Virus record (IMG/VR): IMGVR_UViG_3300045988_092126
Origin: a virus
Strand: one strand, 5' to 3'
Length of the DNA stretch: 64,000 nucleotides
The notes beneath the pieces are model-generated. The model was not told where the DNA came from. It saw only the letters and a program-made list of their open reading frames with translations, and did not search any database. This document shows positions 1 to 64,000 of the stretch, in pieces (positions within the stretch are counted from its first letter, which is position 1; every line of letters starts with the position of its first letter). The position numbers were made by a program, and so were the translations under genes.

Positions 1-192
1 AATGATAATGTTTGAGGTAAAAATAGATGATTAATGGTTGCCTACAAACAAACCTGTGATTTAATTTTTTCCCAAAAAACAAAAAAAAGAGTTCCTCATG
101 GCAGGGATAGTGATTGCAACATGACAAGCCATAAGCCTTAATGGTTTCTCTGCCATAAATAACAAGGCGATATCAGAAAGGCAGGTATAAAC

Positions 193-570
193 ATGAGAAT
201 AGGGTATGCTAGAAACTCAAAAATTTGGTTTTCACTTTCGGATAAGGAAAAGATTCTCTCACATGAGAATGTAGATATACTTGTCCGCGACTTAGAAGAT
301 GAAGAAAATTTTAAAGCTCTTTGTTGCAAAATGAAAAAGGGAGATTTGCTTATTGTCTGTGGAGTGGATGATATTGGAAGTACCAGGAATGAAATCGAAG
401 ATACATGGAGACAGATTCGCGACCTCGAAGTAGAGATTCACGTAATTACAGCTCCAGCGCTGCTTCAAAAAGAGAATATGACTCTTGATGAATTACTGAT
501 AAGAGACGTTACGCTTAGCGTGCTGGCTTTCCAAGTTGAGATTGCCAATCAGAAACTTAAAGAATTATAA
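193..570 (+). CDS. Resolvase-like (serine recombinase catalytic domain) protein, apparently degenerate, no DNA-binding domain
   Basis: 125 aa ORF. MRIGYARNS...GDLLIVCGVDDIGS follows the resolvase pattern GYxRVS...GDxLVVxxLDRLGR, but the DRLGR arginines are substituted and no C-terminal HTH follows. Confidence 0.55.
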   Translation: MRIGYARNSKIWFSLSDKEKILSHENVDILVRDLEDEENFKALCCKMKKGDLLIVCGVDDIGSTRNEIEDTWRQIRDLEVEIHVITAPALLQKENMTLDELLIRDVTLSVLAFQVEIANQKLKEL

Positions 571-604
571 AGGTTCATATTTGATATGCAAGAAAGGCGA
601 AAAA

Positions 605-817
605 ATGAAACAGATCGTAAATAATGATGGATACCTGAGATCAGCGTTAATGGACGTAGCTAACCAGCTTTTAAATATTTGCAATGAAACAGGAACCACG
701 AATATTCAATTACTAACATCTTCTTGGGATGATAATAAAGGCATTACGCTTTTGGCAAAAGCAGGAGACAAACCGATTCTTTCAGTAAAGATGGACACTG
801 CCTATGAAAAAGAATAA
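605..817 (+). CDS. Hypothetical protein
   Basis: Internal ATG (MKQIVNNDG...) of track ORF 536..817. The upstream part overlaps the previous gene. Confidence 0.45.
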   Translation: MKQIVNNDGYLRSALMDVANQLLNICNETGTTNIQLLTSSWDDNKGITLLAKAGDKPILSVKMDTAYEKE

Positions 818-953
818 CTCTCAGGGCGAATCAATCAGAATCCGGCTCACATATCAGTTAGAGCAAAAGCTCATTACCGAGAAGAACAGAACCGGCAAGA
901 GCGTGTCGCAAATTACCAGAGAAGCATTGGAACAATACTTCCGAAAGAGGTAG
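804..953 (+). CDS. Ribbon-helix-helix (CopG/Arc-like) small DNA-binding protein
   Basis: 49 aa, below the ORF-track cutoff, read by eye: MKKNNSQGESIRIRLTYQLEQKLITEKNRTGKSVSQITREALEQYFRKR. A beta strand followed by two helices is typical of RHH proteins. The ATG overlaps the end of the upstream ORF. Confidence 0.55.
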   Translation: MKKNNSQGESIRIRLTYQLEQKLITEKNRTGKSVSQITREALEQYFRKR

Positions 954-1003
954 TTAATATCTCAACCTCAAAAATTTTCCAAAAAATAAAAAAGGGGTTC
1001 AAT

Positions 1004-1324
1004 ATGACAGAAGAATACAGTGAGCGTTTCGACCAGCTTCGGAAGAACCGAGTTGAAACCAGCTTTTATAAATATGGTCCAGCGAAGAAAAACTTTCAGA
1101 CCGGAAACGTACAGGCACTTCCTACAATGGAACGGTGCATTGAAAAATATAATTCCACTGGGAATACAGAATACCTTGTGGACGCGGCAAACTACCTAAT
1201 GTTCGAATTCATGTACCCGCAACATCCTAAAGCACACTTTAAAGCTACAGACAGCAAGGATAGTGCCGGGATAGTCGGAATCAGTGTAAAAGAAATGGAG
1301 GACTTGAAGAATGAACAGTATTGA
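1004..1324 (+). CDS. Hypothetical protein
   Basis: 106 aa ORF in an operon-like + strand series. No motif recognised. Confidence 0.65.
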   Translation: MTEEYSERFDQLRKNRVETSFYKYGPAKKNFQTGNVQALPTMERCIEKYNSTGNTEYLVDAANYLMFEFMYPQHPKAHFKATDSKDSAGIVGISVKEMEDLKNEQY

Positions 1325-1691
1325 CCCAGTATATTATGCATATGTAATGGATGAAACAGCGATTTTCACAAGAGAAAAACCAGACCCTGGAAAAATTCAA
1401 GGATACGTGATATTTAAAGCAAATAAAGTCAAAGTTCTTTTGGGGAACGCGACAGCGTGTGAAGATCTGAATGGAGATGTGAAGATTGACCTTTCAAAAC
1501 AGAAACTAACCGACGCAGTAGCCATTTTAAGGCACGAACTTCTTACACATGGAGAAGTTTACAATGGCTTCAAAGCAAGCCTTAAAACAGCAATTGAGAA
1601 GTATTGTACCTGCGGTTTACCATTCGAACCAGAAGAAGAAACTGCCGGTAAGATTCTTGATTTCATGATCGGAGAGGAACAAAGAGAATGA
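1311..1691 (+). CDS. Hypothetical protein
   Basis: 126 aa ORF overlapping the previous stop by 14 nt. Confidence 0.65.
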   Translation: MNSIDPVYYAYVMDETAIFTREKPDPGKIQGYVIFKANKVKVLLGNATACEDLNGDVKIDLSKQKLTDAVAILRHELLTHGEVYNGFKASLKTAIEKYCTCGLPFEPEEETAGKILDFMIGEEQRE

Positions 1692-1864
1692 TTTTAGCAA
1701 AATTCGTAGCAGCCATGTTAGATATTGCATTTTTCACATTGGTCTTGGCATTCCTTATATCACAGGACGAAGTCGAAAAGAAAAGCAATCCAATAGCTTC
1801 AGCAATATTTATATTAATGGAAATATGTTTCGCAGCTAATGCAGTTGTGATTTTTAGATTATAA
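1688..1864 (+). CDS. Small membrane protein (58 aa)
   Basis: Read by eye. ATGA start/stop overlap with the upstream gene. MILAKFVAAMLDIAFFTLVLAFLIS...ICFAANAVVIFRL has two hydrophobic segments. Confidence 0.45.
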   Translation: MILAKFVAAMLDIAFFTLVLAFLISQDEVEKKSNPIASAIFILMEICFAANAVVIFRL

Positions 1865-1874
1865 GGAGAACCCA

Positions 1875-2012
1875 ATGTGGTTAGCATTCACAATACAAAT
1901 TCCCCTGTTCACTATACTGATTGAACGGGTGAAAATACAAGAAAATCAGAAACCTGCCGTTCTCAGGTTAGGGAAAGCCTTTGAATCTGACAGGTCGAGG
2001 CATCCAGAGTAG
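1875..2012 (+). CDS. Small ORF (45 aa), hypothetical
   Basis: AAGGAGA RBS 6 nt upstream of the ATG. MWLAFTIQIPLFTILIERV... Confidence 0.3.
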   Translation: MWLAFTIQIPLFTILIERVKIQENQKPAVLRLGKAFESDRSRHPE

Positions 2013-2169
2013 CTTAGGTCTGCGTTGGTGAAACTCAATGGAATATAATATAATTTTTTCCCACCCATTGCAAAGTAACTGGCGCGGACTTAACAATATT
2101 AATAGCTATGATGCTTTCTAAAACCACCAGAATATATCACATTTCCGGGAACGCCAACCCGGAAAGTAA

Positions 2170-2241
2170 TGGGCTATCGCCAAGCGGTAAGGCTCAGCAC
2201 TTTGACTGCTGAATTCGTGGGTTCGAATCCCACTAGCCTAG
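2170..2241 (+). tRNA. tRNA-Gln (anticodon TTG)
   Basis: TGGGCTATCGCCAAGCGGTAAGGCTCAGCACTTTGACTGCTGAATTCGTGGGTTCGAATCCCACTAGCCTAG. It has a U1-A72 pair, a 3 bp D stem and a CTTTGAC anticodon loop, close to the classical bacterial tRNA-Gln pattern. No CCA is encoded. Confidence 0.85.
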
Positions 2242-2279
2242 TTAGCTATATCATTGGCATGATATAGTTCCTCTGAAAT

Positions 2280-2333
2280 ACCATCTATCCCATCAGGGGA
2301 TGAATAAAGGGGCTTCAAACGTCCCGGATGGTT
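2280..2333 (+). ncRNA. Truncated tRNA-like mini-element (acceptor stem + one hairpin + T-arm)
   Basis: ACCATCT/GGATGGT form a 7 bp acceptor-like stem. There is a T-arm-like GGGGC-TTCAAAC-GTCCC and an internal hairpin ATCCC-ATCA-GGGGAT. No D arm is present. Confidence 0.25.
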
Positions 2334-2355
2334 TCCACATTTTGTGGAGCAGCGG

Positions 2356-2415
2356 ACCCTTTGTTGCGACTGTGAGGGTAAGAATCGCAACAGTGGAGAT
2401 AGTCAGAATCTCCAC
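2356..2415 (+). other. Possible H-type pseudoknot followed by an 8 bp hairpin in the tRNA spacer
   Basis: Interleaved stems ACCCT(2356-60)/AGGGT(2375-79) and GTTGCGA(2363-69)/TCGCAAC(2385-91). These are followed by GTGGAGAT-agtcaga-ATCTCCAC. Confidence 0.3.
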
Positions 2416-2418
2416 TCA

Positions 2419-2492
2419 GGAAGTTTAGCTCAATTGGTCAGAGCATTCGGCTCATAACCGAAAGGTTCCGGGTTCGAGTCCAGGAACTTCCA
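2419..2492 (+). tRNA. tRNA-Met or tRNA-Ile2 (anticodon CAT), elongator type
   Basis: Acceptor GGAAGTT/AACTTCC, D arm GCTC-AATTGGTCA-GAGC, anticodon loop CTCATAA, T loop TTCGAGT with one G-A mismatch in the T stem. The G1-C72 pair means it is not initiator-like. Confidence 0.8.
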
Positions 2493-2814
2493 TTACTTCT
2501 ATTAATGCCGCCCGAGCCGTTATCCGGGTGGAAAAACTTATCAGAATTATGACGTTGGCGACTATGATGACCACGATACGGCGTGCAGATCACGTAGAAC
2601 CATTTCCATTTTCTGATAGCGTTCCAGAGTTTTAAAGATTGCGCACGAATCTTGGAGTTTTAAGGAATGTAAAAAGGAAATCCGGCGTTCTTCCCGTATT
2701 TCTAAAAAAAACAAATATCCGAAACAACTCCGTGAATCCAGACGCGGTTATTAAATTGGATAGTGGAAAGCATAACACGATAAACCTATTGCTAACCGGC
2801 GAATTGCCGGTTCT

Positions 2815-2897
2815 GGGAGAATATTCCGTAGAGGTAGCGGTGCAGACTGTAAATCTGTTGCCTTCGGGCTCGGGTGGTTCGACTCCATCTTCTCCCA
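2815..2897 (+). tRNA. tRNA-Tyr (anticodon GTA), long variable arm
   Basis: Acceptor GGGAGAA/TTCTCCC, anticodon arm GCAGA-CTGTAAA-TCTGT, variable arm GCC-TTCG-GGC, T arm GGTGG-TTCGACT-CCATC. The D stem is weak (about 3 bp). Confidence 0.75.
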
Positions 2898-2899
2898 TT

Positions 2900-2971
2900 C
2901 GCAGGATAGAGAAGTGGAATCTCACAAGGCTCATAACCTTGAGATCGGCGGTTCAAATCCGCCTCCTGCAA
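2900..2971 (+). tRNA. Initiator-like tRNA-Met (anticodon CAT) with C1-A72 mismatch
   Basis: C1 opposite A72, then 6 perfect acceptor pairs. D stem GAGA/TCTC gives A11-T24. Anticodon loop is CTCATAA with two G-C pairs closing the stem. T arm is GGCGG-TTCAAAT-CCGCC. Confidence 0.7.
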
Positions 2972-2974
2972 TTC

Positions 2975-3045
2975 GTGGAATGTACGCTAGTGGCAAACTG
3001 ACAGAGTCGCGCTCTGGTCTCCGGTTCGATTCCGGACGTTCCACT
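2975..3045 (+). pseudogene. Degenerate tRNA-like element (no canonical D arm or anticodon loop)
   Basis: Good acceptor (GTGGAAT/GTTCCAC) and T arm (TCCGG-TTCGATT-CCGGA). There is one extra nt before the 3' acceptor strand, the D stem is unpaired, and the middle folds as CAGAG-TCGCG-CTCTG, or as a 4 bp stem with loop GTCGCGC. Confidence 0.4.
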
Positions 3046-3104
3046 TTAATCCGCTTAGAATTATGCTATTTGTACACAGGCGGTCTATGGCTCAGGTGGA
3101 TTAT

Positions 3105-3176
3105 TGAAGTATAGCTCAGTGGTAGAGCAGTGGTCTCCAAAATCACGTGCCGAGGGTTCGATTCCTTCTGCTTCAG
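3105..3176 (+). tRNA. tRNA-Trp (anticodon CCA)
   Basis: Clean cloverleaf: TGAAGTA/TGCTTCA, GCTC-AGTGGTA-GAGC, GTGGT-CTCCAAA-ATCAC, GAGGG-TTCGATT-CCTTC, discriminator G. Confidence 0.85.
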
Positions 3177-3208
3177 TTCCGATGAATTGCAATCATTGGA
3201 ATTTTTTT
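3177..3208 (+). terminator. Intrinsic terminator closing the tRNA cluster
   Basis: TTCCGATGA-attgcaa-TCATTGGAA (9 bp, one G-U) followed by TTTTTTT. Confidence 0.7.
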
Positions 3209-3307
3209 CTCTTACTTCGTTCGGTTCCAGTGTTTCTCGTTGGGAGATTTATGCCGTTCAAGTCGGCACACTGGACTTTTTTAAATTTAAAAGCAGGAGG
3301 ATGAACG

Positions 3308-3715
3308 TTGAAAGAAAAAACCGGAATATTATATATAGCTGTAAACCATGAGGATTCCGAGTGGTTTTTGCATACATTAAAAAGTAGATTATTTGGTTCT
3401 ACAAATGCGATATTAAACCGCAATGTTATGACATTAGAAACAAATAATTACATTGTCGAAACAATCACTTTATTTAATCACACATGGGATAGCCGATCAT
3501 ATCCGGCAGAAGCGTTTTTACTTAGTAGTAAGCCTTTTGAAACACAAATACCAAGAATCAAAATCCTGTCAAATGAATTTTCAAGAATAGAAACCAAATT
3601 AGCTATTAATGCAAAAGAAATCGACATGGAACAGCTTGTACATGCGCTAAATCATGATATTGTTCCGTATACGGAAAATCGTAGCATATGGGAGAAAAAT
3701 TTAAAATGCAAATAG
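3308..3715 (+). CDS. Hypothetical protein (TTG start)
   Basis: 135 aa ORF. AGGAGG lies 7 nt upstream of the TTG. Confidence 0.6.
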   Translation: MKEKTGILYIAVNHEDSEWFLHTLKSRLFGSTNAILNRNVMTLETNNYIVETITLFNHTWDSRSYPAEAFLLSSKPFETQIPRIKILSNEFSRIETKLAINAKEIDMEQLVHALNHDIVPYTENRSIWEKNLKCK

Positions 3716-3867
3716 CAGGCAAAGAAATTAAAGATGAATGTTCTAAATGCGGAAACATCCTTGGATGCGAATTGTTCCGTCAAGGACATGGAATAAAGCA
3801 AGAACGTGAAAATATAGCAAAGATGATCGAGTGTCAGATGAAGCATAGGGAGGAAAGAGAGAAATGA
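3706..3867 (+). CDS. Small Cys-containing protein (53 aa)
   Basis: Read by eye: MQIAGKEIKDECSKCGNILGCELF... Its stop overlaps the next start (ATGA). Confidence 0.45.
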   Translation: MQIAGKEIKDECSKCGNILGCELFRQGHGIKQERENIAKMIECQMKHREEREK

Positions 3868-4571
3868 ACGAACTGAAAGTATTGAACGAGCAGGAAGTAT
3901 TGGGAAAACAGTTTTGCGTTTACGGAACAGCAGAAGAACCGTTGTTTGTGGCCAATGATGTAGCTGATTGGATTGAACATAGCAACGTAACGGAAATGCT
4001 TAGGGGCATTGACGATGATGAAAAGCTGGTCTCAACAATTCTTAGGGCAGGTCAGAACAGGCAAATGAATATGCTTACCGAGAATGGACTTTATGAAGTC
4101 CTGATGCAGTCAAGAAAGCCAATCGCAAAACAGTTTAAGAAAGAAGTTAAAGAGATTCTGAAGACTATCCGTAAGCATGGCATATATGCCACGGACAATG
4201 TCATTGATAATATTCTGAATAATCCAGATTTCGGCATCGAACTTCTGACCAAACTGAAAGAAGAACGTGCTGCGAGAGTGAAAGCCGAGAGAAAGAATGC
4301 TATTTTGATGCACGTAAATAAGACATATACTATTACTGAGATTGCAAAAGAACTGGGACTGAAATCAGCAATACAGCTAAATCGGATTCTGGCAGAGAAA
4401 AAGATACAGTATCAGGTAAATGGTACATGGGTGATGTTTTCGCAGTATAGCAATTGTGGGTACGAAGAAATCAAACAGGAAGTTCTGGATTCTGGAAGAG
4501 TAATCTATCACAGGCGAATCACACAGATGGGACGAGAGTTTATTCTTGAGTTGTTCGAGAAGACAGCTTGA
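3864..4571 (+). CDS. Phage antirepressor, Bro-N-like N-terminus + KilAC-like C-terminus
   Basis: The N-terminal part (...EEPLFVANDVADWIEHSN...GLYEVLMQSRKPIAKQFKKEV) matches the Bro-N pattern. The C-terminal part (ITEIAKELGLKSAIQLNRILAEKKIQY...) matches the KilAC pattern. Confidence 0.75.
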   Translation: MNELKVLNEQEVLGKQFCVYGTAEEPLFVANDVADWIEHSNVTEMLRGIDDDEKLVSTILRAGQNRQMNMLTENGLYEVLMQSRKPIAKQFKKEVKEILKTIRKHGIYATDNVIDNILNNPDFGIELLTKLKEERAARVKAERKNAILMHVNKTYTITEIAKELGLKSAIQLNRILAEKKIQYQVNGTWVMFSQYSNCGYEEIKQEVLDSGRVIYHRRITQMGREFILELFEKTA

Positions 4572-4590
4572 TTGATAAAGGAGGATTGCC

Positions 4591-4800
4591 ATGATTAAGA
4601 TTTTGAAACCTGGTACATTAAAAGAAGCAACTTGTAACAAATGCGGTGCAGTATTGAGCTATGACGAGTCCGAAGATGTGAAAGATGAAAATATAGAGAA
4701 TCATTTTGCTACAAATATGCCATCTGGATTCGGGTACAAGAGAAAATACATCATTTGCCCGCAGTGTAAGAATAAAATCATTTTAAGTTCGACCAGATAG
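4591..4800 (+). CDS. Zinc-ribbon mini-protein
   Basis: 69 aa with CNKCG...CPQCK (two CxxC pairs). Confidence 0.6.
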   Translation: MIKILKPGTLKEATCNKCGAVLSYDESEDVKDENIENHFATNMPSGFGYKRKYIICPQCKNKIILSSTR

Positions 4801-4814
4801 GGACATATTCGCTT

Positions 4815-5039
4815 ATGAGAATCAATTATTCAGGTACCGATATTGGATTTTTTGATACTGTATATAATCTTGAGGGAGAATGCCATCGAATGAACATCCC
4901 GACCAGATTTTATCCAGACAAGCATGTGCTTCTGGCAGGAAACACTGTTTTATTTCATAAAAATCCAGAATGTTCGGATTACATCGGAGATAACTACGAA
5001 ACAATTTTCACCTTAGTAAGAAAGGATAACGGGAAATGA
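4815..5039 (+). CDS. Hypothetical protein
   Basis: 74 aa ORF in the same operon. Confidence 0.5.
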   Translation: MRINYSGTDIGFFDTVYNLEGECHRMNIPTRFYPDKHVLLAGNTVLFHKNPECSDYIGDNYETIFTLVRKDNGK

Positions 5040-5269
5040 GTATTAAAACAGCACTTGAATCAGAGGGAGTAGACTTCTCTGAATATATGAATATACCAGA
5101 GCCATGGGATGGCTCAGCACAAATTAAAATGGAAAATGGTACAAAGTGGGTGATTTGCCCGTTTTGCGGAAAGAAAGCCTTAAAGATTTTCCCAACCACA
5201 AAGATTTATCGGATGCCGTATAAATGTAAGGGAAGCAACTGTAAGAAAGAATTTGTGGTGAATGTATGA
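5036..5269 (+). CDS. Zinc-ribbon protein (cysteine-rich KTR/Com-like pattern)
   Basis: WVICPFCGKKALKIFPTTKIYRMPYKCKGSNCKKEF. Confidence 0.5.
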   Translation: MSIKTALESEGVDFSEYMNIPEPWDGSAQIKMENGTKWVICPFCGKKALKIFPTTKIYRMPYKCKGSNCKKEFVVNV

Positions 5270-5448
5270 ATAAAAAAAGAATCAAATGCTTTCTAACAGG
5301 CGGATGCAAGTTCAAAAGTTCAGATACAGAATCAAAATGTGACGATAAAGAAAAGACTTGCACTATTACGGAAACTTGCTACAAATGCGGGAAAAAGTAT
5401 ACAGCCATATTTACTTATAAGCAGTTAGGGATTCCGGATTGGAGATGA
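5266..5448 (+). CDS. Cys-rich mini-protein
   Basis: 60 aa, includes CYKCGKK. Confidence 0.45.
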   Translation: MNKKRIKCFLTGGCKFKSSDTESKCDDKEKTCTITETCYKCGKKYTAIFTYKQLGIPDWR

Positions 5449-5452
5449 TTGA

Positions 5453-5656
5453 ATGAAACTACCAGAATGCGACCACGATTTTGAAGAATGCGAGATATTT
5501 AATCCGTATAATTATAATTTAAAGGAATTCAAATTACGCGATTCCAATCAACGTTTCCACCCGTATTATTGCAAAAAGTGTGGAATACTTATCTTAAAAA
5601 GAGCAACTAATAACGCACGAGGAATAGACAAATTTTTATGGGAGGATGAATTATGA
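5453..5656 (+). CDS. Zinc-ribbon mini-protein
   Basis: 67 aa with CDHDFEEC...CKKCG. Confidence 0.5.
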   Translation: MKLPECDHDFEECEIFNPYNYNLKEFKLRDSNQRFHPYYCKKCGILILKRATNNARGIDKFLWEDEL

Positions 5657-6201
5657 AAAACACATGGAAAGTATTATTAATTTTGTTTGCAGGAATTTTA
5701 GCAATTGCAATATTCGGAATCTTTGGAGTGCAGAGTTTTCAGAATCATGCGATAGCATTGGAAGAGCAGGTGGAATCAGCATCTTCGGATATCAAGATAC
5801 AGGAGAAGCGTAGAGTTGATCTGGTATATAATCTTGCAGATTGTGTGAAGCAATACGATAAGCATGAAAGCGAAACATTAAAAGCTATTGTTTCCGGAAG
5901 GACTTCTGGTTCGAATGATATTGAGAATGTTACTACTGCAATTTCAGCTGTGAGTGAAGCGTACCCAGAGTTGAAATCTTCTGATAACTATAAGCAACTT
6001 ATGACAGAACTTTCCTTGACAGAGAATCTTATTGCAGAATACAGGGAGAATTACAATAAATCAGTCAAAGCATATCGAAAATATGTGAAAGCATTTCCGC
6101 AGAGATCATTCTTGAATATGCTCGGATATGATAAAAAAGAATTTGAATTGCTTGATTTCGACACACCAGAATCGGCACCGCAGAATCTGTTTGAGGAATA
6201 G
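5653..6201 (+). CDS. lemA: LemA family membrane protein
   Basis: N-terminal TM segment followed by ...LEEQVESASSDIKIQEKRRVDLVYNLADCVKQY..HESETLKAIV..R, which is the LemA pattern. Confidence 0.75.
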   Translation: MKNTWKVLLILFAGILAIAIFGIFGVQSFQNHAIALEEQVESASSDIKIQEKRRVDLVYNLADCVKQYDKHESETLKAIVSGRTSGSNDIENVTTAISAVSEAYPELKSSDNYKQLMTELSLTENLIAEYRENYNKSVKAYRKYVKAFPQRSFLNMLGYDKKEFELLDFDTPESAPQNLFEE

Positions 6202-6205
6202 AGAT

Positions 6206-6952
6206 ATGAAGACGAAAAGAGGTTGGGATTTTGGAAATTTTGAGGTTACTAAGAGAGAAATTATTGCTAGCATTTCAATCATTGCAGTAATGCTTCTTAT
6301 AGGAACATTGATTTCTTCCAAAATATCTGACTGGCAGATAAATCAAAATGATAAATACAATAAAGCTGTAAAAATTCAATCCACAGATTTGTTTCAGTAT
6401 GGAATGGAGACTAACGTCGGTAATGCTTTTGTGTATGGCAAATTAAAGGCTGTAGATACAGTTACTTACCCAGAAATTAATGGCAAATACATGTATGTTA
6501 AGAAGGTTAAAGAAAAATATACCATGCACACCAGAAGAGTAGCACATAAATCTGGAAAAAGTACTTATTACACCACTGAAACTTATTGGACTTGGGATTA
6601 TGCAGGAAAAGAAAGCAAGACAGCTAAGAAAATAAATTTCTGCGGAATTGATTTTAAAAGCAATAAAATCGTTCTTCCAGATGACGAGTACATTGATACA
6701 GTAAAAGAGTCCAGTTATATCAGATACAAGTACTACGGAGTTGGAACGAAGTACAAAGGAACAATTTTTACGTCACTAAAAGACAAAACAATCAGTGATA
6801 AGACTAAATTTTACAACAACCAAAATATCGAAGAAACAGTAAAACTCTTAGAAACCGGAGTATGGTTAATTTTATTTCGTGTTTTATGGGCTATCTTGAC
6901 AGGAACGGTTGTTTTTGGATTTTATTACTTAGATAATGATTGGTTAGAATAA
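6206..6952 (+). CDS. Membrane protein, putative LemA partner
   Basis: Internal ATG (MKTKRGW...) of ORF 6128..6952. It has an N-terminal TM and a C-terminal double TM. No family recognised. Confidence 0.6.
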   Translation: MKTKRGWDFGNFEVTKREIIASISIIAVMLLIGTLISSKISDWQINQNDKYNKAVKIQSTDLFQYGMETNVGNAFVYGKLKAVDTVTYPEINGKYMYVKKVKEKYTMHTRRVAHKSGKSTYYTTETYWTWDYAGKESKTAKKINFCGIDFKSNKIVLPDDEYIDTVKESSYIRYKYYGVGTKYKGTIFTSLKDKTISDKTKFYNNQNIEETVKLLETGVWLILFRVLWAILTGTVVFGFYYLDNDWLE

Positions 6953-6971
6953 GCAGTCAAAGAGCCACATG

Positions 6972-7018
6972 AGAGCCAGACTAAATCCTAAAAAGAAAGG
7001 AGATCTGGCTCTATTTTT
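6972..7018 (+). promoter_or_regulatory. 9 bp hairpin with a T-run abutting the terL start; the only SD-like sequence lies in the loop
   Basis: AGAGCCAGA(6972-80)...aaaggag...TCTGGCTCT(7004-12) ATTTTT ATG(7019). Confidence 0.45.
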
Positions 7019-8755
7019 ATGCAAAAATTCACAGAAGGTTCGCTTGAATGGTATCGGGCAATTTTAAATCAAATCATTAATGGTGATATGACGGTCTATC
7101 AAAACCAGAAAGATTGCCTTGATCTGCTGTTAAATATGAATATTGATCTTCCTTTCAAGGATAATCCAGATGCGCAACAGATGGGAATAAAGGTAAGCCA
7201 GTATGCACACAATATCGCAGAAAGGCAAGCTGCTATTACTGGAAGTGGAGATTTTGACGATATTTACTGGAAATATTTACTGTTGGAAGCACAGAACTAT
7301 CAAGTTGACAGTGGATTGCTTTACCTTGAAAAGAACCGAATTCCAAAAGAACGATTTTATGAACCACGAAGAAATGTGTTTTTGCAGCATAATATTATAA
7401 GTTCGTTGCAAGACCTGATGGACGATAAGCTTGATATATTTGCATTGAGCGTACCTCCTGGCTGTGGCAAATCGACTCTTGAAGATTTCTTTCTTTCGCT
7501 TGTTGGCGGATGGTTCCCCAATGATTTTAATTTATCATCTGCACATAGTAGTATTCTTACCCGTTCCCTATATGACGGAGTTTTGGAAATAATCAATGAT
7601 CCAGTTGAGTATACATGGCATGAAATATTTCCGAATGCGGAAATACAAGGAACGAATGCAAAAGAAACAACTGTTAACCTTGAAAGAAACGGACGTTTTA
7701 AAACATGGACGTTCCGATCAATTGACGGCTCTCTGACTGGTGCTACTCGTTGTAATAGATTTCTTACCGCCGATGACCTTGTATCTGGTATTGAGGAAGC
7801 GTTGAACAAAAACCGATTAGATACCCTGTGGACAAAAGTAGTAAATGACTTGCGTTCTCGTAGGCTAGAGGGTTGCAAAGAGTTTTATATAGCTACAAGA
7901 TGGTCAGTACATGATCCTATTGGAAAGCTACAGCAGTTATACGCTGGGAACCCTAGAGCAAGGTTTATAGCAGTACCGGCACTTGACGAGAATGGCAAAA
8001 GCAATTTTTTATTCACAGTAAATGGGTTCTCTGAGAAGTATTTCAACGATGCTAAAGAGTCCATGGACGAAATCTCTTATAACTGTCTTTACCAGCAACA
8101 ACCGGTAGAACGTGAAGGATTGCTACTTCCACCAGATAAGCTAAAAAGATTTTTCTTCGACAGAGAAGACGTGCCCGATGGATGCACGGACGAATACACA
8201 ATTATACCAGACAGAGAAGCAGATGCGATATGGGCAGTATGCGATACAAAAGACAAAGGAACCGACTTTGAATCATTACCGATTGCATATCAATATGGCG
8301 ATAAATTCTTTATTGTAGACGCCGTATTCGATGATACCACAGATTACGATATTTTGGACAGAAAGACCGCAGACATACTGACTAAACACAACCCACATAT
8401 GATTCGCTTTGAATCAAATAACGTCGGAAATCGTGTCGCTCATGACGTCCAAAAACTCATTGATGGGAAATGCCGAGCAGAAATAGAAACCAGACCTACT
8501 CAGGCAAACAAAGAGACGAAAATCCTTGTCAATTCAAATTATATTGTGAATCATTTTTATTTTTTACATCCAAGCCAGTATAAACCGAAGTCTGATTATG
8601 GGCTATTTATGGGGAATGTAACCACATATACCACAAGGGCAAAAGTAGCACATGATGATGGTCCTGACAGCTTGGCTATGATGTCGGAATACGTTCAAAA
8701 TCCGTTGGGCGGTAAAGCTAAAGCGATGCACAATCCATTTTGGGGAAGGAGATAA
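7019..8755 (+). CDS. terL: Terminase large subunit
   Basis: 578 aa. Walker A motif PPGCGKST and a C-terminal nuclease-type region. It sits just upstream of the portal gene. Confidence 0.85.
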   Translation: MQKFTEGSLEWYRAILNQIINGDMTVYQNQKDCLDLLLNMNIDLPFKDNPDAQQMGIKVSQYAHNIAERQAAITGSGDFDDIYWKYLLLEAQNYQVDSGLLYLEKNRIPKERFYEPRRNVFLQHNIISSLQDLMDDKLDIFALSVPPGCGKSTLEDFFLSLVGGWFPNDFNLSSAHSSILTRSLYDGVLEIINDPVEYTWHEIFPNAEIQGTNAKETTVNLERNGRFKTWTFRSIDGSLTGATRCNRFLTADDLVSGIEEALNKNRLDTLWTKVVNDLRSRRLEGCKEFYIATRWSVHDPIGKLQQLYAGNPRARFIAVPALDENGKSNFLFTVNGFSEKYFNDAKESMDEISYNCLYQQQPVEREGLLLPPDKLKRFFFDREDVPDGCTDEYTIIPDREADAIWAVCDTKDKGTDFESLPIAYQYGDKFFIVDAVFDDTTDYDILDRKTADILTKHNPHMIRFESNNVGNRVAHDVQKLIDGKCRAEIETRPTQANKETKILVNSNYIVNHFYFLHPSQYKPKSDYGLFMGNVTTYTTRAKVAHDDGPDSLAMMSEYVQNPLGGKAKAMHNPFWGRR

Positions 8756-8756
8756 T

Positions 8757-9179
8757 ATGGACACAAGAGAATATTTGAATCAAATCCAAAGATATGATAA
8801 AATCAGAAGAAACAAGCTCGAAGAGCTTGAATATCTTGAGTCTCTTGCACAAGGGATAAAATCTTTTTCATATGATTCTGAAAGAGTCCAGACATCCGGA
8901 CCATGCGACAAAATTGGAGAAACAGTAGCTAAAATCGTAGATTTAAAAAATGATATTATCGAAACTACAAATAAGTGTCTGGAAGTTCGCATTGAAGTTA
9001 CTAAAACAATTGATTCCGTGACTAACTCTGTTTTTTATGATATTCTTTTTAAAAGATATGCAGAAGGAAAGTCACTTGATGTAATCGCCGATGAAGTAGG
9101 TTATTCATATCAGAGGACTAAAGAACTTCATTTGTCCGCAATAGCAGCGGTGAAAAAAATAAAAGGGTTCGAATCTTAA
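8757..9179 (+). CDS. ArpU/RinA/DUF1492-like late transcriptional regulator (sigma-70 region 4-like HTH)
   Basis: 140 aa. The C-terminus reads FYDILFKRYAEGKSLDVIADEVGYSYQRTKELHLSAIAAVKKI. Confidence 0.6.
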   Translation: MDTREYLNQIQRYDKIRRNKLEELEYLESLAQGIKSFSYDSERVQTSGPCDKIGETVAKIVDLKNDIIETTNKCLEVRIEVTKTIDSVTNSVFYDILFKRYAEGKSLDVIADEVGYSYQRTKELHLSAIAAVKKIKGFES

Positions 9180-9182
9180 CTC

Positions 9183-9259
9183 CATACTGAAACATACTTA
9201 AAAACGTTGTATAATATAAAATGTAATAATGTAGCACTGGGGAAACTCAGTGCTTTTTT
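9183..9259 (+). promoter_or_regulatory. Repeated late element, copy 1: CATACT-N4-CATACT box, extended -10, hairpin + T-run
   Basis: CATACTGAAACATACT (9183-98), 11 nt gap, TG-n-TATAAT (9208-15), AGCACTG/CAGTGCT hairpin (9233-54), TTTTTT, CATGCA. A near-identical arrangement occurs at 24727-24800. Confidence 0.6.
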
Positions 9260-9285
9260 CATGCAGAAAAATAGGAGGATAGGCA

Positions 9286-10755
9286 GTGGGGAGAAACAAA
9301 ATAAACTTTGTTGACCTATGCCAAGGAGAGTTTGGCAGAAAGATTGCCTATACTGGCGTAGACCAGATTACTCCCCAGAATGTGGCACAGGTTCTTTCTG
9401 ATACAATTGGAATCCACAACAGGAACAGAACCTTGATAGATTATCTATACAGATATTACAAAGGCGACCAGCCGATTCTATATCGTGAGAAACTTGTTCG
9501 GCCTGAGGTTAATAACAAAGTTGTCGAAAATCATGCTCTTGAAACAGTAAAATTCAAGGCCGGACAGATATATGGAGAACCTATTCAGTATGTCTGCAAA
9601 AAGAAAAAAGCGAGTGAAAAAATAAATGAACAAGTTGACCGGCTCAATGATTATCTGGATGAAGCCAACGCAGATGCCAGAAACATTCAGCTGGGGATAT
9701 ACCAGAGTGCAGTAGGAACTGCATATAAAGCAATCCTGAGAGAGGATGAATGGACAAAGGATGGAGACTTACCGCCTTTTAGAATATTTATCCCATCACC
9801 GCAGGATGTATATATTGTTTATTCAAGCGTTACTGGCAAACCAGTGCTTTCCGTCCAGATTTTAAAAGACGAGAACAATCAGCAGTATTACCAGTGTTAT
9901 TCTTCCAGACAGTATTTCAAAATTCAAAATGGAGCGGTAACAGAATCTGGAATCAATGGTTTTGGTGGTATTCCTATCATTGAATATCCGAATAATCACG
10001 ACAGACTTTCCGACATTGAAATTGCGATTACAATGTACGACGCAATCAACAAATATCAATCTGACAGACTGAATGGGGTTGAACAGTTCGTGCAAGCCCT
10101 GATGAAATTTAAAAACTGTGAGATTGATGAAGCAGAGTTCGTAAAGATGGTTAAACTAGGTGCGGTATCGGTAAAAGATGTTGGAAACGGAACACAATCA
10201 GACGTTGATTTAATGACCGCCGAACTAAACCAGTCAGAGAGCCAGGTTGCAAAAGACGACATTTACAATAATATGCTGATTGTCGAAGCAATGCCAAACC
10301 GACAAAGCAATACCGGTGGAGATACAGGCAATGCAGTATATCTAAGGAATGGTTGGGATTTCGCTGAACGCGATGCAAAGCTAGTAGAAGCATTCACAAA
10401 AGAATCCGAAAAGGCATCTGCCAGAATCATTTTGAATATCATTCGAAAAACATCAATGGATGTAAATATTTCAACCAGAGATTTCGATGTAAAAATCACC
10501 AGAAACCCGACTGATAATATGCTTGTTAAAGCGCAAGCACTTGATTATCTGTTTAAAAATAAAATTCATCCGCTTATTGCGTTGATTACTTGCGGATTAT
10601 TTAGTGATCCGCAAAAAGTATACGAAATGAGTTTGCCATATCTTGGGACCATTTATCCTGAATTAGCAGACCCAAACTCAGAGCTTCAAAAAGCACAAGA
10701 ACTGTTAGGGAATTTTAATCCAATTTCTCTGAATAAGGATGTGGTCAAAGAATGA
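9286..10755 (+). CDS. Portal protein (SPP1 gp6-like), GTG start
   Basis: 489 aa, positioned after terL. Contains ...YLYRYYKGDQPILYR...VVENHALETVKFKAGQIYGEPIQY. Confidence 0.8.
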   Translation: MGRNKINFVDLCQGEFGRKIAYTGVDQITPQNVAQVLSDTIGIHNRNRTLIDYLYRYYKGDQPILYREKLVRPEVNNKVVENHALETVKFKAGQIYGEPIQYVCKKKKASEKINEQVDRLNDYLDEANADARNIQLGIYQSAVGTAYKAILREDEWTKDGDLPPFRIFIPSPQDVYIVYSSVTGKPVLSVQILKDENNQQYYQCYSSRQYFKIQNGAVTESGINGFGGIPIIEYPNNHDRLSDIEIAITMYDAINKYQSDRLNGVEQFVQALMKFKNCEIDEAEFVKMVKLGAVSVKDVGNGTQSDVDLMTAELNQSESQVAKDDIYNNMLIVEAMPNRQSNTGGDTGNAVYLRNGWDFAERDAKLVEAFTKESEKASARIILNIIRKTSMDVNISTRDFDVKITRNPTDNMLVKAQALDYLFKNKIHPLIALITCGLFSDPQKVYEMSLPYLGTIYPELADPNSELQKAQELLGNFNPISLNKDVVKE

Positions 10756-11411
10756 GTAAGACAGCTTCTTATGACGAATTAAACGTCAGAGAACTCGGCA
10801 ACCGCAGGAGCGAACCGTATAAAGAATATTTCAGCAAAATGTCGATATCAGATAAAGAAAAACAAGAAAGGATAGCTTTTTCCGAAAAAATGGAAGAAGT
10901 TGTCCTTTATATTTTGGCACTGATAGAAACAACAATAGAAAGCGGAGAAACGAAACGAGAATACATCCAGACTCAATTTTATGACAAATATCTGGATGTA
11001 ATTGCTTCGTATATGCTTATAGATACATATATCAAGCAATATGCCACTGATATAACAAAGCAAATTATTGATATAACATTCGAAAGGCTTTCTTCTGAAG
11101 ATAAAAGCATTACTGATGATTATTACCTGTCAAATGACCGGGCAATGTTTATTTCAGAGTGCGAAGCTAATTCGATGCTGAACTACAGACAGTATTCGAA
11201 AGCTGTGAAATCAGGAAAGACCAAAAAGAAATGGATTGACGTAGGAGACAAAAGAGAACGAAAAACACACCTCGAAGTCGGAGGAACCACGCTTCCGATT
11301 GGCGAACCGTTCTCAGTTGGAGATAGCTTGCTACAATTTCCAAAAGATACCTCATTAGGAGCTTCGGCAGACGAGATTGTGAATTGCCGGTGCTCAATTC
11401 AATACAGTTAA
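10752..11411 (+). CDS. Head morphogenesis / minor capsid protein (SPP1 gp7, MuF-like)
   Basis: C-terminal ...RERKTHLEVGGTTLPIGEPF...NCRCS. Its position after the portal gene fits. Confidence 0.7.
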   Translation: MSKTASYDELNVRELGNRRSEPYKEYFSKMSISDKEKQERIAFSEKMEEVVLYILALIETTIESGETKREYIQTQFYDKYLDVIASYMLIDTYIKQYATDITKQIIDITFERLSSEDKSITDDYYLSNDRAMFISECEANSMLNYRQYSKAVKSGKTKKKWIDVGDKRERKTHLEVGGTTLPIGEPFSVGDSLLQFPKDTSLGASADEIVNCRCSIQYS

Positions 11412-11414
11412 TTT

Positions 11415-11441
11415 AGAGACGAGTAAAATCGTCTCTTTTTT
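11415..11441 (+). terminator. Intrinsic terminator
   Basis: AGAGACGA-gtaaaa-TCGTCTCT followed by TTTTT. Confidence 0.7.
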
Positions 11442-11535
11442 ATTAAAAAAATATGCACCCCGATAGCGTAATCATGGGAGACACCTTGAGCTGAGCGAAC
11501 AGCGTAAAAAAGCGTATTGGTGACAGGAGATTTCA

Positions 11536-12162
11536 ATGACAAGAGAAGATGTTAAAAGGATTTTTCCAGATGCAACCGATGACCAGATTACTTCTTTTCT
11601 GAATCAGTCAAATTCTGATGTGGCTAAAGAGAAAGCAAAAGCCCAGAAAGCAAAAGAACAGGCTGATAAAGCAGAAGCACTGGAAAAAGAACTGGAAGAA
11701 TTAAAAAAACAGAACATGACTGAAGCTGAGAAAGCAGAACTGGAACGTCAGAAAGAAAAAGCTGCAAACGAAAAAAGAATTTCTGACCTTGAATCTGCAC
11801 TTGCAACTTCCCAGAAAGAAGCTCTGACAGGCAAAATTACTTCTATTTTTGCTAATGCAGGAATGAAAGGAGATGCCTATGCAGGAGCAATCAAAGCGTT
11901 TTCCAACATGAACGCAGAGGATGCTCTCAAAGAAGCCCAGACATTTGTCGATGGAATTTCCGTAGAAAATAAAAACGCTCTTGATACCGCAAAAGCAGCT
12001 TGGGAGAAAGAAGCACTTGAAAATACACCTAATCCCGGTGGCGGTAAATCTGGTGGAGAACCAGAAAAGAAAAGCGAAGCATCTGAATACGCAAAAGCGT
12101 ACTCAGCAAAAATGTGTCCAGAAAATAAACCGGCAGACGATAATGCCCCAGTAAATATTTAA
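11536..12162 (+). CDS. Scaffolding protein
   Basis: 208 aa, highly charged, K/E/A-rich coiled coil, located upstream of the capsid gene. Confidence 0.7.
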   Translation: MTREDVKRIFPDATDDQITSFLNQSNSDVAKEKAKAQKAKEQADKAEALEKELEELKKQNMTEAEKAELERQKEKAANEKRISDLESALATSQKEALTGKITSIFANAGMKGDAYAGAIKAFSNMNAEDALKEAQTFVDGISVENKNALDTAKAAWEKEALENTPNPGGGKSGGEPEKKSEASEYAKAYSAKMCPENKPADDNAPVNI

Positions 12163-12180
12163 GAAAAGGAGATTTAGATT

Positions 12181-12525
12181 ATGGCTTTTATGAAAACAGA
12201 GCAATACGAATCCACACCTAATATCCTCGAATCTGAGGTAGGACTGGTACTTAAAACCTATACAGCAGAACAGACAAATGCTGAAACCGTTGGAACTAAG
12301 AAGATTATCAAAGCAGGTTCTGTATATCCGACAAACGCAACTGGTGCTAAAGGCATCGTGTTTGAAGATGTTGATATGACAGACGATGCTAAGAGACCGA
12401 TTTCCGTTATTGTTGCAGGACGTGTTCTTGAAAAAAGACTTCCGGTAACAGTAGAAACCACTGCAAAAACAGAGCTTGAAAAAGCAGGTATCGTTTTTGT
12501 GACTACTACAGACCCAGAATTTTAA
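12181..12525 (+). CDS. Small head protein (decoration or head-fibre candidate)
   Basis: 114 aa, located between the scaffold and capsid genes. Confidence 0.45.
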   Translation: MAFMKTEQYESTPNILESEVGLVLKTYTAEQTNAETVGTKKIIKAGSVYPTNATGAKGIVFEDVDMTDDAKRPISVIVAGRVLEKRLPVTVETTAKTELEKAGIVFVTTTDPEF

Positions 12526-12538
12526 GGAGGTACAGCAG

Positions 12539-13576
12539 ATGCCATTTAATATTTTAGAATCAATCACACCGGAAGAAAGACTTAACTTTTCTCAGGATTT
12601 CAGCGTAAAAAGGCCGGGCATTCTTGACACCATCTTCCCGGATGTCAAAACACAGTTTCTGAAAGCTGAATACTACAGACTTATGGCTGGACAGAGACTT
12701 CCAGAGGTAGCATTCGTTCATGCACTTGATACTGAAGCAGAAATCGGAACAAGACCGGGCTTCGAAAAAGTCCTGACTGAAAAGCTCTTTATTAAGAGAA
12801 AAATCAATCAGTCTGAGAGATTACAGCAGGCAATTGAAAATGGTGTGCCGGATGATGAGAATTTAAAGAAATTTGTATTTGATGATGCAGCTAATCTGTT
12901 TGAAGGAGTTGTTGCTAGAGCAAATGTCATGAAAGGCCAATTTCTTAGCACAGGTGTTGTAAAAATTAAAGAAAACAATGTGGATATGAGCATTGATTAT
13001 GGCGTTCCGTCCGATGCAAAAGTAGAAATGACAGACTGGTCTAAACCAGATGCAGATATCATGGGTGATATCCAGAAGATGGTCGCTATTGCAGAAGATA
13101 ATGGATTTGTGGTAAACAAAGCCCTTACCTCTCTCAAAATGATTAACTATATGAGAAATAACACTGCAATGCAGACCGCAGTTTTAGGAGCAGCTAACAA
13201 ACGTCTTCTGACCAAACAGGAACTCGCTAATCTGCTTATGCAGGAATACGGAATCACAATTGATCGCTGCGACGAGAAATTCAAATTCAGAAAAGCGGAT
13301 GGTTCTCTCAAAACAGGAAGATACTTCAAAGAAGATGTATTCACACTGTATGAAGCAGAGCCAAACGGTTCATTTGGTACTGGACTCTGGGGCGTAACAC
13401 GAGAGGAACTTGAATACAGACAGTTTATACAAGAAGAGAACCGTTCTTTCGTAACACTGTCTATGTGGGCCACTCCAGACCCTGTGGCAGTATGGACAAA
13501 AGCATCCGGTATGTTTGTTCCAGTAGCAGCAAAAGCTAATGGCGGTATCGTAATCGGTACCAAAGCGGGGGAATAA
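12539..13576 (+). CDS. Major capsid protein
   Basis: 345 aa. Position and size fit, and the sequence has a major capsid protein E-like character. Confidence 0.8.
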   Translation: MPFNILESITPEERLNFSQDFSVKRPGILDTIFPDVKTQFLKAEYYRLMAGQRLPEVAFVHALDTEAEIGTRPGFEKVLTEKLFIKRKINQSERLQQAIENGVPDDENLKKFVFDDAANLFEGVVARANVMKGQFLSTGVVKIKENNVDMSIDYGVPSDAKVEMTDWSKPDADIMGDIQKMVAIAEDNGFVVNKALTSLKMINYMRNNTAMQTAVLGAANKRLLTKQELANLLMQEYGITIDRCDEKFKFRKADGSLKTGRYFKEDVFTLYEAEPNGSFGTGLWGVTREELEYRQFIQEENRSFVTLSMWATPDPVAVWTKASGMFVPVAAKANGGIVIGTKAGE

Positions 13577-13659
13577 ACGGGCATAGTCTCGACAAGAACA
13601 GCCAGTCACCATCTGTAGCAAGTGTTAAACACAAGTATACAGAAAGCGAGCTGTCAAGC

Positions 13660-13764
13660 ATGACAGTGGTTCAGTTGAAACAGCTCGCAAGTGACAATGG
13701 CTATGCCCTGACATCGACAAACAAGGCTGGTATTATCTCAGAAATTTTATCTCAGCAAGGGTAG
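13660..13764 (+). CDS. HeH/Rho-N-like (SAP-type) peptide, either a 34 aa ORF or the end of a -1 frameshift extension of the capsid protein
   Basis: MTVVQLKQLASDNGYALTSTNKAGIISEILSQQG. There is no SD upstream. The same frame is open back to 13540, overlapping the capsid 3' end. Confidence 0.4.
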   Translation: MTVVQLKQLASDNGYALTSTNKAGIISEILSQQG

Positions 13765-13774
13765 GTGATCTTAA

Positions 13775-14101
13775 ATGGACGAACGGCTTGTAAATGATCT
13801 GAAAGAGTATCTATCCGATGATGCGGAAACTGACGGTATGATTTCTTTGTCTGTGAAGCGTGCAATTCGTTCGTTCAAAAAGAAACGCAACTATCCGTCT
13901 GGATATACAGATGAAAAAATCAATACCGATATGGAATACTGTTATGATTGCATATTTGATCTGGCTCTCTATTTCCTTGTGAAACAGGGGGCCGAGTTCC
14001 AAGAATCGCACTCTGAAAATTCAGTAAGTCGAAAATGGGAATCCGAAACGGAAATATATATCAATCATGGCGTTTTTCCGTTTGCAGGAAGTTTAATTTA
14101 A
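13775..14101 (+). CDS. Head-tail connector (gp6-like DNA packaging protein)
   Basis: 108 aa. The character of LKEYL..DD...D..I...V.RAI and its position after the capsid gene fit. Confidence 0.6.
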   Translation: MDERLVNDLKEYLSDDAETDGMISLSVKRAIRSFKKKRNYPSGYTDEKINTDMEYCYDCIFDLALYFLVKQGAEFQESHSENSVSRKWESETEIYINHGVFPFAGSLI

Positions 14102-14213
14102 TAAGATGGTTGGGTCACGTGGCACAGTATTTTTGTCCTCCCGGAGTGCCGCTGGGTTGCTTATATTCAGTAGGGAAAAGCAAATGTTAAGGGAGTGAAG
14201 AAAGGAACTGGCG

Positions 14214-14525
14214 ATGGGATGTGAACATGAATGTTTTAATGAACACCGCATAGAAGAATTAGAGAATAGTCTTCGACAGATGCAAGAGAGACAATCCGAC
14301 CGCCATAAAGAGTTTTATGAGCGTATCGGGGAACTGGAAAGAAAGACAGCATTAAGTGAGAATGACTTGAACCATATCAAGTCAACTGTGGATGAGATGA
14401 ATAACAATATAAAGACTCTCATGGCAGTTCCAGGAAAGCGCTATGATACAATTATTGTATGTGTTATTACGGCAATTGTCGGCGCGGTTATCGGATTTAT
14501 GTTAAACGGCATTCTTCCAGTTTGA
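14214..14525 (+). CDS. XhlA-like protein (coiled coil + C-terminal TM)
   Basis: 103 aa. N-terminal coiled coil and C-terminal IIVCVITAIVGAVIGFMLNGIL. The call rests on architecture only. Confidence 0.45.
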   Translation: MGCEHECFNEHRIEELENSLRQMQERQSDRHKEFYERIGELERKTALSENDLNHIKSTVDEMNNNIKTLMAVPGKRYDTIIVCVITAIVGAVIGFMLNGILPV

Positions 14526-14554
14526 TTCCACTTGTAAGGGAGGACGGTGGAAAT

Positions 14555-14809
14555 ATGAATTATACAGACTTTTCAGAAGATGAAAGAAAATTTTACTTAA
14601 AAGAAGCAGGATTCGATTCCAGAGAAGAAAAACTGTTTCGTTTACGGGTTTATGGCGAGAAAACACTATGGGAAGCAGCTGAACTTATGGGGTATAGTCC
14701 AAGAACCATAGACCGAATTAATAAAAGAATAAAGAAGAAAATTTCTAAAGTTGCCCCGATGTACTGTCGGGGCTTTTCTTTGTATTGTGGCGAAAACGTG
14801 GCGAAATAG
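14555..14809 (+). CDS. Small sigma-70 region 4-like HTH protein
   Basis: Internal ATG with a GGAGG RBS. ...EKTLWEAAELMGYSPRTIDRINKRIKKKI. Confidence 0.55.
   Translation: MNYTDFSEDERKFYLKEAGFDSREEKLFRLRVYGEKTLWEAAELMGYSPRTIDRINKRIKKKISKVAPMYCRGFSLYCGENVAK
14753..14781 (+). terminator. Intrinsic terminator lying inside the last 19 codons of the preceding ORF
   Basis: GCCCCGA-tgtactg-TCGGGGC followed by TTTTCTTT. Confidence 0.65.
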
Positions 14810-14964
14810 TGACGTTCAAAAACAGAGTTCCTTCCTATATAATATAATCATAGGAGAAAACACAATGATTATGTTAAGAAACCCTTACGAGGGTATATGG
14901 GAAAAGCATCGTTCTATAGATGATATGGATATGATTCTTGAATCCCGGACAGGAGGAACAGATT

Positions 14965-15462
14965 ATGGCAGGTTATCCGTATTATCCGCAACAACCAATA
15001 ATAAACAATCCATACGGACAGATACAGCCGTATCAGGACAGGCTGGCGCAATTGCAGAATAATTACCAACAGGCAATGCCTTATGGTCAAATACAGATGC
15101 AACAGTTACAGCCGGTTCCACAATCACCTATGCTTCAAGGACAGATGGTGGATGGGATTGATACTGTAAAGGCTAAAGATGTGGATATGTCCGGCAATCC
15201 TGTTTACTATCCAAAAACAGACGGAACTGAAATTTACAGAAAACAGCTTCAATCCGATGGAAGGAGCAGAATTTTTGTTTACCGACTCGTAAATCCAGAT
15301 GAACAGCAATCTAAGCAAGATGAAAAGCAGATTGATATTGAAGCAATGTTTAATCAGCTTCGGAATGATGTTTGTTCGGAGATTTCTGAAATAAAGAATA
15401 TGTTTCCGACGCAGATGTCGGGGACATCGGAACCTAAGCAGAATGGAGGTAGGCAGAGATGA
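14965..15462 (+). CDS. Q/P/Y-rich low-complexity protein with a globular C-terminal domain
   Basis: AGGAGG RBS. MAGYPYYPQQPIINNPYGQIQPYQ...MQQLQPVPQSPMLQGQ, then VDGIDTVKAKDVDMSGNPVYYPKTDGTEIYRK. Confidence 0.65.
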   Translation: MAGYPYYPQQPIINNPYGQIQPYQDRLAQLQNNYQQAMPYGQIQMQQLQPVPQSPMLQGQMVDGIDTVKAKDVDMSGNPVYYPKTDGTEIYRKQLQSDGRSRIFVYRLVNPDEQQSKQDEKQIDIEAMFNQLRNDVCSEISEIKNMFPTQMSGTSEPKQNGGRQR

Positions 15463-15704
15463 CATTCAATCCAAACGCCATGATGAAAAAGCAATTTGAG
15501 AAAATGATCTCTCAGAGGTTCGGAAGTGTTGACAACATGATGAACGATATGAGCAAATTTGCAGGTAACAATCCAACATTGAAAAATGCTTTGGATTTAT
15601 ATAAAAAAGGTGATACAGACCAGTTACATCAAATACAGCAAAATGTATTTAATGAAAAGCACTTATCTCCAGATGGAATTATACAAAAATTCCTTGGATT
15701 ATAA
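15459..15704 (+). CDS. Hypothetical protein
   Basis: 81 aa with an ATGA overlap to the upstream gene. Confidence 0.55.
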   Translation: MTFNPNAMMKKQFEKMISQRFGSVDNMMNDMSKFAGNNPTLKNALDLYKKGDTDQLHQIQQNVFNEKHLSPDGIIQKFLGL

Positions 15705-15800
15705 CACTTCCCCACAATTGGGTGATTAAAAATCGCTACAATTCGGGACGACAGCCGCGGATGTCTCCTATTGTAAATAAAATTTAAGGAGACTAAAAAC

Positions 15801-16610
15801 ATGATGAATGGTTCAAATTATAGTCTTAGCGACATTGCTGCCGCTACAGGCTCTAATAATCGCGCCAATGATATGTGGGGCGGTGATGGCTTTTCACTTA
15901 TCTGGCTCGTCCTGATCTTCGCAATCTTCGGCTGGGGAGGTTTTGGCGGCTGGGGCGGCGGCTTTGGCGGTAACGGTGGAAACGGTGCGAACGGTGCCGG
16001 TTTCCAAGGATGGGCTACCCGTTCAGATATTAATGAGGAATTCGCCCTTAATGATATTCAGAATGGTATCAGAGGTATTCAGCAGGGTATCTGCGACAGC
16101 ACGTATTCTCTTAACAATACCATGCAGAGTGGCTTTAATGGTATGAATGTCGGAATGCTTCAAGGCTTCAACGGCGTTCAGCAGGCAATCAATGCTGATA
16201 CTGTAGCCGGTATGCAGAATACCAACGCATTACAGTCTCAGTTAGCAAACTGTTGCTGTGAAACAAGAGAAGCTATACAGGGTATCAACTACAACCTTGC
16301 TACCAACACTTGTGCTCTCCAGAACACAATGAACAACAACACCAGAGATCTTCTGGAAAACCAGAACAGCAACACAAGAGCAATCCTTGACTTCCTGACT
16401 AACGATAAGATTGCAACATTACAGGCAGAAAATACTGATCTGAAACGTGCTGCGTCTCAGGATCGTCAGTCTGCACTGCTTACAACTGCTATGGCTTCAC
16501 AGACTCAGCAGTTAATCAATGCAATTAATCCGGCGGCTATTCCGGCATATGTTGTTCCGAATCCGAATACCTATTACGGTGGATGCGGATGTAACAGCGG
16601 ATGCTGCTAA
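15801..16610 (+). CDS. TM + Gly/Trp-rich + Asn/Gln-rich protein with a Cys-rich tail
   Basis: FSLIWLVLIFAIFGWGGFGGWGGGFGGNGGNGANGAG..., an internal CCCE motif and a C-terminal YYGGCGCNSGCC. The RBS GGAGAC can pair with an upstream GTCTCC (15763-68). Confidence 0.7.
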   Translation: MMNGSNYSLSDIAAATGSNNRANDMWGGDGFSLIWLVLIFAIFGWGGFGGWGGGFGGNGGNGANGAGFQGWATRSDINEEFALNDIQNGIRGIQQGICDSTYSLNNTMQSGFNGMNVGMLQGFNGVQQAINADTVAGMQNTNALQSQLANCCCETREAIQGINYNLATNTCALQNTMNNNTRDLLENQNSNTRAILDFLTNDKIATLQAENTDLKRAASQDRQSALLTTAMASQTQQLINAINPAAIPAYVVPNPNTYYGGCGCNSGCC

Positions 16611-16640
16611 GTAACTCACCCTTAGAGGTTGACTAATTCT

Positions 16641-16672
16641 AAGAGGTGGGTTGCGGCTCACCTCTTATTTTG
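16641..16672 (+). terminator. Intrinsic terminator
   Basis: AAGAGGTG-ggttgcggct-CACCTCTT followed by ATTTT. Confidence 0.7.
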
Positions 16673-16688
16673 ATTGAGAGGTAAAGAT

Positions 16689-17114
16689 ATGAGTTGTAAA
16701 AATGTTTGTAAGCTCTGCAACCATCTTGTAATCAGCCAAGCCGTTGCGTTTACAGGAGGCAATCTTGTAATCACACTTCCGGCAGGCAGTTACAACAATG
16801 GAGAGAAATATTGTATTGTTGTTGCGCAAAGCATACCGGAAGCCACTACAATTACTGCTCCGGTAATGATTCAGATAGGAACAGGAACAACTTTGTATCC
16901 GCTAGAGAATCGTTGCTGCGCACAGGTTACGGCTTGCGGAATAAGAACCAGAACAAAGTACGCAACCAGAGTAGCTACAAGTGCAACCGGCGGAGTATTC
17001 AAGATGTTAGGAAATCCGGCTTGTAGTCCAAGTAACAATTTAACAGCAATTGATGGTACAGCCCCAACGACAGACACACCTGTTACACAGGCTGCCAGAA
17101 AGGGGGCAATGTAA
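16689..17114 (+). CDS. Cys-containing hypothetical protein
   Basis: MSCKNVCKLCNHLVISQAV...RCCAQVTACG. Internal ATG of ORF 16674..17114 with a GAGAGG RBS. Confidence 0.6.
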   Translation: MSCKNVCKLCNHLVISQAVAFTGGNLVITLPAGSYNNGEKYCIVVAQSIPEATTITAPVMIQIGTGTTLYPLENRCCAQVTACGIRTRTKYATRVATSATGGVFKMLGNPACSPSNNLTAIDGTAPTTDTPVTQAARKGAM

Positions 17115-17740
17115 TGCATAAAGTTGCAATGGAAATGGGAAAATGGGCTATGGAAAAAGCCAAAGCACATGGATTTGACAATCTTAGTTCTCAGGACTGG
17201 GATGATCTGAAAGATTGCTTAGAAGCGGTAAAATGCGCAATCTGTGCAGATAAAGATTACAGAATCGTAGAAGCTATGGACGAATGTGAACAGGAAGAGA
17301 AGTATCTTGGACGCATGGGATATGACAACTATCGTTACGCAAACGGCAGATTTGCACCAAAAGGCAGAGGAAGCCGAATGGGATATATGCCGTATCTCCA
17401 TATGCAGGATGACGACTGGGTAAGTGAATATCCGAGCAATCCAGAGTTTGAACGTAATATGTACCGCATGGGCTATCATCCAGACCGTAGTGATATGAGA
17501 ATGGACGGTATGAACAATAGGCAATCCAGATATGGTGAAACCTACGACAGATACAGCGAGAATCGCAGACATTACCATGATTCCAAAGATGCTGAATCTA
17601 AGAGAAAAATGGACGATTCCATGAAAGAGTATACAGAAGATATCATCCGCAATATGAAAGAAATGTGGGATGATGCAGACGCATCAATCAGACAGCAGAT
17701 GAAAACTGACTTAACACGTTTCATACAGCAGATGAATTGA
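17114..17740 (+). CDS. Charged protein with R-M-G-Y repeats
   Basis: 208 aa with RMGY occurring 3 times and D/E/R/K/Y/M-rich composition. Confidence 0.6.
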   Translation: MHKVAMEMGKWAMEKAKAHGFDNLSSQDWDDLKDCLEAVKCAICADKDYRIVEAMDECEQEEKYLGRMGYDNYRYANGRFAPKGRGSRMGYMPYLHMQDDDWVSEYPSNPEFERNMYRMGYHPDRSDMRMDGMNNRQSRYGETYDRYSENRRHYHDSKDAESKRKMDDSMKEYTEDIIRNMKEMWDDADASIRQQMKTDLTRFIQQMN

Positions 17741-17756
17741 ATATGAAATGAATTTT

Positions 17757-17789
17757 GCCCTTGTTACAGGAATGTAGCAGGGGCTTTTT
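17757..17789 (+). terminator. Intrinsic terminator
   Basis: GCCCTTG...CAGGGGC followed by TTTTT. Confidence 0.6.
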
Positions 17790-17815
17790 AGTTGAGAAAA
17801 GGATGGTGATAAGCC

Positions 17816-18202
17816 ATGCTAAGACAATTTTACATGAACGGCGACCTATGGAGGGTGCAGTTTGTATCTCCGCATGACAGCGTGTTAATTGACCGTACAG
17901 GCAATAGAACACTTGGAGTATCGGATTATTCCACACATATTATTTCAATCGCAAATAACCTGTATGGAGAACTTCTGAACCGTGTATTTATTCATGAGCT
18001 AGGGCATTGCGTGATGTTCAGTTATGGTCTATTGCCAGAACTTCATCGTATGGTCAAGAAACGGTATTGGGTGGATGCAGAGGAATTTGTATGCAATATT
18101 CTGGCAGACTATGGACAGTTTGTTATTGGCACAGCCAGAGATATTTTAGGAAACCAGTTCACATATGTAGCTCCCATTGGGGCAGAAAGGATGATTGCAT
18201 AG
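17816..18202 (+). CDS. Small HExxH zinc metallopeptidase (ImmA/SprT/DUF955-like)
   Basis: The motif FIHELGHCVM in a 128 aa protein. Confidence 0.6.
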   Translation: MLRQFYMNGDLWRVQFVSPHDSVLIDRTGNRTLGVSDYSTHIISIANNLYGELLNRVFIHELGHCVMFSYGLLPELHRMVKKRYWVDAEEFVCNILADYGQFVIGTARDILGNQFTYVAPIGAERMIA

Positions 18203-18445
18203 ATGGCAAAAGCAGAAAACACAATTATTTTTGATGGCATTCAGTACAATCCCGGTGATGAATTGCCGGATTTAGGCAGTTGGGTATGTACAGATGCAAG
18301 AGGTATGGTTCGTGATTACGAGGGACTTTCAAAAGACGTGTCAAAGCTCCCGCATTATGTACAGAGTGGTTCTTCGGCGTTGTGCCTTGATACTTCTGAA
18401 TTATACGAATATCACAAACCTACTGATACATGGTACAAACTGTAA
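18203..18445 (+). CDS. Hypothetical protein
   Basis: 80 aa, immediately upstream of the tail fibre gene. Confidence 0.55.
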   Translation: MAKAENTIIFDGIQYNPGDELPDLGSWVCTDARGMVRDYEGLSKDVSKLPHYVQSGSSALCLDTSELYEYHKPTDTWYKL

Positions 18446-18458
18446 AGGAGAAGCGCAT

Positions 18459-20702
18459 ATGGCATTAACAGCAAAGAAAGTATATGCAATATTAAAACGC
18501 CAGATTTCCGATATGGAAGCAAAATTAAATAGCCCTGTAAGATACAGAGGTACAGTTGCGACTGCTGATTTGCTTCCATTAAATCCAGACATTGGCGATA
18601 TGTACAATATCGAGTCTAAATCTATTTACGGCGAAGCAGGAATGAATGTGGCATGGAACGGCGTAGTATGGGACACTATGGGCGCCCCGATTGATATGTC
18701 ACTTTACATTAAATCAAACGAATTAGCGGATTGGGTAAAACAGCAGAACAAGCCGACATATACAGCTGAAGAAGTTGGAGCGTTGCCGGCTGATACAAAG
18801 ATTCCAAGCAAAACCAGTGAATTGCAGAATGACTCTGGATTCTTGACTAAAATTCCAGACAATTATCTTTTCGAAACAGACAAAACACTGAACGTATCTG
18901 GAAAAGCTGCTGACGCAAAGGCTACCGGAGATAAAATCACAGAATTGTCAGCTGATATATCAAATAAATTGAATAAGAACCAAGGTTCGGAAAACTCTGG
19001 CAAGATTGCCGGAATTAACGAATCTGGCGATATCGTTCCGATGTTTCCAGTAAGCGTAGATTACAACGAAGAAACAAACTGCCTTGAGTTTGGGTCTGAT
19101 CAAAAAATGGAGCTTAATAAAGGTATCAACCTTGATAGCACTCTCACGAAGACTGGATATGCCGCTGATGCAGGCGCAGTTGGAGAAATAACTAATTCAC
19201 TAAAGGAAGATTTGTATGTTAAAACTTACAACATTTTTGATGTTAATTTTTTACCTCGAGCATTCATTCCTCTCACAGGCTCTCACGGCGGTGAACTGTT
19301 TCTTGATAATAATGATAATTATTCGGCAACAAATGAAACTATTAATGTTCTTCCGAATACTCAATACACCTTTTCAAATGGTAGTGAATCTATCCCTTAT
19401 GAGTTACAGTTAAGTGTTATTTTTTATGACAAAGATATGAGGTTCTTAGGTTATGCAAGTAACACCATTAATAATTTTTCAAAATTTTTTAAATTTACAA
19501 CTATTGAAAACACTAATCATCTAAGATTTCAACTTCGTTCCACAGGAAAAGGCTCGGATATTCCTAATATAAAAAAATGGCAGTTAAACGAGGGTAATCT
19601 ATTACCTTATTTGGATAATTATGTGTTAAATTGTTCAACGGATAATATTGGAAATGAATTAACCGATATAAACATTGATAATCCACAGGTCAGAGATTTT
19701 GTTGAAGATGTTGATTACACAAATCAAGAATACACAATAACACAAGTTGGTACATATTCTGCACCATCTGTTTATTATAGAAAAGATTGTGGTTTTCCAA
19801 TGGTTGTTAAATGGAAATTAAATAGAGATATAAAAAATCAAATATTATATATTTCTACAAACAAATTAATTCCTATTGCTGATACAGTTGCTGTGAAATC
19901 ATATGATATTCCTTGTGGAATAAGTGATTTTGCTGTATATAATTTAATCCCAAATGCAACATATTACTATAAAGTTTGTGGTACTGATTTTGACAACAAT
20001 TTAATTGTAATTAAAGAAGGGTGTTTTACCACTATTGGACAAGTGCATATGTTAAAAATTGACGGATTAAAAAATGTTCGTGATTTAGGTGGTTGGCTTA
20101 CGCCAAATGGTAAAATTAAATACGGATTATTATTTAGAGGTTGCGAACTTGATGATACCGGAGTCGGTGTGGAATTAACACATGAAGGTAAAAAAGAACT
20201 TTTTGATAGAATAAGAATAAAAACTGACATTGATTTAAGAACGGATGTTGGTAATACAAAATCGCCTATCGGTACTCTTGTTGATTATAATTGTTATCCT
20301 ATTCAACCATATGATACAGGTTTGAAAGACACTATAACAAAAGGATTAATAAAATCTATTTTTGAAAAAATTGAAGAAAAGTTATCAAAAAGTAATGCGA
20401 TATATTTCCATTGCCAAGGTGGTAGAGATAGAACTGGAACACTTGCTTTTTTGATTCTAGGTGTTTTAGGTGTGAGCGAATCCGATATAGCAAAAGATTA
20501 TGAACTTACAGAATTTGCGTATGCAAGTTATAAGGCTGATAATCCGAATACGTCTAGGAAGTTTGCTCAATATGTATCTATGGTAAGTTATATTAAAACT
20601 TTCAATGGGGCAACATTTAATGATAAGATTATTAGTTATCTTTTGAGCATCGGAATTAGTCAAGCCACTATTAACAATATTAAGTCGTATATGGTTGCTT
20701 AA
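18459..20702 (+). CDS. Tail fibre-like protein with a C-terminal protein-tyrosine-phosphatase-like domain
   Basis: Internal ATG with a GGAG RBS. The N-terminus (YRGTVATADLLP..GDMYNI..AWNGVVWDTMG) and the G-x-AADA-x-x-x-G repeats are typical of fibres. The C-terminus has NVRDLGGW...IDLR...HCQGGRDRTG, a CX5R signature at 20409-20438. Confidence 0.7.
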   Translation: MALTAKKVYAILKRQISDMEAKLNSPVRYRGTVATADLLPLNPDIGDMYNIESKSIYGEAGMNVAWNGVVWDTMGAPIDMSLYIKSNELADWVKQQNKPTYTAEEVGALPADTKIPSKTSELQNDSGFLTKIPDNYLFETDKTLNVSGKAADAKATGDKITELSADISNKLNKNQGSENSGKIAGINESGDIVPMFPVSVDYNEETNCLEFGSDQKMELNKGINLDSTLTKTGYAADAGAVGEITNSLKEDLYVKTYNIFDVNFLPRAFIPLTGSHGGELFLDNNDNYSATNETINVLPNTQYTFSNGSESIPYELQLSVIFYDKDMRFLGYASNTINNFSKFFKFTTIENTNHLRFQLRSTGKGSDIPNIKKWQLNEGNLLPYLDNYVLNCSTDNIGNELTDINIDNPQVRDFVEDVDYTNQEYTITQVGTYSAPSVYYRKDCGFPMVVKWKLNRDIKNQILYISTNKLIPIADTVAVKSYDIPCGISDFAVYNLIPNATYYYKVCGTDFDNNLIVIKEGCFTTIGQVHMLKIDGLKNVRDLGGWLTPNGKIKYGLLFRGCELDDTGVGVELTHEGKKELFDRIRIKTDIDLRTDVGNTKSPIGTLVDYNCYPIQPYDTGLKDTITKGLIKSIFEKIEEKLSKSNAIYFHCQGGRDRTGTLAFLILGVLGVSESDIAKDYELTEFAYASYKADNPNTSRKFAQYVSMVSYIKTFNGATFNDKIISYLLSIGISQATINNIKSYMVA

Positions 20703-20797
20703 CTAAAGAGGGCTTTAGTTAACTATTAAAACCACAGGCACAGCGCATTTAATCATTATAAACAGTTGACAATAAATAACAGATATGGAGGAATCAC

Positions 20798-22000
20798 ATG
20801 AAAACGCAGAAAACAAAAGGATTTTATGACCGTGAAAATGATACGGTACATATTTTTATTCCGCCTGCTCCGACAGAATCGGAGAGAGGTGGAATTACTG
20901 CAAAAGAAAAAACAACGGAATCCCTCGAAGTTACTATTGATTCAGCTACGGGGAAAGCATATGTAGCACTCGACAAAACACTTTCAAAGACAGGCGAGGC
21001 GGCGGATGCAGCAGTTGTAGGCGAAAAACTCACATCAATGGGTGTCGCAATTGAAAATGTAAAGGAAGATAAAGCCGATAAAACATCTCTTGCACAAACC
21101 GACAGAAAGCTTGATGCACTCTGGAAACTCAATCAGGGTATCAGCTATGAATTTCAGACAGATGAAGCAGAAGCATATCAGAAAACGGTTCCGAGTGGTG
21201 CAAAGATGGTAAGCATTAAAAGTATTGGCGGTAAGACGATTGTCTGGAATCAGTTAAATTTGAATAACGAAAATTCTGTTACGAAAAACGGTATTTCTTT
21301 TATAAACAATAAGGACGGTTCGTGGACAATAACTGGAACTTGTAGTACATCTAATGGCGGCAGTGCTGACGTACTAATATACGGATTTGCAGTTAAATAT
21401 GTATCAGGTCATAAATATTTAGTTAAAGCCGATAAATATTCTGATGGAAATTATGGTTTTGCAATTAACGGCAGGTCTTACCCACTAAAAAAAGCAATAA
21501 TTATTAATTACGCTTTTAATCCAGTAATATTTGTAAACGACAAGGCAACCGTGGATAACGTTACGATGCGAATGAATATTTTCGACCTCACCCAAATGTT
21601 CGGCGCAGGTAACGAACCATCCACCCCAGAGGAATTCGAAGCTATGTTTCCAGCAGACTATTATCCGTACAATGCAGGCGAGTTGATGAGCGCACCTGTG
21701 AATGAAGTTGTATATTTAGATACCAAAAATCAAGAAACATCATATCCAATCCCACAAGCCATTCTTGACCTAGAGGGTTATGGAGAGAGTGGGAATTTTG
21801 TTGATTTTGTGGAAAAGAAATACCACAAAGGGGACAGGACGATTGATATATCAGACATTATGGGAGATACATTCCAACAACCTCTTGAAGTTGAAGTAGG
21901 CGGTACACTGACGTTCAAAAACAGCAACGGTAATGATTACAGAATCCCTGTACCAAGCTCAGAGGAATATGTAATATCTTTAGCGGAGGTAGCAAAATGA
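20798..22000 (+). CDS. Tail fibre / receptor-binding protein
   Basis: 400 aa. It shares the LDKTLSKTGEAADAAVVGEKL motif with the preceding gene. Confidence 0.6.
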   Translation: MKTQKTKGFYDRENDTVHIFIPPAPTESERGGITAKEKTTESLEVTIDSATGKAYVALDKTLSKTGEAADAAVVGEKLTSMGVAIENVKEDKADKTSLAQTDRKLDALWKLNQGISYEFQTDEAEAYQKTVPSGAKMVSIKSIGGKTIVWNQLNLNNENSVTKNGISFINNKDGSWTITGTCSTSNGGSADVLIYGFAVKYVSGHKYLVKADKYSDGNYGFAINGRSYPLKKAIIINYAFNPVIFVNDKATVDNVTMRMNIFDLTQMFGAGNEPSTPEEFEAMFPADYYPYNAGELMSAPVNEVVYLDTKNQETSYPIPQAILDLEGYGESGNFVDFVEKKYHKGDRTIDISDIMGDTFQQPLEVEVGGTLTFKNSNGNDYRIPVPSSEEYVISLAEVAK

Positions 22001-22149
22001 CTGAAATGCAGAAGAAAATGATAGAGAAACTTGGTCTGGCTGAATCAGACTTTGAGAAAAAAGAAACGGTGGTAAGCAATGAAGAACGTATCAATGACCT
22101 TGAGATTGCTGTCTGCGAACTGCTTGAAACACTTGGGAATGCTGAATAA
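21997..22149 (+). CDS. Small protein (50 aa) distal to the tail fibres
   Basis: Read by eye, with an ATGA overlap. MTEMQKKMIEKLGLAESDFEKKE...INDLEIAVCELLETLGNAE. Confidence 0.45.
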   Translation: MTEMQKKMIEKLGLAESDFEKKETVVSNEERINDLEIAVCELLETLGNAE

Positions 22150-22165
22150 GAAAAGGAGAAATAAA

Positions 22166-22342
22166 ATGATGGCAAAAGTATATTTTAACAGATTGATCGT
22201 AGGAACTATTACATATGATGCAATTCCTGAGAAATATCAGGATAAAGTAAGAGAATATGGTATTGAGTATGTGAAAAAAGGAAAACTTCCTGTAGAAGAA
22301 TATGAAATGCTGTATAAAGAGGAATATCCAGAGGGTAAGTAA
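22166..22342 (+). CDS. XkdX-like small protein
   Basis: AAGGAGA RBS. ...YVKKGKLPVEEYEMLYKEEYPEG resembles the XkdX pattern VxxGxITxExYxxI. Confidence 0.45.
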   Translation: MMAKVYFNRLIVGTITYDAIPEKYQDKVREYGIEYVKKGKLPVEEYEMLYKEEYPEGK

Positions 22343-22437
22343 TTAACACCAGTTTAAAAAATTGAACAAACAGGAGAAAATCAAAATGGAATTTAATATC
22401 AAGACCAGGCTTGCTCATGCTTGGAGGGCGTTAATTA

Positions 22438-22466
22438 TTGACTATTGGACACCAATAATATATAAT
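22438..22466 (+). promoter_or_regulatory. Sigma-70-type promoter
   Basis: TTGACT, a 17 nt spacer, then TATAAT. Confidence 0.6.
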
Positions 22467-22483
22467 GATTATAAATTCATTAT

Positions 22484-22675
22484 ATGGAGGTGAGTTCGAT
22501 AAAAGTAGAAAGAAATATCATGATTAACAAAGCTGGTGGAAACGCAGGAAAAGAATCTGTCAACTATAAAATATCACTTCCGTCAGAAGCAGTTCGGATG
22601 ATAGGTGTTACCAAAGAAGACAGAAAAGTAATTCTCGAATATGATGAAGAGAAAATAACAATCAAAAAAGCATAA
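22484..22675 (+). CDS. AbrB/SpoVT-like small DNA-binding protein (start uncertain, 22484 or 22520)
   Basis: YKISLPSEAVRMIGVTKEDRKVILEYDEEKITIKK. Confidence 0.45.
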   Translation: MEVSSIKVERNIMINKAGGNAGKESVNYKISLPSEAVRMIGVTKEDRKVILEYDEEKITIKKA

Positions 22676-22681
22676 TAAAAA

Positions 22682-22773
22682 GGAGTTAGGTTCCCGACTA
22701 CCAATCAAAAAAAACCTAACTCCAACACCACAAAGGGTACAGTATTATTATAACATGGTACTCTCCCTTTGTG
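22682..22773. repeat. Two inverted repeats upstream of the recombinase gene (attP or operator candidates)
   Basis: GGAGTTAGGTT(22682-92)/AACCTAACTCC(22713-23) and CACAAAGGG(22729-37)/CCCTTTGTG(22765-73). Confidence 0.5.
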
Positions 22774-22796
22774 AACCCAAAAGGAGGGTATTTTTT

Positions 22797-23792
22797 ATGA
22801 GAGATAAATTCGTGAATGGGTTCATGACAAAACTGTATGGAGAAATTCCGGAAGAGTATCTGGAAACGATCAGAAACAAACTGGCGTTGTATGTAAATGA
22901 TTTTGATATCAGTCAAAGAGAAACAGCAGTTGTAAAGTATACTGGATATTTGCCGGATTTTTACAAAACTTACATTGTAAGTAGAAAAATCGAGGGTTTG
23001 AGTAAAAAGACGCTCGAACTCTACAATCTTTATCTGAATGATTTCTTTTTCACATTCAATAAAAAAGCTGAAGATATTACCTCAAATGACATTCGTGTAT
23101 ATCTGTATAATGCTCAGGAAAGCAGAAGTCTAAGTAATCGAACACTTGATAGCCGCAGAACTGCCATTCATGCATTTTTCGAATGGGCTGCAAACGAGGG
23201 ATATGTGGGCAAAAACCCATGCAGATCAATCAAAAATATCAAATATGAGCGTATAGAAAAACAACCTCTGACAGATATGGAACTGGAAAGAATCAGGCAA
23301 GCTTGCGAAACCGTACGTGAAAAAGCACTGGTTGAATTTCTGTATAGTACCGGAGCCAGGGTTACAGAAGTGTGTGGTGTAAAGAAAACAGATATAGACA
23401 TTTACAAAGGTGAAGTAGTTGTTTTGGGGAAAGGCAACAAGCATAGAACAACATACCTAAACGCTCGTTGTAAATTACTTTTAAAACAATACTTTGCAAT
23501 TAGAGATGATGAATCGGAATATCTTTTTGTAAGTGAAAGGAAACCACATAAGGTACTCAAAAAAGAAGCAATTGAAAGAATTGTACGAATAATCGGTGAA
23601 CGGGCAGAACTGGACAGACCTCTAACACCGCATCTATTTAGGCATACTCTTGCGACTCTTATGCTTCAAAGAGGTACGCCGATTACTGAGGTGCAGAAGA
23701 TTCTTGGACATGTCAACATTAACACGACAATGATCTATGCAAAGGTATCTGATGAAGATGTAAAAGTGTCTCATATGAAATATGCAATATAA
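22797..23792 (+). CDS. int: Tyrosine recombinase / integrase (XerC/D-like)
   Basis: Contains TGARVTEV, GKGNKHR, HLFRHTLAT and GHVNINTTMIYAKV, which supply the R..K..HxxR..H..Y catalytic set. Confidence 0.85.
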   Translation: MRDKFVNGFMTKLYGEIPEEYLETIRNKLALYVNDFDISQRETAVVKYTGYLPDFYKTYIVSRKIEGLSKKTLELYNLYLNDFFFTFNKKAEDITSNDIRVYLYNAQESRSLSNRTLDSRRTAIHAFFEWAANEGYVGKNPCRSIKNIKYERIEKQPLTDMELERIRQACETVREKALVEFLYSTGARVTEVCGVKKTDIDIYKGEVVVLGKGNKHRTTYLNARCKLLLKQYFAIRDDESEYLFVSERKPHKVLKKEAIERIVRIIGERAELDRPLTPHLFRHTLATLMLQRGTPITEVQKILGHVNINTTMIYAKVSDEDVKVSHMKYAI

Positions 23793-23815
23793 GATTTTTG
23801 AAGGGAGAAATCGCT

Positions 23816-24214
23816 ATGAGAGGATTGAAACGCCAAAAACAGGCAGTGTATTGGTCAAGGGTAACTGAAGACCTTGACGGGATAGACACAATCAAAACGT
23901 ACCAAAAGCCAGAATTACATCACCTCTCCGTATCTGCGACTGCCGGAACGCCAGAGGAATTATCCGCCGGGTACGTCCCTGATTACGATAGGTACATCAC
24001 GAATTTTGACCGTAGCTTCAAACCGCAAATTGCAGATGTGTTCTGGATAGACTGCAAACCGGAATTGAACGAATCTGGAGAACTTATCTTAGGCGAAGGC
24101 GGGGAGCCTACAGTTCCGCCAGATTACCGTCTGAAAAAGATTCTCGATACCCAGAAAGGCAATGTGGCACGATACGGTATTAAGTACACAGGAGATGGCT
24201 CAGATGGCGAATAA
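23816..24214 (+). CDS. Neck / head-tail joining candidate
   Basis: 132 aa with an AAGGGAG RBS. The call rests on position only. Confidence 0.4.
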   Translation: MRGLKRQKQAVYWSRVTEDLDGIDTIKTYQKPELHHLSVSATAGTPEELSAGYVPDYDRYITNFDRSFKPQIADVFWIDCKPELNESGELILGEGGEPTVPPDYRLKKILDTQKGNVARYGIKYTGDGSDGE

Positions 24215-24722
24215 GACTATCAAAATGGAACTGTCGCATAAATCTATACAGGACACAATAAAACAGCTCAGGCAGTACCAAAACAGCCTTAAAAGTAAGA
24301 ATGAATTATTTGTTCGTCGACTGTCTGAACTTGGAATCCCTGTCATTGATCAGAATATTTCACTGTCGCAGGGCGATTCCGATAAAAATCACAGCACCTA
24401 CATCAAAATCAATTCGTTCGGCGATTACTCACAAGCAACTTTAGTATGTGAGGGCGCAGGTCTGTTGTTCATAGAGTTTGGTGCCGGAATCCATTACAAT
24501 ACCCCGGCAGGCTCAAGCCCGCACCCGAAAGGGCAGGAACTTGGATATACAATCGGTTCTTACGGTCATGGTAAAGGAAAAAACGATTCTTGGACATACA
24601 CGTCTGAAACTGGCGAATGGGTAAGATCATATGGTACCGAAGCCACTATGCCGGTTTATAAAGCAAGCATGGAAATCATACAGAACATTCGGAAAATCGC
24701 AAAAGAGATATTTTCTACTTAA
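24204..24722 (+). CDS. Neck / tail-component candidate (start uncertain)
   Basis: About 172 aa. The call rests on position only. Confidence 0.4.
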   Translation: MANKTIKMELSHKSIQDTIKQLRQYQNSLKSKNELFVRRLSELGIPVIDQNISLSQGDSDKNHSTYIKINSFGDYSQATLVCEGAGLLFIEFGAGIHYNTPAGSSPHPKGQELGYTIGSYGHGKGKNDSWTYTSETGEWVRSYGTEATMPVYKASMEIIQNIRKIAKEIFST

Positions 24723-24726
24723 ACTT

Positions 24727-24800
24727 CATACTGAAACATACTATTCAAAATGGTATACTATAACATATAAAAGCATCTGCAAACAAGCAGGTGCTTTTTT
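24727..24800 (+). promoter_or_regulatory. Repeated late element, copy 2
   Basis: CATACTGAAACATACT (24727-42), 11 nt gap, TGGTATACT, GCATCTGC/GCAGGTGC hairpin (24773-94), TTTTTT, CATGCA. Confidence 0.6.
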
Positions 24801-24832
24801 CATGCAAAAACATAGAAAAGGAGAATGTAAGC

Positions 24833-25471
24833 ATGTTAGTAGAAACAATGATTATCAGAAAAGTAGAAACGAGCATTGTCACAAGCCTAGATGTCGCGGA
24901 GACTTTTGGAAAAGAACATAAAAGAGTATTGCAGGACATTAGAGAATTAGGATGCAGTGAAGAATTCGGACAGCACAATTTCGTGCCTTCCTCATATACA
25001 AGTATTCAGAATAAAAAGCAACCTATGTACTGTATGACAAGAGATGGGTTCACACTTCTTGTTATGGGATACACTGGCGAAAAAGCCATGAAATTCAAAG
25101 AAGGATATATCCGCCAGTTCAATGCAATGGAAAAAGTTCTTTTAGGGAAAATAAGAGAACGAGACAAAGGCATTGCAGTGAGACAGGCGTTGACCAATGC
25201 ACTTAAAGAATCTCAAGAAAATGAGAGAATACATGGTCATGCGTATTCGACATATACAGATATGGTATATCGTACATTGTTTGGCAAAACTGCAAAACAA
25301 CTTAGAGAAGAAAAGGGAATCTCTACCAAGGACAATCTGAGAGATTTCCTCACTGAAGAAGAATTAAAAGCAGTTCAATCAAAAGAAATGCTTGTTAGCG
25401 GATTGATTGACTGTGGATGGGGATATTCTCAAATAAGAGATTTCCTAAAGGACAGTCTCAAAATATGTTAG
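24833..25471 (+). CDS. Rha-family phage regulatory protein (antirepressor-like)
   Basis: ...VTSLDVAETFGKEHKRVLQDIRELGCSEEFGQHNFVPSSY...MTRDGFTLLVMGYTGEKAMKFKEGYIRQFNAME. Confidence 0.7.
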   Translation: MLVETMIIRKVETSIVTSLDVAETFGKEHKRVLQDIRELGCSEEFGQHNFVPSSYTSIQNKKQPMYCMTRDGFTLLVMGYTGEKAMKFKEGYIRQFNAMEKVLLGKIRERDKGIAVRQALTNALKESQENERIHGHAYSTYTDMVYRTLFGKTAKQLREEKGISTKDNLRDFLTEEELKAVQSKEMLVSGLIDCGWGYSQIRDFLKDSLKIC

Positions 25472-25489
25472 AACAGGCGAGGTGATTCT

Positions 25490-25897
25490 ATGCCAGACAC
25501 GATCAATAACCCAGTATCAGAAGTATTTTCTAGGTGGAGTAAAGATATTCAACCAGCAGTCGGCAAAGGCAATTTTTCCATGGAGAAAAGCCAGACAATA
25601 GCATCTGGCAAAACGAAATACGCCAGATTGTTCATGATGGGGAATCCCACGCAGTCGACAAGTCTTGAAGGTCACGAATGTGCAACAATTCTTTCGTTTC
25701 AAGTGGAAAGTTACGCATCTGGAACGAAGGCTTTATCGACTGCATATGAAATCGACAGCAAGAGCCATCAGGCTATGGTTTCAATGGGATTTCGCCGGAC
25801 ATACGGGCCAGAAGAGGTTGCAAACTCTGAAAAGAGTTTTAAACGAATCATAAGCCGGTACAGCAGAATTTACACCGGGCAATTATTGGAAGCGTAA
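25490..25897 (+). CDS. Tail completion / terminator candidate
   Basis: 135 aa, positioned upstream of the major tail gene. Confidence 0.4.
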   Translation: MPDTINNPVSEVFSRWSKDIQPAVGKGNFSMEKSQTIASGKTKYARLFMMGNPTQSTSLEGHECATILSFQVESYASGTKALSTAYEIDSKSHQAMVSMGFRRTYGPEEVANSEKSFKRIISRYSRIYTGQLLEA

Positions 25898-25912
25898 CAG
25901 CTTCTATTTTTT
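25889..25912 (+). terminator. Weak intrinsic terminator
   Basis: GAAGC-gtaaca-GCTTC followed by TATTTTTT. Confidence 0.45.
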
Positions 25913-25938
25913 ATACCAAAAAGAAAGGAGAGTGTCCT

Positions 25939-26151
25939 ATGAGTAAAGATAAATTACAATGGCTGAAAGCTGCGGGAATCAGAGCTGTTAAGACAATTGC
26001 TCAGACAGCAGTTGCAACAATCGGAACCGCGACAGTCCTTGGAAGCGTTGACTGGAAGATGGTCGTATCCGCGTCCGTTCTTTCCGGCGTTTTATCCTTG
26101 CTTACATCTGTAGCAGGGCTTCCAGAACTGAAAACAAGCGCAGATGAATAG
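25939..26151 (+). CDS. Holin-like two-TM protein (r1t/LL-H-like pattern)
   Basis: WLKAAGIRAVKTIAQTAVATIGTA...VDWKMVVSASVLSGVLSLLTSVAGLP. Confidence 0.5.
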   Translation: MSKDKLQWLKAAGIRAVKTIAQTAVATIGTATVLGSVDWKMVVSASVLSGVLSLLTSVAGLPELKTSADE

Positions 26152-26196
26152 AAAGGACGGTGATCCTTTTATCTCCCGGATGCAGGGTTACGCATC

Positions 26197-26217
26197 AGAG
26201 CCACATGGCTCTTTTTT
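26197..26217 (+). terminator. Intrinsic terminator
   Basis: GAGCC-acat-GGCTC followed by TTTTTT. Confidence 0.5.
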
Positions 26218-26256
26218 ATTGTGATTTTATAGCTGAAAAGCAGAAAGGAGCCGAAT

Positions 26257-26751
26257 ATGGCAGATAAAGGAAATATAGCAGGCGTAAGTACCGTTGGTTC
26301 GCTTACCGGATATGCAGTTGAAACAACAGCAGGTACTAAACCGACAGCTTTTAAACTTCTTCACAGAATCAATGCTTCTGATGAAATTAAAATTGATGTA
26401 GAAACAATCGACGCTTCCGCACTTGAAGATGAAGTTGAAAGAACTATTGCAGGACGTGGTTCTACAGGTGGCACATTCAACGTAACTGTGAACGTAACTG
26501 ATGAAACTATCACTGAATGGGAAACCTTAATCAGCGAATACAAAACAGCAAAAACAGATGGAAAATCTATGTGGTATGAAGAGTACTTCCCGTCTCTTAA
26601 GAAAGCGTTCTTCACAAAAATCGAGCCACCGACAATCATTCCTAAACCGGCAAGAGATCAGAACGGTCTGTTAACCGTCGAAATGTCTCTTACTATCAAT
26701 GAGTACGTCGGACCGGGCGACGCAATAGTTCCAACTGACAGCGGCATTTAA
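26257..26751 (+). CDS. Major tail protein
   Basis: 164 aa, positioned before the chaperone pair and the tape measure gene. Confidence 0.65.
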   Translation: MADKGNIAGVSTVGSLTGYAVETTAGTKPTAFKLLHRINASDEIKIDVETIDASALEDEVERTIAGRGSTGGTFNVTVNVTDETITEWETLISEYKTAKTDGKSMWYEEYFPSLKKAFFTKIEPPTIIPKPARDQNGLLTVEMSLTINEYVGPGDAIVPTDSGI

Positions 26752-26774
26752 ACATATTTGGGAGGACAAATAAT

Positions 26775-27260
26775 ATGTATAAAGTTTTAAAAATCGGCGG
26801 CAAAGACTACAAACTTGAATATGGGATTGAAGCATCACTGTTTGATGATTGCGTGAAATCTGTGATGAATATGTTAGTTTCCGCAAGCGGCGGAACGGAC
26901 AAAAGTCTCAGGGAGATGGTTTCTGGAATGAGTAGCATCCCGAATACTGCACTCAATGCGTTTTATGCCGGATTACTTCAATATCATGGCAATCATCCTG
27001 ATGGTGATGGTACTGTCCCGGATTTAGATACTGCCAAAAAACTTGCAGCGCAGTATATGTCTGAGCATAAAGATGATGAGCAGGGCAACTTCTACGGTAT
27101 CTTTTCTATGTGCATCGAACAAATGGAGGAAGACGGTTTTTTCAAGTTAACAGGTCTGGAAACGTTCATGGACAACTTGAATGCGGCGATGGACTCTGTG
27201 AAAGCGAAGAAAACACCGAAGAAGCCGACAGATCATTTGAAAAAAGCTACAGCGAAATAA
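26775..27260 (+). CDS. Tail assembly chaperone (G-like)
   Basis: 161 aa, acidic, located directly upstream of the tape measure gene. Confidence 0.7.
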   Translation: MYKVLKIGGKDYKLEYGIEASLFDDCVKSVMNMLVSASGGTDKSLREMVSGMSSIPNTALNAFYAGLLQYHGNHPDGDGTVPDLDTAKKLAAQYMSEHKDDEQGNFYGIFSMCIEQMEEDGFFKLTGLETFMDNLNAAMDSVKAKKTPKKPTDHLKKATAK

Positions 27261-27661
27261 TCTGGGATGAATTATATCCAATGGCTGTGCGCATTGGAAT
27301 GTCAAAAAAAGAATTTCTCAGGAGCACTCTTAAGGACTTGAGAATCCGTATAGAACAATACGGAATCTCAAAAAATGAAGAAATTCAGTCGCAGTTAATA
27401 AACATGGACTATCAGGCATGGCTGACCGGATTGTATGTCAAGACGAGTATTTCGTGCGCATTATTTCCGAGAAAGGTTAGTTATCCGAGCAAACCAATTA
27501 CGCAGGAAAAACAAAATAATTGGGTCAAACACAATCCAAATACGCCAAAGAAATCAGAAGCAGAACTAAGACAAGAAGAACGTTACTACGAACTTCTTAT
27601 CAGGCAGGCAAATGCAAATATATCTGAAATAGGCAATAAAGAGGGCAAGCAGGATGAATAG
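27242..27661 (+). CDS. Tail assembly chaperone -1 frameshift extension (GT-like)
   Basis: The -1 frame is open across the end of the 26775 ORF. An A6 run at 27240-45 (TTG AAA AAA GCT) is the likely slippery site. Confidence 0.6.
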   Translation, partial: KSYSEIIWDELYPMAVRIGMSKKEFLRSTLKDLRIRIEQYGISKNEEIQSQLINMDYQAWLTGLYVKTSISCALFPRKVSYPSKPITQEKQNNWVKHNPNTPKKSEAELRQEERYYELLIRQANANISEIGNKEGKQDE

Positions 27662-27688
27662 TAGTCTTGCTTGCCCTTTATTTTTTTG
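27643..27688 (+). terminator. Strong intrinsic terminator immediately upstream of the tape measure gene
   Basis: GGGCAAGCA(27643-51)/TGCTTGCCC(27668-76) followed by TTTATTTTTTT. Confidence 0.7.
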
Positions 27689-27707
27689 AAATAAAGGAGG
27701 TGCTTAT

Positions 27708-30700
27708 ATGCCTGACAACACAATAGATAGCCTTGCGATAGAGGTCAGCAGTAACGTATCAAATGCAAGTAAATCCATTGATGATTTATGCAATAAACTG
27801 AATCGTCTGAGTAGCCGTATGTCTGAGAGTATCAAGCATCTTAGAGACTTTTCAGCTTCCGTAGGTACGGTCAATTCTGCTGTTCAAGCACTTAAATTAG
27901 ACAGGCTTGATTTATCAACGATAAACAGTCAATTGCAACAGTTTGTTCAGTCTATGAGTGCGCTCGGTAGCCTGAACTTGAGAAACAACGGATTAAACTC
28001 ATTCGTAAATGCAATCCGCAGACTGAACGAAACATTAAACTCCACAGGTGATGTGTCTGGAAAGATTCAGAACATGATTTCCGAATTATCTGGTCTTAGC
28101 AGTATTCCAGACGTATCAAACAACGTGAACCGGTTTGTTTCTTCATTGGCAAGATTGGCGAATGCAGGTGGCTCTATTGATGCAGTTACATCAAAACTTC
28201 CAAATCTTGGTGAAGAACTCAGAAAAATCATAGTTTCGTTCTCTGGAATAGGTAATATCTCTCAACCAATTAATACATTTGTTCAGTCAATTTCACAGTT
28301 GGCAAATGCAGGAGATAAAACTGGAAAGACTGCAACTCAGCTTAATGATTTGGCTAATAGCTTAAAATTATTCTTTCAGACAATGAGTACTGCTCCAAGA
28401 ATTAGTAACAGCACAATTCAAATGACACAGGCTATTGCTCAATTGGCAAACTCTGGGGCAAATGCTGGTAGGGCGGCAAGGTTTACTGCGAGTGCTTTTT
28501 CCAGACTGGGACAGGGTGCGGCTGCTTCGACGGGAAAAGTTAGAAGACTCGGTAATGCCGTTGGAAATGTAGGAAGTAAAGCTAAAAAAAGCTTACCTAG
28601 CATTATGTCCTTGGTTGCGAAGTTCTGGACGTTGAAATTTGTTGTTGGAAAATTCGGTAGCGCAATTGAAAGTTCCATGAACTTCCTCGAAGATTATAAC
28701 TACTTTCAAGCGGCGTTCCGTCAGGTAGCAGATAAAGCAGGAAAAACTTGGTCGGAAGCAGGGTATGACTCCGCAGAAGCATACGCAGATTCATTCAGCC
28801 AGAGAGCCAGAGAACTTACATCTAAAATGTCTGGATTTGATGTTTCTGACAATGCGATTCTGACCTCAAATAAAACCGGTAAGTCACTTGGTATGGACCC
28901 GTCCATGCTTTTAAATTATCAAGGCCAGTTTGCACAGTTATCATCATCTATGGGAACGACTTCTGAACAGGCTTTAAAGCTGTCGAATGCGTTAACTATG
29001 ATCGGCGCAGACCTTGCATCTGTTAAAAATCTTGATTTTAAAACAGTTTACGAAAACTTATCCTCTGGATTAGTAGGAATGAGCCGTGCTGTAGATAAAT
29101 ATGGCGCGAATATTCGTGTGGCAAACTTACAGCAATACGCTTCGAATCTCGGACTGCAAACAGCTGTATCAAAGATGGACCAGGCAAGCAAAGCAATGCT
29201 GAGGACAATAGTGATACTGGATTCTACACGGTACGCATGGGCGGATATGGCAAATACGATAAATATGCCAGCCAACCAGTTACGTATACTTCGTGCAAAT
29301 TTAGTATCCTGCGCCAGAGCATTAGGGAACATCTTTATGCCTGTAGTTGCGGCAGTGCTTCCATACATCAATGGTCTCGTAATCGCATTTCAAAGACTTT
29401 TGACATACATTGGTTCACTTCTTGGAGTTGATACCAAAATTGGAAATATGTTCGGTTCTATCGGTAGCGGAAGTGAAAATCTCTCAAACGCACTTGATAC
29501 TATAGACGATTCTAGTCTTTCAGATGTTGATGATACTACAAAAGATACCAGTGACAATCTGAAAAATGCGACTAAAAACGCAAAGAAGCTCAAACAGTTC
29601 CTTGCATCCTATGATGAATTAGAGGTTATGAGCAAAGACGACAGTTCTCTGTCAAACCTTGCAAATTCTAAGATTAAAACGCCTGCTCTTGACACATCTG
29701 CCCTTGACGCAGGAATGCTCAATGATGCGTTGGATAAGCTTCTGAATGAATACCAGAAGAAATGGGATGCCGCCTACAACTCAATGGAAAATAAGGCCAT
29801 GGCGTTCGCGAATAAGGTTACAGACACATTTAAGAAACTTGCAAAAGCCGCAGAGCCTACTACAAAAGCTTTGAAAAATCTCTGGAATAACGGATTGAAA
29901 CAGCTCAGAGACTTCACATGGACAGCATTAAAAGATTTCTGGGAACATTTTCTAAAACCACTTGGGAAATGGACATTAGGAGAAAAAGGATTACCACGAT
30001 TAATCAATGCTTTTAACGATTTTCTTGTAAAAATTAACTGGGATAAAATCAATGCTTCCCTTGTGCAATTATGGGATGTATTAGAGCCATTCGCTGAGAA
30101 TGTCGGAACAGGATTGCTTGATTTCTTTGACGATTTCTTTGACAAGGCGGCAGACGGAGTGAACAAACTCCCTGATCTGATTGACAAGTTTAAAGAGTTT
30201 ATCGCGGGATTCTCACCAAAGCAAGCACAATCTATCGGTTATTTCCTCGGACAGCTTCTGACTGCATTTATGGCGTTCAAAGGACTTACATGGTTCGGGG
30301 GCATTTTCGGTAAAGATGGAGTGATAGGCAAAGGCATTACCATGTTAGCGGCACATCCATACGCTTCGATAGCGGCAGGGCTGGGACTTACCGTCGCCGC
30401 GCTTGATAAGTTTGGAGTGATTGATGTTGATTGGGACGGATTATGGACAAGAATTGGAAATCTCAAAGACGTAATTGTGAATTTCATCAAAAATATTGAT
30501 TGGGATTCATTGGTAAAAACAATCGGTGATGTATGGGATGTATTTCAGCCGTTTGCTGAGGGATTCGCAGACGCATTTATAAATTTCTTTGACATAATGC
30601 TCAATGACATTGGAGCACCACTAATTAATACATTAGTAAAAGTACTGGATGCATTTGCAAAAGTGTTAGGAAAACTTTCTCCTGAGTCAATATCTGCAAT

Positions 30701-32684
30701 AGGAAATGCGCTTGGAATTTTCTTCGCAGTAAAAGGAACTATTAAATTTTCGAAAAATATATGGAGTGTGGTTAGTTCAATTAGTGGACTACGAACGATA
30801 TTCAACGGTCTTGGCTCTGTATTATCTACAGCTAGTGGTGCGTTACAGACATTTTTTGGTTCTGGACTCGGTTCTACACTTGCGGCAGGATTCGCAGACA
30901 GTATGGTTGTCTTAGGCACTGCAATGGCGGGATTCAACCTTGGGAAATGGATAAGCGTTAATCTGTTCGGCGGCGAAGATAAAACCTTCGGGGAATTTTT
31001 GGAAGATAATGTATTCGGTTATCAAAAAGGGGATTTTACCGGAGCTATCAACGAATGGATGAAAGATATATTCGGAGTTGGAAATAAGCTTACAGAGGAC
31101 GACTTAAAAGTATTCCAGGAATATGAAGATGCCATTCTTAGTCTGGTTCACGCAAGCCAGATTTCGGGTGAACAAGCATATCCTTTATTAACATTCCTTT
31201 CTGAATTAAAAGACAATGGATATAGCACAGAACAGGCATTGCATGAACTTGAACTTAAACTCAATAATCTAGGGGTTTCATCAGAAGATTTTGAGAATGC
31301 GATAGCAGGAGTAAATAAACCGGTCAAAGACCTTGGAGACACAGCGGAAGCATCCTCTAATCAGTTTTCAAATATGGCTGACCGGATTAACAATGTTTCA
31401 TTTGAGGATATCTCAGAACAGCTTACGGGATTCCAGACACTTATCCAGACCGTTGACTTTGCGACTCTGGTAACAGATACAGCAAATGCAATTGATGAAA
31501 TGGGCGGCATCTGGGAAAACGGAAAACAGATTCTCGGCGAAAAAGCATTGCAGATTTATCAAGAAATCGCAAAGGGATTAGAGCCAGACGACAACGGTTA
31601 CTATACTTTAGCAAACGGTCAGATGGTGCAGTTCGGGAAAGGTATTTCTGACTATGAAAGCACTCTACAAAGTACAATGGATTCAACTCTGCAAGGAGCA
31701 ATCAACGGTGTTCTGGACAACAACTCCGGGTTTGAATTACTTGCAGAACTTGGAAAAAATCAAATTGTGGCATGTGGTGATGGAATTACTCAGAATGGTG
31801 GTCAGCTTACCAGCAAGCTAAACGAAACCATTACAACCGCAAGTTTAGAAGCAGGAAGTACAGCAAAAACCAGTGGAAAAGAAATAGGTGAAAATTCTGT
31901 AAAGGGAGTTATGCTGGGATACGAAAGTCAAAAAGATGCACTTGGTGTTGCAACTCAAAGCTTGTTTGATGATTATGTCAAGAAGAAAGCGCAAGAGTCT
32001 CTTGAATCTCATTCTCCGTCCAGATGGTTCAAGCAGCTTGCAGAATATTGCGGTCAAGGATTCCAAAACGGATTAGAGCCGGGCTTTTCCTCGTCATTTA
32101 CATGGTTTGGAAGAATCCGAACCAGAATCAGCAGTTCTATTGGAAACTTATATAATATCGGCTGGAACTCTATTATCGGTTTGAATAACGGAATCGTAGG
32201 CGCGGCACAACAGCTTTATGCGAATGTGCAAAAAATCGCTCAAAACATATCAAATACGTTCCGCAGAGTCCTTAAGATTCACAGTCCATCACAGGTAATG
32301 ATGGAACTCGGTGGATTCACCGTTGAGGGATTCCAGCTCGGTATGCAAAATATGCTTCCAAAAGTCGAATCAACCATCAATGACATAAGCGCAGAAGTGC
32401 AAAAGATTAACACGCCATCCGCAGACATTATTACAAAGAGTACATCCTATCAGGAAGTAAAAAGCAGAATGTCTGTTGATACAGATGATTTTGTGGACGA
32501 CATTCGGAAAGAAGTCATGGCAATCAGCAGTAACACGTTTGACAATAACCAGATGATCGGGCAGGCGGTCAAAAACGCTCTGAACGGCATGGCAATCTAT
32601 GCAGACGGACATCTGATTGGATATCTGAAAGAAGAAAATCAGCAGTTCAGAAATCGTAATGGATACGGAATATTTGAAGGGTAG
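27708..32684 (+). CDS. Tape measure protein
   Basis: 1658 aa with helical repeats and hydrophobic central segments, positioned after the chaperones. Confidence 0.85.
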   Translation: MPDNTIDSLAIEVSSNVSNASKSIDDLCNKLNRLSSRMSESIKHLRDFSASVGTVNSAVQALKLDRLDLSTINSQLQQFVQSMSALGSLNLRNNGLNSFVNAIRRLNETLNSTGDVSGKIQNMISELSGLSSIPDVSNNVNRFVSSLARLANAGGSIDAVTSKLPNLGEELRKIIVSFSGIGNISQPINTFVQSISQLANAGDKTGKTATQLNDLANSLKLFFQTMSTAPRISNSTIQMTQAIAQLANSGANAGRAARFTASAFSRLGQGAAASTGKVRRLGNAVGNVGSKAKKSLPSIMSLVAKFWTLKFVVGKFGSAIESSMNFLEDYNYFQAAFRQVADKAGKTWSEAGYDSAEAYADSFSQRARELTSKMSGFDVSDNAILTSNKTGKSLGMDPSMLLNYQGQFAQLSSSMGTTSEQALKLSNALTMIGADLASVKNLDFKTVYENLSSGLVGMSRAVDKYGANIRVANLQQYASNLGLQTAVSKMDQASKAMLRTIVILDSTRYAWADMANTINMPANQLRILRANLVSCARALGNIFMPVVAAVLPYINGLVIAFQRLLTYIGSLLGVDTKIGNMFGSIGSGSENLSNALDTIDDSSLSDVDDTTKDTSDNLKNATKNAKKLKQFLASYDELEVMSKDDSSLSNLANSKIKTPALDTSALDAGMLNDALDKLLNEYQKKWDAAYNSMENKAMAFANKVTDTFKKLAKAAEPTTKALKNLWNNGLKQLRDFTWTALKDFWEHFLKPLGKWTLGEKGLPRLINAFNDFLVKINWDKINASLVQLWDVLEPFAENVGTGLLDFFDDFFDKAADGVNKLPDLIDKFKEFIAGFSPKQAQSIGYFLGQLLTAFMAFKGLTWFGGIFGKDGVIGKGITMLAAHPYASIAAGLGLTVAALDKFGVIDVDWDGLWTRIGNLKDVIVNFIKNIDWDSLVKTIGDVWDVFQPFAEGFADAFINFFDIMLNDIGAPLINTLVKVLDAFAKVLGKLSPESISAIGNALGIFFAVKGTIKFSKNIWSVVSSISGLRTIFNGLGSVLSTASGALQTFFGSGLGSTLAAGFADSMVVLGTAMAGFNLGKWISVNLFGGEDKTFGEFLEDNVFGYQKGDFTGAINEWMKDIFGVGNKLTEDDLKVFQEYEDAILSLVHASQISGEQAYPLLTFLSELKDNGYSTEQALHELELKLNNLGVSSEDFENAIAGVNKPVKDLGDTAEASSNQFSNMADRINNVSFEDISEQLTGFQTLIQTVDFATLVTDTANAIDEMGGIWENGKQILGEKALQIYQEIAKGLEPDDNGYYTLANGQMVQFGKGISDYESTLQSTMDSTLQGAINGVLDNNSGFELLAELGKNQIVACGDGITQNGGQLTSKLNETITTASLEAGSTAKTSGKEIGENSVKGVMLGYESQKDALGVATQSLFDDYVKKKAQESLESHSPSRWFKQLAEYCGQGFQNGLEPGFSSSFTWFGRIRTRISSSIGNLYNIGWNSIIGLNNGIVGAAQQLYANVQKIAQNISNTFRRVLKIHSPSQVMMELGGFTVEGFQLGMQNMLPKVESTINDISAEVQKINTPSADIITKSTSYQEVKSRMSVDTDDFVDDIRKEVMAISSNTFDNNQMIGQAVKNALNGMAIYADGHLIGYLKEENQQFRNRNGYGIFEG

Positions 32685-32692
32685 GTGATAGA

Positions 32693-33118
32693 ATGAGCGA
32701 CTTTATTGCAGGAAGTAGTTTCCAAGGTTATTTTTTAAAGTTCGGGGGAAGCGTTCTCCCGAACAAATTCTTAGCCTACGATGATTATTCCGCAACTCCA
32801 AACCAGAGAACAGAGATAGAAGCATACAGGGACTTGAACAATCTCTTGCATAGGGACACAAGCCCGAATTTTAAGACAAAAATAGACTTCAACACGCGCC
32901 CTATGTGGTTGCCAGATAAAATTAAAATGCAGTCTATTTTTAAATCAGGCTTAGTCAATAAGGCGCAGCGGAAGTACAAGGTCACATACTGGGACGACGA
33001 AGAAAACACCTACAAAACAGGTGTTTTTTATATGCCTGATGTTGAGTATAAACCTATCAGAGTTGTAGGAAATAACATTTTATATAACAAAATCAGAATC
33101 GCACTGATCGAATACTAG
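32693..33118 (+). CDS. Small distal tail component
   Basis: 141 aa, located between the tape measure and tail tip genes. Confidence 0.45.
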   Translation: MSDFIAGSSFQGYFLKFGGSVLPNKFLAYDDYSATPNQRTEIEAYRDLNNLLHRDTSPNFKTKIDFNTRPMWLPDKIKMQSIFKSGLVNKAQRKYKVTYWDDEENTYKTGVFYMPDVEYKPIRVVGNNILYNKIRIALIEY

Positions 33119-33180
33119 CAACCAGAGTGCATGGGTGCCACAGCTCATGTGCTCTTTATTTTATATATGGGAGGACAGAT

Positions 33181-36100
33181 ATGGCAACATACACGTTTGA
33201 ATCATTACTAAATAAAGCGGATGGGATGACTAAAGTCAATGAATATGTTGTGCAGGAAAAGACTTTGGAAATAGAAGGAGCGTCTTGGTATCATTACGCC
33301 GGAAATGCTGTGAATAAACTTTATATAAACGGTAAAGGATATATTGGATTCGGGGCAGATGTGGAACACTTAAAGATGTTCTGGGCTAAAGCGGCGAACA
33401 ACATAAATGACGTATATAGGCAAGAAGGAGTTCTTGACACAGGAGCTAAATTCCTGAAATTGAAGTTAAAAGGAATATATAATCATTATTATGACAAATA
33501 CGCATATGAATACGAAGTTTTTCTATTTGATGACGGGAATATATTTGTATATATAATTAAAAGTGCGAAGAATGAATACAATACGCTATTTGGAGATTGT
33601 GAAGTCACAAATGGAAAGACCACAGATATTGTGTTAGCAGAATACCATAGCGATTTTAAAAAATATCCTATCAGTAGACTTATTAGCAATGCTGGAATAA
33701 AGCCAAAAGTAATCCGCTCGAAATACACACCGATAAAAGAAGCAGGGGTAAGAATTAAGACAAACCCTGCAGCAGTATACGTCCCAAACGCATTAGATTG
33801 GTCGGAATTGTCGGTAGAATCCTATGACTCATCAGGAAACACGAATGCAGTAAGTAATTTTACATTTCCCGATGTTGATGTATCTACAGTTGGAACAAAA
33901 ACTGTAAAATTATCATATAAAACTTATAGCGTGCCTGTTGAAATCACTGTAAAAGAGGATACAGTCTTAGAACTTACAAAGTTCAATCTTCGCGATCATT
34001 ATCTTCTAAATGAAACACTAGAGATATATTCCGTAACGGCAGTATGGGATAGTGGAAAGAATGAAACATTGACTTCTGGATTTGATGTTTCTGGATTTGA
34101 CAGCGCTACTCCCGGCACAAAGGAACTGACGATTTCATATAAAGGAGCAGCCACAACAAAAAGTATATATGTCGCAGCTACCGCTGCGTTAACCATTGAT
34201 GGTGCCAAGACCGAATACTATATAGGTGATGATTTTGAAAGTGCTAACGGCATTATTACATACGATGATGGAGAAGAAGAGAGTGTTTATGAATTAATAT
34301 ATTCTGGATTTGATAACACGATTGCCGGAGAACAGGTTATCACAGCGACTGTAAGAGGATTAAGCACCACATACACAGTACACGTATCCGATACGGTTAC
34401 TGCAAATATTGGGGCAAATGTAGAAACAGATGCCATAGCTTCGCTTAACCTGATTACTGGTCTATTAACGGTTTCGGGAACGGGCGATACAAAAGATATA
34501 GACACCCCAAGTTATTTTGGCGGTGGAATTTTTGACGGAAAAGGAGATCACTCTAGTCAAGTCAAAAAAATCGTAGTCCAAGAAGGTATTACTGGATTAA
34601 TTGGAGCTTGCTTTTATGGCATGTCAAATGTTACAGAAGTGTCACTTCCATCTACATTAAAGACAATAGGGCAAAGCTGCTTTTCCGGTTGCTCACTAAT
34701 TACAACATTATTACTTCCAGAGGGACTGGAAACATTGCAAGATGGATGCTTCTATAACTGTAGCGGATTGACAGAATTAACATTGCCATCGTCATTGAAA
34801 GAAATAACAGGAACCATAATCGACAATAAAAACGCAGTATTAACCATTCTGAGCAGAACTGTTCTGATTGGCGAATACTCGATTTATGTAAAGACAATTC
34901 GCGGATATATTGGTTCAACAGCAGAGACTTATGCAAATAGCAACAATATCCCATTTGAAGCAATTAATAATATTTTAAAGATTGAAATAGTCAACTATCC
35001 ATCAAAAACTTATCATGTCGGAGAAACGATCTCCAAAGCAGATTTAACTGTACAGATGACCCTTGAAGATGGAACTGTACAGGAAACAGATTTATATGAA
35101 TTAAGCTATGATTTCAGTTCGACCGGGACAAAAACTGTAACGGTATTTATAGGAGATAAAAGTGATACGTTCAACGTTGATGTAACAACGTATAAACTTT
35201 CTGAGGTCGTTAATACTTTAACCGGGATGCAACTAATAGAGAATTCCGGACGGGATGAAGGAACAGACATACTGGATGGCGTTAGCTGGTTTAGATTCAA
35301 CAATGTAATCACAGATAAACTCTATGTTAATGGAAACAACTGGATTGGATTTGGGGTATCTTCAGAGCAATTGAAAATTTGTAACCGCGATGGAGCTACG
35401 CATAATATTTACAGGATGGAAACTGAATTAGACGGAGGTATAAAACTTCTTAAAATCCGAGTAGAAGGATATACATATTTTGCAGCCTCTGAAGCGCACG
35501 AAAGTCAGATAAAATATGAATTATTCTTATTTGACAATGGTGATATGTACCTGAACGTAATTCAGTCTCCTATAGATACAAGCATCTATGCCGGAATATC
35601 CAGCTTGACTAGCAATGGCAAGACTACAAATTTGTCCTTGAATGGAGCTACGCCGGAAAGCCCAGTACAGGTGTCATTCATACACCAGGACGAATCTGGA
35701 CTTGATTGGAATATTTCTTATAGGCCATATAGTCTTGCAACACTTGTCGGAATCAAAGTAGCACAGTTGCCCGATAAAACTAGGTATATGGTTAATGAAA
35801 CGTTTAAGTCTTCTGGGCTTATCGTTAATGTTGTCTATGATGATGGTAGCTCAGGAGTAATCAAAAAATATGCCTTGTCATCCCCAGATATGACATCGTA
35901 CGGTAGCAAAAGTATAACGGTGACATTTGAGAGTTTCACGACCACATTCGACATTATGGTTGTAGATGTAACTGGAATTGAAATAACAAGTCTACCAACA
36001 AAAACGCGATATTACGAAGATGACGAATTTTTAGCCAGTGGAATAATTGTGTCTCAGGTATATACGGATGGGATTAAAGAAGAAATTACGGGCTATTCTC

Positions 36101-38193
36101 TTTCGAGCCCAGATATGTCATCTGGTGGAGAGAAGACAATAACAGTAACTTACAATAAGTTTACGACAACATTTACAATCTCGGTAATTGGTATATCTGG
36201 GATAGAAGTCTCCAAAATGCCAACAAAGACAGAATATTACACAGGTGACAGTCTCGATACGTCCGGTCTCGAAGTAATATCCAAATATACAGATGGAGCA
36301 TCGAGGAAGTTGACAGATTATAGCGTATCAAAACTTGATAGTTCTTCTGCTGGCGAGAAAGAAATTTCCGTAACGTATAAAAATCATACATCCACATTCA
36401 AAGTGACTGTGTATGAACTAAAAGGAATCCGAATTTCACATTATCCAAACAAGATTTATTATAAAATCGGAGAAACGTTCGACCCATCAGGGTTAACTGT
36501 TGTGGAAGTAAGGCAGGACGGAACCGAGAAAGAAATTACAGATTATGATATTTCAGGCTTCGATAGTTTCACCGCAGGTTCTAAGACCATCACAGTTTCT
36601 TATAATGTCACAGACAACGGAGCTTCCAAATTTGTTGGTTCTGACAGTTTTCAAATCAAAGTCACAAACGACGGGAAAAACCCATTTGATGATAGTTCAA
36701 GTGGCGGTTCTGGCGGCGGCTCTGGCGAAGTTGAAGAAGAAAAAACTGAACCAATCAATGTTACAGTACACTGGATTAATGGCGAATTTGCTGACCTTAC
36801 AAATGAAAATATCGACCAGAATACGCTTACTTTGCAGGAGTCTATTTGCTCTGAACAGTATTTCATTTTTGGCGGTTGTGTCTGCAATCAGATAACGTTT
36901 CAGGCTCACCACGACCAGTTTAACGGTACCTCGGAAGAGTTTTATCCCTCTGGCAAAATCGAAGTTTACATCGAGAGAAAAGGAACAAAAATTAAAATTT
37001 TCACAGGTGAAATCGACAGTGCAGAGCGAAAAGCAAACTCCCTGACACGTAATTTTATCGCGTATGATTATCTGTATAAATTACGAAATACTGACATTGC
37101 TCGATGGTATAAAAACCAGACGACTGATAAGAAGAAAAAGCTGACTCAAAAGCAATTTAGAGATAAATTATTTGAGTTTTTGGGACTCGAACAAGTTAGT
37201 ACAAAACTGCATTGGGACGACACTTATGTGCCCGATACGAATAACTCAAATGAGATGAACGTAGTGAATATTCTGAAAGATTTATGCTTGCAAAATGACC
37301 GCTTTGGATGGATGAATAGGGATGGTAAATTTGAGTATTTGAAGCTTCGCCAGAACAGCTATAAATACGGGCAGACCACCGGTAATCAGAACATTTATAA
37401 ATACTACAACAATGAGGAAGTGCATCTTGATACATTCAAAAGTTTTACCGCAAAAGAGGGTAGAATTTGGTTCCCGAATGTTATATTTTGTGACCCCGAC
37501 CCGAATAGAGCCTTTGGATTTATACAAGGTGACTACACAGCGCAGGAAGCATATGATAACAATGTTTATTACAACAGAAATAGTTTCTTTGTCGGGAATG
37601 AAGATTGGCTGAATTACGTTTGGGATGCCAACGAATACGGCGGTATTTCAAGAGCTGAGCCGATTATGAAAATTTGCTATGGCGTGTTCGTAAATCAAGA
37701 TTTGCGGAAATATTATCGTGCGCAGGGATATACCGCCGAGGTTCAGGGAAACCCACTGAACATGGTTGGACAGGCAGTCGAACTTTACTATAAAAAGCAG
37801 ATTCAGCACGACGATCAGGAGCCTACAGAACTGCAATGGTACGTCCATTCATACATCATGAGCAGGACGCTCAAAATCGGCGCTACAGACATGATTGACA
37901 CCTATTCTGCCAACAATGCACCGTTTAATAGTAATAGTCAGCAGTTAGGAAAATACACTCCTGAGATATCCGCAACCGTAAACCGCACCCGATCAGAAAT
38001 GCCAGTAGTGAGCTATGGATTCTCAGACGGTACGAGCGATTTTACCCCGGCTGCTGTTTCTACTTCTGGAGGCACTATAAAAAAGACGGCATTACGTTGC
38101 ATGAAGCGCATCAAAAAAGACGATTACGATAACCTTCCCGCAGCAGCTCGTACTAGGGGCGATACTATTTTCATGACATATAAGGAGAACTAA
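33181..38193 (+). CDS. Tail tip / tail-associated (Tal-like) protein with Ig-like and BspA-type LRR insertions
   Basis: Internal ATG with a GGGAGG RBS, giving 1670 aa. There are at least 9 G(T/S/E)Kx(I/V)TV(T/S)Y-type Ig-like modules and an LRR block (LPSTLKTIGQSCFSGCSLITTLLLPEGLETLQDGCFYNCSGLTELTLPSSLKEI). The C-terminal half has siphovirus tail-endopeptidase-like character. Confidence 0.7.
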   Translation: MATYTFESLLNKADGMTKVNEYVVQEKTLEIEGASWYHYAGNAVNKLYINGKGYIGFGADVEHLKMFWAKAANNINDVYRQEGVLDTGAKFLKLKLKGIYNHYYDKYAYEYEVFLFDDGNIFVYIIKSAKNEYNTLFGDCEVTNGKTTDIVLAEYHSDFKKYPISRLISNAGIKPKVIRSKYTPIKEAGVRIKTNPAAVYVPNALDWSELSVESYDSSGNTNAVSNFTFPDVDVSTVGTKTVKLSYKTYSVPVEITVKEDTVLELTKFNLRDHYLLNETLEIYSVTAVWDSGKNETLTSGFDVSGFDSATPGTKELTISYKGAATTKSIYVAATAALTIDGAKTEYYIGDDFESANGIITYDDGEEESVYELIYSGFDNTIAGEQVITATVRGLSTTYTVHVSDTVTANIGANVETDAIASLNLITGLLTVSGTGDTKDIDTPSYFGGGIFDGKGDHSSQVKKIVVQEGITGLIGACFYGMSNVTEVSLPSTLKTIGQSCFSGCSLITTLLLPEGLETLQDGCFYNCSGLTELTLPSSLKEITGTIIDNKNAVLTILSRTVLIGEYSIYVKTIRGYIGSTAETYANSNNIPFEAINNILKIEIVNYPSKTYHVGETISKADLTVQMTLEDGTVQETDLYELSYDFSSTGTKTVTVFIGDKSDTFNVDVTTYKLSEVVNTLTGMQLIENSGRDEGTDILDGVSWFRFNNVITDKLYVNGNNWIGFGVSSEQLKICNRDGATHNIYRMETELDGGIKLLKIRVEGYTYFAASEAHESQIKYELFLFDNGDMYLNVIQSPIDTSIYAGISSLTSNGKTTNLSLNGATPESPVQVSFIHQDESGLDWNISYRPYSLATLVGIKVAQLPDKTRYMVNETFKSSGLIVNVVYDDGSSGVIKKYALSSPDMTSYGSKSITVTFESFTTTFDIMVVDVTGIEITSLPTKTRYYEDDEFLASGIIVSQVYTDGIKEEITGYSLSSPDMSSGGEKTITVTYNKFTTTFTISVIGISGIEVSKMPTKTEYYTGDSLDTSGLEVISKYTDGASRKLTDYSVSKLDSSSAGEKEISVTYKNHTSTFKVTVYELKGIRISHYPNKIYYKIGETFDPSGLTVVEVRQDGTEKEITDYDISGFDSFTAGSKTITVSYNVTDNGASKFVGSDSFQIKVTNDGKNPFDDSSSGGSGGGSGEVEEEKTEPINVTVHWINGEFADLTNENIDQNTLTLQESICSEQYFIFGGCVCNQITFQAHHDQFNGTSEEFYPSGKIEVYIERKGTKIKIFTGEIDSAERKANSLTRNFIAYDYLYKLRNTDIARWYKNQTTDKKKKLTQKQFRDKLFEFLGLEQVSTKLHWDDTYVPDTNNSNEMNVVNILKDLCLQNDRFGWMNRDGKFEYLKLRQNSYKYGQTTGNQNIYKYYNNEEVHLDTFKSFTAKEGRIWFPNVIFCDPDPNRAFGFIQGDYTAQEAYDNNVYYNRNSFFVGNEDWLNYVWDANEYGGISRAEPIMKICYGVFVNQDLRKYYRAQGYTAEVQGNPLNMVGQAVELYYKKQIQHDDQEPTELQWYVHSYIMSRTLKIGATDMIDTYSANNAPFNSNSQQLGKYTPEISATVNRTRSEMPVVSYGFSDGTSDFTPAAVSTSGGTIKKTALRCMKRIKKDDYDNLPAAARTRGDTIFMTYKEN

Positions 38194-38898
38194 ATGGCAA
38201 TAGAGTATAAAGCTTTTTCCGGCGGAAAAGAAATAGATGGTTTCTATTCCGGTGGAAAAGAGATACAGGAAATATGGGGCGGCGACACACTTTTGTGGAG
38301 AAAGAAAGAAGAGGTAGTTGAAGAAGATCAGTGGTGGGGAGAATATGACCTGTACGCCCGATTTAAAAACCCTGCACCGTACAAGAGAGCAGAAGTTTGT
38401 TTCTCGGTACAATCTAAATATGGAGTTCAATATGCTAATTTAGCATATGGATTTTGTGTGCGGGTGGTAAACGGAATATATATGGTTACAGCGGCGGCTG
38501 TGGACAATTCCAAGCTGGAAGGGAGATATTACAATGGTGATACATCAATGGTTCCAACATGGAGACTTACAACAGATACTGGCGATACGGAATTCGCGTA
38601 TTCTGATTCTGCAAATTGGGATGACATCTTAAAAAAATACAGCCTTTATAATACCAATCCGGAAAACGTACCGTTTTACTCATGGGGCGGGGCATTTGAA
38701 GAGAAACCGTTTTGGTTTAAGGATAGTGACAAACAGGCAGGGGTGCTTGATGTAACTCCTCCTAAAATAGCGGGCAGTGATGAACCAGAAGGTAAATATT
38801 ATTATTATCCATCCAGACTTTTCAGCAGCGTGGGTGCTATGAAAAGATGGCTACTTGACATGTATAATAATCCGGATAAATGGTGGACAGACAAATAG
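38194..38898 (+). CDS. Hypothetical tail-distal protein
   Basis: 234 aa, starting directly after the upstream stop. Confidence 0.6.
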   Translation: MAIEYKAFSGGKEIDGFYSGGKEIQEIWGGDTLLWRKKEEVVEEDQWWGEYDLYARFKNPAPYKRAEVCFSVQSKYGVQYANLAYGFCVRVVNGIYMVTAAAVDNSKLEGRYYNGDTSMVPTWRLTTDTGDTEFAYSDSANWDDILKKYSLYNTNPENVPFYSWGGAFEEKPFWFKDSDKQAGVLDVTPPKIAGSDEPEGKYYYYPSRLFSSVGAMKRWLLDMYNNPDKWWTDK

Positions 38899-38922
38899 TT
38901 ATGTATAAGGAGGAGGATAAAT

Positions 38923-38976
38923 ATGATGAATTCGAGTAGAACCATAATAGGCTCTTTTTGCTTATTTCAACATTAA
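38923..38976 (+). CDS. 17-codon mini-ORF behind a near-perfect RBS
   Basis: AAGGAGGAGG, 6 nt spacer, then ATG ATG AAT...: MMNSSRTIIGSFCLFQH. Confidence 0.3.
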   Translation: MMNSSRTIIGSFCLFQH

Positions 38977-39542
38977 TTTCGCCAAATAAGAACCCCAAAA
39001 ACCGCAAATAAGAGCGCATTTTCCATAAAAACCGAAATAAGTCCTTATTTTCCCAAAAACCATCAAAATCCAAGCCCTGACCGTACTAAAATGTAACTAT
39101 ATTAAAAATAAAAAATGAATAATTTGTAAACGTAAATTTTGCTTGTTTTCAGAATAAATCAATTATCTAAGAAAATAATAAAATCCAGAAATAAATATTC
39201 TGTCAATGGGCAATTTTCGTTTACATAATATCTCAATGTAACGTTACAATAACGTTACCAGTAACGCAATGTAACGCAATAGAATAAGAATAAGAAATAG
39301 AATAAGAATATAATTAATATATATACGAGATATATATTAATCGTCAAATAAGCTTTATTTGACCCTGATATTCTTAATTCATTTCAGCCCAAAATGAACC
39401 ATTTTTATTAACGACCTCGTATTTGACTCATATGACGATTTTACTTGTAATTCGATAAAATCCTCGAATGATATATAAAAATTGATTCTAGGAGCAGATA
39501 CGGAGCCTACAAGGTATATTTAACAGAAAGGAGCAACGCGAT
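38977..39542. promoter_or_regulatory. AT-rich non-coding region with iteron-like repeats, palindromes and promoter-like hexamers
   Basis: Three copies of AAAAACC-N-AAATAAG-type repeats (38993-39070). GTAACG occurs 4 times around a TTTACA-N18-TACAAT promoter (39219-39280). There is an AGAATAAGAATA-type tandem, a perfect 11 bp inverted repeat TTAATATATAT/ATATATATTAA (39314-40), and CAAATAA-gct-TTATTTG. Confidence 0.55.
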
Positions 39543-40934
39543 ATGACAAACGAACAGAAAACAGTTCTCAGGAAGATTATTTACGCAGTCGAAACCGGCG
39601 GACAGGTTTACGGACAGCAGGATTATTCGGACTTCACGGAAGCCTACACTAATTCTTCTGAAGAACACGCAATTACAATCGGTGCCGGACAGTGGTACGC
39701 AGGAGAAGCAAAAGAACTGTTATACCGGATTCAGAGAGCAAACCCGAAGCTATTCAAAGACATGGATAATGCAGGTATGGAAAAAGACCTGCTGATGAAG
39801 AGCTGGGATACATACGCCGTAACAGCGGAATCTGCGAAAGGACAGTGCATTGTAAGTATCATCAGCACTGACCTCGGGAAGAAATGCCAGGACGAGTATA
39901 TGGAAGACCAGATACGAACATACACCCCGACTATCGAAAAAGCCTACGGAACCATGCCAGACACCGCAATGATGGAATGCATCAATATTCTACATCAGGG
40001 TGGTTTTGATGCACTGAAGAGGATCTTGTCTAAAACTCCGGAACCATATACCGCAGATAAGATTTACACAACACTGCGTCAGGATCCTGCAGACCCGACA
40101 CCGAACCAGGTTGGTGACTATGAAGGCAGACAGAAAGCGGTAATCAACATGATTCGGAAGTATGCTGTGACTGCGGAAAGAAAGGAAGATACGACAATGA
40201 CAAAAACAGAAAAAGCAATCAAACAAATGGAATCATGGGCACAGGACAGCTCTCATGGGTACGATCAGGATTATCGCTGGGGAGAAAAAGGAGATTTTGA
40301 CTGTTCTTCAGCGGTGATTCAGGCGTGGCAGAACGCCGGAGTTCCGGTCAAAGCAAAAGGAGCCACCTATACTGGTGATATGAGAACTGTATTTCTTTCA
40401 TGCGGGTTCAAAGACGTGACCAGCAAAGTTAATCGTTCAACTGGTTCTGGACTTTTAAGAGGAGATGTGCTACTTAATGAAACACACCATGTCGCAATGT
40501 ACTGTGGAAATGGAAAAGAAGTAGAAGCCAGTATCAACGAAAAAGGTACTGCTCATGGCGGACAGCCGGGAGACCAGACAGGAAAAGAGTTCCTGATTAG
40601 AAGCTACAGAAATTACCCGTGGGATTGCGTTTTGCGATATTCCGAAAGCAGCGCAGCAGACAATGCAGTTGTCAAAAAACAGAACACCAGAGCCTACATT
40701 GCACAGATTAAAAAAGACACAAAATGTTATACAAAATCAAACAAAAATAGCCCATCTAAACTGTTTCCAAAGCTGAAAAAAGGCGCAGTTGTAGAGGTGA
40801 TGAAGTACACAGAAACAGACGATTCCGGGCTGAAATGGTACTTCATTCGCATCCCTTATCCGAATGACGACGGGTTCGTTTTTGAATTTATTCCAAAAGG
40901 AACATTCACCAGAATTACAAAAATGGCCAAATGA
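39543..40934 (+). CDS. Endolysin (N-terminal muramidase-like region + NlpC/P60-type peptidase + SH3-like C-terminus)
   Basis: 463 aa. DFDCSSAVIQAW...HHVAMYCGNG is a Cys/His peptidase pattern. The C-terminal part (...KKGAVVEVMKYTETDDSGLKWYFIRI) is SH3b-like. Confidence 0.7.
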   Translation: MTNEQKTVLRKIIYAVETGGQVYGQQDYSDFTEAYTNSSEEHAITIGAGQWYAGEAKELLYRIQRANPKLFKDMDNAGMEKDLLMKSWDTYAVTAESAKGQCIVSIISTDLGKKCQDEYMEDQIRTYTPTIEKAYGTMPDTAMMECINILHQGGFDALKRILSKTPEPYTADKIYTTLRQDPADPTPNQVGDYEGRQKAVINMIRKYAVTAERKEDTTMTKTEKAIKQMESWAQDSSHGYDQDYRWGEKGDFDCSSAVIQAWQNAGVPVKAKGATYTGDMRTVFLSCGFKDVTSKVNRSTGSGLLRGDVLLNETHHVAMYCGNGKEVEASINEKGTAHGGQPGDQTGKEFLIRSYRNYPWDCVLRYSESSAADNAVVKKQNTRAYIAQIKKDTKCYTKSNKNSPSKLFPKLKKGAVVEVMKYTETDDSGLKWYFIRIPYPNDDGFVFEFIPKGTFTRITKMAK

Positions 40935-41002
40935 CACTTGTAGCATATCGTGTAGAGTGCTATAATAAATACGTTCCATACATTATTCACCTTTAGCATA
41001 CA

Positions 41003-41044
41003 AAAACCGCCAGATCGTTAATCCCCTGTGGGTCTGGCGGTTTT
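41003..41044. terminator. Bidirectional terminator between the convergent endolysin and response regulator genes
   Basis: AAAACCGCCAGA...TCTGGCGGTTTT. Confidence 0.75.
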
Positions 41045-41046
41045 GC

Positions 41047-41748
41047 TTATCTCATTATGTAATTTTCATATTTTTCTTTGATTTCCTTTGCTCCATTTTG
41101 CCTTATTCGAACAATGTCCCCGGAATCCATGACGAAATTATCACCCGCCGACTGAATGTGATCCATGTTTACCAGATAGCTCTGATGGCAGCGCAAGAAT
41201 CGCTTATCAGACAGCTTTTCTTCCAGATCGTTCAGCTTGCAAGCGGTCACGAAACATCGGTTATTTATAGCGAAAATGTGGCAGACTCTCGCCTGACTCT
41301 CGACGTACTCGATTTCATCGTATTTGAGCCGGTTAATCTGTCCGCGGAATTTGAACGTCAATGTTTCATCCTTCATCTGTGACAGAATCTCGTCAATAGC
41401 CCGGTATATTCTGCCGTATTCCTTGCCCTTGACTACATACTGCATAGCGCCGACATCGAATGCCTCTTGTAGATGAGAATCGTCGGCTGTCCAGAATATA
41501 ATCTTTCCATCATATCCAATATCCCGGAGCTGGTTTGCAATTTCCAGACCGTTCTCCTTTTCCAGAACCATATCCAGTACAATTACATCGTACCATTTAC
41601 CCTCTTTCACATCTTCAACAAGCGGATAGCCCGCCGAATATTCGCTAATTTCATACCGGTAATCTCCTTTGCGCCGCAAGAATCCCGATATGTGCTCTTT
41701 GAACAAGTCAACTTCAAGCTGATTATCGTCACATATGGCTATTCTCAT
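41047..41748 (-). CDS. LytR/AgrA-family response regulator (receiver + LytTR domain), no kinase nearby
   Basis: MRIAICDDN...DVIVLDMVL (receiver Asp). The C-terminal part (...IEYVESQARVCHIF...KRFLRCHQSYLVNMDHI) is a LytTR pattern. The AAGGAGGG RBS fixes the start at 41748. Confidence 0.8.
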   Translation of the reverse strand: MRIAICDDNQLEVDLFKEHISGFLRRKGDYRYEISEYSAGYPLVEDVKEGKWYDVIVLDMVLEKENGLEIANQLRDIGYDGKIIFWTADDSHLQEAFDVGAMQYVVKGKEYGRIYRAIDEILSQMKDETLTFKFRGQINRLKYDEIEYVESQARVCHIFAINNRCFVTACKLNDLEEKLSDKRFLRCHQSYLVNMDHIQSAGDNFVMDSGDIVRIRQNGAKEIKEKYENYIMR

Positions 41749-41976
41749 ATGCGCGCCCTCCTTTCGTAGTCTCAATTTTGTCAAAATACGCAATGATTTT
41801 GACAGTACACACATTTTTCTTCCTGTTTGTGGTATTATTGTCCCACAAACAAAGTGTAGCACTTAAAATTGTTAGTGTAAAGCATTAAAGTTTGACAAAA
41901 TTCGCAAAATATGGTTTCTGTGTCCGAAAGGATGTGTGAATAAAGAAACTGCCTGTAAGAACGACAGGCAAAGAGA

Positions 41977-41998
41977 AAGAGGGGCAACCGCCCCTCTT
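41977..41998 (-). terminator. Intrinsic terminator (minus strand) after the secreted-protein gene
   Basis: AAGAGGGGC-aacc-GCCCCTCTT, with a T-rich tail on the minus strand. Confidence 0.65.
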
Positions 41999-42000
41999 GT

Positions 42001-42804
42001 TTATTTCGCTAAATACAAAACTGAAACAGTATCTATTTTTACGCACATTCCATTCTCTAACGGTAGATTACCAATTTCACTGGAATATAAAGAATTAATG
42101 CTTTCTAAGTCAGAACCAAGACTTTCTTTATATTTTTTTGAAGCGACATGGTATTCTTCTGAATGTTCGTAATCATCATTCTTATAATCATCGTAGCTGT
42201 CATATACGCTGATAATTCCTGCTCCGTCGGTTATTGAAAAGGTGTACTTTCCGGCAGGAATATCTTCGCCAATAATATAAACACCTGGATTTAGCCTGCC
42301 GACATCATCAAGAGAATCGCTTGATTTAGAATCAGATTCGCTGCTTTCCTGAATATCTTCCAAAACACCTTTTTTTAATATTTGACCATCGGAAATTCTG
42401 TCTTCATAGATGGCAGTACCCCATGCAGCCCATGAACGAGAATCATTTGTTAAATCGTTAATGGACGTGGCAATAACTCCGTTATATCCGACTTTTAAGG
42501 CATCCTCAATCACATAATCATAATCGTACCAATTCTGACTAGGAAAACTATTGAGTATGTTCGAGACGTTATCGCAAAAAGTGCTGGTATCTCCATTGCC
42601 CTCGTTTTCGTTTTGAACAACCATTAAGTGTAAAACCTTAGAAGTTTCATCCAAGACGCATTCAGAAGCTTCGACGTGCCCGCCATTGCCATTGATCGGA
42701 GCAAATGCGGCGTTTACATCATCTATACTGCCTGCACTCACACTGACAGGAAAGGCGCTCAAAGTAACAGCACAAGTTAAAAGTAAACAAATTATATTTT
42801 TCAT
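42001..42804 (-). CDS. Secreted protein (signal peptide), unknown function
   Basis: MKNIICLLLTCAVTLSAFPVSVSAGS..., an acidic/Ser-rich linker, and C-terminal GVYIIGEDIPAGKYTF. Confidence 0.7.
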   Translation of the reverse strand: MKNIICLLLTCAVTLSAFPVSVSAGSIDDVNAAFAPINGNGGHVEASECVLDETSKVLHLMVVQNENEGNGDTSTFCDNVSNILNSFPSQNWYDYDYVIEDALKVGYNGVIATSINDLTNDSRSWAAWGTAIYEDRISDGQILKKGVLEDIQESSESDSKSSDSLDDVGRLNPGVYIIGEDIPAGKYTFSITDGAGIISVYDSYDDYKNDDYEHSEEYHVASKKYKESLGSDLESINSLYSSEIGNLPLENGMCVKIDTVSVLYLAK

Positions 42805-42817
42805 AGCAACCTCTTTT

Positions 42818-43069
42818 CTAAGAAATAAAACTCATATACTGTGTGGTAATAAAAATCACCTCAATGATTCCTACTATAACACCAAACCATGCCCCTAAAT
42901 GCCTGTATTCTTTTTTCTTTGTACCAATATCAACAAGTCCTACGATTGCCCCTGCCAAAGCTAACGGAAACGACAAGATGATTGGCAACGGAAGAATGAA
43001 CGCTACGCCTGCCAGAATGCAAGAAATCACACTTAGGGTAGAATCCTTTTTCTTTTCTCTATTGCCCAT
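42818..43069 (-). CDS. Small membrane protein (2-3 TM)
   Basis: 83 aa, with a GGAGGG RBS and an extended -10 (TGGTATAAT) upstream on the minus strand. Confidence 0.65.
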   Translation of the reverse strand: MGNREKKKDSTLSVISCILAGVAFILPLPIILSFPLALAGAIVGLVDIGTKKKEYRHLGAWFGVIVGIIEVIFITTQYMSFIS

Positions 43070-43160
43070 ACTATTTCCCTCCCTTGTAAAAGTTTTACAA
43101 TATTATACCACCTCATACAAAGTGTGCATAGTAAAATATCAAAAAAGTAGATTATTTTTG

Positions 43161-43218
43161 CAGAAAAACTCCATGATTTTGCACTTACCAGAAAAACTAC
43201 ACAAATTCGTGCTATAAT
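43161..43218 (+). promoter_or_regulatory. Activator-type promoter: two 10 bp direct repeats upstream of TATAAT, no -35
   Basis: CAGAAAAACT at 43161-70 and 43189-98 (28 bp period, both followed by nCA). TATAAT at 43213-18. Confidence 0.5.
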
Positions 43219-43250
43219 GTGTGATATATTTTTAGAAAGAGTTGGTAATA

Positions 43251-43577
43251 ATGGAGAAGAATAACAAATATAGGATAGTCGTACTCATCCTGATATTATG
43301 CGAAATATTCTGTGCGGTGCATATACCGTCACATGATATGGCAGAGTACCACCGCAGAGATGCGCAGATCACAAAAGAAGATGCGAAACAAATTTGGCCC
43401 GTCCAGATGCAGGAGCTGAGCGAAATCAAGGAAGTTTGCAATGTCGCATGTTATATTCGCGAAAGCACAAGTTTCTTCGAGATTGCGAAGTTTTCCTACG
43501 AAATAGCAAAAGTCCATGTGTATATTTGGCAGTTGCCACGGGGAAATATCGGTGGTATAATGATTAAAACGAACTGA
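43251..43577 (+). CDS. Membrane-anchored hypothetical protein
   Basis: MEKNNKYRIVVLILILCEIFCAV... Confidence 0.55.
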   Translation: MEKNNKYRIVVLILILCEIFCAVHIPSHDMAEYHRRDAQITKEDAKQIWPVQMQELSEIKEVCNVACYIRESTSFFEIAKFSYEIAKVHVYIWQLPRGNIGGIMIKTN

Positions 43578-43647
43578 TGTTCGGTTCTATTTCCCACAAG
43601 CCGGACATATACTGTTATCAGGAGACCACTGATCGGAGGTATGCTTT

Positions 43648-43758
43648 ATGGATTATAAGAAGGAAATTATTGAGATGATACAGAAGATAGATAGCGAAAA
43701 ATTTATGAAATTCTTATACAATATGATTATTTCGTTCAAGAGCCAATGGGGATATTAG
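43648..43758 (+). CDS. Small helical protein (36 aa)
   Basis: GGAGG RBS. MDYKKEIIEMIQKIDSEKFMKFLYNMIISFKSQWGY. Confidence 0.45.
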   Translation: MDYKKEIIEMIQKIDSEKFMKFLYNMIISFKSQWGY

Positions 43759-43789
43759 AAAAAGCAGGGAATTAATCCCTGCCTTTTTT
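43758..43789. terminator. Bidirectional terminator
   Basis: AAAAAGCAGGGA-attaa-TCCCTGCCTTTTTT. Confidence 0.7.
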
Positions 43790-44125
43790 GTGAAGAAATT
43801 CAATCATGTCGAAAACGCTTTTCTTATCAGATTCGCTTAATTCAATTAGCAACTTAACATGTTCAACGACATTTGAATTTGACATCAATTTTGGAATAAA
43901 ATCTGTGTCTGTTTCTAAATTTTCCTCCCATCCCATTAAACAAGCGGGTGTCGTACTAAGTGCTTTTGCTAATACATTCATATATTCGGCAGGAACTTTA
44001 TCAATATCGCCTTTTTCATATCTGAATATAGTAGACCTTGACACTCCCAATTTTTCTGCCAACTCATCAGCGCTCATATTAAGTTGTTTTCTTCTTTCTT
44101 TTATTCGTTCGCCAGTTTCCGACAT
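43772..44125 (-). CDS. XRE-family (cI-like) repressor
   Basis: IKERRKQLNMSADELAEKLGVSRSTIFRYEKG. The gene is divergent from a cro-like gene. Confidence 0.8.
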   Translation of the reverse strand: MSETGERIKERRKQLNMSADELAEKLGVSRSTIFRYEKGDIDKVPAEYMNVLAKALSTTPACLMGWEENLETDTDFIPKLMSNSNVVEHVKLLIELSESDKKSVFDMIEFLHKKGRD

Positions 44126-44284
44126 TTTTCACACCTCCTTTCTGAATACATAATAACACTAATGATGCAAAAATGCAACAAAAATAATTGCAAAAATGCG
44201 ATTTTATATGTTGACACATGCGACACTTTGGTGTAATATATAATCACAAAGTTGCATTAATGCTACTGGAAAGGAGGAACGCGA
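44126..44284. promoter_or_regulatory. Immunity switch: divergent promoters and TGCA-N4-TGC operators
   Basis: TGCAAAAATGCA, TGCAAAAATGCG and TGCATTAATGC. TTGACA(44211-16), 17 nt spacer, TAATAT(44234-39). Confidence 0.65.
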
Positions 44285-44497
44285 ATGGTTGTTAATATAG
44301 CTAGACTTAAAGGAAAAATCGTTGAACGTGGAAACACTCAGGAAGCTGTTGCAAATGCAATTGGAATGGACAGAAGCACATTCTACAGAAAACTAAAAGA
44401 TGGCGGAGAGAAATTTACAATCGGAGAAATCCACGGAATCGTAAATGCAGTTCCTTTAAGCAAGGAGGAAGCTATAGATATTTTTTTTACATCATAG
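44285..44497 (+). CDS. Cro-like HTH protein
   Basis: 70 aa with TQEAVANAIGMDRSTFYRKL. Confidence 0.7.
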   Translation: MVVNIARLKGKIVERGNTQEAVANAIGMDRSTFYRKLKDGGEKFTIGEIHGIVNAVPLSKEEAIDIFFTS

Positions 44498-44539
44498 TCG
44501 CAATAATGCGACTTAAATATATTACACGAAAGGAGATAA

Positions 44540-45256
44540 ATGAACAGCTTACAAATTTTTAACTCAGAAGAGTTCGGAGAAATCCGAACAATAGAAATTG
44601 ACGGGAAACCGTATTTTGTTGGAACAGATGTTGCGAAAGCACTTGGATACAGCAATCCGAGAAAAGCCATTCTTGACCATTGCAAGGGAGTAACGAAACG
44701 TGACACCCCTACATCTAGTGGCGTTCAGTCAATGTCATACATAAATGAGGGAGATTTGTACCGCCTGATTATGAAATCAAAACTTCCGTCAGCGGAGAAA
44801 TTCGAGTCATGGGTTATGGACGAAGTTCTCCCGGCAATCCGCAAGACGGGTTCATACCAGAAACCGATGACCTTGGAAGAACAACTTCAAATCGTCGCAA
44901 AAGGAACGCTCGAAGTAAAGGAAGAAATCCGAAAGGTCAACGAAGATTTACAGGAATTCAAAAAAGATATGCCACTTCTGGCACTGGAATGTCAGAAAAT
45001 CACAAAGGCGAAGAATCAGAAAGTTGTCCCGCTACTGGGCGGCAAGGATTCTCCGGCATACAAGGATAATTCCATCCGTCAGCAGGTTTACAGCGACATT
45101 GATGCGCAGCTTCGAAGAGAATTTGGCGTGAACACTTACAAGGCAATCAAGAGAAACCAGTGCGATCTGGCGGTGAAAATCATCAATGAATATGAATTGC
45201 CAATGTATCTGAAAGACCAGATTGACAGTTCTAATGCGCAGGAAAGTTTCTTATAA
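44540..45256 (+). CDS. Bro-N domain antirepressor
   Basis: LQIFNSEEFGEIRTIEIDGKPYFVGTDVAKALGYSNPRKAI...GDLYRLIMKSKLPSAEKFESWVMDEVLPAIRKTG. Confidence 0.8.
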   Translation: MNSLQIFNSEEFGEIRTIEIDGKPYFVGTDVAKALGYSNPRKAILDHCKGVTKRDTPTSSGVQSMSYINEGDLYRLIMKSKLPSAEKFESWVMDEVLPAIRKTGSYQKPMTLEEQLQIVAKGTLEVKEEIRKVNEDLQEFKKDMPLLALECQKITKAKNQKVVPLLGGKDSPAYKDNSIRQQVYSDIDAQLRREFGVNTYKAIKRNQCDLAVKIINEYELPMYLKDQIDSSNAQESFL

Positions 45257-45273
45257 GAAAGAGAGGTGAAAAA

Positions 45274-45522
45274 GTGACAGAATTAAAAGTTGTCAGAAAT
45301 CTCGAATCAGGAAAACTGATGCGTGGAGATAATGAACTCGGAAACGCAAAGTATTTCTTGCGGAAAGAAAACGGCGAAGAAGTGTATTTGGAAGATATAA
45401 TCGCAAGCCTGGCATTCAGCCTTGGAGAACAGGTGGAAGAAAATATTAAAAAGGGCATAGATGAACCATATCTTGCCTATGCCCTTGATGTTTTGTCTAA
45501 TGCACGCAGATTAGGCATTTGA
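45274..45522 (+). CDS. Hypothetical protein (GTG start)
   Basis: 82 aa with a GAGAGGTGA RBS. Confidence 0.55.
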   Translation: MTELKVVRNLESGKLMRGDNELGNAKYFLRKENGEEVYLEDIIASLAFSLGEQVEENIKKGIDEPYLAYALDVLSNARRLGI

Positions 45523-45539
45523 AACACTGGATGAACATT

Positions 45540-45716
45540 TTATTTCTTTCCCAAATTTAAGAAAAAGTGTTCATCGTGTGTTTCCAGAAGTTCAGAGAAC
45601 TCTTTGCGAATTTGAAAATACTTTTGGCAAATATGACCATCGTCAAAATAAGCATGTTCCAATTCGCGACTTAACTTCAAAATAGCTAAATCATGAGCAA
45701 TTTGTAACTTGTCCAT
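45540..45716 (-). CDS. Lone minus-strand small protein (58 aa)
   Basis: AAAGGAGGTG RBS 5 nt upstream of the ATG on the minus strand. MDKLQIAHDLAILKLSRELEHAYFDDGH... Confidence 0.55.
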   Translation of the reverse strand: MDKLQIAHDLAILKLSRELEHAYFDDGHICQKYFQIRKEFSELLETHDEHFFLNLGKK

Positions 45717-45948
45717 AAAAACACCTCCTTTCATAAGGAGAGTATATCACATAAAAAATCGGAGGGACATAAAAACGGTAAAAGCATTAATCCTGTCAGC
45801 TTTGATCGGCGGTATGTCACCGTACCTGCCGTTCTGGAGATTTGACAGAGCATCACAGCCGGTTGCAGTAGCAATCATAATGTTTATCTTATCATTCGTG
45901 GTTATTTACCCGGATGAAGCAAAGAAAATAGGAGGAAAAGAAAGATGA
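45709..45948 (+). CDS. Small membrane protein, start uncertain
   Basis: The track ORF overlaps the minus-strand gene start. The TM segment is VAVAIIMFILSFVVIY. Confidence 0.3.
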   Translation: MSIKTPPFIRRVYHIKNRRDIKTVKALILSALIGGMSPYLPFWRFDRASQPVAVAIIMFILSFVVIYPDEAKKIGGKER

Positions 45949-46217
45949 TTAATACAAGATTAGGAGAACTTACACTCAAAGGCAGTAAAAAAGAATTAAT
46001 AGCTGACTTAGCTGTTATCGTTCGGGGAATCAAAGAATCTATTATGGAAGGCGAAAAAGAAACAGAGGAATCTGCAAAACAGGAGATTGACGAAGCAGTC
46101 AAAATCGGGTTAATGAATGAAGAAGAATTTCGAACTTTTCAAAAAGAAAAAATCAAAGAAGCTGCATCAGCGTTTATTGATGGTTTGCTTGGAGGGATTT
46201 TCAATGAAGATAAATGA
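45945..46217 (+). CDS. Hypothetical protein
   Basis: 90 aa with an AGGAGG RBS. Confidence 0.6.
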   Translation: MINTRLGELTLKGSKKELIADLAVIVRGIKESIMEGEKETEESAKQEIDEAVKIGLMNEEEFRTFQKEKIKEAASAFIDGLLGGIFNEDK

Positions 46218-46500
46218 TTTTGATAAGACTGTAGATGAACTGTACCAGTTATGCAGACGGGTTCAGAAAGAAACCGGTAGAACGGTAGCATTTCATTTCG
46301 CAAACTACAAGATCGGATGCAGCCTGCACATCAATATATATAAGAAAGAATCATTAAGAGAGTTTGATATGTATAGCATTACAGAGGGCGGTTATCAGCA
46401 GGAAGAAAATGTGAAGAAAGCAACTGACCATTTAAACAAAATTTTGATGGACAACAAATGTCCGTATTGTGAGGAGGATTGTGATGGAGAAAGAAAATAA
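46204..46500 (+). CDS. Hypothetical protein with a C-terminal CxxC..C
   Basis: Internal ATG (MKINDFDKTV...). Confidence 0.55.
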   Translation: MKINDFDKTVDELYQLCRRVQKETGRTVAFHFANYKIGCSLHINIYKKESLREFDMYSITEGGYQQEENVKKATDHLNKILMDNKCPYCEEDCDGERK

Positions 46501-46648
46501 GATGGATTTCAGAGCAGAGACCGTAGCCGAGGAATACGCCGAATTAGTTGGCAGACTAAAGGCATTCAAAGCATACCTCGATTCTAGCGAGAGCGTAATC
46601 ATTGACAAGAAAATTTGTATCGCTATGTTAGGTCTCGACTCAGATTAA
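46484..46648 (+). CDS. Small protein (54 aa)
   Basis: Read by eye, with a GAGGAGG RBS. MEKENKMDFRAETVAEEYAELVGRLKAFKAYL... Confidence 0.45.
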   Translation: MEKENKMDFRAETVAEEYAELVGRLKAFKAYLDSSESVIIDKKICIAMLGLDSD

Positions 46649-46653
46649 AAGTT

Positions 46654-46749
46654 GGCTCCATGGGTACCGGAAATACCACACGGAGCCGCGTATCTAACTT
46701 AATTGGCTAAGTTAAATACAGGACAAGTATAACACACCTTCCTGTATTT
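46654..46749 (+). other. Three consecutive stem-loops, two of them mutually exclusive
   Basis: GGCTCC.../GGAGCC (46654-87). GTATcTAACTTA-attggc-TAAGTTAaATAC (46690-719). AAATACAGGA/TCCTGTATTT (46714-49) shares AAATAC with the second stem. Confidence 0.4.
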
Positions 46750-46779
46750 ATCAAATAAATAATTAGGAGGGCATTTTTT

Positions 46780-46965
46780 ATGTCAAAAACACACATCCAG
46801 AACGCAGAAACATCAACACTTGCAAGCGAGATCATTTCCGACCTTGAGAAAGAAAGAAAGAAACTTAAAGTCGAAAACAAGAATCTCAGAGAAACAGTAG
46901 TAACACTCGGCTTAATGCTGACAAAAATTTTGAAAGAGGGCGATTCGGAAAATGAAAATGCGTAG
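46780..46965 (+). CDS. Small coiled-coil protein
   Basis: 61 aa with an AGGAGGG RBS. Confidence 0.55.
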   Translation: MSKTHIQNAETSTLASEIISDLEKERKKLKVENKNLRETVVTLGLMLTKILKEGDSENENA

Positions 46966-47572
46966 CGAAAACCAGGTTCTTTTGTCCGGAGATATTCCGC
47001 AGGGATTTATCCAGACACATGAAAACCATAATGGCAGGAAGATGTATACCGGAGAAATGCACATTTTCCGAGACAACTGTATTTACGACGTTATTCCTGT
47101 AATTACCACAGAAGAAATGGTGAAAAGAGGAACTGATTTTACCGTTTCCGTGTATGGAGAAATGAGAAGCCGGAAGGACCATAAACTTACAGTAGATTAT
47201 GTCACGGCGTTGGGAATAGATTATCTTGACAGACCGGAAGAAAAGGATGCAAACGAAGTATACCTGATCGGAGATGTGATTAATATTATCCCGCTGAAAG
47301 TAGTAAAAGAAGAGGGAGAAGAAAAAGTAAACTGGATTCTCGCCAGAGTTCTGTTAAGCGTTAAGAGAGCTAAGAGACGTAACGGGCACCAGAAATCAGA
47401 CTGTATTTCATGCCTTGTCTGGGACGAGAACGCTGAGACCGTTAGAAACCTTGAAAAAGGACAGAAGCTAAAGGTATTCGGAAGATTCCAGAGCCGAGAA
47501 AGATGGTGTTCAGAGAAACAGGAGAGAATCACGGAACTGGATGTATCGGTAAAGAGATTGGAGATTTTGTAA
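46952..47572 (+). CDS. Putative OB-fold ssDNA-binding protein
   Basis: NQVLLSGDI...F.DNCIYDVIPVITTEEM...VSVYGEMRS resembles an SSB-like strand pattern. Its context upstream of the recombination genes fits. Confidence 0.4.
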   Translation: MKMRSENQVLLSGDIPQGFIQTHENHNGRKMYTGEMHIFRDNCIYDVIPVITTEEMVKRGTDFTVSVYGEMRSRKDHKLTVDYVTALGIDYLDRPEEKDANEVYLIGDVINIIPLKVVKEEGEEKVNWILARVLLSVKRAKRRNGHQKSDCISCLVWDENAETVRNLEKGQKLKVFGRFQSRERWCSEKQERITELDVSVKRLEIL

Positions 47573-47573
47573 T

Positions 47574-49601
47574 ATGAAAAAAATCGAAGTAAGAGAGATT
47601 AGATTGACCGACTTTAAAGGTCAGTCGGAAAAGAAAATAGAGTTTGGACACAGAACAGTCGTTTCCGGGAAGAACGGATGCGGGAAAACCACACTGGCAG
47701 ATGCGTTTATGTGGGTATTCTGCGACAAGGATTACAGTTTAAAGAGCAACCCGGATATCAGACCTGATGATGGTAGAGAATGTCTACCAAGAGTCGATAT
47801 TGACCTTGTAATTGATGGAAAGTCAGTAAGCGTAGCGAAATTCCAGAAGCGCACAGAAAGTAAAACAAAGGACGGGAAGCCGGGCAAGGTTGCATTATCC
47901 AACAAATACGAAATCAACGGTGTTCCGAAAGCTGAAAGAGATTTTAAAGTTGATTTAAAAGAGCGAGGATTTGACTTTGATAATTTTCTTATGCTGTCGC
48001 ATATGGAAATCTTCACAGACTTAAAAGATGCAGATGCCAGAAAAATTCTGTTTTCCATGTCAGACGGTGCCGGAAAATCAGATTTAGAGATTGCCAAGAC
48101 AGTTTCAGATTGTGCCGAGTTGGTACCGCTTCTGGAAACCTACAAGGCAGACGAAATCAAAGCCATGAACAGCGCGACACTGAAAAAAGCAGAGGAACAG
48201 TTGAAAGCTATTCCAAACCAGATTATCGGCATGGAAAATTCAAAAGTTGATGCTGATGTTGCGGAACTGGAATTGCAGAAGAACGCCTTGCAGGAACAGA
48301 TTTCTGACCTTGAAAAGCAGATTGCACAGGCAGGAAACGAGCGAATCAGAAAGCTCAGAGCGGAACTTTCGGACTTAGGCGTTCGGAAATATTCTTTCGA
48401 GTCAAAAGCATATGAAGAAGTCTCAACGAGAAAAACTGCAATTCAAATTAAAATCAATGAGTTGCAGTCAGAAAGGAATCTGAAAACAGCCGAATTAAAC
48501 AGAAAGACTTCTGCTTTGGAGAGTTTGAGATCGCAGAAGAAAGAGTTGCTCGAAAAATTACAGAACGCTAGAACACAATATCCCAAAATCAAGGATGCAG
48601 AATGGGACAACACAGTTCTGGAAAATATTGAATCTGAGACATTCAAGGATGCAGAGACTATTTGCCCGACTTGCGGTCAGAATCTTCCATCAGAGCAGAT
48701 TGAGCAGTTAAAGAGCAGATTCGAGCAGAAGAAGCAGGAAAGAATCAATCAGCAGTTAAAAGCTAAGGAAGAATGGGAACAGGACAAGAAGCGTAAACTT
48801 GATGAAGTTATTCAGGCTGGTAATAAAGCGTCTGCCGGAATGAAAGAAGCGCATAAGCAGGAAGAAGCTCTCACATCTGAAATTTCTAAACTAACAGATG
48901 AATTAGAGCAGATCAAAACTTCGTTGGATGCAGAAAACAAGAATATGGAAGCTATACCAGAAAAGCCAGACTTCTCAGGGAATGCCGAATATCAGCAGAT
49001 TCTTACATCAATCAAAGAGAAAGAGCAGGAGATTAATTCTCTGGACGATGGCGAAGAAGCAAAGAAGCAGCTTTCAGAACAGTTATCCGGCAAGAAACAG
49101 GAATTGGCAGCAGTTAATCAGAGAATCGGAGAAGCCAACAACAACGTCCGAATTGACGAACAGATCGAGAAGCTTCAGGAAAGCCAGAAACAGTACGCGC
49201 AGAGCAAGGCTGACGCACAGATGATTCTGGACGAACTGAAATCCCTGAGCATGGCGAAGAATACAGCCATTGAAGATGCAGTAAACCAGTATTTTAACGG
49301 AGTTAAAGTGAAGCTGTTTGATACACAGAAGAACGGCGAAGTCGTAGATGCTTGCATCTGGTACGTACAGGACAAGTACGGTAACTGGAAGAAATTAATT
49401 GGAAACGCCAATACAGCCCTTATGATGAAAGGAAAAATTGCCATCATGGACGGCTTACAGAAATTTTACGGCGTGAGTTATCCGATATTCGTAGACTGCG
49501 CAACAGAACTGGACAACAGCAGTCTGGCAAGTATTAAGGCAGACGCGCAGTTGATATTCTTGAAAGTTGCCGAGGGGGATATGACAGTAACGGAAGTTTA
49601 A
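47574..49601 (+). CDS. SMC/SbcC/RecN-like AAA ATPase
   Basis: 675 aa. Walker A motif GKNGCGKTTL, a long central coiled coil containing CPTCGQ, and a C-terminal ABC-type end. Confidence 0.7.
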   Translation: MKKIEVREIRLTDFKGQSEKKIEFGHRTVVSGKNGCGKTTLADAFMWVFCDKDYSLKSNPDIRPDDGRECLPRVDIDLVIDGKSVSVAKFQKRTESKTKDGKPGKVALSNKYEINGVPKAERDFKVDLKERGFDFDNFLMLSHMEIFTDLKDADARKILFSMSDGAGKSDLEIAKTVSDCAELVPLLETYKADEIKAMNSATLKKAEEQLKAIPNQIIGMENSKVDADVAELELQKNALQEQISDLEKQIAQAGNERIRKLRAELSDLGVRKYSFESKAYEEVSTRKTAIQIKINELQSERNLKTAELNRKTSALESLRSQKKELLEKLQNARTQYPKIKDAEWDNTVLENIESETFKDAETICPTCGQNLPSEQIEQLKSRFEQKKQERINQQLKAKEEWEQDKKRKLDEVIQAGNKASAGMKEAHKQEEALTSEISKLTDELEQIKTSLDAENKNMEAIPEKPDFSGNAEYQQILTSIKEKEQEINSLDDGEEAKKQLSEQLSGKKQELAAVNQRIGEANNNVRIDEQIEKLQESQKQYAQSKADAQMILDELKSLSMAKNTAIEDAVNQYFNGVKVKLFDTQKNGEVVDACIWYVQDKYGNWKKLIGNANTALMMKGKIAIMDGLQKFYGVSYPIFVDCATELDNSSLASIKADAQLIFLKVAEGDMTVTEV

Positions 49602-49626
49602 TAATTAATAGAAAAGGAGAATTGTT

Positions 49627-50574
49627 ATGGCAAGCAAAACACAGTTAGCAACAGCAGGAGAACAACAGGCAGCAGTCGTAATCAATAATTCATTCATTGA
49701 TGGTCTGACTAAACAACTTGAAGAAAAATGCAAATATGGTCTTTCTTTTCCAAAAGACTATAATCTCAGCAATGCACTTATGGGAGCATATCTGGTTTTG
49801 AAAGAAACAAAAGATAGAAACAATAAACCAGTTTTGGAATCTTGCACATCTACTAGCATAGCAAACAGTCTTATGAATATGGCAACCCTTGGTTTGTCAG
49901 TTCAGAAAAAACAGGGTTATTTTATCGCTTACGGCGGTCAATGCCAGTTCCAGAGGTCGTATTTCGGAAATATCACAATCGCCAGAAGGTATGGAATGAA
50001 AGATATCCATGCCGAGATCATCTATGATGGTGACAAGTTCAAGTACCACATTGAAGATGGGGATAAAGTTCTTGATATTCACGAGCAGGACTTTATGAAT
50101 ATCGACAATGATAAAATTCTTGGGGCTTATGCAGTCGTTCAGATGGAAGACGGAACGAAGCATCTGGAAGTAATGAATATCAAGCAGATTAAGCAGGCTT
50201 GGAAACAGGGATTCGGATTCAAAGAAGACGGAAATGGAACACATCAGAAATTTACTGACCAGATGGCAAAGAAAACCGTTATCAATCGCGCATTGAAACA
50301 GATCATTAATAGCCACGGAGATATTTTTACGCAGGAAGCCGAAGAATTTACAGAAGAAATCCAAAAACAGGACATCATCGAACATGAAGTTGCTTATGAA
50401 GTCGAGCAGAACGCCAATGCAGAAGAATTTATCCCAGACGAGCCAGTAGCAATCGAAGAACAGCCTAAACAGCCAACGGTCGCAGAAGTCGTAAAGACTT
50501 CCGAGAAAGAACCGGTTCCGGCAGCAGGACAGGAATCAAGTATTCCAGATTTTATGAAGCAGGAGGAAATGTAG
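49627..50574 (+). CDS. recT: RecT-family single-strand annealing protein
   Basis: ...GLSVQKKQGYFIAYGGQCQFQRSYFGNITIARRYG...GAYAVVQMEDG...IKQAWKQ. Confidence 0.75.
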   Translation: MASKTQLATAGEQQAAVVINNSFIDGLTKQLEEKCKYGLSFPKDYNLSNALMGAYLVLKETKDRNNKPVLESCTSTSIANSLMNMATLGLSVQKKQGYFIAYGGQCQFQRSYFGNITIARRYGMKDIHAEIIYDGDKFKYHIEDGDKVLDIHEQDFMNIDNDKILGAYAVVQMEDGTKHLEVMNIKQIKQAWKQGFGFKEDGNGTHQKFTDQMAKKTVINRALKQIINSHGDIFTQEAEEFTEEIQKQDIIEHEVAYEVEQNANAEEFIPDEPVAIEEQPKQPTVAEVVKTSEKEPVPAAGQESSIPDFMKQEEM

Positions 50575-50592
50575 AAGGGAAGCTACATTAAT

Positions 50593-50991
50593 ATGGTAGG
50601 AACATTAGCAGAAGCGTTCAAAAATATGGAGAATGGTCTTTATGACTACACAGAGAATGGAAGATGTGTAGGGTGCGGTGCTTGCTGTTCTATCCTACTC
50701 CCGGTTTCTGGTAAAGAGATAAAAGAAATCAGACGGTACATCAAAAAGAATCATATACAGGAACAGCAACACAATTATCCAGTCAAGAATCTTGGGCTTG
50801 ACCTGACCTGTCCGTTTTTGAATGACTCAAAAAGGAATAATAAATGTGAGATTTATCCGGTCAGACCGGAGATATGCAGAAACTTCATGTGTAATGACCC
50901 ACACGGGGCGAGACAGAATAAGAAGTTATTGCATAAGAAATACGAACCGGTTGACATGAGAGAATTATTCTTCGGAGATGATCGAACATGA
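50593..50991 (+). CDS. YkgJ-type cysteine-cluster protein
   Basis: CVGCGACCS...CPFL...CEIYPVRPEICRNFMC. Confidence 0.6.
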   Translation: MVGTLAEAFKNMENGLYDYTENGRCVGCGACCSILLPVSGKEIKEIRRYIKKNHIQEQQHNYPVKNLGLDLTCPFLNDSKRNNKCEIYPVRPEICRNFMCNDPHGARQNKKLLHKKYEPVDMRELFFGDDRT

Positions 50992-51170
50992 TGTACTTTG
51001 ACTGCATCAATTTTGATCGGTGCGATTCTGGAAAGTTCGGAAAATATATGGCTTGTATCGGGCGGTGTGAAAACTGCCCGTACTATGAGCCAGTAAAAGA
51101 CTATTTCAAGAAACGGGGTGAGAACTATGAGGGTTATATCTCAGGATGGAACAGTCAATCTCCCATATGA
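50988..51170 (+). CDS. Cys-rich mini-protein
   Basis: 60 aa. Confidence 0.45.
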   Translation: MMYFDCINFDRCDSGKFGKYMACIGRCENCPYYEPVKDYFKKRGENYEGYISGWNSQSPI

Positions 51171-51483
51171 AATGACAACATTGATTGTTTTGGAAAATTA
51201 CATACTGGCGGAATTTGCGGGTGGAACGAAGAAAATCCCGTATTTGATGGCAAGTTATTCTACAAAAAAGAATTGCGAAAAAGCTTTGAACATGCTTAAT
51301 AACGCATACACAGGAGCATTCTATGGGCTGAATATAGATATTTCAAGTGAAAGTGTAGAAGAATTAGAAAAAATCGCTGCAACAAAAGGATTTGGAATTA
51401 TCAAAGTTTATCAAGGTAATCAAGAAGTAAAGTTTGAACCTGCAAATATTATATTTAGATTTCCAGAGGATTACGAGGTATAG
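51127..51483 (+). CDS. Hypothetical protein (MRVISQDG family; paralogue of 56588..56875)
   Basis: MRVISQDGTVNLPYEMTT...YSTKKNCEKALNMLNNAY, compared with MLIRSQDKSRLINF...YSTREKALKVLDMIQEAY. Confidence 0.55.
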   Translation: MRVISQDGTVNLPYEMTTLIVLENYILAEFAGGTKKIPYLMASYSTKKNCEKALNMLNNAYTGAFYGLNIDISSESVEELEKIAATKGFGIIKVYQGNQEVKFEPANIIFRFPEDYEV

Positions 51484-51486
51484 AAA

Positions 51487-52107
51487 ATGAGCCATAGCAG
51501 TTTATATGGAATTGATAGGGATTACAAAGGAAAGGTTATTAAAGAGTTCAAAAATTTATGGCTGTTCGCACCTGCTATATGGGATGTTTTGACAGAAAAA
51601 TATATTCCACTACGCAAATTGATAAGCCATGGATTTAAGAGAAATATCATTTTTGATGCTTCTCTTTGGCACGAAATAAGCAATGAAATCAATAATTGCG
51701 ACAATACAGCAGACAGGATTTGCTGGGAAATTTCTGTCGGGCATGTTTTCTTCACAAAAGATAAGAGCTGTGTGGCAAATGCAATAAGAGACTTTATTAA
51801 GCAAAATAATAATTATTGCAGAGACATTGAGGATAATGTCGCGGTGTTGGAAAGGGAGCACATCATTGAAAGATTCGAAGAGATTGCTAGTGAAATAGAA
51901 CTGTTATCGGAAGATACACCGTATTTTGTAATGAAGAACACTTCTGTTGATGACAGCGTAGAAAGATGGTTTGAAAAATACGATGATAAGCAAGATGAAT
52001 ATATAGAAACTGGTCTTAATCAGGTTGATGAATTTGTTACAGAATTTGTAGTGATCGAAGATGGAAAAATCGTGAATTTCATAAATAATTTGGAATTTGA
52101 ATATTGA
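51487..52107 (+). CDS. Hypothetical protein
   Basis: 206 aa. Confidence 0.6.
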   Translation: MSHSSLYGIDRDYKGKVIKEFKNLWLFAPAIWDVLTEKYIPLRKLISHGFKRNIIFDASLWHEISNEINNCDNTADRICWEISVGHVFFTKDKSCVANAIRDFIKQNNNYCRDIEDNVAVLEREHIIERFEEIASEIELLSEDTPYFVMKNTSVDDSVERWFEKYDDKQDEYIETGLNQVDEFVTEFVVIEDGKIVNFINNLEFEY

Positions 52108-52124
52108 AAGTGAGGTGATGAAAA

Positions 52125-52872
52125 ATGTTCATGAGAGTGATAAACACAGGCAGTCAACCGGGAAACTGCTATGCGCTTAAATCCGAATCCGGCGAAATCT
52201 TACTTTTGGATTGCGGATGTAGATACTCGGAAATTCTAAAAGGAATTTCTTATAGGATATCGGACGTTTTGGGGTGTTTAATAAGTCATGAACATGGTTG
52301 ATTAAGGTGACCATAAGAAGTCGTACAAAGAAATATTGAACGCAGGCATTCAAATTTACACTAACGACGAGACAGTTGAGAGTGTAAACACAATCTCTGG
52401 TGAGCTGATGAGTGGCTTACCAGAAAAGAAACCAAAGGACATAGGTTCGTTCCGTGTAACACCGTTTTACGTCCCGCACGACAAGACACCAAACTTCGCG
52501 TACCTGATATCTCATGAAGAATGTGGACGACTGATATATGCGACAGACTTCTCATATTTGCCGTTCACATTCAAGAACATGAGAATAAATCACTTCCTTA
52601 TAGAATGCAATCATCTGGACGAATCACCGGAACAGGATTCGTTTAAGTTTGAGCACTCCGTCCGGGGGCACAGCAGCTTATCTACTGTAAAAGAGATTAT
52701 TCGAGTGAACAAGACCGCTTCGCTCAGAACCATAACGCTGTGTCACCTGTCAGAGGGATGGGGAAATCCGGAAGTGATGCAGAATGAGATACAGGACGTT
52801 GCCGGGGATGATGTTCTGGTGCAGATCGCAAGACCGGGACTGAATGTTGATTTGAATTTATGCCCGTTTTGA
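52125..52872 (+). pseudogene. MBL-fold hydrolase gene split inside the HxHxDH motif by a 10 nt insert
   Basis: 52125-52301 encodes ...LISHEHG followed by TGA. Ten nt later GAC CAT resumes (DHKKSYKEIL...) in the +1 frame and continues to 52872. Confidence 0.7.
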
Positions 52873-52883
52873 AAGGAGAAAAA

Positions 52884-53450
52884 ATGGAAATTGATAAATC
52901 AAAATTAAAGTTGGGAATTTGGTATGAGGATGAAAACGGAAATTTAATTAAGCCAGAAGATGATTTGGCGTGTGAAGCACCAGAAGGAGCGAGAACGTAC
53001 CATTCCTGCTTTCCGTTACAAATAACAGAACACGTTTATGTAGTGCATGGCAAAGCTGAGAAAGAAGCGTGCAAGCACAAACGGAAATATTGGAAAAAGG
53101 ATACAGGTCTGATAAGGGGATTAAAAGGCCATATATGCACTAATTGTGGGTGTAGCCAAACAAGAAAGTGGTGGCAGCCATGGGGAAGAAAATGGGATTA
53201 CGGAACGGATACCACACCACTTATTGACTTTCATACAAGTATTGGAGGTGGAAATCAAGATGTCATAATGGCAATGGTAAACAGCGGAGATTATACATTA
53301 CAGGAAGCACTTGTTGTTTTTTCTACGGCCTGCGAAAGATGTATGAATGTGCTTGCATACAAGTATTTGAACGGAGCAGATGGGTACGAAGAATATTCAG
53401 ATGAGTGGAAAAAATGCAATACTGAATGCGATTTTTGCAAGAATAGTTAA
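52884..53450 (+). CDS. Cys-rich hypothetical protein
   Basis: Internal ATG with an AAAGGAG RBS. Confidence 0.6.
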   Translation: MEIDKSKLKLGIWYEDENGNLIKPEDDLACEAPEGARTYHSCFPLQITEHVYVVHGKAEKEACKHKRKYWKKDTGLIRGLKGHICTNCGCSQTRKWWQPWGRKWDYGTDTTPLIDFHTSIGGGNQDVIMAMVNSGDYTLQEALVVFSTACERCMNVLAYKYLNGADGYEEYSDEWKKCNTECDFCKNS

Positions 53451-53485
53451 ATTGAGATTCACGAACCATACAGGGAGGAAACAAA

Positions 53486-53896
53486 ATGAAACAGTGGACA
53501 GAAGAAGAACTTATTAATGACGGAAACAGATTAAGAAATGCTGAAATCACAAATGTATCATTAAATTTCAAAGATCACGGAGTACTTACCCTTGACCTCA
53601 CTCTTTCTGGCGGTGGATGGGGAGTTGTATTCGGAGGATATGTTTTAGGACATGGTTACCTTGGCTCGGAAAACTTTAAAGGTTCAAAGGCAGGGCTTGA
53701 AGTGATTATGAGAATCATGGACGTTGTTGGCGTAGATGACCTAATAGAAATGAAAGGAAAGCATGTCAGAGTTGCTATGAAAGGACTTGGACATTCAGTG
53801 AAAATTATCGGAAATTTCATTAAAGATGAATGGTTTGATTATGAAAGCTTCTTCGAAGATGAGAAGCCACTTCCAGAACCATATAAGGGAAATTAA
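53486..53896 (+). CDS. Hypothetical protein
   Basis: 136 aa with a GGGAGG RBS. Confidence 0.6.
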   Translation: MKQWTEEELINDGNRLRNAEITNVSLNFKDHGVLTLDLTLSGGGWGVVFGGYVLGHGYLGSENFKGSKAGLEVIMRIMDVVGVDDLIEMKGKHVRVAMKGLGHSVKIIGNFIKDEWFDYESFFEDEKPLPEPYKGN

Positions 53897-53906
53897 AAAG
53901 CACCGA

Positions 53907-54059
53907 CTATTTATCGGCACTTTTTACAAAATCTTGGAGAATGGTAATAACCAGATTATTGAAACTTCTGTTCTCCTGCTTGGCAATCTGCTCAAGTTGT
54001 TCTTTAAGCTGTATCGGGAACGTGATATTAGTTCTGGTCTTATCAGAATTGCTAGCCAT
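53907..54059 (-). CDS. Ribbon-helix-helix (CopG/Arc/MetJ-type) regulator
   Basis: MASNSDKTRTNITFPIQLKEQLEQIAKQENRSFNNLVITILQDFVKSADK. A hairpin + T-run follows the stop on the minus strand. Confidence 0.65.
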   Translation of the reverse strand: MASNSDKTRTNITFPIQLKEQLEQIAKQENRSFNNLVITILQDFVKSADK

Positions 54060-54122
54060 ATGAAATCCCTCCCTTGTTTTTAGAACATTGTAGCATTTTT
54101 GTCTATCGGTGTCAATTAGATG

Positions 54123-54206
54123 CCAAAGTGATACCAAAGTGATACCATTTTATCTTGCAATATAGGTGTTGAAGTGGTATCATAGTGGTATCATAATGGT
54201 ATCAAA
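54123..54206. promoter_or_regulatory. Operator array: 2 + 3 helically phased 11 bp repeats in inverted orientation
   Basis: CCAAAGTGATA twice (54123-44) and GTGGTATCATA, GTGGTATCATA, ATGGTATCAAA (54174-206). They flank a TTGCAA-containing core. Confidence 0.65.
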
Positions 54207-54219
54207 AATACACCAAAGA

Positions 54220-54846
54220 ATGAATCGAGGTGATAAGTTTTTGAATAACAACTATAAAAATTTTGTAAAAGCTAAGGCGATTGAAGCTGAGAATAAAAAA
54301 AGACTGTTGAAAATCAATCCGAGACTTGACAATAAAAGCGGAATCTATTTTCTGACTAGAATTGATGAAAATGGAATCCAGTATTTTTATATCGGACAGG
54401 CAGTTCATATAATTCAGAGGATGTGCTCGCACCTCACAGGTTATCAACATATTGATCTGTCTATAAAAAAACGAGGTTTTTTCAGCATAGATAACCCGTA
54501 TGGATGGATGATTAACTTTATACATTATCCAGCGGATAAGTTGGATGAAATGGAGCAGTTTTGGATTCTGGAATATACCAAAAAGGGGTATCAATGCAGG
54601 TACAACAAAACATCTGGTAGCCAAGGCGAAGGAAAGGAGAAGATAAATGAATTTAAGCCTGCTAAAGGCTATAGGGACGGCATACAGCAAGGCAAGAAAG
54701 CCCTCGCCAGAGAACTGTCGCATATCATAGATACGCACCTGCAAGTTTCTTTGAAGCCAGAGAAACAGAATAACAAAGTATCAATTCGGGCTTTTGAAAA
54801 ATTCCAGAACTTGATTGATGAAAAAACATATGAAAAGGAATCGTGA
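54220..54846 (+). CDS. GIY-YIG nuclease domain protein (start ambiguous: 54166, 54220 or TTG 54241)
   Basis: SGIYFLTRIDENGIQYFYIGQAVHIIQRMCSH...LDEMEQFWILEY. Confidence 0.65.
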   Translation: MNRGDKFLNNNYKNFVKAKAIEAENKKRLLKINPRLDNKSGIYFLTRIDENGIQYFYIGQAVHIIQRMCSHLTGYQHIDLSIKKRGFFSIDNPYGWMINFIHYPADKLDEMEQFWILEYTKKGYQCRYNKTSGSQGEGKEKINEFKPAKGYRDGIQQGKKALARELSHIIDTHLQVSLKPEKQNNKVSIRAFEKFQNLIDEKTYEKES

Positions 54847-55106
54847 ATATGGACGCATTAAGGCATCAAAAACACATGCAATGGATGCAGAACCGTAAGG
54901 ATATTTATTATTTCATCCGTAAATACGCAATGTCTCACAAAGGGACTCCAACAACCAAGAAGATATCTGAGGAACTAGATATCAGTAGGAGTGCAGTTCA
55001 AAGGCATCTAAGGCAGTTCGAGGACGATGGATTGATCGTATTTCACGGAACCAGTTCGCACAGGACATACGAACTGATAGGAGTAAAGAAACATGAAACT
55101 GTATGA
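54843..55106 (+). CDS. Winged-helix DNA-binding protein
   Basis: TTKKISEELDISRSAVQRHLRQFEDDGLIV. Confidence 0.55.
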   Translation: MNMDALRHQKHMQWMQNRKDIYYFIRKYAMSHKGTPTTKKISEELDISRSAVQRHLRQFEDDGLIVFHGTSSHRTYELIGVKKHETV

Positions 55107-55350
55107 CGTATACGACGGTTCAAAGTATATCGGGGAGCTAACGCTTGCTGAAATATCAGAATTGACAGGAAAGACAAGATGTCAGATATCGCAGGCAATC
55201 AGCGGGGCATATGACATTAACGGAAGATATGCGGTCATATATGATGGGCAACAAACAATCGCATACTCAAACAAGAATGACCGCAGGATGTTAATGGAAT
55301 TTGACATTCTGACTCAGAAGATAAGGAGGGCTGTCGGTTGGGAAAGTTAA
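55093..55350 (+). CDS. Small HTH-like protein
   Basis: LTLAEISELTGKTRCQISQAISG. Confidence 0.5.
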   Translation: MKLYDVYDGSKYIGELTLAEISELTGKTRCQISQAISGAYDINGRYAVIYDGQQTIAYSNKNDRRMLMEFDILTQKIRRAVGWES

Positions 55351-55718
55351 AAATCAAGCAGAAAAAGAAAGCATTCATTCCGTATACGAATCAGCAGGCT
55401 CATATATTTGCGCAGTCTATCCAGAACTGCCAGAAAGAGCTTAAGGAAATGGAAAAGAAAGCCTATGAAGATGGTTTTACCGTTGGTGAAGATTGGAGCA
55501 ATACGATCAACACCGTCACAACCATGATGGCCCTGAGACGTTTATATGGCTTTTCTACGAAGCGATTGCTTGATGTGATAAAGACTGCCAATGAGTATGT
55601 TGAAATGGCAAATGAGGGCAAAATGAGCGTTCTGAGCATGATACAAGACATTGAAGAGAACACAGATATAAGATTTGACGAGATGAATAAGAATCTGGTT
55701 AAGAAGATGGGAGTATAA
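55338..55718 (+). CDS. Hypothetical protein (TTG start)
   Basis: AAGGAGGG lies 8 nt upstream of the start. Confidence 0.55.
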   Translation: MGKLKIKQKKKAFIPYTNQQAHIFAQSIQNCQKELKEMEKKAYEDGFTVGEDWSNTINTVTTMMALRRLYGFSTKRLLDVIKTANEYVEMANEGKMSVLSMIQDIEENTDIRFDEMNKNLVKKMGV

Positions 55719-55779
55719 AATCATGGAGGACTGCACAATAGCATGTCAGTTGCTTACATGGGGAAAGTGAGGATGAAAA

Positions 55780-56067
55780 ATGAAATTTAAAAGTAACGCC
55801 AAGTATGACGAAGAACCTAAAACTGGAAGTATTTTTGCCTTGAAATACAATTCTTTAAGAATCGTTATTCACAAATACGTCGGCTGTGGAGATACGCTGT
55901 TTCTCAACTGTAGTACATTGGGTATTTACAACTACGATCTCAGAACAGAGGATTTTGAGGAAGCTGTCAGTAAAGCAAAAGAAATTATCATGCGTGAAGT
56001 TAAGAAAATCAGAGAGGATTCATACATATTCTATTCAGACAACAATATTGAATTTGACAGATATTAG
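55780..56067 (+). CDS. Hypothetical protein
   Basis: 95 aa. Confidence 0.55.
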   Translation: MKFKSNAKYDEEPKTGSIFALKYNSLRIVIHKYVGCGDTLFLNCSTLGIYNYDLRTEDFEEAVSKAKEIIMREVKKIREDSYIFYSDNNIEFDRY

Positions 56068-56076
56068 GAGGACGCA

Positions 56077-56433
56077 ATGACAGAGCAGGAAAAGAAAGAA
56101 CTTCTGGATGAACTTGAAAAACGTATGGATGAAAAATACAAAGGGTGTCTTACCAGAGAAGATGTCGGAACCACACTAAAAGCGCCGAGAGAAAAGTGGT
56201 TCAGAGACGAGAATGGAAATGGAAGATATTCTCTGATGGCAGATGCTTTTGATTCCACCATTATTTCATGGCAGGTCTGGGAAACAATCAGAAAGTTGAC
56301 TTGTGTTATCTGCGGTAAGCAGTATGTTAGACAGCTTGCAAATGTAGAGAATGCGGATGAGATTGCAGAGAAACTTTGCCAGTTTGTTTATGATTTGAAG
56401 ATGGAATTTAAAAAGAAGGAGGACGTAAAATGA
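56077..56433 (+). CDS. Hypothetical protein
   Basis: 118 aa with an AGGAGG RBS. Confidence 0.6.
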   Translation: MTEQEKKELLDELEKRMDEKYKGCLTREDVGTTLKAPREKWFRDENGNGRYSLMADAFDSTIISWQVWETIRKLTCVICGKQYVRQLANVENADEIAEKLCQFVYDLKMEFKKKEDVK

Positions 56434-56594
56434 GCTACTGTGACGGAACCTGTAAGTATCTGAATGTAAGAAAACACAAATGCGAATTGACAGGAGAAAA
56501 ACTCACATACATGAAACAGAGTTGTGGAATCGAGTATTCAGTGCATGAACACATAGGATTCTGTGAGAAAGATAAGGAGGACGCAAAATGTTAA
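56430..56594 (+). CDS. Cys-rich mini-protein (54 aa)
   Basis: Read by eye, with an ATGA overlap. MSYCDGTCKYLNVRKHKCELTGE... Confidence 0.4.
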   Translation: MSYCDGTCKYLNVRKHKCELTGEKLTYMKQSCGIEYSVHEHIGFCEKDKEDAKC

Positions 56595-56875
56595 TCAGAA
56601 GTCAAGATAAAAGCCGATTAATAAATTTTAACAATATACGAGAACTGCGATTCTGGGAATGTGCACAAGGGTTTGATATAACGGATTGCGTGTGCCCAAT
56701 TGGTCATTATTCCACCAGAGAAAAAGCCCTTAAAGTACTGGATATGATTCAGGAAGCTTATAGTGAATATCAAATCATGTTGAACTTCAGCGTAAGTTAT
56801 CTTCACGAATTTAAAGAAAAAACAGATGGATTTGCTATCTTTCAGATGCCAGAGGATAGCGAGGTGGAAGTATGA
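56588..56875 (+). CDS. Hypothetical protein (paralogue of 51127..51483)
   Basis: 95 aa with an AAGGAGG RBS. Confidence 0.6.
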   Translation: MLIRSQDKSRLINFNNIRELRFWECAQGFDITDCVCPIGHYSTREKALKVLDMIQEAYSEYQIMLNFSVSYLHEFKEKTDGFAIFQMPEDSEVEV

Positions 56876-57438
56876 AAAGATATGAAACAACAAAATTTCT
56901 TGGTCAATTGATGGAAAAAAGCTGTTTTTCCGGCCCAGGTAAATACTGGGCTAGAGAAGTAAGCCTTGATTATGGCTACGCAGCAGGAAAGCCAAGAAGA
57001 GTAAATTACATGCAGTTTATTCCGGAAAACCAGTGTTCTATCTCATCAATCGAAAAAGGAATATTTACATGCTATGAAATCAAAAGCTGCAAAGAGGATA
57101 TTTACAGCGGAAATGGATTAAATTTTATTGGCGAAAAAAACTATCTTGTAACAACAATGGAGTGCTACAAAGAGATTTTACCTGATTTAAAAAATGGAAA
57201 ATTTGCCCAACACATACGTGAGAATTTTCCAGAATGTTACGCGGAAATAGGTAACATGGGAGTAATGGTTGCAGTTCCGTATCAGAGAGATGTTGCCGAA
57301 GAATTTGAAAACCCAACACCACTAGATGGAGATGTGGAAAAATGGAGATTATCAGTTATTTTGAAGTGTGGACACAATGGGTCAAGAAAAAGATCCATGA
57401 CAGAACTGTTGTTTCACATGGTAAGAAGCTGGAATTGA
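56872..57438 (+). CDS. Putative PD-(D/E)xK-type nuclease (MmcB-like)
   Basis: ...FTCYEIKSCKEDIYSGNGLNFIGEKNYLV... (E-x-K context). Confidence 0.4.
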   Translation: MKRYETTKFLGQLMEKSCFSGPGKYWAREVSLDYGYAAGKPRRVNYMQFIPENQCSISSIEKGIFTCYEIKSCKEDIYSGNGLNFIGEKNYLVTTMECYKEILPDLKNGKFAQHIRENFPECYAEIGNMGVMVAVPYQRDVAEEFENPTPLDGDVEKWRLSVILKCGHNGSRKRSMTELLFHMVRSWN

Positions 57439-57454
57439 GAAAGGATGGAATAAT

Positions 57455-57781
57455 ATGAGCCATATCAAAGACAGATTATCGGATTATCATGATTTTGTGA
57501 AGAAACTTGCGGATGACCACCAGATGGTTTTAGCAAGCGATGTTATGGATATGATAGAACAGATTAAGGATGATCTGGAACAGGACGAGAAAGAAAATGG
57601 TTGGATTCCTGTCAGTGAGAGATTACCGGAAGACGGAACATATATCACTACTTTAGACGGAGAGCTTGTCGGACAGGAAGAACCATTCACGGGAATGTGC
57701 GGTATCGAAAATGGAAAATGGGATGATGAAGACTGTGTTATTGCCTGGATGCCACTTCCAGAACCATATAAGGAGGACTAA
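57455..57781 (+). CDS. DUF551-like protein
   Basis: WIPVSERLPEDG...WMPLPEPYKE. Confidence 0.6.
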   Translation: MSHIKDRLSDYHDFVKKLADDHQMVLASDVMDMIEQIKDDLEQDEKENGWIPVSERLPEDGTYITTLDGELVGQEEPFTGMCGIENGKWDDEDCVIAWMPLPEPYKED

Positions 57782-57783
57782 AC

Positions 57784-57885
57784 ATGATTACATTCTTATT
57801 AGGATTCACTCTTGGAATCATAGTCGGAGTGGTTGGTATTATATGTATAGCGATCATGTACGACAAGCATCACCCAGACGATTAG
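57784..57885 (+). CDS. 33 aa single-TM peptide
   Basis: MITFLLGFTLGIIVGVVGIICIAIMYDKHHPDD, read by eye. Confidence 0.35.
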   Translation: MITFLLGFTLGIIVGVVGIICIAIMYDKHHPDD

Positions 57886-57898
57886 AAAGGAGAACGGT

Positions 57899-58213
57899 AT
57901 GCTGACAAGGAATAAAAAGCTGAAAGACTACGGTATTCCGGCAGAAGACATAGAAAAACTGAATACGATGCTGAAAGACTTCCCGGCAGAGTACGGATAC
58001 CTGCTTTCTAGTGCCGCCTTGTCAGCTTGCCCGAAAAACACGGTGATAGCGGATATGGTTATTGAGAATATCCTACACCGGAAAAGTTACAGGAAAATCA
58101 GCAAAGAAAGATATATCCCGATGAACCCGAAAGACTTCTACGGATACAGACGCAAGACCGTCGCTGTACTGTATGAGAGGATGAGGCTGTTGGGAATGTG
58201 GGAGGATGAATAA
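57899..58213 (+). CDS. Hypothetical protein
   Basis: 104 aa. Confidence 0.6.
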   Translation: MLTRNKKLKDYGIPAEDIEKLNTMLKDFPAEYGYLLSSAALSACPKNTVIADMVIENILHRKSYRKISKERYIPMNPKDFYGYRRKTVAVLYERMRLLGMWEDE

Positions 58214-58444
58214 ATGCGTTTAATTGATGCAGACAAAATAATTGACTCTCTTGGAAATTCGGATATGGATTTTGCAATAGGTGCGGTTATTGACGAACAG
58301 CCGACAGCTTTTGATGTGGATGAAGTTGTTCAACAGTTGGAAATGTTAATCGAAGATAAATGTTCAGAATCAGGTGACGATTGGTATACAGCCCAATGCT
58401 TGAATGAAGCAGTTGAAATTGTAAAAGGTGGTGGAGTTGAATGA
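58214..58444 (+). CDS. Hypothetical protein
   Basis: 76 aa. Confidence 0.55.
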   Translation: MRLIDADKIIDSLGNSDMDFAIGAVIDEQPTAFDVDEVVQQLEMLIEDKCSESGDDWYTAQCLNEAVEIVKGGGVE

Positions 58445-58869
58445 GAGAAATTCTTTTTAAGGCAAAGCGGATTGATAATGGAGAATGGGTTGAGGGATGT
58501 TACGCGGAATGCAATGGCAAGACATTCATTGGAATTGATATATCCATTGGCATTGATGATATATTTGAGGTTTTTTGTACTCATGTAATTAGGTGGCTTG
58601 AAGTCGATCCAGAAACCCTCTGCCAGTTCACGGGGGAGACTGACAAGAACGGTAAGAGGATCTGGGAGAGCGATGTTGTTTGGCTTGTTTATGATGGTGA
58701 AGAACATATTTATCAGATAGTTTGGGATAACTCTGAATTAGATTTTAAAGCGACCAATGGTGAAGAAAATTACGGATTGAATTTTGAATATTTACTATGT
58801 TGCGATGAAATTGAAGTTATTGGAAACATTTTCGACAATCCAGAATTATTACAGGAGGAACACAAATGA
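58441..58869 (+). CDS. YopX-family protein
   Basis: MREILFKAKRIDNGEWVEG...QFTGETDKNGKRIWESDVV...VIGNIFDNPELL. Confidence 0.7.
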   Translation: MREILFKAKRIDNGEWVEGCYAECNGKTFIGIDISIGIDDIFEVFCTHVIRWLEVDPETLCQFTGETDKNGKRIWESDVVWLVYDGEEHIYQIVWDNSELDFKATNGEENYGLNFEYLLCCDEIEVIGNIFDNPELLQEEHK

Positions 58870-59108
58870 GTAGTGCAAGCGTAAGATTCGGAACAAAAGC
58901 GTATGTATGCGCAAGGTACTTCCTTAGACCGGGAAAGTGCTTCAAATACATCGATCAGTGTGGCGAAGACGCCGCAGAACACGTCTATGAGGTCATGGCA
59001 TTATATCCTTATTGCGTATTGTTAAGAGATACCAGAAACGGAGTCAGAACTTGCCCGGGATATAATACTTTGAGCCTGATGCTGAGAGGAAGTGAAGTGA
59101 GTGATTAA
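58866..59108 (+). CDS. Hypothetical protein
   Basis: 80 aa. Confidence 0.5.
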   Translation: MSSASVRFGTKAYVCARYFLRPGKCFKYIDQCGEDAAEHVYEVMALYPYCVLLRDTRNGVRTCPGYNTLSLMLRGSEVSD

Positions 59109-59252
59109 AGGAAAAGACATTTCGACTATGTTTACAAGAGAAGAAAACAAAAAGAACGGAAGGCTTGGATATTGTCAGGCTACAAGAGAAAAAGACACTA
59201 TCATTAGTCCTTCACAATATGGAGCATTCTTGCAGAAAAGAGGTAAGAGAAG

Positions 59253-59507
59253 ATGGGTAAATCAGTATTAATCATGAGCACACCAAAAGGATGTTTTGCT
59301 TGCCCATTTCATATGGCGGATTTCAATTTTAATTTATGCCTTGCAACAAGAAATGATTCAATCAGAACTATTTCTAAAGTAAGCCATGAAGGATTCAAAA
59401 AACTGGCCGGAAGACCCGAATGGTGTCCACTGAAAGAATTGCCAGAAAAATTGGAAACAAGCACACGTGATAATGAAAGATGCGGTCAAGACGCGGCAAA
59501 TAAGTGA
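59253..59507 (+). CDS. Cys-rich hypothetical protein
   Basis: CFACPFH...CPLKELP. Confidence 0.55.
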   Translation: MGKSVLIMSTPKGCFACPFHMADFNFNLCLATRNDSIRTISKVSHEGFKKLAGRPEWCPLKELPEKLETSTRDNERCGQDAANK

Positions 59508-59524
59508 TAAGGGAGGAAACGCGG

Positions 59525-60061
59525 ATGATTGATTTAACGAATACATGTGTTCTGGTTAGAACAAAAGAAGAAAATGAAATGCTTCTCAAAGAAGCTGAGA
59601 AACAGGGATTTCATTGGTATAGAGAAGACCATTGTGAGCCATTACAAGCACAATATTTTCCAGACATTTTAAAATTTTATGAACATGATATAACTTATGC
59701 GACAAGTGTCAAATCAGACTTTGCTTTCTATGAGGCATCAGAACTCCTCGGGACAAAAGAAATGACAGCAAGAGAATTTGCTGAACGGATTGCAGATGTA
59801 AGCAATTGTTGCGAACGTGAATGTATAGAATGTGTGTTGAATAAAAGAAATAATAAGTGTAACAATGATTTGTGCGATACCCGTAATTGGGGAAATAATA
59901 TAGATAAACTTCTTGAAATTGTGAAAACAGGCATTCAATCCCGGAGTAAAGCAATTGACATTTTTGAAAAATTTATCGAGAATCCAGACCGCGCAGCATT
60001 AAATGATGAATTTGTTGAGTCTTTGAAGCTAGCGGTGGAGAAGCTGAAAGAGGTGGAATGA
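59525..60061 (+). CDS. Hypothetical protein
   Basis: Internal ATG with a GGGAGGAA RBS. Confidence 0.6.
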   Translation: MIDLTNTCVLVRTKEENEMLLKEAEKQGFHWYREDHCEPLQAQYFPDILKFYEHDITYATSVKSDFAFYEASELLGTKEMTAREFAERIADVSNCCERECIECVLNKRNNKCNNDLCDTRNWGNNIDKLLEIVKTGIQSRSKAIDIFEKFIENPDRAALNDEFVESLKLAVEKLKEVE

Positions 60062-60594
60062 TGGAAAAGATAATAATTGACGATATGATAAAAGCCCTTA
60101 AATGCGTTGCCAGCCAGGATACTATAGGTGATTGCTATGCAGGCCACGAAAACTTCATGCATAGGAATGATGAGCATAAACGCATTGTCTGTGGAACTGG
60201 CGAGGATTTAAGAGATTATATAAGCGGGAAGGAAGCGGTTGGATGCCCGTATTATCAAAATACTTATGGATGTTGTTTTGAAAATGGGGAATTATCTTGG
60301 TTGAAAGATGTTGCAGAGCTGTTGGAAGAATTGAAGTCTTACAAAGACCTAGAAGAACAGGGATTACTTGTGAGATTGCCGTGTAAGGTTGGCGATTCTG
60401 TCTTCATCATTGTTGGTAAAGATGTTTCAAAACAGAAAATAATAAAGGTAGAAATTTCTGATAATGGAATTATCTTTAAAACGAATAGGCAGAAAAGAAT
60501 ATTTAGCATTGCCGGGCTTGGAGAAAACGTATTTCTCACCCTTGAAGAAGCTGAGAAGAAGCTGGAGGAGATGCAGAATGCTAAAAATGCCTAA
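60058..60594 (+). CDS. Hypothetical protein
   Basis: 178 aa. Confidence 0.6.
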   Translation: MMEKIIIDDMIKALKCVASQDTIGDCYAGHENFMHRNDEHKRIVCGTGEDLRDYISGKEAVGCPYYQNTYGCCFENGELSWLKDVAELLEELKSYKDLEEQGLLVRLPCKVGDSVFIIVGKDVSKQKIIKVEISDNGIIFKTNRQKRIFSIAGLGENVFLTLEEAEKKLEEMQNAKNA

Positions 60595-60760
60595 GTCAAT
60601 GAAATATAATAAGATTCCCGAAATGTGTGGAACATGTATTTATCGCAAATGGGTTCGTGAGTTTCTGGATTATGTGTGCACGAATCCGGACCCAGAATTA
60701 CATGGAACAGCAGTTGATTTCGATGATTATTGCGGAAAATGGAAGGAAAAACATGCATAG
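60578..60760 (+). CDS. Cys-rich mini-protein
   Basis: MLKMPKSMKYNKIPEMCGTCIY... Confidence 0.45.
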   Translation: MLKMPKSMKYNKIPEMCGTCIYRKWVREFLDYVCTNPDPELHGTAVDFDDYCGKWKEKHA

Positions 60761-60878
60761 ACATCAATGGATTAAATACCATCATCACAGAAGAGGATGG
60801 GTGTACAGATGTAGATTTTGTGGAAAGCTTTGCAGATAGAAGAAAGTGAGTAAAAATATTTGGAATGGGAGGATTAAC

Positions 60879-61184
60879 ATGAAACCAGAAGAAGCAATTA
60901 AAATCTTACAGGAACGTATTGGCTTAACTAAAAAGGTCTGGTCGAATGTACCAGAAATTATTAAGTACCGTGAAGCATTAGAATTAGCAGTTAAAGCGTT
61001 AGAAAATCAGACCCCAATGAAACCAAATAACATGAAAACTATTTTCGATTTTTCTGGCAGATATTATGCAACAAAAGGTAACTGCCCAGTTTGTAATAGT
61101 GAGGGACTTTATAAATCGGATTTTTATTGCAATAAGTGTGGACAGAGATTAGATTGGAGCGGAAAAGATGGCGTACAACATTGA
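60879..61184 (+). CDS. Zinc-ribbon-containing hypothetical protein
   Basis: CPVCNSEG...CNKCGQ, with a GGGAGG RBS. Confidence 0.55.
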   Translation: MKPEEAIKILQERIGLTKKVWSNVPEIIKYREALELAVKALENQTPMKPNNMKTIFDFSGRYYATKGNCPVCNSEGLYKSDFYCNKCGQRLDWSGKDGVQH

Positions 61185-61446
61185 TGAAAGTATTATTGCC
61201 AAAAGCATCAAGCATTACGGAGCGGAAATCCAGGGCACTGTCTGTATGGAAGAATGCGCAGAACTGATACAGGCGATCAGTAAAGCAAAGCGCGGAAAGT
61301 TTGATGAAAACAATATGACAGAAGAAATCGCAGACGTACTGATATGTATTGAGATATTAAAACAAATTTACAATATTCCGGATTACTCAATCAAAAACTG
61401 GATTGAACGAAAGCAGAAAAGAATACTTGACAGAATGGAGAAATAG
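61168..61446 (+). CDS. MazG-like nucleotide pyrophosphohydrolase
   Basis: CMEECAELIQAISK...MTEEIADVLICIEIL (EExxE...ExxD pattern). Confidence 0.65.
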   Translation: MAYNIDESIIAKSIKHYGAEIQGTVCMEECAELIQAISKAKRGKFDENNMTEEIADVLICIEILKQIYNIPDYSIKNWIERKQKRILDRMEK

Positions 61447-61448
61447 AT

Positions 61449-61604
61449 ATGGGAGACAAAATATGCAAAACTTGCATTGAAAACGATAACGGGCTGTGTG
61501 ACCGCAAAGGCATCCTGATAGAGGAAGATGATACCTGTGAAAAGCACACAGAAAATTGGATGGACTCTTTAATGGAGAAATTCATTCGAAAATCAATGTG
61601 GTAA
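61449..61604 (+). CDS. Cys-rich mini-protein (51 aa)
   Basis: MGDKICKTCIENDNGLCDRKG..., read by eye. Confidence 0.4.
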   Translation: MGDKICKTCIENDNGLCDRKGILIEEDDTCEKHTENWMDSLMEKFIRKSMW

Positions 61605-61641
61605 GGGTGGAAACGCCCTTACTAGACGGGAAGGTGGCTAA

Positions 61642-62451
61642 ATGACAAAAGTGAGTTGGATTCGATTAGAAATAGATATGTTCGACAACAAGAAAATCCG
61701 GCATATCAGAAAACTTCCAGAGGGAAACAATATCGTGCTGATCTGGATGATGCTCCTGACAATGGCAGGGCGTTGTAATTCAAACGGAATTATTTTTCTG
61801 ACAGAGAATATTCCATATACAAACAAGATGCTGGCTGACGAGCTGGACTTTGACGAGAGCGTGATCGAACTTGCACTTACAATTCTTGAAAAGTTCGGCA
61901 TGATAACCAGAGACGGAACAATGCTTTCAATTCCCGGATGGGAAGAACACCAGAACATTGATGGACTTGAAAAAATCAGAGAGCAGACAAGAAAACGAGT
62001 TGCTGAGCATAGAAAGCGCCAGAAAGAATTGTCGGAAGAAGAGATTCCAGAACAAATTTCTTGCGAAAAAGATTTAGTCAAGCCCGGTGATGTGCAGAAA
62101 GTAGTCGATGAATGGAATAAGCTTCAGCAGTTCGGTATTCAGCCGATTGCAAGAATGACAGCAAGAAGAACGCAGATGTTGAAAGCAAGAATCCGTGAAT
62201 ACGGCATGGACAAGGTAATGGAAGCGTTGAAAAATGTACAAAACAGTGACTTCCTCATGGGAAAGAAAACTGATTTTATAATAAGCTTTGAATGGTTCGT
62301 GAAACCGAACAACTTCTTAAAAATACTCGAAAATAAATACCATAACAGGGAGGATATGCGAAATGGAACTGGCACAGCTCAAAGAAATGTCGAACCAATC
62401 ATCCCACTTGGAGAATGGAACGGAGAAGAATCAGACACCCCGTTCGCTTGA
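61642..62451 (+). CDS. Phage replisome organizer (DnaD-like N-terminus, conserved phage C-terminus)
   Basis: WIRLEIDMFDNKKIRHIRKLPEGNNIVLIWMMLL... and VVDEWNKLQQFGIQPIARMTARRTQMLKARI. Confidence 0.75.
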   Translation: MTKVSWIRLEIDMFDNKKIRHIRKLPEGNNIVLIWMMLLTMAGRCNSNGIIFLTENIPYTNKMLADELDFDESVIELALTILEKFGMITRDGTMLSIPGWEEHQNIDGLEKIREQTRKRVAEHRKRQKELSEEEIPEQISCEKDLVKPGDVQKVVDEWNKLQQFGIQPIARMTARRTQMLKARIREYGMDKVMEALKNVQNSDFLMGKKTDFIISFEWFVKPNNFLKILENKYHNREDMRNGTGTAQRNVEPIIPLGEWNGEESDTPFA

Positions 62452-63193
62452 ATGCCCTGAATGCGGGGACAGCGGGTGGAGATGGGTAAGAGATGCAAGT
62501 GGTATTCCTTATTGTGAGGAATGCCCTTGCGGAATCAGGAAGAAAACAATCCTTGAAAATCAATTGAAATTTGCAGAGCTTCCAAACGTGTTTAAAGACT
62601 CAAATTTTAACGATTTGAAGTCAAGTGTATATTTGAACGCCGAGAGTCGAAAAGTATTTTCTCAGGCAGCTCAGGCGGTAAATTATTGGTTTAAAAACCT
62701 TCCTGATATGCAGAAGAAAGGAATAGGATTATATCTTTTTTCAAATGCAAAAGGTTCTGGCAAAACCAAAACAGTATGCAGTTTGTCAAATGAGATCATG
62801 AAAAAATACCAGAAGCCTGTCAAATTCACCACGTCTCTCAGAATCCTTGATGAAATCAAGAACACATGGGGAGCCAAAGAGAACGCAGAGGGAAAGTTAA
62901 TAGAGGATTTGTCCAGAACAGAAGTCCTTATCATTGACGACTTCGGTGCCGATTCTGGCAAGGACTGGATTAATGAAAGATTCTATAGCATTATTAATGG
63001 ACGGTATGTCGATAGGAAAATTACTATATTCACAAGTAACTGCCAGATATCAGAATTGAAATACGATGAGAGGATCACAAATAGGATTCTGGAACGGTCG
63101 CTTGAAATTCCATTTCCGGAAGAATCCGTCAGGGAGCACATCGCGGAACATTTGAGAATGAAGATGATTCAAGGAATGGGAGTAGCAAAATGA
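62363..63193 (+). CDS. DnaC/IstB-like helicase loader ATPase with an N-terminal zinc finger
   Basis: CPECGDSGW...CEECPC, GLYLFSNAKGSGKT (Walker A), VLIIDDFG (Walker B). Confidence 0.75.
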   Translation: MELAQLKEMSNQSSHLENGTEKNQTPRSLECPECGDSGWRWVRDASGIPYCEECPCGIRKKTILENQLKFAELPNVFKDSNFNDLKSSVYLNAESRKVFSQAAQAVNYWFKNLPDMQKKGIGLYLFSNAKGSGKTKTVCSLSNEIMKKYQKPVKFTTSLRILDEIKNTWGAKENAEGKLIEDLSRTEVLIIDDFGADSGKDWINERFYSIINGRYVDRKITIFTSNCQISELKYDERITNRILERSLEIPFPEESVREHIAEHLRMKMIQGMGVAK

Positions 63194-63375
63194 GAATAAA
63201 AAGATGGAAAGAAATGTCAGAGAGGGAAGTAGTTGAGCTGAAACGTAATCAATGCATGAAATGCGTATATCTTTCTAAAAGCAGTCCGTCATCTATATCG
63301 AATGCTACCTGTGATTATATTCTTATTGTTGGTCATTCAAGAGGCTGTCCGCCTACGGAATGCGTACAGAAATGA
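63190..63375 (+). CDS. Cys-rich mini-protein
   Basis: 61 aa. Confidence 0.5.
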   Translation: MRIKRWKEMSEREVVELKRNQCMKCVYLSKSSPSSISNATCDYILIVGHSRGCPPTECVQK

Positions 63376-63415
63376 ATTTTAAAGCGTGGTAAGAGAAAAG
63401 GTGGAGAGAGTGAAT

Positions 63416-63598
63416 ATGGATTATGACATCACACCCGAAATGGTAGGAACGTGTGTAAACATCATCATGGATTACTGCAAAGCGACAGATAATAAATGTG
63501 AGAGCTGTGCGCTTCGAGTTACCTGCCAACACAGCTTTAAAATCCCGCCGTTTGCATGGAAGAGGGAAGAACATGAGAACAATAAGCGAAATGTATAA
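63416..63598 (+). CDS. Cys-containing mini-protein
   Basis: Internal ATG (MDYDITPEMVG...). Confidence 0.45.
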   Translation: MDYDITPEMVGTCVNIIMDYCKATDNKCESCALRVTCQHSFKIPPFAWKREEHENNKRNV

Positions 63599-63785
63599 GC
63601 GTTCTGGAGGAACAGCATATCAGCATAAATGCGCTGAATGCCGATTCTATAGGGACGGAAAGAGAGGAAAATGTCTGATGTACGGCGGTGATCGGGATTG
63701 GCATGGAAATTTCATTGCCTGTAAATTCTTTAATCTCGAAGATGATATGCCGGAAGGACAGATGAATATTTTTGATTATGTGTGA
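63573..63785 (+). CDS. Cys-rich mini-protein
   Basis: Internal ATG (MRTISEMYKRSGG...CAECRFY...). Confidence 0.5.
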   Translation: MRTISEMYKRSGGTAYQHKCAECRFYRDGKRGKCLMYGGDRDWHGNFIACKFFNLEDDMPEGQMNIFDYV

Positions 63786-63800
63786 AAGAAAGGAGGAACG

Positions 63801-63848
63801 AGGAACCGCTGGCCAGCGAAAGGATATCCCGGTTCCTCCTTATTTTTT
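63801..63848 (+). terminator. Intrinsic terminator
   Basis: AGGAACCG...CGGTTCCT followed by CCTTATTTTTT. Confidence 0.6.
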
Positions 63849-64000
63849 ATGAATAATGACGACTTGAAATATGCTATAGAGAATGGTATTATCGACTTAT
63901 CTCACATACAAGAAAACATAGAGATGAGCAAAAGAAGGGACATATTGGAACAATATGAAGCTAGTATTTGGGAGGCTTCGGACGGATATTGGAAAATCCG
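63849..64000 (+). CDS. Partial ORF running off the window
   Basis: MNNDDLKYAIENGIIDLSHIQENIEMSKRRDILEQYEASIWEASDGYWKI... There is no SD, so the start is uncertain. Confidence 0.3.
   Translation, partial: MNNDDLKYAIENGIIDLSHIQENIEMSKRRDILEQYEASIWEASDGYWKI

Follow-up and report, generated by a model that had tools for sequence, protein, structure and literature searches.

In a very large proportion of the temperate phages of Gram-positive bacteria, packaging and lysis are turned on by late regulators of the Ltr type, which also govern transduction and satellite mobilization. Four families of late transcriptional regulators have been described, proteins with a DUF1492 domain constituting family III, LtrB (Quiles-Puchalt, 2013; PMC3753634). 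In the same work, direct repeats immediately past the regulator gene were required for activation by RinA, LtrC and ArpU, gel shifts on the repeat-containing region were reported for ArpU and LtrC, and a terminator was located between ltr and terS; Pcad read-through was fully blocked, yet Ltr gave strong expression (PMC3753634). In phi11 and 80alpha a RinA-dependent triphosphate 5' end was found downstream of the terminator, 23 nt before terS, and the 155-bp distance between the RinA site and this mapped 5' end was called a puzzle by the authors (Ferrer et al., 2011; PMC3152322). Outside this group, AlpA was initially regarded as an activator but turned out to act in antitermination; it depends on a site within the promoter, on a pause element resembling a -10 and on a terminator further downstream (PMC7969949, PMC9371919).

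Here we analyze a gut phage in which the head genes and the tail genes each start at one copy of the same small switch. The DNA studied, a stretch of 64,000 nt (IMG/VR record IMGVR_UViG_3300045988_092126) that we refer to as the window, had previously been read from its letters and open reading frames, and this first-pass annotation had proposed a duplicated late control element. The layout of the switch is kept across the regulator family, which suggests that the regulator may help RNA polymerase to read through a stop signal.

Two copies of a compact cassette

The coordinates of both copies and of the surrounding features are collected in Table 1.

Table 1. Features of the two cassettes and their surroundings in the window.
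Feature	Position	Strand	Details
terL	7019-8755		Just 5' of the regulator gene
Late regulator gene	8757-9179	+	140 aa; LtrB/DUF1492 family by sequence
Cassette copy 1	9183-9265	+	Box, 11 nt, -10, hairpin with T6, CATGCA, then RBS
Box, copy 1	9183-9198	+	16-mer CATACTGAAACATACT, CATACT-GAAA-CATACT; two direct half-sites, 10-bp period
-10 hexamer TATAAT, copy 1	9210-9215	+	11 nt 3' of the box
Further -10-like hexamers, copy 1	9217-9222 (TAAAAT), 9224-9229 (TAATAA)	+	7-nt register
Putative leader terminator, copy 1	Stem 9233-9241/9246-9254, T6 9254-9259	+	9 bp, GAAA loop; hairpin 9233-9254, -14.5 kcal/mol, z -4.6
Tail, copy 1	9260-9288	+	CATGCA 9260-9265, A-rich stretch, RBS AGGAGG 9273-9278, portal start GTG 9286
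Portal gene, SPP1-type	9286-10755		PF05133, 4.6e-77
Further terminator-like hairpins	11415-11441, 25887-25912, 26197-26217		
Cassette copy 2	24727-24806	+	Same order of parts as copy 1
Box, copy 2	24727-24742	+	Exact CATACTGAAACATACT again; 5 nt past the TAA of ORF 24162-24722
Extended -10 TGgTATACT, copy 2	24751-24759, hexamer TATACT 24754-24759	+	11 nt 3' of the box
Further -10-like hexamers, copy 2	24761-24766 (TAACAT), 24768-24773 (TAAAAG)	+	
Putative leader terminator, copy 2	24769-24800; stem 24772-24780/24787-24795, T6 24795-24800	+	A-tract, loop AAACAA; hairpin 24772-24795, 9 bp plus A:U extension, -16.9 kcal/mol, z -7.2
Tail, copy 2	24801-24835	+	CATGCA 24801-24806, RBS AAGGAG 24818-24823, Rha start ATG 24833
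Rha-family gene	24833-25471	+	PF09669, 1e-32
Strong terminator-like hairpin, late unit 2	27640-27688	+	-27 kcal/mol, then TTTATTTTTTT; ends ~7 nt 5' of the tape-measure RBS

Much of the anatomy given in the first-pass annotation was found again. Both copies lie 4-5 nt past a stop codon (the box of copy 1 begins 4 nt past the TAA of ORF 8757-9179), the 16-mer consists of two CATACT half-sites with a 10-bp period followed by exactly 11 nt, and T6, CATGCA and an RBS come after each hairpin. Other points had to be amended. The identical box spacing holds for the 11-nt gap between box and hexamer but not for the distance from box to CATGCA, which amounts to 77 nt in the first copy and 74 nt in the second. 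An extended -10 had been assigned to both copies, but the canonical form (TGn) is present only in copy 2, since the TG of copy 1 abuts the hexamer. The hairpins, which had been called completely different in sequence with preserved pairing, do keep pairing through compensatory changes, but their base, AGCA...TGCT, is common to both copies and only the inner 5 pairs differ.

A promoter consensus scan read both copies as CTGAAA-17 nt-(-10), and the box would extend from approximately -39 to -24 if the adjacent hexamer is the -10. The leader is AT-rich; of its -10-like hexamers, which are candidates for a sigma-dependent pause of the Q/AlpA kind, the last doubles as the A-tract of the terminator. 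From the T-run to the start codon there are 26 nt in copy 1 and 32 nt in copy 2, RBS included. The control region is only about 105 nt long, so that the order repeats, -10, terminator, RBS is unambiguous. In both tails (9254-9265 and 24795-24806) and in those of relatives, GGTG is located 8 nt 5' of the ATG of CATGCA, at a Shine-Dalgarno-like spacing; variants in relatives have GTG or TTG, once ATA, in place of the ATG. Candidate roles for this GGTG...ATG arrangement are those of a short leader ORF, of a start site and of a processing site, although an ORF starting at this ATG was discarded as a candidate, given that its frame and length are not conserved and that one relative carries the ATA.

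One repeated exact 16-mer is by itself unremarkable in the window, where 7 pairs of exact repeated 16-mers were found versus approximately 1.6 repeated 16-mers in simulations. The two cassettes, however, have a pair of exact 16-mers in common, the box and GTGCTTTTTTCATGCA, arranged in one order and starting 67 or 64 nt apart, and a covariance model built from relatives gave scores of 91.9 and 81.5 bits for the two copies, the next best match in the window reaching 20.3 bits. The identical parts and order, along with these scores, bear out the duplicated late control element, which was confirmed as real. A third match to the 16-mer in the window (6386-6401, minus strand, 3 mismatches) and a repeat at 14800/21899 were attributed to chance, this repeat being inside a coding region. 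No Rfam family was detected in the whole window at gathering thresholds, nor in the element at E<=10, and BLAST searches against GenBank phages returned no match for copy 1 and matches to the flanking genes only for copy 2. In scans of genome contigs, one match in a Bacillota MAG is missing the hairpin and is probably due to chance.

Gene neighborhood

The order terL, regulator, cassette, portal is the same in three relatives. In the window, the portal gene is followed by the genes for a MuF-like head protein and the major capsid protein, and a 9.7-kb accessory block, with a recombinase gene (22755-23792) and two other genes, precedes copy 2. On the 3' side of this copy are the Rha-family gene, neck and tail genes and the tape-measure gene (27708-32684), and a holin-like gene is found 1.1 kb away. 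Copy 2 had been described as preceding the Rha gene and it does adjoin the Rha start, but it is not an element of Rha's own, as the cassette heads the tail block in relatives. In four of them the cassette lies directly 5' of the homologue of 25490-25897 and no Rha gene was found, which indicates that copy 2 heads the tail-gene unit and that Rha was inserted behind it; judging from this comparison of gene order, the Rha gene is a later, lineage-specific insertion that separates the second cassette from 25490-25897, where the conserved part of the tail block begins. Later essential genes, such as that for the tape measure, also have strong terminators on their 5' side that leave no space for a promoter.

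Two other loci in the window share some of these traits. A second small ORF (14459-14866) has a sigma-region-4-like C-terminus, with weak matches to phrog_36 and to sigma-factor families, and shows the opposite order of parts: a terminator (14753-14773), then two direct repeats GTGGCGAAA (14787-14806) spanning the stop codon, and past these TTCAAA-17-TATAAT (14815-14843) and the following gene. Upstream of terL (6953-7021) there is a hairpin in which AGAGCCAGA (6972-6980) pairs with TCTGGCTCT (7005-7013), leaving a 24-nt loop that contains the RBS; its tail, ATTTTTATGCAAAAA, resembles that of the cassettes, and the ATG of this tail is the annotated start codon of terL (7019).

The late regulator

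The 140-aa protein matches phrog_36 (1e-14) and, weakly, sigma-70 region 4. Its homologues at 63-71% identity carry PF07374 (DUF1492), and the protein itself had no Pfam match at E<=0.01. The first-pass designation as ArpU/RinA-like was right as to the superfamily but not as to the branch, given that no ArpU or RinA model of NCBIfam was matched: by its sequence relationships the regulator is a member of the LtrB/DUF1492 branch of the Ltr (RinA/ArpU) late-activator superfamily. In the AlphaFold (AF2) model (pLDDT 83.7), two long N-terminal helices form a helical hairpin; the disordered loop between them hardly varies within the family (V44, Q45, S47, D51). The C-terminal three-helix domain, of approximately 60 aa, superposes on SigD4, SigR4 and SigE4 with TM values of 0.67-0.79. 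This domain is thus predicted to fold like sigma region 4. Homology to Q or AlpA was not detected by Pfam, NCBIfam or PHROGs, and the best fold matches were to sigma region 4. The possibility that the protein is an alternative, ECF-like sigma factor was rejected, the sigma match being limited to the C-terminal ~60 aa (region 4) and the N-terminus consisting of a two-helix hairpin with no region 2; TGAAAC within the box, which could be taken for an ECF -35 element, is not conserved in relatives.

Conservation of the cassette and of the regulator-box pair

The first-pass annotation had proposed a search for the 16-mer in relatives. In an exact-match scan of IMG/VR it was present twice in seven contigs, and the boxes of relatives are either conserved or co-vary with the regulator. 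Cassettes were sorted according to their context into types A and A' (after the regulator and before the portal gene), B and B' (before the tail block) and C. In all of these the -10 is at 11-12 nt and the inner stem of the hairpin differs yet pairs, and the hairpin is kept at the sites that are not adjacent to the regulator gene (types B, B' and C). Three complete relatives of 78-80 kb have three same-strand copies each, approximately 15.7 kb and 8.7 kb apart, the regulator-proximal copy having the variant boxes CATACTGAACCATACT or CATACTGAATCGTACT. Other IMG/VR matches to the 16-mer were set aside: those of type D, in three contigs, are without the hairpin, and the sole genome checked among them, which is complete, is without the regulator, while type E and several singletons are unrelated. 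The third cassette of the complete relatives, type C (L026, 656-790, and four more contigs), is located in a non-coding stretch of ~600 nt and has two terminators in tandem; it precedes genes of 120 and 1637 aa without homologue in the window.

A survey of homologues covered 79 loci, with regulators of 36-100% identity and 45 distinct downstream sequences. A terminator-like hairpin followed by a T-run, of -11.7 kcal/mol or stronger, was found no more than 150 nt past the stop codon in every one of the 45 distinct sequences. Direct repeats phased at 10 bp are located at or just past the stop codon in the homologue loci of all subfamilies, and a TAnnnT hexamer follows 10-12 nt past the repeats in most of them, being farther off in four loci; this spacing between box and hexamer is kept in most subfamilies though the surroundings have diverged completely. 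A comparison of subfamilies indicated that the repeat varies together with the recognition helix: SYQRTKELHL goes with CATACT, AYQWVRQLHI with CATACA, SYSHVKLLHS with AATAC(T/C), SFRNTTRLHG with GTCCTA, and SWRQIIRLHG with TGTCATA. The box is very probably the target of the 8757-9179 protein, with which it co-occurs and co-varies.

Covariation was tested on 19 hairpin variants anchored at the stem base, with 500 shuffles. All 171 cells pair (171/171, 100%), compensatory changes were observed in 6 of the 9 pairs, and none of the 500 shuffles matched this result. Conservation in the 3' arm, the T-run and the following (A/G/T)TG(C)A goes beyond pairing and affects the sequence itself, down to 36% regulator identity, and the tail GGTGCT-T6-CATGCA is conserved well outside the close family, its ATG and GTG variants keeping a purine at that place. 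Distant members have leaders of 50-110 nt 5' of the hairpin. The distant TGTCATA subfamily has one cassette per genome, which makes multiple copies a trait of the lineage of the window, where the late region is split by an accessory block. At 36-40% regulator identity, in L094 (560-780) and eight other loci, a hairpin of this kind, AGCACC...GGTGCT with a T-run and TATGGC, was also seen ~1.8 kb 5' of the regulator, behind a conserved two-hairpin leader that has no CATA repeats and no Rfam match.

How late transcription may pass the hairpin

Each copy is an Ltr-type late-promoter cassette with a terminator inside its leader, and the features described above make it probable that both cassettes are regulator-dependent late promoters. 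According to the mechanism that we propose, the regulator would use its sigma-region-4-like domain to bind both CATACT half-sites in tandem, as the comparison of subfamilies suggests; the half-sites would take the place of the -35, and host sigma-A polymerase would use the TATAAT or TATACT located 11 bp downstream. The predicted transcript then meets a canonical intrinsic terminator after about 5-15 nt of leader. This run of a promoter-like -10 into a terminator-like hairpin, pointed out in the first-pass annotation, stood up to comparison, both parts being conserved and the hairpin covarying in relatives. No sigma-A promoter fits between the T-run and the start codon in either copy, and therefore the mRNA of the portal and tail units must cross the terminator. 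Polymerase that starts there in the presence of the regulator may become resistant to terminators, as happens with Q at lambda PR' or with AlpA at alpB. The hairpin would stop read-through from upstream and basal starts, while late transcripts would pass the hairpin and the later terminators of the operon; copy 1 would start the portal and head unit, and copy 2 would restart transcription for the neck and tail unit behind the accessory block.

For this entire chain, including active, regulator-dependent antitermination of the Q/AlpA kind, we would put the chances at slightly less than even, and we favor it over passive leakage through the terminator. Antitermination is favored by an order of parts that stays fixed at distal copies too, by how strong the terminators are and by the presence of further ones in the operon, as well as by the published combination of a complete block of Pcad read-through with strong expression under Ltr (PMC3753634). 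Counting against it are the lack of relationship between the regulator and Q or AlpA in sequence and fold, and the RACE result in 80alpha (PMC3152322). The papers that we searched contained nothing linking Ltr proteins to antitermination, the presence of two or three cassettes in a genome speaks against antitermination that is fully processive from the first of them, and hexamers resembling a -10 in the initial transcribed region would be fairly frequent in AT-rich DNA. The put-like RNA mechanism considered in the first-pass annotation is disfavored, and a put/EAR-type antiterminator RNA was rejected, because the leader has a single hairpin with a variable inner stem, no multi-helix RNA and no match in Rfam. 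Two other ways around the terminator were also rejected: a start within the 5' arm of the hairpin, directed by the third of the -10-like hexamers, does not work for type A' or for the distant members with long leaders, and a competing antiterminator fold does not agree with the hairpin being both the minimum-energy and the centroid structure of the short leader.

The same reasoning could be extended to the whole family, DUF1492/Ltr proteins and, by shared layout, RinA, LtrC and Alt being promoter-loaded antiterminators and not primarily activators, a generalization that we consider unlikely. The promoter would then fire constitutively at a low level and give a terminated RNA of ~37 nt, and the repeat-bound regulator would pass to the polymerase, perhaps via the invariant disordered loop (ERVQTSG..D), which would make it ignore terminators. 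If true, this would also account for the dependence of RinA on sequences located 155 bp before the 5' end mapped in 80alpha. Should antitermination be correct, these regulators would represent a new class of promoter-loaded antiterminator proteins, and their box/regulator pairs would be compact and orthogonal elements for synthetic control in Firmicutes.

Among the alternatives, the one that survives best, although we find it somewhat unlikely, is that the hairpin acts as a passive insulator or attenuator. The regulator would activate a promoter followed by an ordinary terminator, and late expression would be the fraction that leaks from many activated starts, termination being unaltered by any factor; the hairpin would block read-through from terL-ltr at copy 1 or from the accessory block at copy 2, and would trim basal starts. 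Each copy lies 4-5 nt past a co-directional gene, for which it is needed as a terminator, and insulation would be useful in the lysogen given the holin-like gene 1.1 kb past copy 2. Several cassettes per genome fit re-initiation rather than processive read-through, and internal terminators can also set the stoichiometry of late products. However, a terminator past the promoter cuts induced and uninduced levels alike, whereas before the box it would provide insulation without this cost, and all 45 variants, as well as the distal copies, preserve the order box, -10, hairpin. Moreover, the hairpins are strong, with perfect T6 tracts, and in unit 2 transcription would need to leak past four terminators on its way to the tape-measure gene.

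If late transcription began past the hairpin, at the pyrimidine-purine step conserved in (C/T)(A/G)TGCA, this would correspond to what was reported for phi11/80alpha by 5'-RACE (PMC3152322), and the conservation of the sequence GGTGCT-T6-CATGCA well beyond the close family is consistent with it. The regulator would act from ~75 bp upstream, the TATAAT adjacent to the box would be idle and the hairpin would merely terminate the upstream gene. We regard this as improbable, since nothing like a sigma-A -10 or -35 is in place (the -10 would read GGTGCT and the -35 would fall in the variable loop or arm), while a canonical -10 at 10-12 nt from the repeats is kept in most of the diverged subfamilies. 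The start reported for TP901-1, in so far as it is cited in PMC3152322, also adjoins the repeats (-76..-32).

Still less probable is a role at the RNA level, with the hairpin as a 5'-terminal stabilizer or processing signal of the late mRNA, or with the cassette making a short RNA (~37 nt) of its own. In Firmicutes, 5' stabilizers consist of a hairpin close to the 5' end of the mRNA. The hairpin of both copies would have this geometry, with about 5-12 nt between it and the predicted 5' end, and it covaries, but a stabilizer needs no T6 tract, distant members have 50-110 nt of leader before the hairpin, the lack of conservation of inner stem and loop speaks against a trans-acting RNA, and Rfam gave no match. 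Finally, a mosaic-boundary remnant or chance repeat without regulatory meaning, for which one could invoke the abundance of exact 16-mer repeats in the window and the several unrelated singletons among the IMG/VR matches, can hardly be reconciled with a composite element that recurs with the regulator in every relative examined and shows covariation, both within the hairpin and with the regulator.

Comparison with known systems

The proposed antitermination mechanism has its closest parallels in lambdoid Q (PR'-qut-tR') and Pseudomonas AlpA (PalpB-tB). In these systems, as in our reading of the window, the promoter itself harbors the DNA site of a small HTH protein 5' of its -10, the earliest transcribed positions include -10-like hexamers, and an intrinsic terminator comes shortly afterwards, followed by a long operon with more terminators. 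Unlike in Q and AlpA systems, the box overlaps the -35 position instead of being strictly between -35 and -10, and the predicted start is only about 5-15 nt away from the terminator.

The position of the box recalls a different group of promoters. At the pho boxes recognized by PhoB and at the middle promoters of T4 controlled by MotA/AsiA, the -35 is replaced by an activator site, either tandem or single, whose end is 10-12 bp from a good -10 downstream, and the half-sites are direct repeats with a 10-11-bp period. The box of the window is placed like the pho box or MotA box, where the activator replaces the -35 contact, but PhoB and MotA belong to other protein families and their promoters have no built-in terminator.

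With the control regions of the Ltr systems (RinA/ArpU, LtrA, LtrB/DUF1492 and LtrC) and of TP901-1 Alt, the window has in common a small regulator with a sigma-region-4-like or HTH C-terminus, direct repeats right past the stop codon of the regulator as the specific site, and a terminator between the regulator gene and the first late gene, and regulator and repeats travel as one module. It differs from them in that the regulator gene is between terL and portal and not directly upstream of terS, and in that its lineage has 2-3 cassette copies per genome, also away from the regulator gene. The published Ltr model also departs from our reading in placing the promoter past the terminator.

We looked at these regions in three phages. 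In 80alpha, TGGCAGT-N4-TGGCAGT is followed at 10 nt by TAAAAT and, after ~95 nt, by a hairpin with T6, beyond which is the published 5' end; in phi55, five TGAC-type repeats and TTTAAA-16-TATAAT precede a hairpin with a T-run by ~250 nt; and in TP901-1, CACGAAA repeats and TGaTATACT are followed by a leader of ~480 nt and a terminator 12 nt before the terS RBS. The TP901-1 alt-terS leader (L127, 2100-2520) also contains the tRNA-like T-arm sequences GGTTCGAATC and GGGTTCGACTCCC before the terminator. The order repeats, -10, terminator, first late gene thus seems to be general in 80alpha, phi55, TP901-1 and the window, and on this alignment of parts the window cassette is the most compact form of the general Ltr layout. 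Such compactness removes the ambiguity of the long intergenic regions of staphylococcal and lactococcal phages, as the only plausible promoter is upstream of a strong terminator, and places the choice between activator and antiterminator within reach of one in vitro transcription experiment.

Follow-up and report, generated by a model that had tools for sequence, protein, structure and literature searches.

A question raised by this siphovirus genome is why its head-tail joining genes are split. In the window, meaning the whole 64,000-nucleotide stretch of virus DNA analysed here, about 9.7 kb (14102-23815) separates the likely head-tail adaptor gene (13775-14101) from a stopper-like neck gene (23816-24214). 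A first-pass annotation had described the connector/neck gene order as broken at 14101 and resumed at 23816, a layout that is borne out, and had suggested that the intervening block was a nested mobile element, a satellite-like passenger or a transplanted tail-fibre/lysis module. The block is real. Rather than a passenger element, it is an ancient component that has become fixed in a common ~75-kb human-gut siphophage lineage. The best overall explanation, to which we assign a probability of about 0.6, is a fixed accessory-fibre/host-range module with an exchangeable fibre tip and a Rin-like fibre-associated recombinase, b15 (the genes of the block are labelled b01 to b15; Table 1).

Table 1. 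Features of the block and of its flanks in the window.
Feature	Position	Strand	Description and matches
Adaptor gene	13775..14101	+	108-aa putative head-tail adaptor; final head gene ahead of the block, downstream of the major capsid gene
b01	14214..14525	+	XhlA-like membrane protein, coiled coil and C-terminal TM; phrog_937/1193 'hemolysin' 1e-12
b02	14552..14809	+	Small sigma-70 region-4-like HTH protein; Pfam Sigma70_r4 E=3.5e-4, under curated cut-off; phrog_36
b03-b07 cassette	14938..17740	+	Five function-unassigned proteins (Cys/Gly/Tyr-rich); phrog_21718, phrog_16490 (8e-66)
b03, b04	within 14938..17740	+	b03 Q/P/Y-rich; b04 next
b05	15801-16610	+	N-terminal TM, Gly-rich, Cys-rich tail
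b06	16689-17114	+	Cys-rich
b07	17114-17740	+	Tyr/Met-rich
b08	17816-18202	+	HExxH protein (HELGH motif in sequence), DUF3920-like by a source's name; phrog_1233/13742 (b08-b09)
b09	18203-18445	+	80 aa; with b08, conserved fibre partner
b10, constant part	18459..19195	+	Conserved ~83-aa N-terminal anchor domain and proximal shaft
b10, tip cassette	19196..20722	+	Exchangeable C-terminal cassette, Y_phosphatase3 (CX5R) domain; PF13350 2.7e-27
b11	20798-22000	+	Second fibre-like gene; xADAAVVG...VKED junction motif in common with b10
b12	21997-22149	+	
b13	22166-22342	+	XkdX-like
b14-b15 cassette	22430..23815	+	Recombinase cassette, including promoter 22438-66
b14	22484-22675	+	AbrB/SymE-like, 63 aa
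Hairpin	22682-22723		GGAGTTAGGTT-N20-AACCTAACTCC, just upstream of b15
b15	22797-23792 (ORF opens 22755)	+	Xer-like tyrosine recombinase, final gene of the block
Stopper-like gene	23816..24214	+	132-aa stopper/head-closure-like neck protein; structural operon picks up again
Remainder of neck region	24162..26751	+	186-aa protein, Rha regulator, 135-aa protein, holin, 164-aa protein
Rha regulator	24791-25471	+	Second interruption of the neck genes; PF09669 1e-32
Holin	25939-26151	+	r1t-type; PF16945 on homologues
164-aa protein	26257-26751	+	Putative major tail protein, named by position alone; no family match
Integrase, N-terminus	63849..64000	+	Canonical 404-aa tyrosine integrase, running off the window; homologue L271:11368-12582, PF00589 3e-20

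The identities of the two flanking genes come from predicted structures. The AF2 model of the putative adaptor is all-helical (pLDDT 83.7), and its sole fold matches in the PDB are HK97 gp6 adaptor chains, which are weak (E of at least 1.1, TM ~0.5). For the 132-aa protein (pLDDT 84.8), the best Foldseek hits in the PDB belong to the stopper, head-closure and neck proteins of phages, i.e., the phage 812 and T1 stoppers, SPP1 gp16 and the necks of Milano, XM1 and 7-7-1, with probabilities up to 1.0, yet E of at least 9e-3 and TM ~0.5. The Rha regulator, which is missing from the relative L161, and the holin had both been overlooked by the first-pass annotation. The endolysin proper sits 16 kb downstream of the block, and the size of the block varies from 5 to 13 kb across the lineage.

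The block consists of three layers: a conserved core (b01-b09), the fibre gene b10 with its constant part and exchangeable C-terminus, and the sharp-edged b14-b15 cassette. Most of the gene content described earlier was recovered, including the cassette of unusual proteins (b03-b07), the Zn-peptidase candidate (b08, the HExxH protein), two fibre-like genes (b10 and b11), the AbrB-like gene (b14) and the tyrosine recombinase, whose 3' end stops 23 nt short of the junction. Of two small HTH regulators, one (b02) was found and the second was not. The designation XkdX-like stands for b13 on one PHROG match (2e-6) to a function-unknown family, and a Pfam match was not found. The block was also said to have its own promoters and at least three intrinsic terminators. 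In agreement with this, a terminator scan located three intrinsic-terminator-like hairpins, one inside the 3' end of b02 (14753-14773) and two belonging to the b03-b07 cassette (16640-67 and 17757-84), and a sigma70-like promoter scoring 11/12 is present at 22438-66.

The b01 protein, which is named Hemolysin XhlA in source annotations, is 60-100% conserved across all of the relatives. The b03-b07 proteins had zero matches in Pfam, PDB and PADLOC; homologues of b05/b06 occur downstream of holin/lysin genes in bajarodcaudo virus 5, Butyrivibrio virus Ceridwen and L420-L424. Fusions of b09 with the N-terminus of b10 occur in four loci (L416, L083, L087 and L091), and b09 is tied to a fibre and a recombinase in the distant phage L178.

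The comparison drew on 91 loci, which gave 54 distinct adaptor-to-stopper intervals, and also on the distant relatives L166, L168/169 and L414-416. Of the 54 intervals, 50 contain genes b01-b09, and the remaining four are internal-deletion variants; the same genes occupy this site in distant relatives whose flanking proteins are only 56-67% identical, including some with flanking genes at 56-59%. In the most distant relatives b10 is present only as a stub of 197-203 aa, and the minimal form of the block, with this stub, has no recombinase (L166, L414). The ancestral core would have been b01-b09 plus a short, ~200-aa b10 stub abutting the stopper gene.

These results make it highly improbable that the block is an integrative element or satellite passenger that was inserted between adaptor and stopper and is moved in and out by its terminal recombinase. 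The position of the recombinase as the final gene, so close to the junction, the promoters and terminators inside the block and a gene content atypical for a neck region would all suit such an element. However, the block is at the same place throughout the relatives, and no empty site was found in about 170 of them, including distant ones. The left 4.4 kb belongs to the most highly conserved DNA in the lineage, and the recombinase cassette, which can be separated from the other parts of the block, is often missing. The four short variants are idiosyncratic deletions with unrelated end points, and none joins 14101 to 23796. The block contains no replication, repressor, capsid- or packaging-redirection genes. 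The ATAAGAT repeat reported at the junctions does exist, but it is only 7 bp long, a length at which chance matches are expected. The proposed compositional comparison with the rest of the genome gave an ordinary result for the block as a whole, the b10 tip cassette being its only foreign part. Finally, b15 is not the sole recombinase, as a canonical integrase begins at 63849. The idea of a transplanted tail-fibre/lysis module does fit the content, because elsewhere b05/b06 follow lysis genes, the b10 tip is found on post-tail fibres and b15 homologues normally lie between tail-fibre and lysis genes. Any transplantation is ancient, and what is mobile today is limited to sub-cassettes.

One of these sub-cassettes is the tip of b10. 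The N-terminal domain of b10 is 45-75% conserved even in the most distant relatives, and homology breaks within the gene at 18706, 18742, 18840, 18917 and 19213. The tip cassette has a left limit at the junction site TTCACTAAAG (19196-19205), which encodes part of the motif ...ADAxAVG...SLKEDL, and a right limit at a post-stop hairpin, TTAACTAAAG-AGGG-CTTTAGTTAA (20699-20722). Its 1.5 kb are 99-100% identical over 19196-20717/20731 in the unrelated contigs L417-L425, where they are joined to different N-termini, and other phages have the tip fused to canonical post-tail fibres. The GC content of the cassette is 30.1%, compared to 39.5+/-2.0%, and falls below all 500 control windows. These comparisons show that receptor-binding/enzymatic C-terminal cassettes are swapped with other phages between the junction and the post-stop hairpin. 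The relatives L161 and L169 encode a reverse transcriptase together with adenine-specific TR/VR pairs directed at the b10 homologue's 3' end, which shows that diversity-generating retroelements (DGRs) mutagenise the tip there; the window itself has neither a reverse transcriptase nor a TR/VR pair. The slot also gains extra fibre genes, in this case b11-b13, a region found in only about four of the 54 relatives. Segment 21070-22347 is 98% identical in L419/L421, in another order relative to the phosphatase cassette.

The b14-b15 cassette is sharply delimited in about 25 loci, where homology breaks at 22430 and 23815, and it is attached to at least five upstream contexts. The most likely start of b15 is 22797, which gives 331 aa like every homologue. 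Its product matches PF00589 (1e-39) and an NCBIfam XerA/integron-integrase model (235 bits, cut-off 220), and as the invariant residues R188, K212, H279, R282, H305 and Y314 are all present, we predict that it is catalytically intact. Full copies occur in 23 of the 54 intervals, divergent copies in six and remnants in 11, and the other 14 have no copy; b15 is therefore dispensable, being truncated or absent in about 25. The canonical 404-aa integrase at the window end, full-length in 76 of 80 relatives, likewise marks b15 as accessory. Lysogeny would rest on that separate integrase, if the lineage integrates at all; no integrated copy of it was found among 185,579 species genomes.

Homologues of b15 usually lie between tail-fibre and lysis genes, and they adjoin tail fibres in integrated Lachnospiraceae prophages and in other phages. 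A b15-type gene accompanies fibre genes in six phage backgrounds, and in four of the six the fibre tips are bracketed by inverted sites. For example, three sites of 18-22 nt occur in L175, each of which is in frame with one alternative C-terminal cassette, and L176 has a 22-nt inverted repeat adjoining the recombinase. Six relatives within the lineage (L137-type loci) carry a clade-A recombinase in the b15 slot, and in each of them inverted AATGAATTAAAT sites bracket one of six different tips. In L392 and L393, b14 (90% identical) is paired with a clade-B recombinase, and a 14-26-nt inverted repeat lies between the fibre junction and the post-stop site. The recombinase clade co-varies with the site type.

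In the best explanation, b15 is an accessory Xer-like recombinase, and its clade is one that accompanies the fibre genes of phages. In our model, b08, b09 and the 83-aa N-terminal domain of b10 probably mount the fibre on the virion, and everything distal to the conserved b10 junction would be a diversification slot. The whole block would be an accessory-fibre/host-range module with moron-like genes, lodged between adaptor and stopper. The most likely substrates of b15 are short inverted sites that lie at the constant/variable junction and immediately past the fibre stop; recombination there would invert or exchange the tip, as proposed for the Rin invertase.

Two other views of b15 need to be weighed. 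It is somewhat unlikely that b15 is a relic in decay that lacks a current substrate, with all variation in the slot coming from ordinary recombination, homologous or illegitimate, at conserved coding motifs and terminator hairpins, together with DGRs. The 11 remnants and 14 absences would agree with decay. In the window, an inverted-repeat search gave nothing convincing (the junction site matches a hairpin arm at 9 of 10 bases, or 12 of 16 when extended), opposed alternative fibre cassettes are absent, and part of the module-proximal site copy has been deleted. Neither an exact-protein look-up of predicted products nor recombinant-junction patterns in IMG/VR revealed an inverted variant. The post-stop hairpin also occurs in loci lacking a recombinase and behind the fibre genes of many other phages, and it may simply be a terminator. 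The presence of the phosphatase cassette in phages without a nearby b15-type recombinase counts against the Rin-like role of b15. Against the relic view, b15 of the window is full-length, with its six catalytic residues and its own promoter, its conservation stays at 81-100% even between sub-lineages with neck proteins that are 30-40% different, and the inverted sites of the L137-type loci and L392/L393 are hard to explain as terminators.

It is unlikely, too, that b14-b15 is a self-contained second integrase (with an alternative attB) or a Xer-like dimer resolvase that has no fibre role and merely occupies a permissive slot. The cassette's adjacency to fibres in six backgrounds, with inverted sites around the tips in four, the conserved canonical integrase, the lack of integrated copies in the species genomes searched and the frequent decay of the gene, which speaks against an essential lifestyle function, all count against it. 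On its side are the sharp edges, sigma70-like promoter and many upstream contexts, the score above the XerA/integron-integrase cut-off, the unexplained hairpin immediately 5' of b15, the position of the gene within 2-3 kb of the prophage end in L171 and L175, and most homologues (L171, L401-413), which have no inverted repeats nearby.

The fibre-associated reading of b15 has a precedent in the Rin shufflon of Bifidobacterium prophages, where fibre variation involves a tyrosine recombinase (Mavrich et al. 2018, PMC6109161). Both loci have an armless XerD-like tyrosine recombinase beside a receptor-binding/fibre gene, both phages have a separate canonical integrase elsewhere, and in both types short crossover sites lie at the fibre constant/variable junction, a likeness of layout that is clear in L175, L176 and the L137-type loci. 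Unlike Rin, which follows the tape-measure and distal-tail genes, the present locus lies between neck genes, its recombinase is accompanied by a small AbrB/SymE-like gene, an array of opposed variable cassettes is missing from the window, its inverted match is a weak one of 10 bp, and inversion was not observed. The Gin/G segment of Mu, Cin/C segment of P1 and Min of p15B resemble b10 in having a constant N-terminus, a variable C-terminus, a crossover site within conserved coding sequence and an adjacent recombinase gene. Those, however, are serine invertases that always have at least two opposed cassettes, whereas here there is a tyrosine recombinase and one cassette.

Other parts of the block also have counterparts. 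DGRs of the BPP-1 Mtd type resemble those of L161 and L169, whose TR/VR pairs are aimed at the fibre C-terminus in the same slot, while the window tip is a phosphatase-fold cassette gained by exchange. Like morons and mosaic late-operon modules, the block has promoters and terminators of its own inside a structural operon, and its sharp cassette borders and cassettes common to unrelated phages recall mosaic module exchange. The grouping of XhlA-like, XkdX-like and fibre genes resembles the PBSX-type end of the late operon (fibre, XkdW/XkdX, XhlA, holin, lysin). The block differs from morons and the PBSX-type end in its unusual size, its adaptor-stopper position, its lineage-wide fixation and its distance from the endolysin.

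In T4, the fibre gene wac (fibritin) is encoded beside neck protein genes. The b10 gene likewise adjoins neck genes, a likeness of gene position, and this location would make sense if b10 were a neck or collar fibre.

The block at 14102-23815, whose fifteen genes (b01-b15) all lie on the + strand between a 108-aa adaptor-like gene and a 132-aa stopper-like gene, is an unusual yet stable genome architecture and not a nested element. The lineage is abundant in human-gut viromes: for each flanking gene, close relatives are found on about 170 contigs in IMG/VR alone, and single block proteins recur on hundreds of contigs. The interval was compared in the 91 loci that carry both flanking genes, which represent 54 distinct intervals. 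Genes b01-b09 are present at 80-100% identity in all of these intervals except four deletion variants. Only the first 12-35% of the fibre gene b10 is shared across them, and everything 3' of that part varies. The interval is 1.5-9.8 kb long in these loci and up to 12.9 kb by contig coordinates; in the smallest versions a b10 stub of 197-203 aa abuts the stopper gene and the recombinase is absent. The same order is found in distant relatives, including the phage loci L166 and L168/169, in which the stopper is 59-67% identical, and L414-416, in which the adaptor is 56-59% identical.

The first-pass annotation had proposed that the block was a nested mobile element, a satellite-like passenger or a transplanted tail-fibre/lysis module, and had suggested a search for an empty-site variant in related phages. 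No empty site was found among the IMG/VR relatives of both flanking genes, among the distant relatives (protein searches) or among GenBank phages. The adaptor is joined directly to the stopper in none of the 54 distinct intervals, and the distant relatives also hold the block. The short variants in four loci (L131, L120, L031 and L025) were considered as excision products and rejected; they are internal deletions, either chimeric or formed at microhomology, and their end points are unrelated. For example, one arose at 5-9 nt of microhomology shared by b02 and b15, and in another the first 16 codons of b05 are fused to a fibre C-terminus. The k-mer composition of the block is not distinct either, the 3-mer distance of the whole block being inside the genome's own distribution (fraction 0.19), with only a 1.5-kb tip cassette as an outlier. 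The 7-bp ATAAGAT pointed out earlier is the only repeat that flanks the block, and repeat scans gave nothing longer at either junction. Integrated copies were sought through the stopper gene, which has no match in 185,579 species genomes. A PICI- or P4-like satellite was also rejected, since scans of all of the block proteins with Pfam, PHROG and NCBIfam revealed no replication, repressor or capsid/packaging-redirection genes. Therefore, because the relatives keep the block, the shortened intervals are internal deletions and the composition is ordinary, the nested-element interpretation was abandoned; a block kept in place by all relatives, with no empty site, is the outcome that the first-pass annotation had itself named as refuting it. 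The description that fits the block best is an accessory-fibre and host-range module that is fixed in the lineage, contains mobile sub-cassettes and includes a Rin-like recombinase.

The window covers the greater part of a siphophage genome (about 75 kb), and nearly all of its genes are on the + strand. The earlier observation of the block has held up. Three terminator-like hairpins (14753, 16640 and 17757) and a near-consensus promoter (22438-66) are found in it.

Features of the window and of the block, with positions where available
Feature	Position	Remarks
578-aa ORF in the large-terminase position	7019-8755	Its counterpart next to the portal homologue of L178 is 33% identical
Portal	9286-10755	Head module; followed by Mu-F-like protein and scaffold
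Major capsid protein	12539-13576	Head module
108-aa gene	13775-14101	Final head-module gene
b01		XhlA-like (family search)
b02		Sigma-70 region-4-like HTH (family search)
b05		phrog_16490 (family search)
b08		HExxH protein (family search)
b14		63-aa AbrB/SymE-like (family search)
b15		Xer-like tyrosine recombinase (family search)
Rha regulator	24791-25471	Second neck interruption
r1t-type holin	25939-26151	Third neck interruption
164-aa putative major tail protein	starts 26257	Name from position only; opens tail module
Tape-measure protein	27708-32684	Tail module
1688-aa BspA-LRR/Big_3 protein		Between tape-measure protein and endolysin
NlpC/P60 endolysin	39543	End of tail-module run

Neither the 108-aa nor the 132-aa flanking protein has a sequence-level match in Pfam, PHROG, NCBIfam or PDB. 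The matches of the structural model of the 132-aa protein (pLDDT 84.8) are nearly all phage stopper, head-closure or neck proteins, at modest scores. Nine of its ten top Foldseek matches are phage neck/stopper proteins or a prophage gp16-like protein (probability up to 1.0); the TM-scores are 0.43-0.55, with no match at E<=0.001. The sole Foldseek matches of the 108-aa model (pLDDT 83.7) are four chains of the HK97 gp6 adaptor, and these are not significant (E 1.1-4.8, TM 0.40-0.52). Because these fold matches are stopper-like on the right flank and gp6-like on the left, the neck genes appear to be split by the block, with moderate evidence for the right flank and weak evidence for the left. 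The Rha gene is missing from L161 and is located elsewhere in L168; therefore, the neck region would seem to tolerate several independent insertions. A stretch of about 95 nt 5' of the portal gene (9178-9274) recurs 5' of the Rha gene (24722-24815) with 78-92% identity. The repeat includes a TGnTATAAT-like element, and the two copies may represent a common promoter or regulatory sequence.

Homologues of b05 are directly 3' of the holin and endolysin genes in bajarodcaudo virus 5, Butyrivibrio virus Ceridwen and the ~43-kb phages L420-L424, and in some of those phages b06- and b03-like genes are beside them. Because the homologues follow lysis genes elsewhere, the b03-b07 cassette has been relocated in this lineage. 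Searches for a function of b03-b07 with Pfam, NCBIfam, PADLOC and PDB sequences were all empty, and an impression that they resemble spore-coat or YjcZ-like proteins was dropped. These five Cys/Gly/Tyr-rich genes, which move jointly between phages, are a testable lead. A genuine nested mobile element does occur within this block in L168, in which an IS (4243-5006; DUF4096 and DDE_Tnp_1 ORFs) lies between b07 and b08; the IS is absent in the otherwise identical L169.

The b10 gene encodes a 747-aa fibre-like protein with a conserved N-terminal domain of 83 aa, which is fused to b09 in some relatives, and a C-terminal Y_phosphatase3 domain with an intact HCxxGxxR loop. Homology with relatives breaks inside the gene at 18706, 18742, 18840, 18917 and 19213. 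The tip cassette (19196-20717/20731) has a GC content of 30.1%, compared to 39.5% for the genome, which is below all 500 control windows, and contigs of unrelated phages carry it at 99-100% identity. In those phages the same segment is the C-terminus of a fibre with a different N-terminus, in the usual position after the tail genes and before the lysin. On the left the cassette is bounded by TTCACTAAAG, which encodes part of ...ITNSLKEDL, and on the right by a perfect hairpin, TTAACTAAAG-AGGG-CTTTAGTTAA, directly after the b10 stop codon. Farther downstream, the segment from b11C to b13 (21070-22347), which belongs to a second fibre-like region, is 98% identical in L419/L421, where the order is opposite.

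The Y_phosphatase3-family part of the tip is encoded by 20055-20702 (b10 residues ~533-747; loop HCQGGRDR, CX5R, intact), and at least three phage backgrounds share the tip at 99-100% identity. A cysteine-phosphatase fold is unusual as a distal fibre domain. The predicted phosphatase tip could act on phosphorylated wall polymers, and its near identity across phage groups provides another lead that can be tested.

The b14-b15 cassette (22430-23815) has sharp homology edges and occurs in at least five different upstream contexts. The b15 protein matches PF00589 (1.2e-39), the SAM-like core-binding families PF13495/PF02899 and NF040815 (235 bits, cut-off 220). Its catalytic residues R188, K212, H279, R282, H305 and Y314 are all present and invariant in the alignment, and they are spaced as in E. 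coli XerD. By these sequence features b15 is a tyrosine recombinase of the Xer-like (armless) type. It was rejected as the only integrase of the phage: the last 152 bases of the window (63849-64000) encode the N-terminus of a canonical 404-aa tyrosine integrase. Of 80 relatives, 76 have this gene in full length (for example, L271:11368-12582), and in the relatives minus-strand genes follow it. The 404-aa enzyme is probably the real lysogeny integrase and, because it is encoded at 63849, b15 is regarded as accessory.

The b15 gene is 2.1 kb 3' of the b10 stop codon and 0.8 kb 3' of the b11 stop codon. Other phage types and integrated Lachnospiraceae prophages have homologues of b15 with 44-65% identity. 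All of the closer homologues examined (L171, L175, L176, L178, L392/393 and L401-L413) adjoin tail-fibre genes, and they usually sit between the fibre and lysis genes. The stretch between b14 and b15 contains a perfect inverted repeat of 11 bp (22682-22723; GGAGTTAGGTT...AACCTAACTCC), whose arms are 20 nt apart and which lacks a T-run; it could be a regulatory or recombinase-binding site.

Some of the related recombinases are accompanied by short repeated sites. In the integrated prophage L175 (9144-12920; Lachnospiraceae bacterium CAJTEW010000004.1), a 22-nt sequence is present three times (two direct, one inverted), and each 18-22-nt site reads in frame into its own alternative C-terminal segment of a 167-aa fibre-like protein. 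Judged by its layout, L175 is a clear candidate for a shufflon. The large invertible segment of this prophage includes the recombinase and the amidase endolysin. L176 has a 22-nt inverted repeat immediately 5' of the recombinase. Six relatives within the window's lineage, the L137 type, carry a 47%-identical recombinase in the slot that b15 occupies in the window. These have AATGAATTAAAT where the constant and variable parts of the fibre meet (...AINELNSK) and again, inverted, just 3' of the fibre stop codon, and their site pairs jointly bracket six different tips. In L392/L393, where b14 is 90% and the recombinase 65% identical to the window's versions, a 14-26-nt inverted repeat is found between the fibre junction (...AIASLKEDL) and a site after the stop. 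The recombinases form two clades, which track two site types.

The same slot is also used by a different system in relatives. In L161 and L169 it is occupied by a reverse transcriptase, and because nearly all differences between the template repeat and the fibre gene's 3' end fall at adenines, we consider this system a bona fide diversity-generating retroelement (DGR). No reverse transcriptase is present in the window. An apparent mutual exclusion of reverse transcriptase and recombinase in the slot (Fisher p=4e-4) was an artefact, produced by limiting the loci to 10 kb, and at least 12 contigs carry both.

The architecture agrees with that of the Rin shufflon of Bifidobacterium prophages, in which an armless XerD-like invertase is beside variable ends of receptor-binding protein genes and the integrase is elsewhere (PMC6109161). 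Here, too, a recombinase is beside a fibre gene and a separate canonical integrase is encoded elsewhere. However, the window has no opposed alternative cassettes, and its candidate sites, TTCACTAAAG at 19196 and the hairpin arm at 20713-22, match at only nine of ten bases. The window also differs from L161 and L169, which have the DGR in the same slot, in having no reverse transcriptase. Opposed promoterless C-terminal cassettes are absent from the window and from the blocks of the 54 relatives and are present only in the prophage L175; inverted repeats of at least 14 nt are absent from the block, the whole window and the 54 relatives. All HSPs between relatives are co-linear, with no inversion, and seven predicted inverted products were absent from 15 billion proteins by exact look-up. 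Two recombinant-junction patterns were absent from IMG/VR or otherwise explained and gave no true junction. At 38186 in the window, a one-mismatch match to the L176 site is an ordinary ribosome-binding site and start region. The case for the hairpin as a recombinase-specific site is weakened, as it occurs once per locus, also in loci that lack the recombinase and behind the fibre genes of other phages.

Because the sites match at nine of ten bases, the hairpin is widespread and there are neither opposed cassettes nor inverted variants, the action of b15 on the fibre locus in this genome is an inference, to which we give a probability of roughly one in three. Two other explanations are live alternatives. 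The enzyme could be an accessory integration or resolution enzyme, or it could be decaying. Its active-site residues are intact, and among the 54 intervals the b14-b15 cassette is full in 23, represented by the 47%-identical version in 6, a remnant in 11 and absent in 14.

A broader proposal is that the slot from the b10 junction to the stopper gene is a dedicated site of host-range diversification, in which Xer-like recombinases flip or swap tips; we consider this unlikely. The recombinase family would use short inverted sites within a fibre coding motif (NELNSK or SLKEDL), with a copy of the site repeated just 3' of the fibre stop codon. Recombination at both sites would flip the receptor-binding tip, and a double site-specific crossover between co-infecting phages would swap tips, a natural form of recombinase-mediated cassette exchange. 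Such an exchange would explain why a 1.5-kb tip that is 99-100% identical, with edges exactly at the sites, is found in unrelated gut phages, and it too can be tested.

The odd gene order is a stable architecture that hosts a hot spot for host-range change. The accessory fibre with its exchangeable tip, the DGRs of the sister genomes and the fibre-associated tyrosine recombinase offer handles on how gut phages of Clostridia are retargeted to new hosts. For annotators, a recombinase within a structural operon need not mean a nested element or a prophage border.

Several other features of these genomes were observed. A five-tRNA cluster (Gln, Met, Tyr, Met, Trp; 2170-3177) is 5' of the packaging genes, and a LemA-family protein (5653-6201) is encoded 5' of the terminase. 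The tail genes and the endolysin are separated by 640 bp of AT-rich non-coding sequence (38900-39540), with GTAACG(T)TAC repeats in clusters and ATAGAATAAGAATA units in tandem; this sequence could serve as an origin, as a regulatory array or as the arm region of an attP. A LytTR-type response regulator with no obvious kinase follows the lysin on the minus strand (41047-41862). Finally, the large terminase of two distant relatives (L415:2863-5571 and L416:2833-5541) has 902 aa with a LAGLIDADG_3 match, compared to 561 aa in L414, which suggests an intein or homing-endonuclease insertion.

What the first reader, a model, noticed from the sequence alone, without database searches (positions are those of the whole stretch)
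14214..17740. Cassette of compositionally extreme proteins with private regulators
Seven consecutive genes:
- an XhlA-like coiled-coil/TM protein;
- an 84 aa sigma-region-4-like HTH protein;
- a Q/P/Y-rich protein (YPYYPQQPIINNPYGQIQPYQ...);
- an 81 aa protein;
- a TM + WGGFGGWGGGFGGNGG + N/Q-rich protein ending in YYGGCGCNSGCC;
- a Cys-containing 141 aa protein;
- a charged protein with RMGY repeats.

The genes are individually bracketed by a promoter (TTCAAA-N17-TATAAT around 14815-14850) and by terminators at 14753, 16641 and 17757. The RBS of the Gly/Cys-rich gene can be sequestered by an upstream GTCTCC.

I recognise no family for five of the seven. The composition recalls spore-coat, exosporium or matrix proteins rather than virion parts.
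Basis: partly seen in the sequence, partly recalled or inferred. Interest (0 to 1): 0.68.

Follow-up and report, generated by a model that had tools for sequence, protein, structure and literature searches.

The report
Widespread unknown accessory operon in gut phages
The flagged genes are real, and most of them form one copy of a very common, portable and dispensable phage operon of unknown function that probably builds a membrane-anchored stalk-and-head protein complex, with no good evidence that it is a spore-coat or virion part.

Summary
They are two units. g1 and g2 (XhlA-like membrane protein, 84-aa sigma-region-4 HTH) end at the terminator at 14753. g3-g7, plus the next gene g8 (HExxH peptidase), are one copy of a conserved operon.

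Order: small peptidase; P/Q/Y-rich protein; ~75-aa N/Q-rich protein; membrane-anchored coiled-coil protein; small Cys-rich beta protein; R/G/Y-rich protein. About 60 of 72 loci keep this order. Relatives of g5 occur in at least 491 IMG/VR contigs and about 8,000 protein clusters.

Two slots have interchangeable, non-homologous occupants. The g6 slot holds either the g6 type or a BclA-C-like protein. The peptidase is either a Cys-His-Asp type or HExxH.

The operon has its own promoter, and a conserved structured leader with a terminator lies between g5 and g6. It sits in variable regions next to lysis genes or integrases. Close relatives with 97%-identical capsid genes lack part or all of it, so it is accessory rather than virion.

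No core protein matches Pfam, NCBIfam, PADLOC or PDB. My mechanism, a g5 stalk carrying a g6 head at the membrane, is inference. The spore-coat reading is weakly supported.

The parts
14214..14525 (+). g1: XhlA-like protein with an N-terminal coiled coil and a C-terminal TM helix. It belongs to the upstream unit with g2.
   Evidence: It matches phrog_937 'hemolysin' at 1.3e-12 and phrog_1193 at 9.5e-9. The maximum hydropathy is 2.72 at residues 79-97. There is no Pfam hit above cut-off. It is retained in relatives that have lost g3-g9.
14555..14809 (+). g2: 84-aa sigma-70 region-4-type HTH protein. It is too short to be a sigma factor. Its last ~19 codons run through the terminator.
   Evidence: Matches: Sigma70_r4 3.4e-4 (20.5 bits, cut-off 24.1), TIGR02937 5e-8 (32.7 bits, cut-off 42.9) and phrog_36 1.6e-6. 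A related HTH gene lies upstream of the operon in 47 of 72 sources.
14753..14773 (+). Intrinsic-terminator-like hairpin that ends the g1-g2 unit.
   Evidence: It has 9 pairs, 6 of them GC, followed by a T-run. The fold z-score is -3.2.
14815..14843 (+). Sigma-A-type promoter-like site (TTCAAA-N17-TATAAT) in front of g3.
   Evidence: It matches 10 of 12 consensus positions. Many sister loci show a hairpin and T-run followed by what look like extended -10 elements just upstream of the first operon gene (by eye). Function is not shown.
14965..15462 (+). g3 (family F3): a P/Q/Y-rich N-terminal low-complexity region followed by a small conserved domain.
   Evidence: It matches phrog_21718 at 1.8e-20 and has no Pfam or NCBIfam hit. 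It is found in 64 of 72 sources, always directly before F4.
15459..15704 (+). g4 (family F4): 81-aa N/Q/M/K-rich protein. Its start overlaps the end of g3.
   Evidence: It has no family hit. It is found in 62 of 72 sources, and the median F3-F4 overlap is 8 nt. It is swapped together with g5 in 10 close relatives.
15750..15793 (+). g4-g5 spacer elements: a near-palindrome GACAGCCGCGGATGTC, then TGTAAATAAAAT, and the GTCTCC/GGAGAC pairing over the g5 RBS.
   Evidence: Palindromes with a GC-rich centre followed by a TGTAAATAAA-like sequence recur 25-50 nt upstream of F5 in many loci. The spacer's fold z-score is only -1.4. HNH homing endonucleases insert in this spacer in sister loci.
15801..16610 (+). 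g5 (family F5), the signature gene. From N to C: an acidic tail of ~30 aa, a (W/F)GGD motif, a hydrophobic helix, a Gly-rich linker, two long helices with an invariant CCC, and a Cys-rich C-terminal tail.
   Evidence: It matches phrog_16490 at 8.3e-66. At least 7,996 protein clusters belong to the family, with no Pfam domain and no source name among the 120 listed. AF2 predicts helices 31-42, 74-137 and 144-242, with mean pLDDT 57. Invariant residues include G44, G96, C151-153, Y164, T181-R182-D183 and D197; W45, G46, G47, C98 and D99 are nearly invariant. Foldseek finds nothing in PDB or BFVD.
16611..16688 (+). Structured g5-g6 leader. It holds the hairpin TCACCCTTAGAGGTTGA (16616-16632), the terminator (16640-16667) and alternative pairings that involve the g6 RBS.
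   Evidence: The fold z-score is -5.4. The motif TC-stem-loop-stem-TGA occurs in 19 of 24 g6-type leaders against 1.2 +/- 1.0 in shuffles. Its stem has 7 different covarying sequences. A GC hairpin with a T-run precedes the F6 RBS in most of the 37 leaders folded. There is no Rfam match.
16689..17114 (+). g6 (family F6a): 141-aa beta-rich protein with 8 conserved Cys, including an N-terminal C-x3-C-x2-C and a CC pair.
   Evidence: The family has 5,855 clusters at 90% identity and 376 at 50% identity. None of 68 diverse members has a Pfam hit. A PDB profile search finds nothing. The AF2 model shows beta strands but has pLDDT 51. The same slot holds a non-homologous BclA_C-like protein in 37 loci.
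17114..17740 (+). g7 (family F7): helical N- and C-terminal ends around an R/G/Y/D/M-rich disordered centre with RMGY repeats. Its start overlaps the stop of g6.
   Evidence: It is found in 59 of 72 sources, and the median F6-F7 gap is 12 nt. It has no family hit.
17757..17784 (+). Terminator-like hairpin after g7.
   Evidence: It has 12 pairs followed by a T-run. The fold z-score is -3.3.
17816..18202 (+). g8 (family F8): 128-aa HExxH metallopeptidase-like protein. I count it as part of the conserved operon.
   Evidence: It carries the motif HELGH and matches phrog_1233 at 2.3e-10. It follows F7 in 12 sources. No source has both F8 and the Cys-His-Asp peptidase-like gene c2, which is present in 41 loci.
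18203..18445 (+). g9: 80-aa protein that is co-retained and co-deleted with g3-g8 in the close relatives of this phage.
   Evidence: It is 91-100% identical in nearly all relatives that reach it and is absent from the deletion variants. It was not found in the other lineages.

Best explanation
The flagged stretch holds two transcription units.

Unit 1 is g1-g2: an XhlA-like membrane protein and a small HTH protein. It ends at the terminator at 14753.

Unit 2 is g3-g7 plus g8. It is one copy of a self-contained accessory operon of the moron type (an extra gene block with its own promoter and terminator). The operon circulates among tailed phages and prophages of gut Clostridia.

Shown by the evidence:
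- The gene order is conserved.
- The operon has its own promoter and terminators.
- A conserved structured leader with a terminator separates g5 from g6-g7.
- It moves between unrelated phages.
- It sits in variable regions next to lysis genes or the integrase.
- It is lost in close relatives.

Inferred mechanism:
- g5 anchors in the cytoplasmic membrane by its single hydrophobic helix.
- Its two long helices form an oligomeric coiled-coil stalk.
- Its Cys-rich C-terminal tail holds the small Cys-rich beta protein g6 as a head. In about half of the family a BclA-C/TNF-like protein takes this place.
- The low-complexity proteins g3, g4 and g7 are assembly partners.
- The small peptidase (g8 here, a Cys-His-Asp peptidase elsewhere) matures one component. 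One possibility is cleavage of g5 at the conserved (W/F)GGD motif just before the hydrophobic helix.
- The finished complex changes the envelope of the infected or lysogenic cell, for example by excluding other phages. It does not become part of the virion.
For: Unit and order:
- Iterated HMMs over 71 loci plus the window find F3 in 64, F4 in 62, F5 in 72, F6a in 28 or F6b in 37, and F7 in 59 sources.
- The genes almost always lie in the order F3-F4-F5-F6-F7.
- Spacing is conserved: overlapping F3/F4, a ~60-nt gap, F5, a ~90-nt gap, then coupled F6/F7.

Peptidase slot:
- c2 has invariant Cys17, His97 and Asp108 and occurs in 41 loci.
- F8 (HExxH) occurs in 12 sources, and none has both.
- Both peptidase types combine with both F6 types.

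Autonomy:
- The window has a terminator, a promoter-like site and a terminal terminator.
- Sister loci show a hairpin and T-run followed by what look like extended -10 elements (by eye).
- The phages of the window, Dulem virus 35 and Ceridwen share little beyond the module. The window's capsid gene has no match in the other two at E<1e-5.

Position:
- In many loci the operon lies after an endolysin, and in about a dozen an integrase follows it.
- In the window lineage it lies upstream of variable cargo and the integrase at 22755-23792.

Dispensability: relatives with 97%-identical capsid genes lack g3-g9 (L176), g4-g9 (L181), g5-g9 (L190) or g6-g9 (L188).

g5 architecture:
- AF2 gives a TM helix at 31-42, a disordered Gly-rich linker, helices 74-137 and 144-242, and a disordered Cys-rich tail.
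- The N-terminal tail is acidic: 0.9 K/R against 3.1 D/E on average.
- The CCC motif is invariant and the C-terminal Cys residues are conserved.

g6: it has 8 conserved Cys and is beta-rich. The one member of the alternative slot family that was scanned matches BclA_C over nearly the whole domain.

Leader: the structured g5-g6 leader argues for controlled g6-g7 dosage.
Against: - No physical interaction, membrane insertion, cleavage or expression has been shown.
- Both AF2 models are of low confidence (pLDDT 51 and 57). Neither has a structural neighbour.
- The similarity of g5's C-terminal tail does not track the F6 type any better than the rest of the protein does. The proposed tail-to-head contact therefore has no co-variation support.
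- g3, g4, g6 and g7 have no signal peptide (by eye). The complex would have to form on the cytoplasmic face, which needs an N-out/C-in topology for g5. That topology is suggested only by charge bias.
- Disulfide bonding is doubtful in a reducing cytoplasm and an anaerobic gut. The Cys residues could bind metal instead.
- In at least 5 loci the operon sits inside the head-gene block. That placement would also fit a structural role.
- Ceridwen, probably virulent, keeps the operon. This does not favour a purely lysogenic function.
- The deletion variants are metagenomic contigs and could be defective or misassembled.
Confidence: 0.4

Rival explanations
1. Lysis or egress accessory. The operon extends the lysis cassette. 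Together with XhlA-like and holin-like membrane proteins, the g5 complex would act at the membrane or wall late in infection, for example to time or complete lysis. g5 would then resemble a holin-regulator or i-spanin-like bitopic coiled-coil protein.
For: - In many loci the operon directly follows an endolysin (GH25, M23 or NlpC/P60) and a small TM protein, c12.
- In Dulem virus 35 the XhlA-like gene, c12 and the HTH gene lie between the c2 peptidase and F3.
- g1 matches XhlA-type PHROGs.
- g5 has an N-terminal TM segment, two coiled-coil helices and conserved Cys, as i-spanins do (the comparison comes from my knowledge of lambda Rz).
- The operon is kept in the probably virulent phage Ceridwen.
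Against: - In the window the endolysin lies 25 kb away at 39543-40934.
- g1-g2 stay when g3-g9 are deleted, so they are separable.
- I saw no lipoprotein partner, and most hosts are monoderm.
- Low-complexity P/Q/Y-rich and R/G/Y-rich proteins and a Cys-rich beta protein are not features of any known lysis system.
- Relatives without the operon still carry complete head and tail genes.
Confidence: 0.2
2. Spore-surface or cell-surface lysogenic conversion. The prophage would supply coat, exosporium or appendage-like proteins that assemble in the mother cell and change the properties of spores or cells.
For: - The composition is Cys-, Tyr-, Gly- and Q/N-rich, and no core protein except g5 has an export signal.
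- In 37 loci the g6 slot holds a family whose scanned member is BclA C-terminal-domain-like (PF18573 at 4.4e-7).
- The genome-contig loci are assigned mostly to Clostridia and some Bacilli. These groups are largely spore-formers, which is my own knowledge.
- The operon is accessory, has its own promoter and lies near the integrase.
Against: - g6 has no detectable relation to BclA_C, Ena/DUF3992 or any coat family.
- The BclA_C match is below Pfam's cut-off, and such jelly-roll domains also occur in phage fibres.
- Candidate promoters look sigma-A-like (by eye).
- A complete operon is present in phage Ceridwen of Butyrivibrio fibrisolvens. That genus is non-sporulating (my knowledge), and only lytic growth was seen.
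- A few loci are binned to Bacteroidales and other non-sporulating groups, although the binning is doubtful.
Confidence: 0.12
3. Dispensable virion appendage. g5 would be a trimeric coiled-coil fibre and g6 its distal knob, attached to the head or neck. g3, g4 and g7 would serve as chaperones and the peptidase as a maturation enzyme.
For: - The operon lies within or next to head genes in the window, Dulem virus 35, L016, L021, L023 and L025.
- Long helices combined with a jelly-roll-like alternative head resemble a fibre and knob.
- g5 gives a weak tblastn match to a crAss-like 'viral fiber' ORF.
- Homing endonucleases and a group I intron invade the operon, as they often do late phage genes.
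Against: - g5 carries a strongly hydrophobic TM-like helix.
- The operon has its own promoter, terminators and an attenuator-like leader.
- The same operon occurs with unrelated capsid types.
- Relatives with near-identical structural genes lack it.
- I saw no recognisable virion-attachment domain.
Confidence: 0.12
4. Prophage-borne anti-phage defence or superinfection-exclusion system of a new type. It would combine a membrane effector (g5), a protease and sensor or partner proteins.
For: - It lies in the variable region near the integrase and is gained, lost and shuffled between phages.
- It includes a TM protein and a peptidase.
- HTH genes lie nearby.
Against: - There is no significant PADLOC hit. 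The best is ZorA at E=0.016, over coiled coil only.
- It has no nuclease, ATPase or nucleotide-signalling domain.
- Five low-complexity or structural-looking proteins are unlike known defence systems.
- It is present in a probably virulent phage.
Confidence: 0.1

Closest known systems
Phage morons and lysogenic-conversion cassettes (the HK97/HK022 concept of extra genes with their own promoter and terminator)
   Same: It has its own promoter-like site and terminators. It is inserted between conserved blocks and is present or absent among close relatives. It usually lies in the variable region between the lysis genes and the integrase.
   Different: It is a conserved operon of 6-8 genes with internal regulation and interchangeable parts, not one or two genes. 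No conversion phenotype is known. It is also kept in a probably virulent phage.
PBSX-type lysis region with XhlA (xepA-xhlA-xhlB-xlyA of Bacillus subtilis)
   Same: g1 is an XhlA-type protein with a coiled coil and a C-terminal TM helix. In sister loci the operon follows an endolysin. PBSX also carries an extra beta-sandwich protein of unclear role (XepA) beside its lysis genes.
   Different: No holin or endolysin is adjacent in the window. None of g3-g7 resembles XepA, XhlB or XlyA in the scans run. g1-g2 are separable from g3-g8.
i-spanin Rz of lambda-like phages, and class-I-fusion-like bitopic coiled-coil proteins
   Same: g5 has a single N-terminal TM helix, two long helices separated by a short break, and conserved Cys residues.
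   Different: I saw no o-spanin lipoprotein partner. Most hosts have no outer membrane. g5 is almost twice as long and has a Gly-rich linker and a Cys-rich tail. There is no sequence or Foldseek similarity.
BclA C-terminal domain (exosporium nap, TNF/C1q-like trimer) and Ena endospore-appendage subunits (DUF3992)
   Same: The alternative occupant of the g6 slot aligns with BclA_C over nearly the whole domain in the one member scanned. g6 is a small, Cys-rich, beta-rich protein with an N-terminal Cys cluster. That design recalls disulfide-linked Ena subunits.
   Different: g6 itself matches neither family (68 diverse members scanned; profile-profile probability <1%). The sister match is below Pfam's cut-off. 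There is no collagen stalk and no sporulation context.
Double-glycine leader processing by C39-type peptidases (class II bacteriocins and microcins)
   Same: Sister loci encode a ~125-aa protein with invariant Cys17, His97 and Asp108. g5 has a conserved (W/F)GGD motif just before a hydrophobic, Gly-rich segment and carries C-terminal Cys residues.
   Different: The three c2 members scanned have no Pfam hit, including to C39. I saw no ABC exporter. The window has an HExxH peptidase instead. g5 is far larger than bacteriocins. Cleavage is pure conjecture.

Membership tests
XhlA (PBSX-type lysis-associated membrane protein), for g1 | Sequence match to XhlA family models | tested here: met
   g1 matches phrog_937 at 1.3e-12 and phrog_1193 at 9.5e-9, both labelled 'hemolysin'. 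No XhlA model appears among the Pfam hits at E<=1.
XhlA (PBSX-type lysis-associated membrane protein), for g1 | About 90-110 aa, with an N-terminal coiled coil and a C-terminal TM helix | tested here: met
   g1 is 103 aa. It gives generic coiled-coil hits over residues 10-70. The hydrophobic maximum is 2.72 at residues 79-97.
XhlA (PBSX-type lysis-associated membrane protein), for g1 | Located next to a holin and an endolysin | tested here: not met
   The only endolysin found in the window is at 39543-40934 (NlpC/P60 plus ELLD). In sister locus L071 an F1 gene does follow a GH25-type lysin.
Sigma-70 / ECF sigma factor, for g2 | Region 4 HTH | tested here: inconclusive
   Sigma70_r4 scores 20.5 bits (cut-off 24.1) and TIGR02937 scores 32.7 bits (cut-off 42.9). 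The alignment covers the region-4 part only.
Sigma-70 / ECF sigma factor, for g2 | Region 2 (core binding and -10 recognition) | tested here: not met
   g2 is only 84 aa and the match is confined to model positions 116-163 of 165. It is therefore an HTH protein and not a sigma factor.
BclA C-terminal domain (PF18573), for g6 | Profile match to BclA_C | tested here: not met
   g6 gives no hit at E<=1. None of 68 diverse family members hits any Pfam family. hhalign against the BclA_C-like sister family gives a probability of 0.6-0.8%. The one sister protein scanned scores 30.3 bits against a cut-off of 38.
Ena endospore appendage subunits (DUF3992), for g6 | DUF3992 jelly-roll domain | tested here: not met
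   There is no Pfam hit. A profile search of PDB sequences finds nothing. The AF2 model is too poor (pLDDT 51) for a fold comparison, and its Foldseek hits are meaningless.
Ena endospore appendage subunits (DUF3992), for g6 | An N-terminal Cys-containing connector plus Cys residues in the body for inter-subunit disulfides | tested here: inconclusive
   C3, C7, C10, C42, C76, C77, C83 and C112 are conserved. The pattern is only analogous, and no polymer has been shown.
Moron (autonomous accessory transcription unit in a phage genome) | Own promoter and terminator flanking the genes | tested here: met
   The promoter-like site is at 14815-14843, and terminators lie at 14753 (upstream) and 17757 (downstream). 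Similar hairpin and -10-like arrangements appear in sister loci (by eye). Activity was not measured.
Moron (autonomous accessory transcription unit in a phage genome) | Present or absent between otherwise closely related phages, and found in unrelated phage backbones | tested here: met
   Deletion variants L176, L181, L188 and L190 have 97%-identical capsid genes. The module is shared by phages whose other genes are mostly unrelated.
i-spanin / o-spanin pair | Bitopic protein with an N-terminal TM helix and a coiled-coil domain | tested here: met
   The AF2 model of g5 shows a TM helix at 31-42 and helices at 74-137 and 144-242.
i-spanin / o-spanin pair | Partner outer-membrane lipoprotein gene (lipobox) embedded or adjacent, in a diderm host | tested here: not met
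   By eye, none of the translations of g3-g9 shows a signal peptide followed by a lipobox Cys. The loci are assigned overwhelmingly to monoderm Clostridia.
Known anti-phage defence systems (PADLOC-DB 2.0) | Match of any component to a defence-system model | tested here: not met
   There are only weak coiled-coil-type hits (best E 0.002-0.04), and g2, g3, g6, g7 and g8 have none.

The most novel reading that the evidence does not exclude
The operon encodes a previously unrecognised phage-borne machine. It would be a protease-matured, membrane-anchored coiled-coil stalk with an exchangeable Cys-rich or TNF-like head. Its design would be analogous to spanins or class I fusion proteins, but in monoderm hosts. 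Assembly would involve prion-like low-complexity proteins and control by a new attenuator RNA. It would give gut Clostridia prophages a new kind of envelope function, such as exclusion, adhesion or control of membrane remodelling.
Probability: 0.2. Interest if true: 0.85.

Novelty: categorically new. Interest (0 to 1): 0.62.

Why it matters
This is not a one-off oddity. The signature protein has about 8,000 clusters at 90% identity, and at least 491 IMG/VR contigs encode a relative. Yet none of the five core proteins has a Pfam or NCBIfam match, a name from any source, or a solved or predicted structural neighbour.

Several features suggest a multi-protein device under selection rather than filler genes:
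- The gene order is strictly conserved.
- Two slots are filled by non-homologous, interchangeable parts.
- A peptidase is dedicated to the operon.
- A structured leader is conserved.

Working out its function would annotate one of the larger dark gene sets of human and animal gut phages. It could also reveal a new way in which temperate phages change their Clostridia hosts. Butyrivibrio phage Ceridwen is a cultured phage in which the operon could be studied.

Tried and rejected
- **Ena or BclA identity of g6.** There were no Pfam, PDB or profile-profile matches. The AF2 model of g6 from a shallow alignment was poor (pLDDT 51), and its Foldseek hits were meaningless.
- **Fold of g5.** AF2 with 101 sequences gave only long helices (pLDDT 57, pTM 0.23). 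Foldseek found nothing in PDB and nothing significant in BFVD.
- **PDB profile searches for the sister-locus families.** The c2 peptidase-like family and the BclA_C-like family gave nothing usable.
- **Known defence system.** PADLOC gave no significant hit.
- **g2 as regulator of g5.** I looked for palindromes in front of g5 that co-vary with g2. Palindromes exist, but they do not track the g2 type. L014 and L029 share a palindrome and have different HTH proteins. Rejected as evidence.
- **Contact between the g5 tail and the g6 head.** I tested whether similarity of the g5 C-terminal tail follows the F6 type more than the rest of the protein does. It does not: 48 of 65 for the tail against 50 of 65 for the N-terminal part.
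- **Integrated island with att repeats between 13.4 and 26.5 kb.** There were no convincing flanking direct repeats. The only finding was an unexplained exact 16-nt repeat.
- **Rfam identity of the g5-g6 leader.** None found. My first tool alignment of the leader used some wrong coordinates and was uninformative. I replaced it with a motif count against shuffles.
- **Literature.** Searches on BclA with phage, exosporium with prophage, Ena with phage, and XhlA in Clostridia found nothing that describes this operon.
- **Neighbourhood of a g5 relative on a 322-kb genome contig.** Almost no Pfam families are recorded for the neighbouring genes, so it gave no clue to function.

Full report
**1. What is in the window**

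Seven consecutive + strand ORFs lie at the stated coordinates:

| Gene | Coordinates | Length |
|---|---|---|
| g1 | 14214-14525 | 103 aa |
| g2 | 14555-14809 | 84 aa |
| g3 | 14965-15462 | 165 aa |
| g4 | 15459-15704 | 81 aa |
| g5 | 15801-16610 | 269 aa |
| g6 | 16689-17114 | 141 aa |
| g7 | 17114-17740 | 208 aa |

The compositions are as extreme as described.

The surroundings are a tailed phage:
- large terminase, 7019-8755;
- a 140-aa sigma-like regulator, 8757-9179;
- portal, 9286-10755;
- head morphogenesis gene, scaffold-like gene and major capsid gene (12539-13576);
- after the cassette, an HExxH protein (g8, 17816-18202) and an 80-aa protein (g9);
- an 802-aa ORF (18294-20702) with a tyrosine-phosphatase domain, and a 400-aa ORF;
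- a tyrosine integrase, 22755-23792;
- an anti-repressor, then tail genes from about 25.5 kb;
- an NlpC/P60 endolysin, 39543-40934.

IMG/VR contigs that carry a g5 100% identical to the window's are 74-78 kb long.

**2. Family searches**

- g1 matches XhlA-type PHROGs at 1.3e-12.
- g2 is a region-4-only HTH protein, with matches below the curated cut-offs.
- g3 and g5 belong to PHROGs of unknown function (21718 and 16490).
- g4, g6 and g7 match nothing.
- No core protein matches Pfam, NCBIfam or PADLOC.
- g6 has 5,855 relatives at E<=0.001 in the 90% clusters and 376 in the 50% clusters. None of 68 diverse members has a Pfam domain.
- A profile of g5 found at least 7,996 clusters. The 120 listed carry no Pfam domain and no source name.

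**3. It is a conserved operon**

g5 relatives in annotated phages (Dulem virus 35, bajarodcaudo virus 5, Butyrivibrio phage Ceridwen) sit among genes of the same sizes.

A scan of species-representative genomes gave 68 further loci. Most are gut Clostridia MAGs (Lachnospiraceae, Oscillospiraceae, Ruminococcus, Acutalibacteraceae). Some are Bacilli, and a few are doubtful bins from other phyla.

I ran iterated HMM searches over all ORFs of the 71 loci plus the window. They find F3 in 64 sources, F4 in 62, F5 in 72, F6a in 28 or F6b in 37, and F7 in 59. The order is almost always F3-F4-F5-F6-F7.

Low-complexity profiles can drift. The fixed position and spacing of the hits argue against that here:
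- F3/F4 overlap by a median of 8 nt.
- The F4-F5 gap is about 60 nt.
- The F5-F6 gap is about 90 nt.
- The F6-F7 gap is 12 nt.

Two slots are filled by alternative, unrelated proteins.

*The g6 slot.* It holds either the window's Cys-rich 141-aa type or a ~150-aa family. The one member of that family that I scanned (Dulem virus 35) aligns with the BclA C-terminal domain at 4.4e-7, below Pfam's cut-off. The two families are not detectably homologous. They have been exchanged repeatedly relative to the other genes.

*The peptidase slot.* It holds either a ~125-aa protein with invariant Cys17, His97 and Asp108 (c2, 41 loci, placed before F3 or after F7) or the HExxH protein F8 (12 sources, including the window). 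No source has both.

I therefore count g8 as part of the operon.

**4. Two units, not one**

A terminator at 14753-14773 and a promoter-like site at 14815-14843 separate g1-g2 from g3.

In close relatives of this phage, g1 and g2 remain when g3-g9 are gone.

In other lineages an XhlA-like gene, a small TM protein (c12) and an HTH gene often precede the operon. In Dulem virus 35 they lie between c2 and F3. The association is recurrent but loose.

**5. Accessory and mobile**

Three complete or near-complete phages that carry the module share little else. The window's capsid gene has no match in the other two at E<1e-5.

The operon occupies two kinds of position:
- After the endolysin, in many loci. 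In about a dozen of them an integrase follows on the opposite strand.
- Inside or just after the head genes, as in the window, Dulem virus 35, L016, L021, L023 and L025.

Eighty IMG/VR relatives have 92-100% identical capsid genes. Nearly all that reach far enough carry g1-g9. Four do not:

| Relative | Retained | Missing |
|---|---|---|
| L176 | g1, g2 | g3-g9 |
| L181 | g1-g3 | g4-g9 |
| L190 | g1-g4 | g5-g9 |
| L188 | g1-g5 | g6-g9 |

In all four the deletion runs towards the integrase and anti-repressor region. The 802-aa and 400-aa ORFs are not conserved at full length in any relative. This part of the genome is therefore a variable cargo zone.

These contigs are metagenomic, so viability is assumed and not shown.

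**6. Regulation inside the operon**

*The g5-g6 spacer.* It is strongly structured in the window (MFE -34.9 kcal/mol, z -5.4).
- In most of the 37 leaders folded, a GC-rich hairpin with a T-run sits just before the F6 RBS.
- In g6-type loci it is preceded by a small hairpin of the form TC-stem-loop-stem-TGA.
- That motif occurs in 19 of 24 leaders, against 1.2 +/- 1.0 in dinucleotide shuffles.
- Its stem takes 7 different complementary sequences: CCC/GGG, GCC/GGC, ACC/GGT, ACTT/AAGT, GGCT/AGCT, CGG/CCG and CGC/GCG.
- In several loci, and in the window, the 5' strand of this hairpin can instead pair with the 5' arm of the terminator. This is a classic attenuator layout.
- In the window the 3' arm of the terminator can also pair with the g6 RBS.
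- BclA_C-type loci have different leaders, one of them with a strand complementary to the terminator loop.
- Nothing in Rfam matches.

I infer that g6-g7 dosage is controlled separately from g3-g5.

*The g4-g5 spacer.* It carries palindromes and a TGTAAATAAA-like element in many loci.

**7. What the proteins look like**

*g5.*
- AF2 with 101 sequences (pLDDT 57) predicts a short N-terminal helix, a TM helix at 31-42, a disordered Gly-rich linker at 46-73, helices at 74-137 and 144-242, and a disordered Cys-rich tail.
- The low pTM is what I would expect for a monomer model of an oligomeric coiled coil.
- Conservation is not generic. Conserved features are the (W/F)GGD motif before the TM helix, GWGG after it, G96-C98-D99, an invariant CCC, Y164, T181-R182-D183, D197 and the C-terminal Cys residues.
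- The N-terminal tail is acidic. That is compatible with an N-out/C-in insertion, which would put the stalk in the cytoplasm with the signal-less partners.

*g6.* It is beta-rich with eight conserved Cys.

*g7.* It has helical ends around an R/G/Y/D/M-rich centre. g3 has a prion-like P/Q/Y-rich N-terminal region.

No model has a structural neighbour.

**8. Interpretation**

The shown facts define a portable, dispensable and internally regulated multi-protein operon.

I infer the mechanism from architecture alone. g5 would be a membrane-anchored stalk, and g6 or its TNF-like substitute would form the head. The low-complexity proteins would be partners, and a peptidase would mature one component.

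I put it at about 0.4, because dispensability and mobility argue against a virion role. The TM protein and the frequent neighbourhood of lysis genes and membrane proteins point to the envelope.

Rivals and their weights:
- lysis accessory, 0.2;
- spore or cell-surface conversion, 0.12;
- virion fibre, 0.12;
- defence system, 0.1.

Four observations weaken the spore reading:
- Ceridwen has no integrase, was seen only in the lytic cycle and infects Butyrivibrio (PMC7372960).
- Candidate promoters look sigma-A-like (by eye).
- g6 matches no coat, Ena or BclA family.
- The only positive hint is the sub-threshold BclA_C match in the sister gene.

**9. Mobile-element traffic**

- HNH-NUMOD homing endonucleases sit between F4 and F5 in several loci.
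- A group I intron splits F5 in L051 (RF00028, 69.7 bits).
- In 10 close relatives of the window phage, g4 and g5 are replaced together by a divergent allele (28% and 43% identity). g3, g6 and g7 stay 91-96% identical.
- In L178, the one such relative I mapped, an HNH gene lies between the swapped genes. Co-conversion during homing is the simplest explanation.

**10. Novelty and limits**

My literature searches found no description of this operon. The library is incomplete, so this is absence of evidence only.

I rate it as lying outside every known kind of system, because every membership test for the core genes failed. The function is unknown. The mechanism is a hypothesis that the listed experiments can test.

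Noticed in passing
window 16611-16688; sister loci such as L007 1505-1622, L012 2725-2836, L034 8577-8704 and L030 8754-8877: The spacer between g5 and g6 is a conserved structured RNA leader whose type depends on the downstream gene. g6-type loci have a TC-stem-loop-stem-TGA hairpin (19 of 24 against ~1 expected, with 7 covarying stems), then a terminator, with possible antiterminator pairing. BclA_C-type loci have either three hairpins or a strand complementary to the terminator loop, which could form a pseudoknot. There is no Rfam match.
   Followed up: partly
L051 8229-8510: A group I intron (RF00028, 69.7 bits) interrupts the g5 homologue. The g5 homologue also appears split in L009, L011, L018 and L071, where no intron model matched.
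   Followed up: partly
L034 7085-7600 (-), L040 1429-1965, L178 13182-13742 (-): HNH-NUMOD homing endonuclease genes are inserted in the g4-g5 spacer. In 10 close relatives of the window phage, g4 and g5 are swapped together for an allele with 28% and 43% identity, while the flanking genes stay above 90%. In L178, the one relative mapped, an HNH gene lies between the swapped genes. This looks like co-conversion during homing.
   Followed up: partly
L176, L181, L190, L188 (IMG/VR relatives of the window phage): These are nested natural deletions that start at different points inside the cassette and end near the integrase and anti-repressor. In L176 an ORF that starts in the g2 region runs into the integrase. 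In L190 a 519-aa ORF has a g5-like N-terminus.
   Followed up: partly
window 18294-22000: An 802-aa ORF carries a C-terminal tyrosine-phosphatase domain (PF13350, 2.7e-27), and a 400-aa ORF follows it. Neither is conserved at full length in any of 80 close relatives. Only N-terminal parts of the 802-aa protein recur, joined to other C-termini, as in fibre or cargo proteins with swappable ends.
   Followed up: partly
window 22755-23792 and 24791-25471: A tyrosine integrase (phrog_1, 1.6e-60) and an anti-repressor sit between the head and tail gene blocks. That is an unusual place for a lysogeny module. No flanking att-like repeats were found.
   Followed up: partly
window 14810-14825 and 21909-21924: The exact 16-nt sequence TGACGTTCAAAAACAG occurs twice, against 0.08 expected. 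One copy covers the -35 region of the cassette promoter. The other lies inside the coding sequence of the 400-aa ORF. Two further short matches to g6 and g7 sequence lie next to the second copy. This is unexplained.
   Followed up: partly
window 8757-9179: A 140-aa sigma-like transcription regulator (phrog_36, 1.1e-14) lies between the terminase and portal genes. The g2 HMM also hits it, so g2 looks like a shortened relative of it.
   Followed up: no
window 2170-3176: A cluster of five tRNA genes lies upstream of the packaging genes.
   Followed up: no
window 41047-43069 (- strand): Directly after the endolysin, on the opposite strand, lie three genes: a response-regulator-like protein (LytTR type by eye), a 267-aa protein with a signal-peptide-like N-terminus, and a small TM protein. 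This looks like a second accessory block.
   Followed up: no
L019 9231-10013, L039 5629-6390, L052 8225-8896: In three loci the g7 slot holds a different protein. It has a similar R/D/E/M/Y-rich N-terminal half and a conserved C-terminal half. In L019, the one scanned, that half is a DUF7841 domain (5.8e-13). This would be a third interchangeable slot.
   Followed up: no
sister loci, for example L003 10302-10628 and L006 9544-9861: A ~105-aa protein (cluster c9, 18 loci) follows g7 homologues where g8 is absent. It has no family match in the two members scanned.
   Followed up: no
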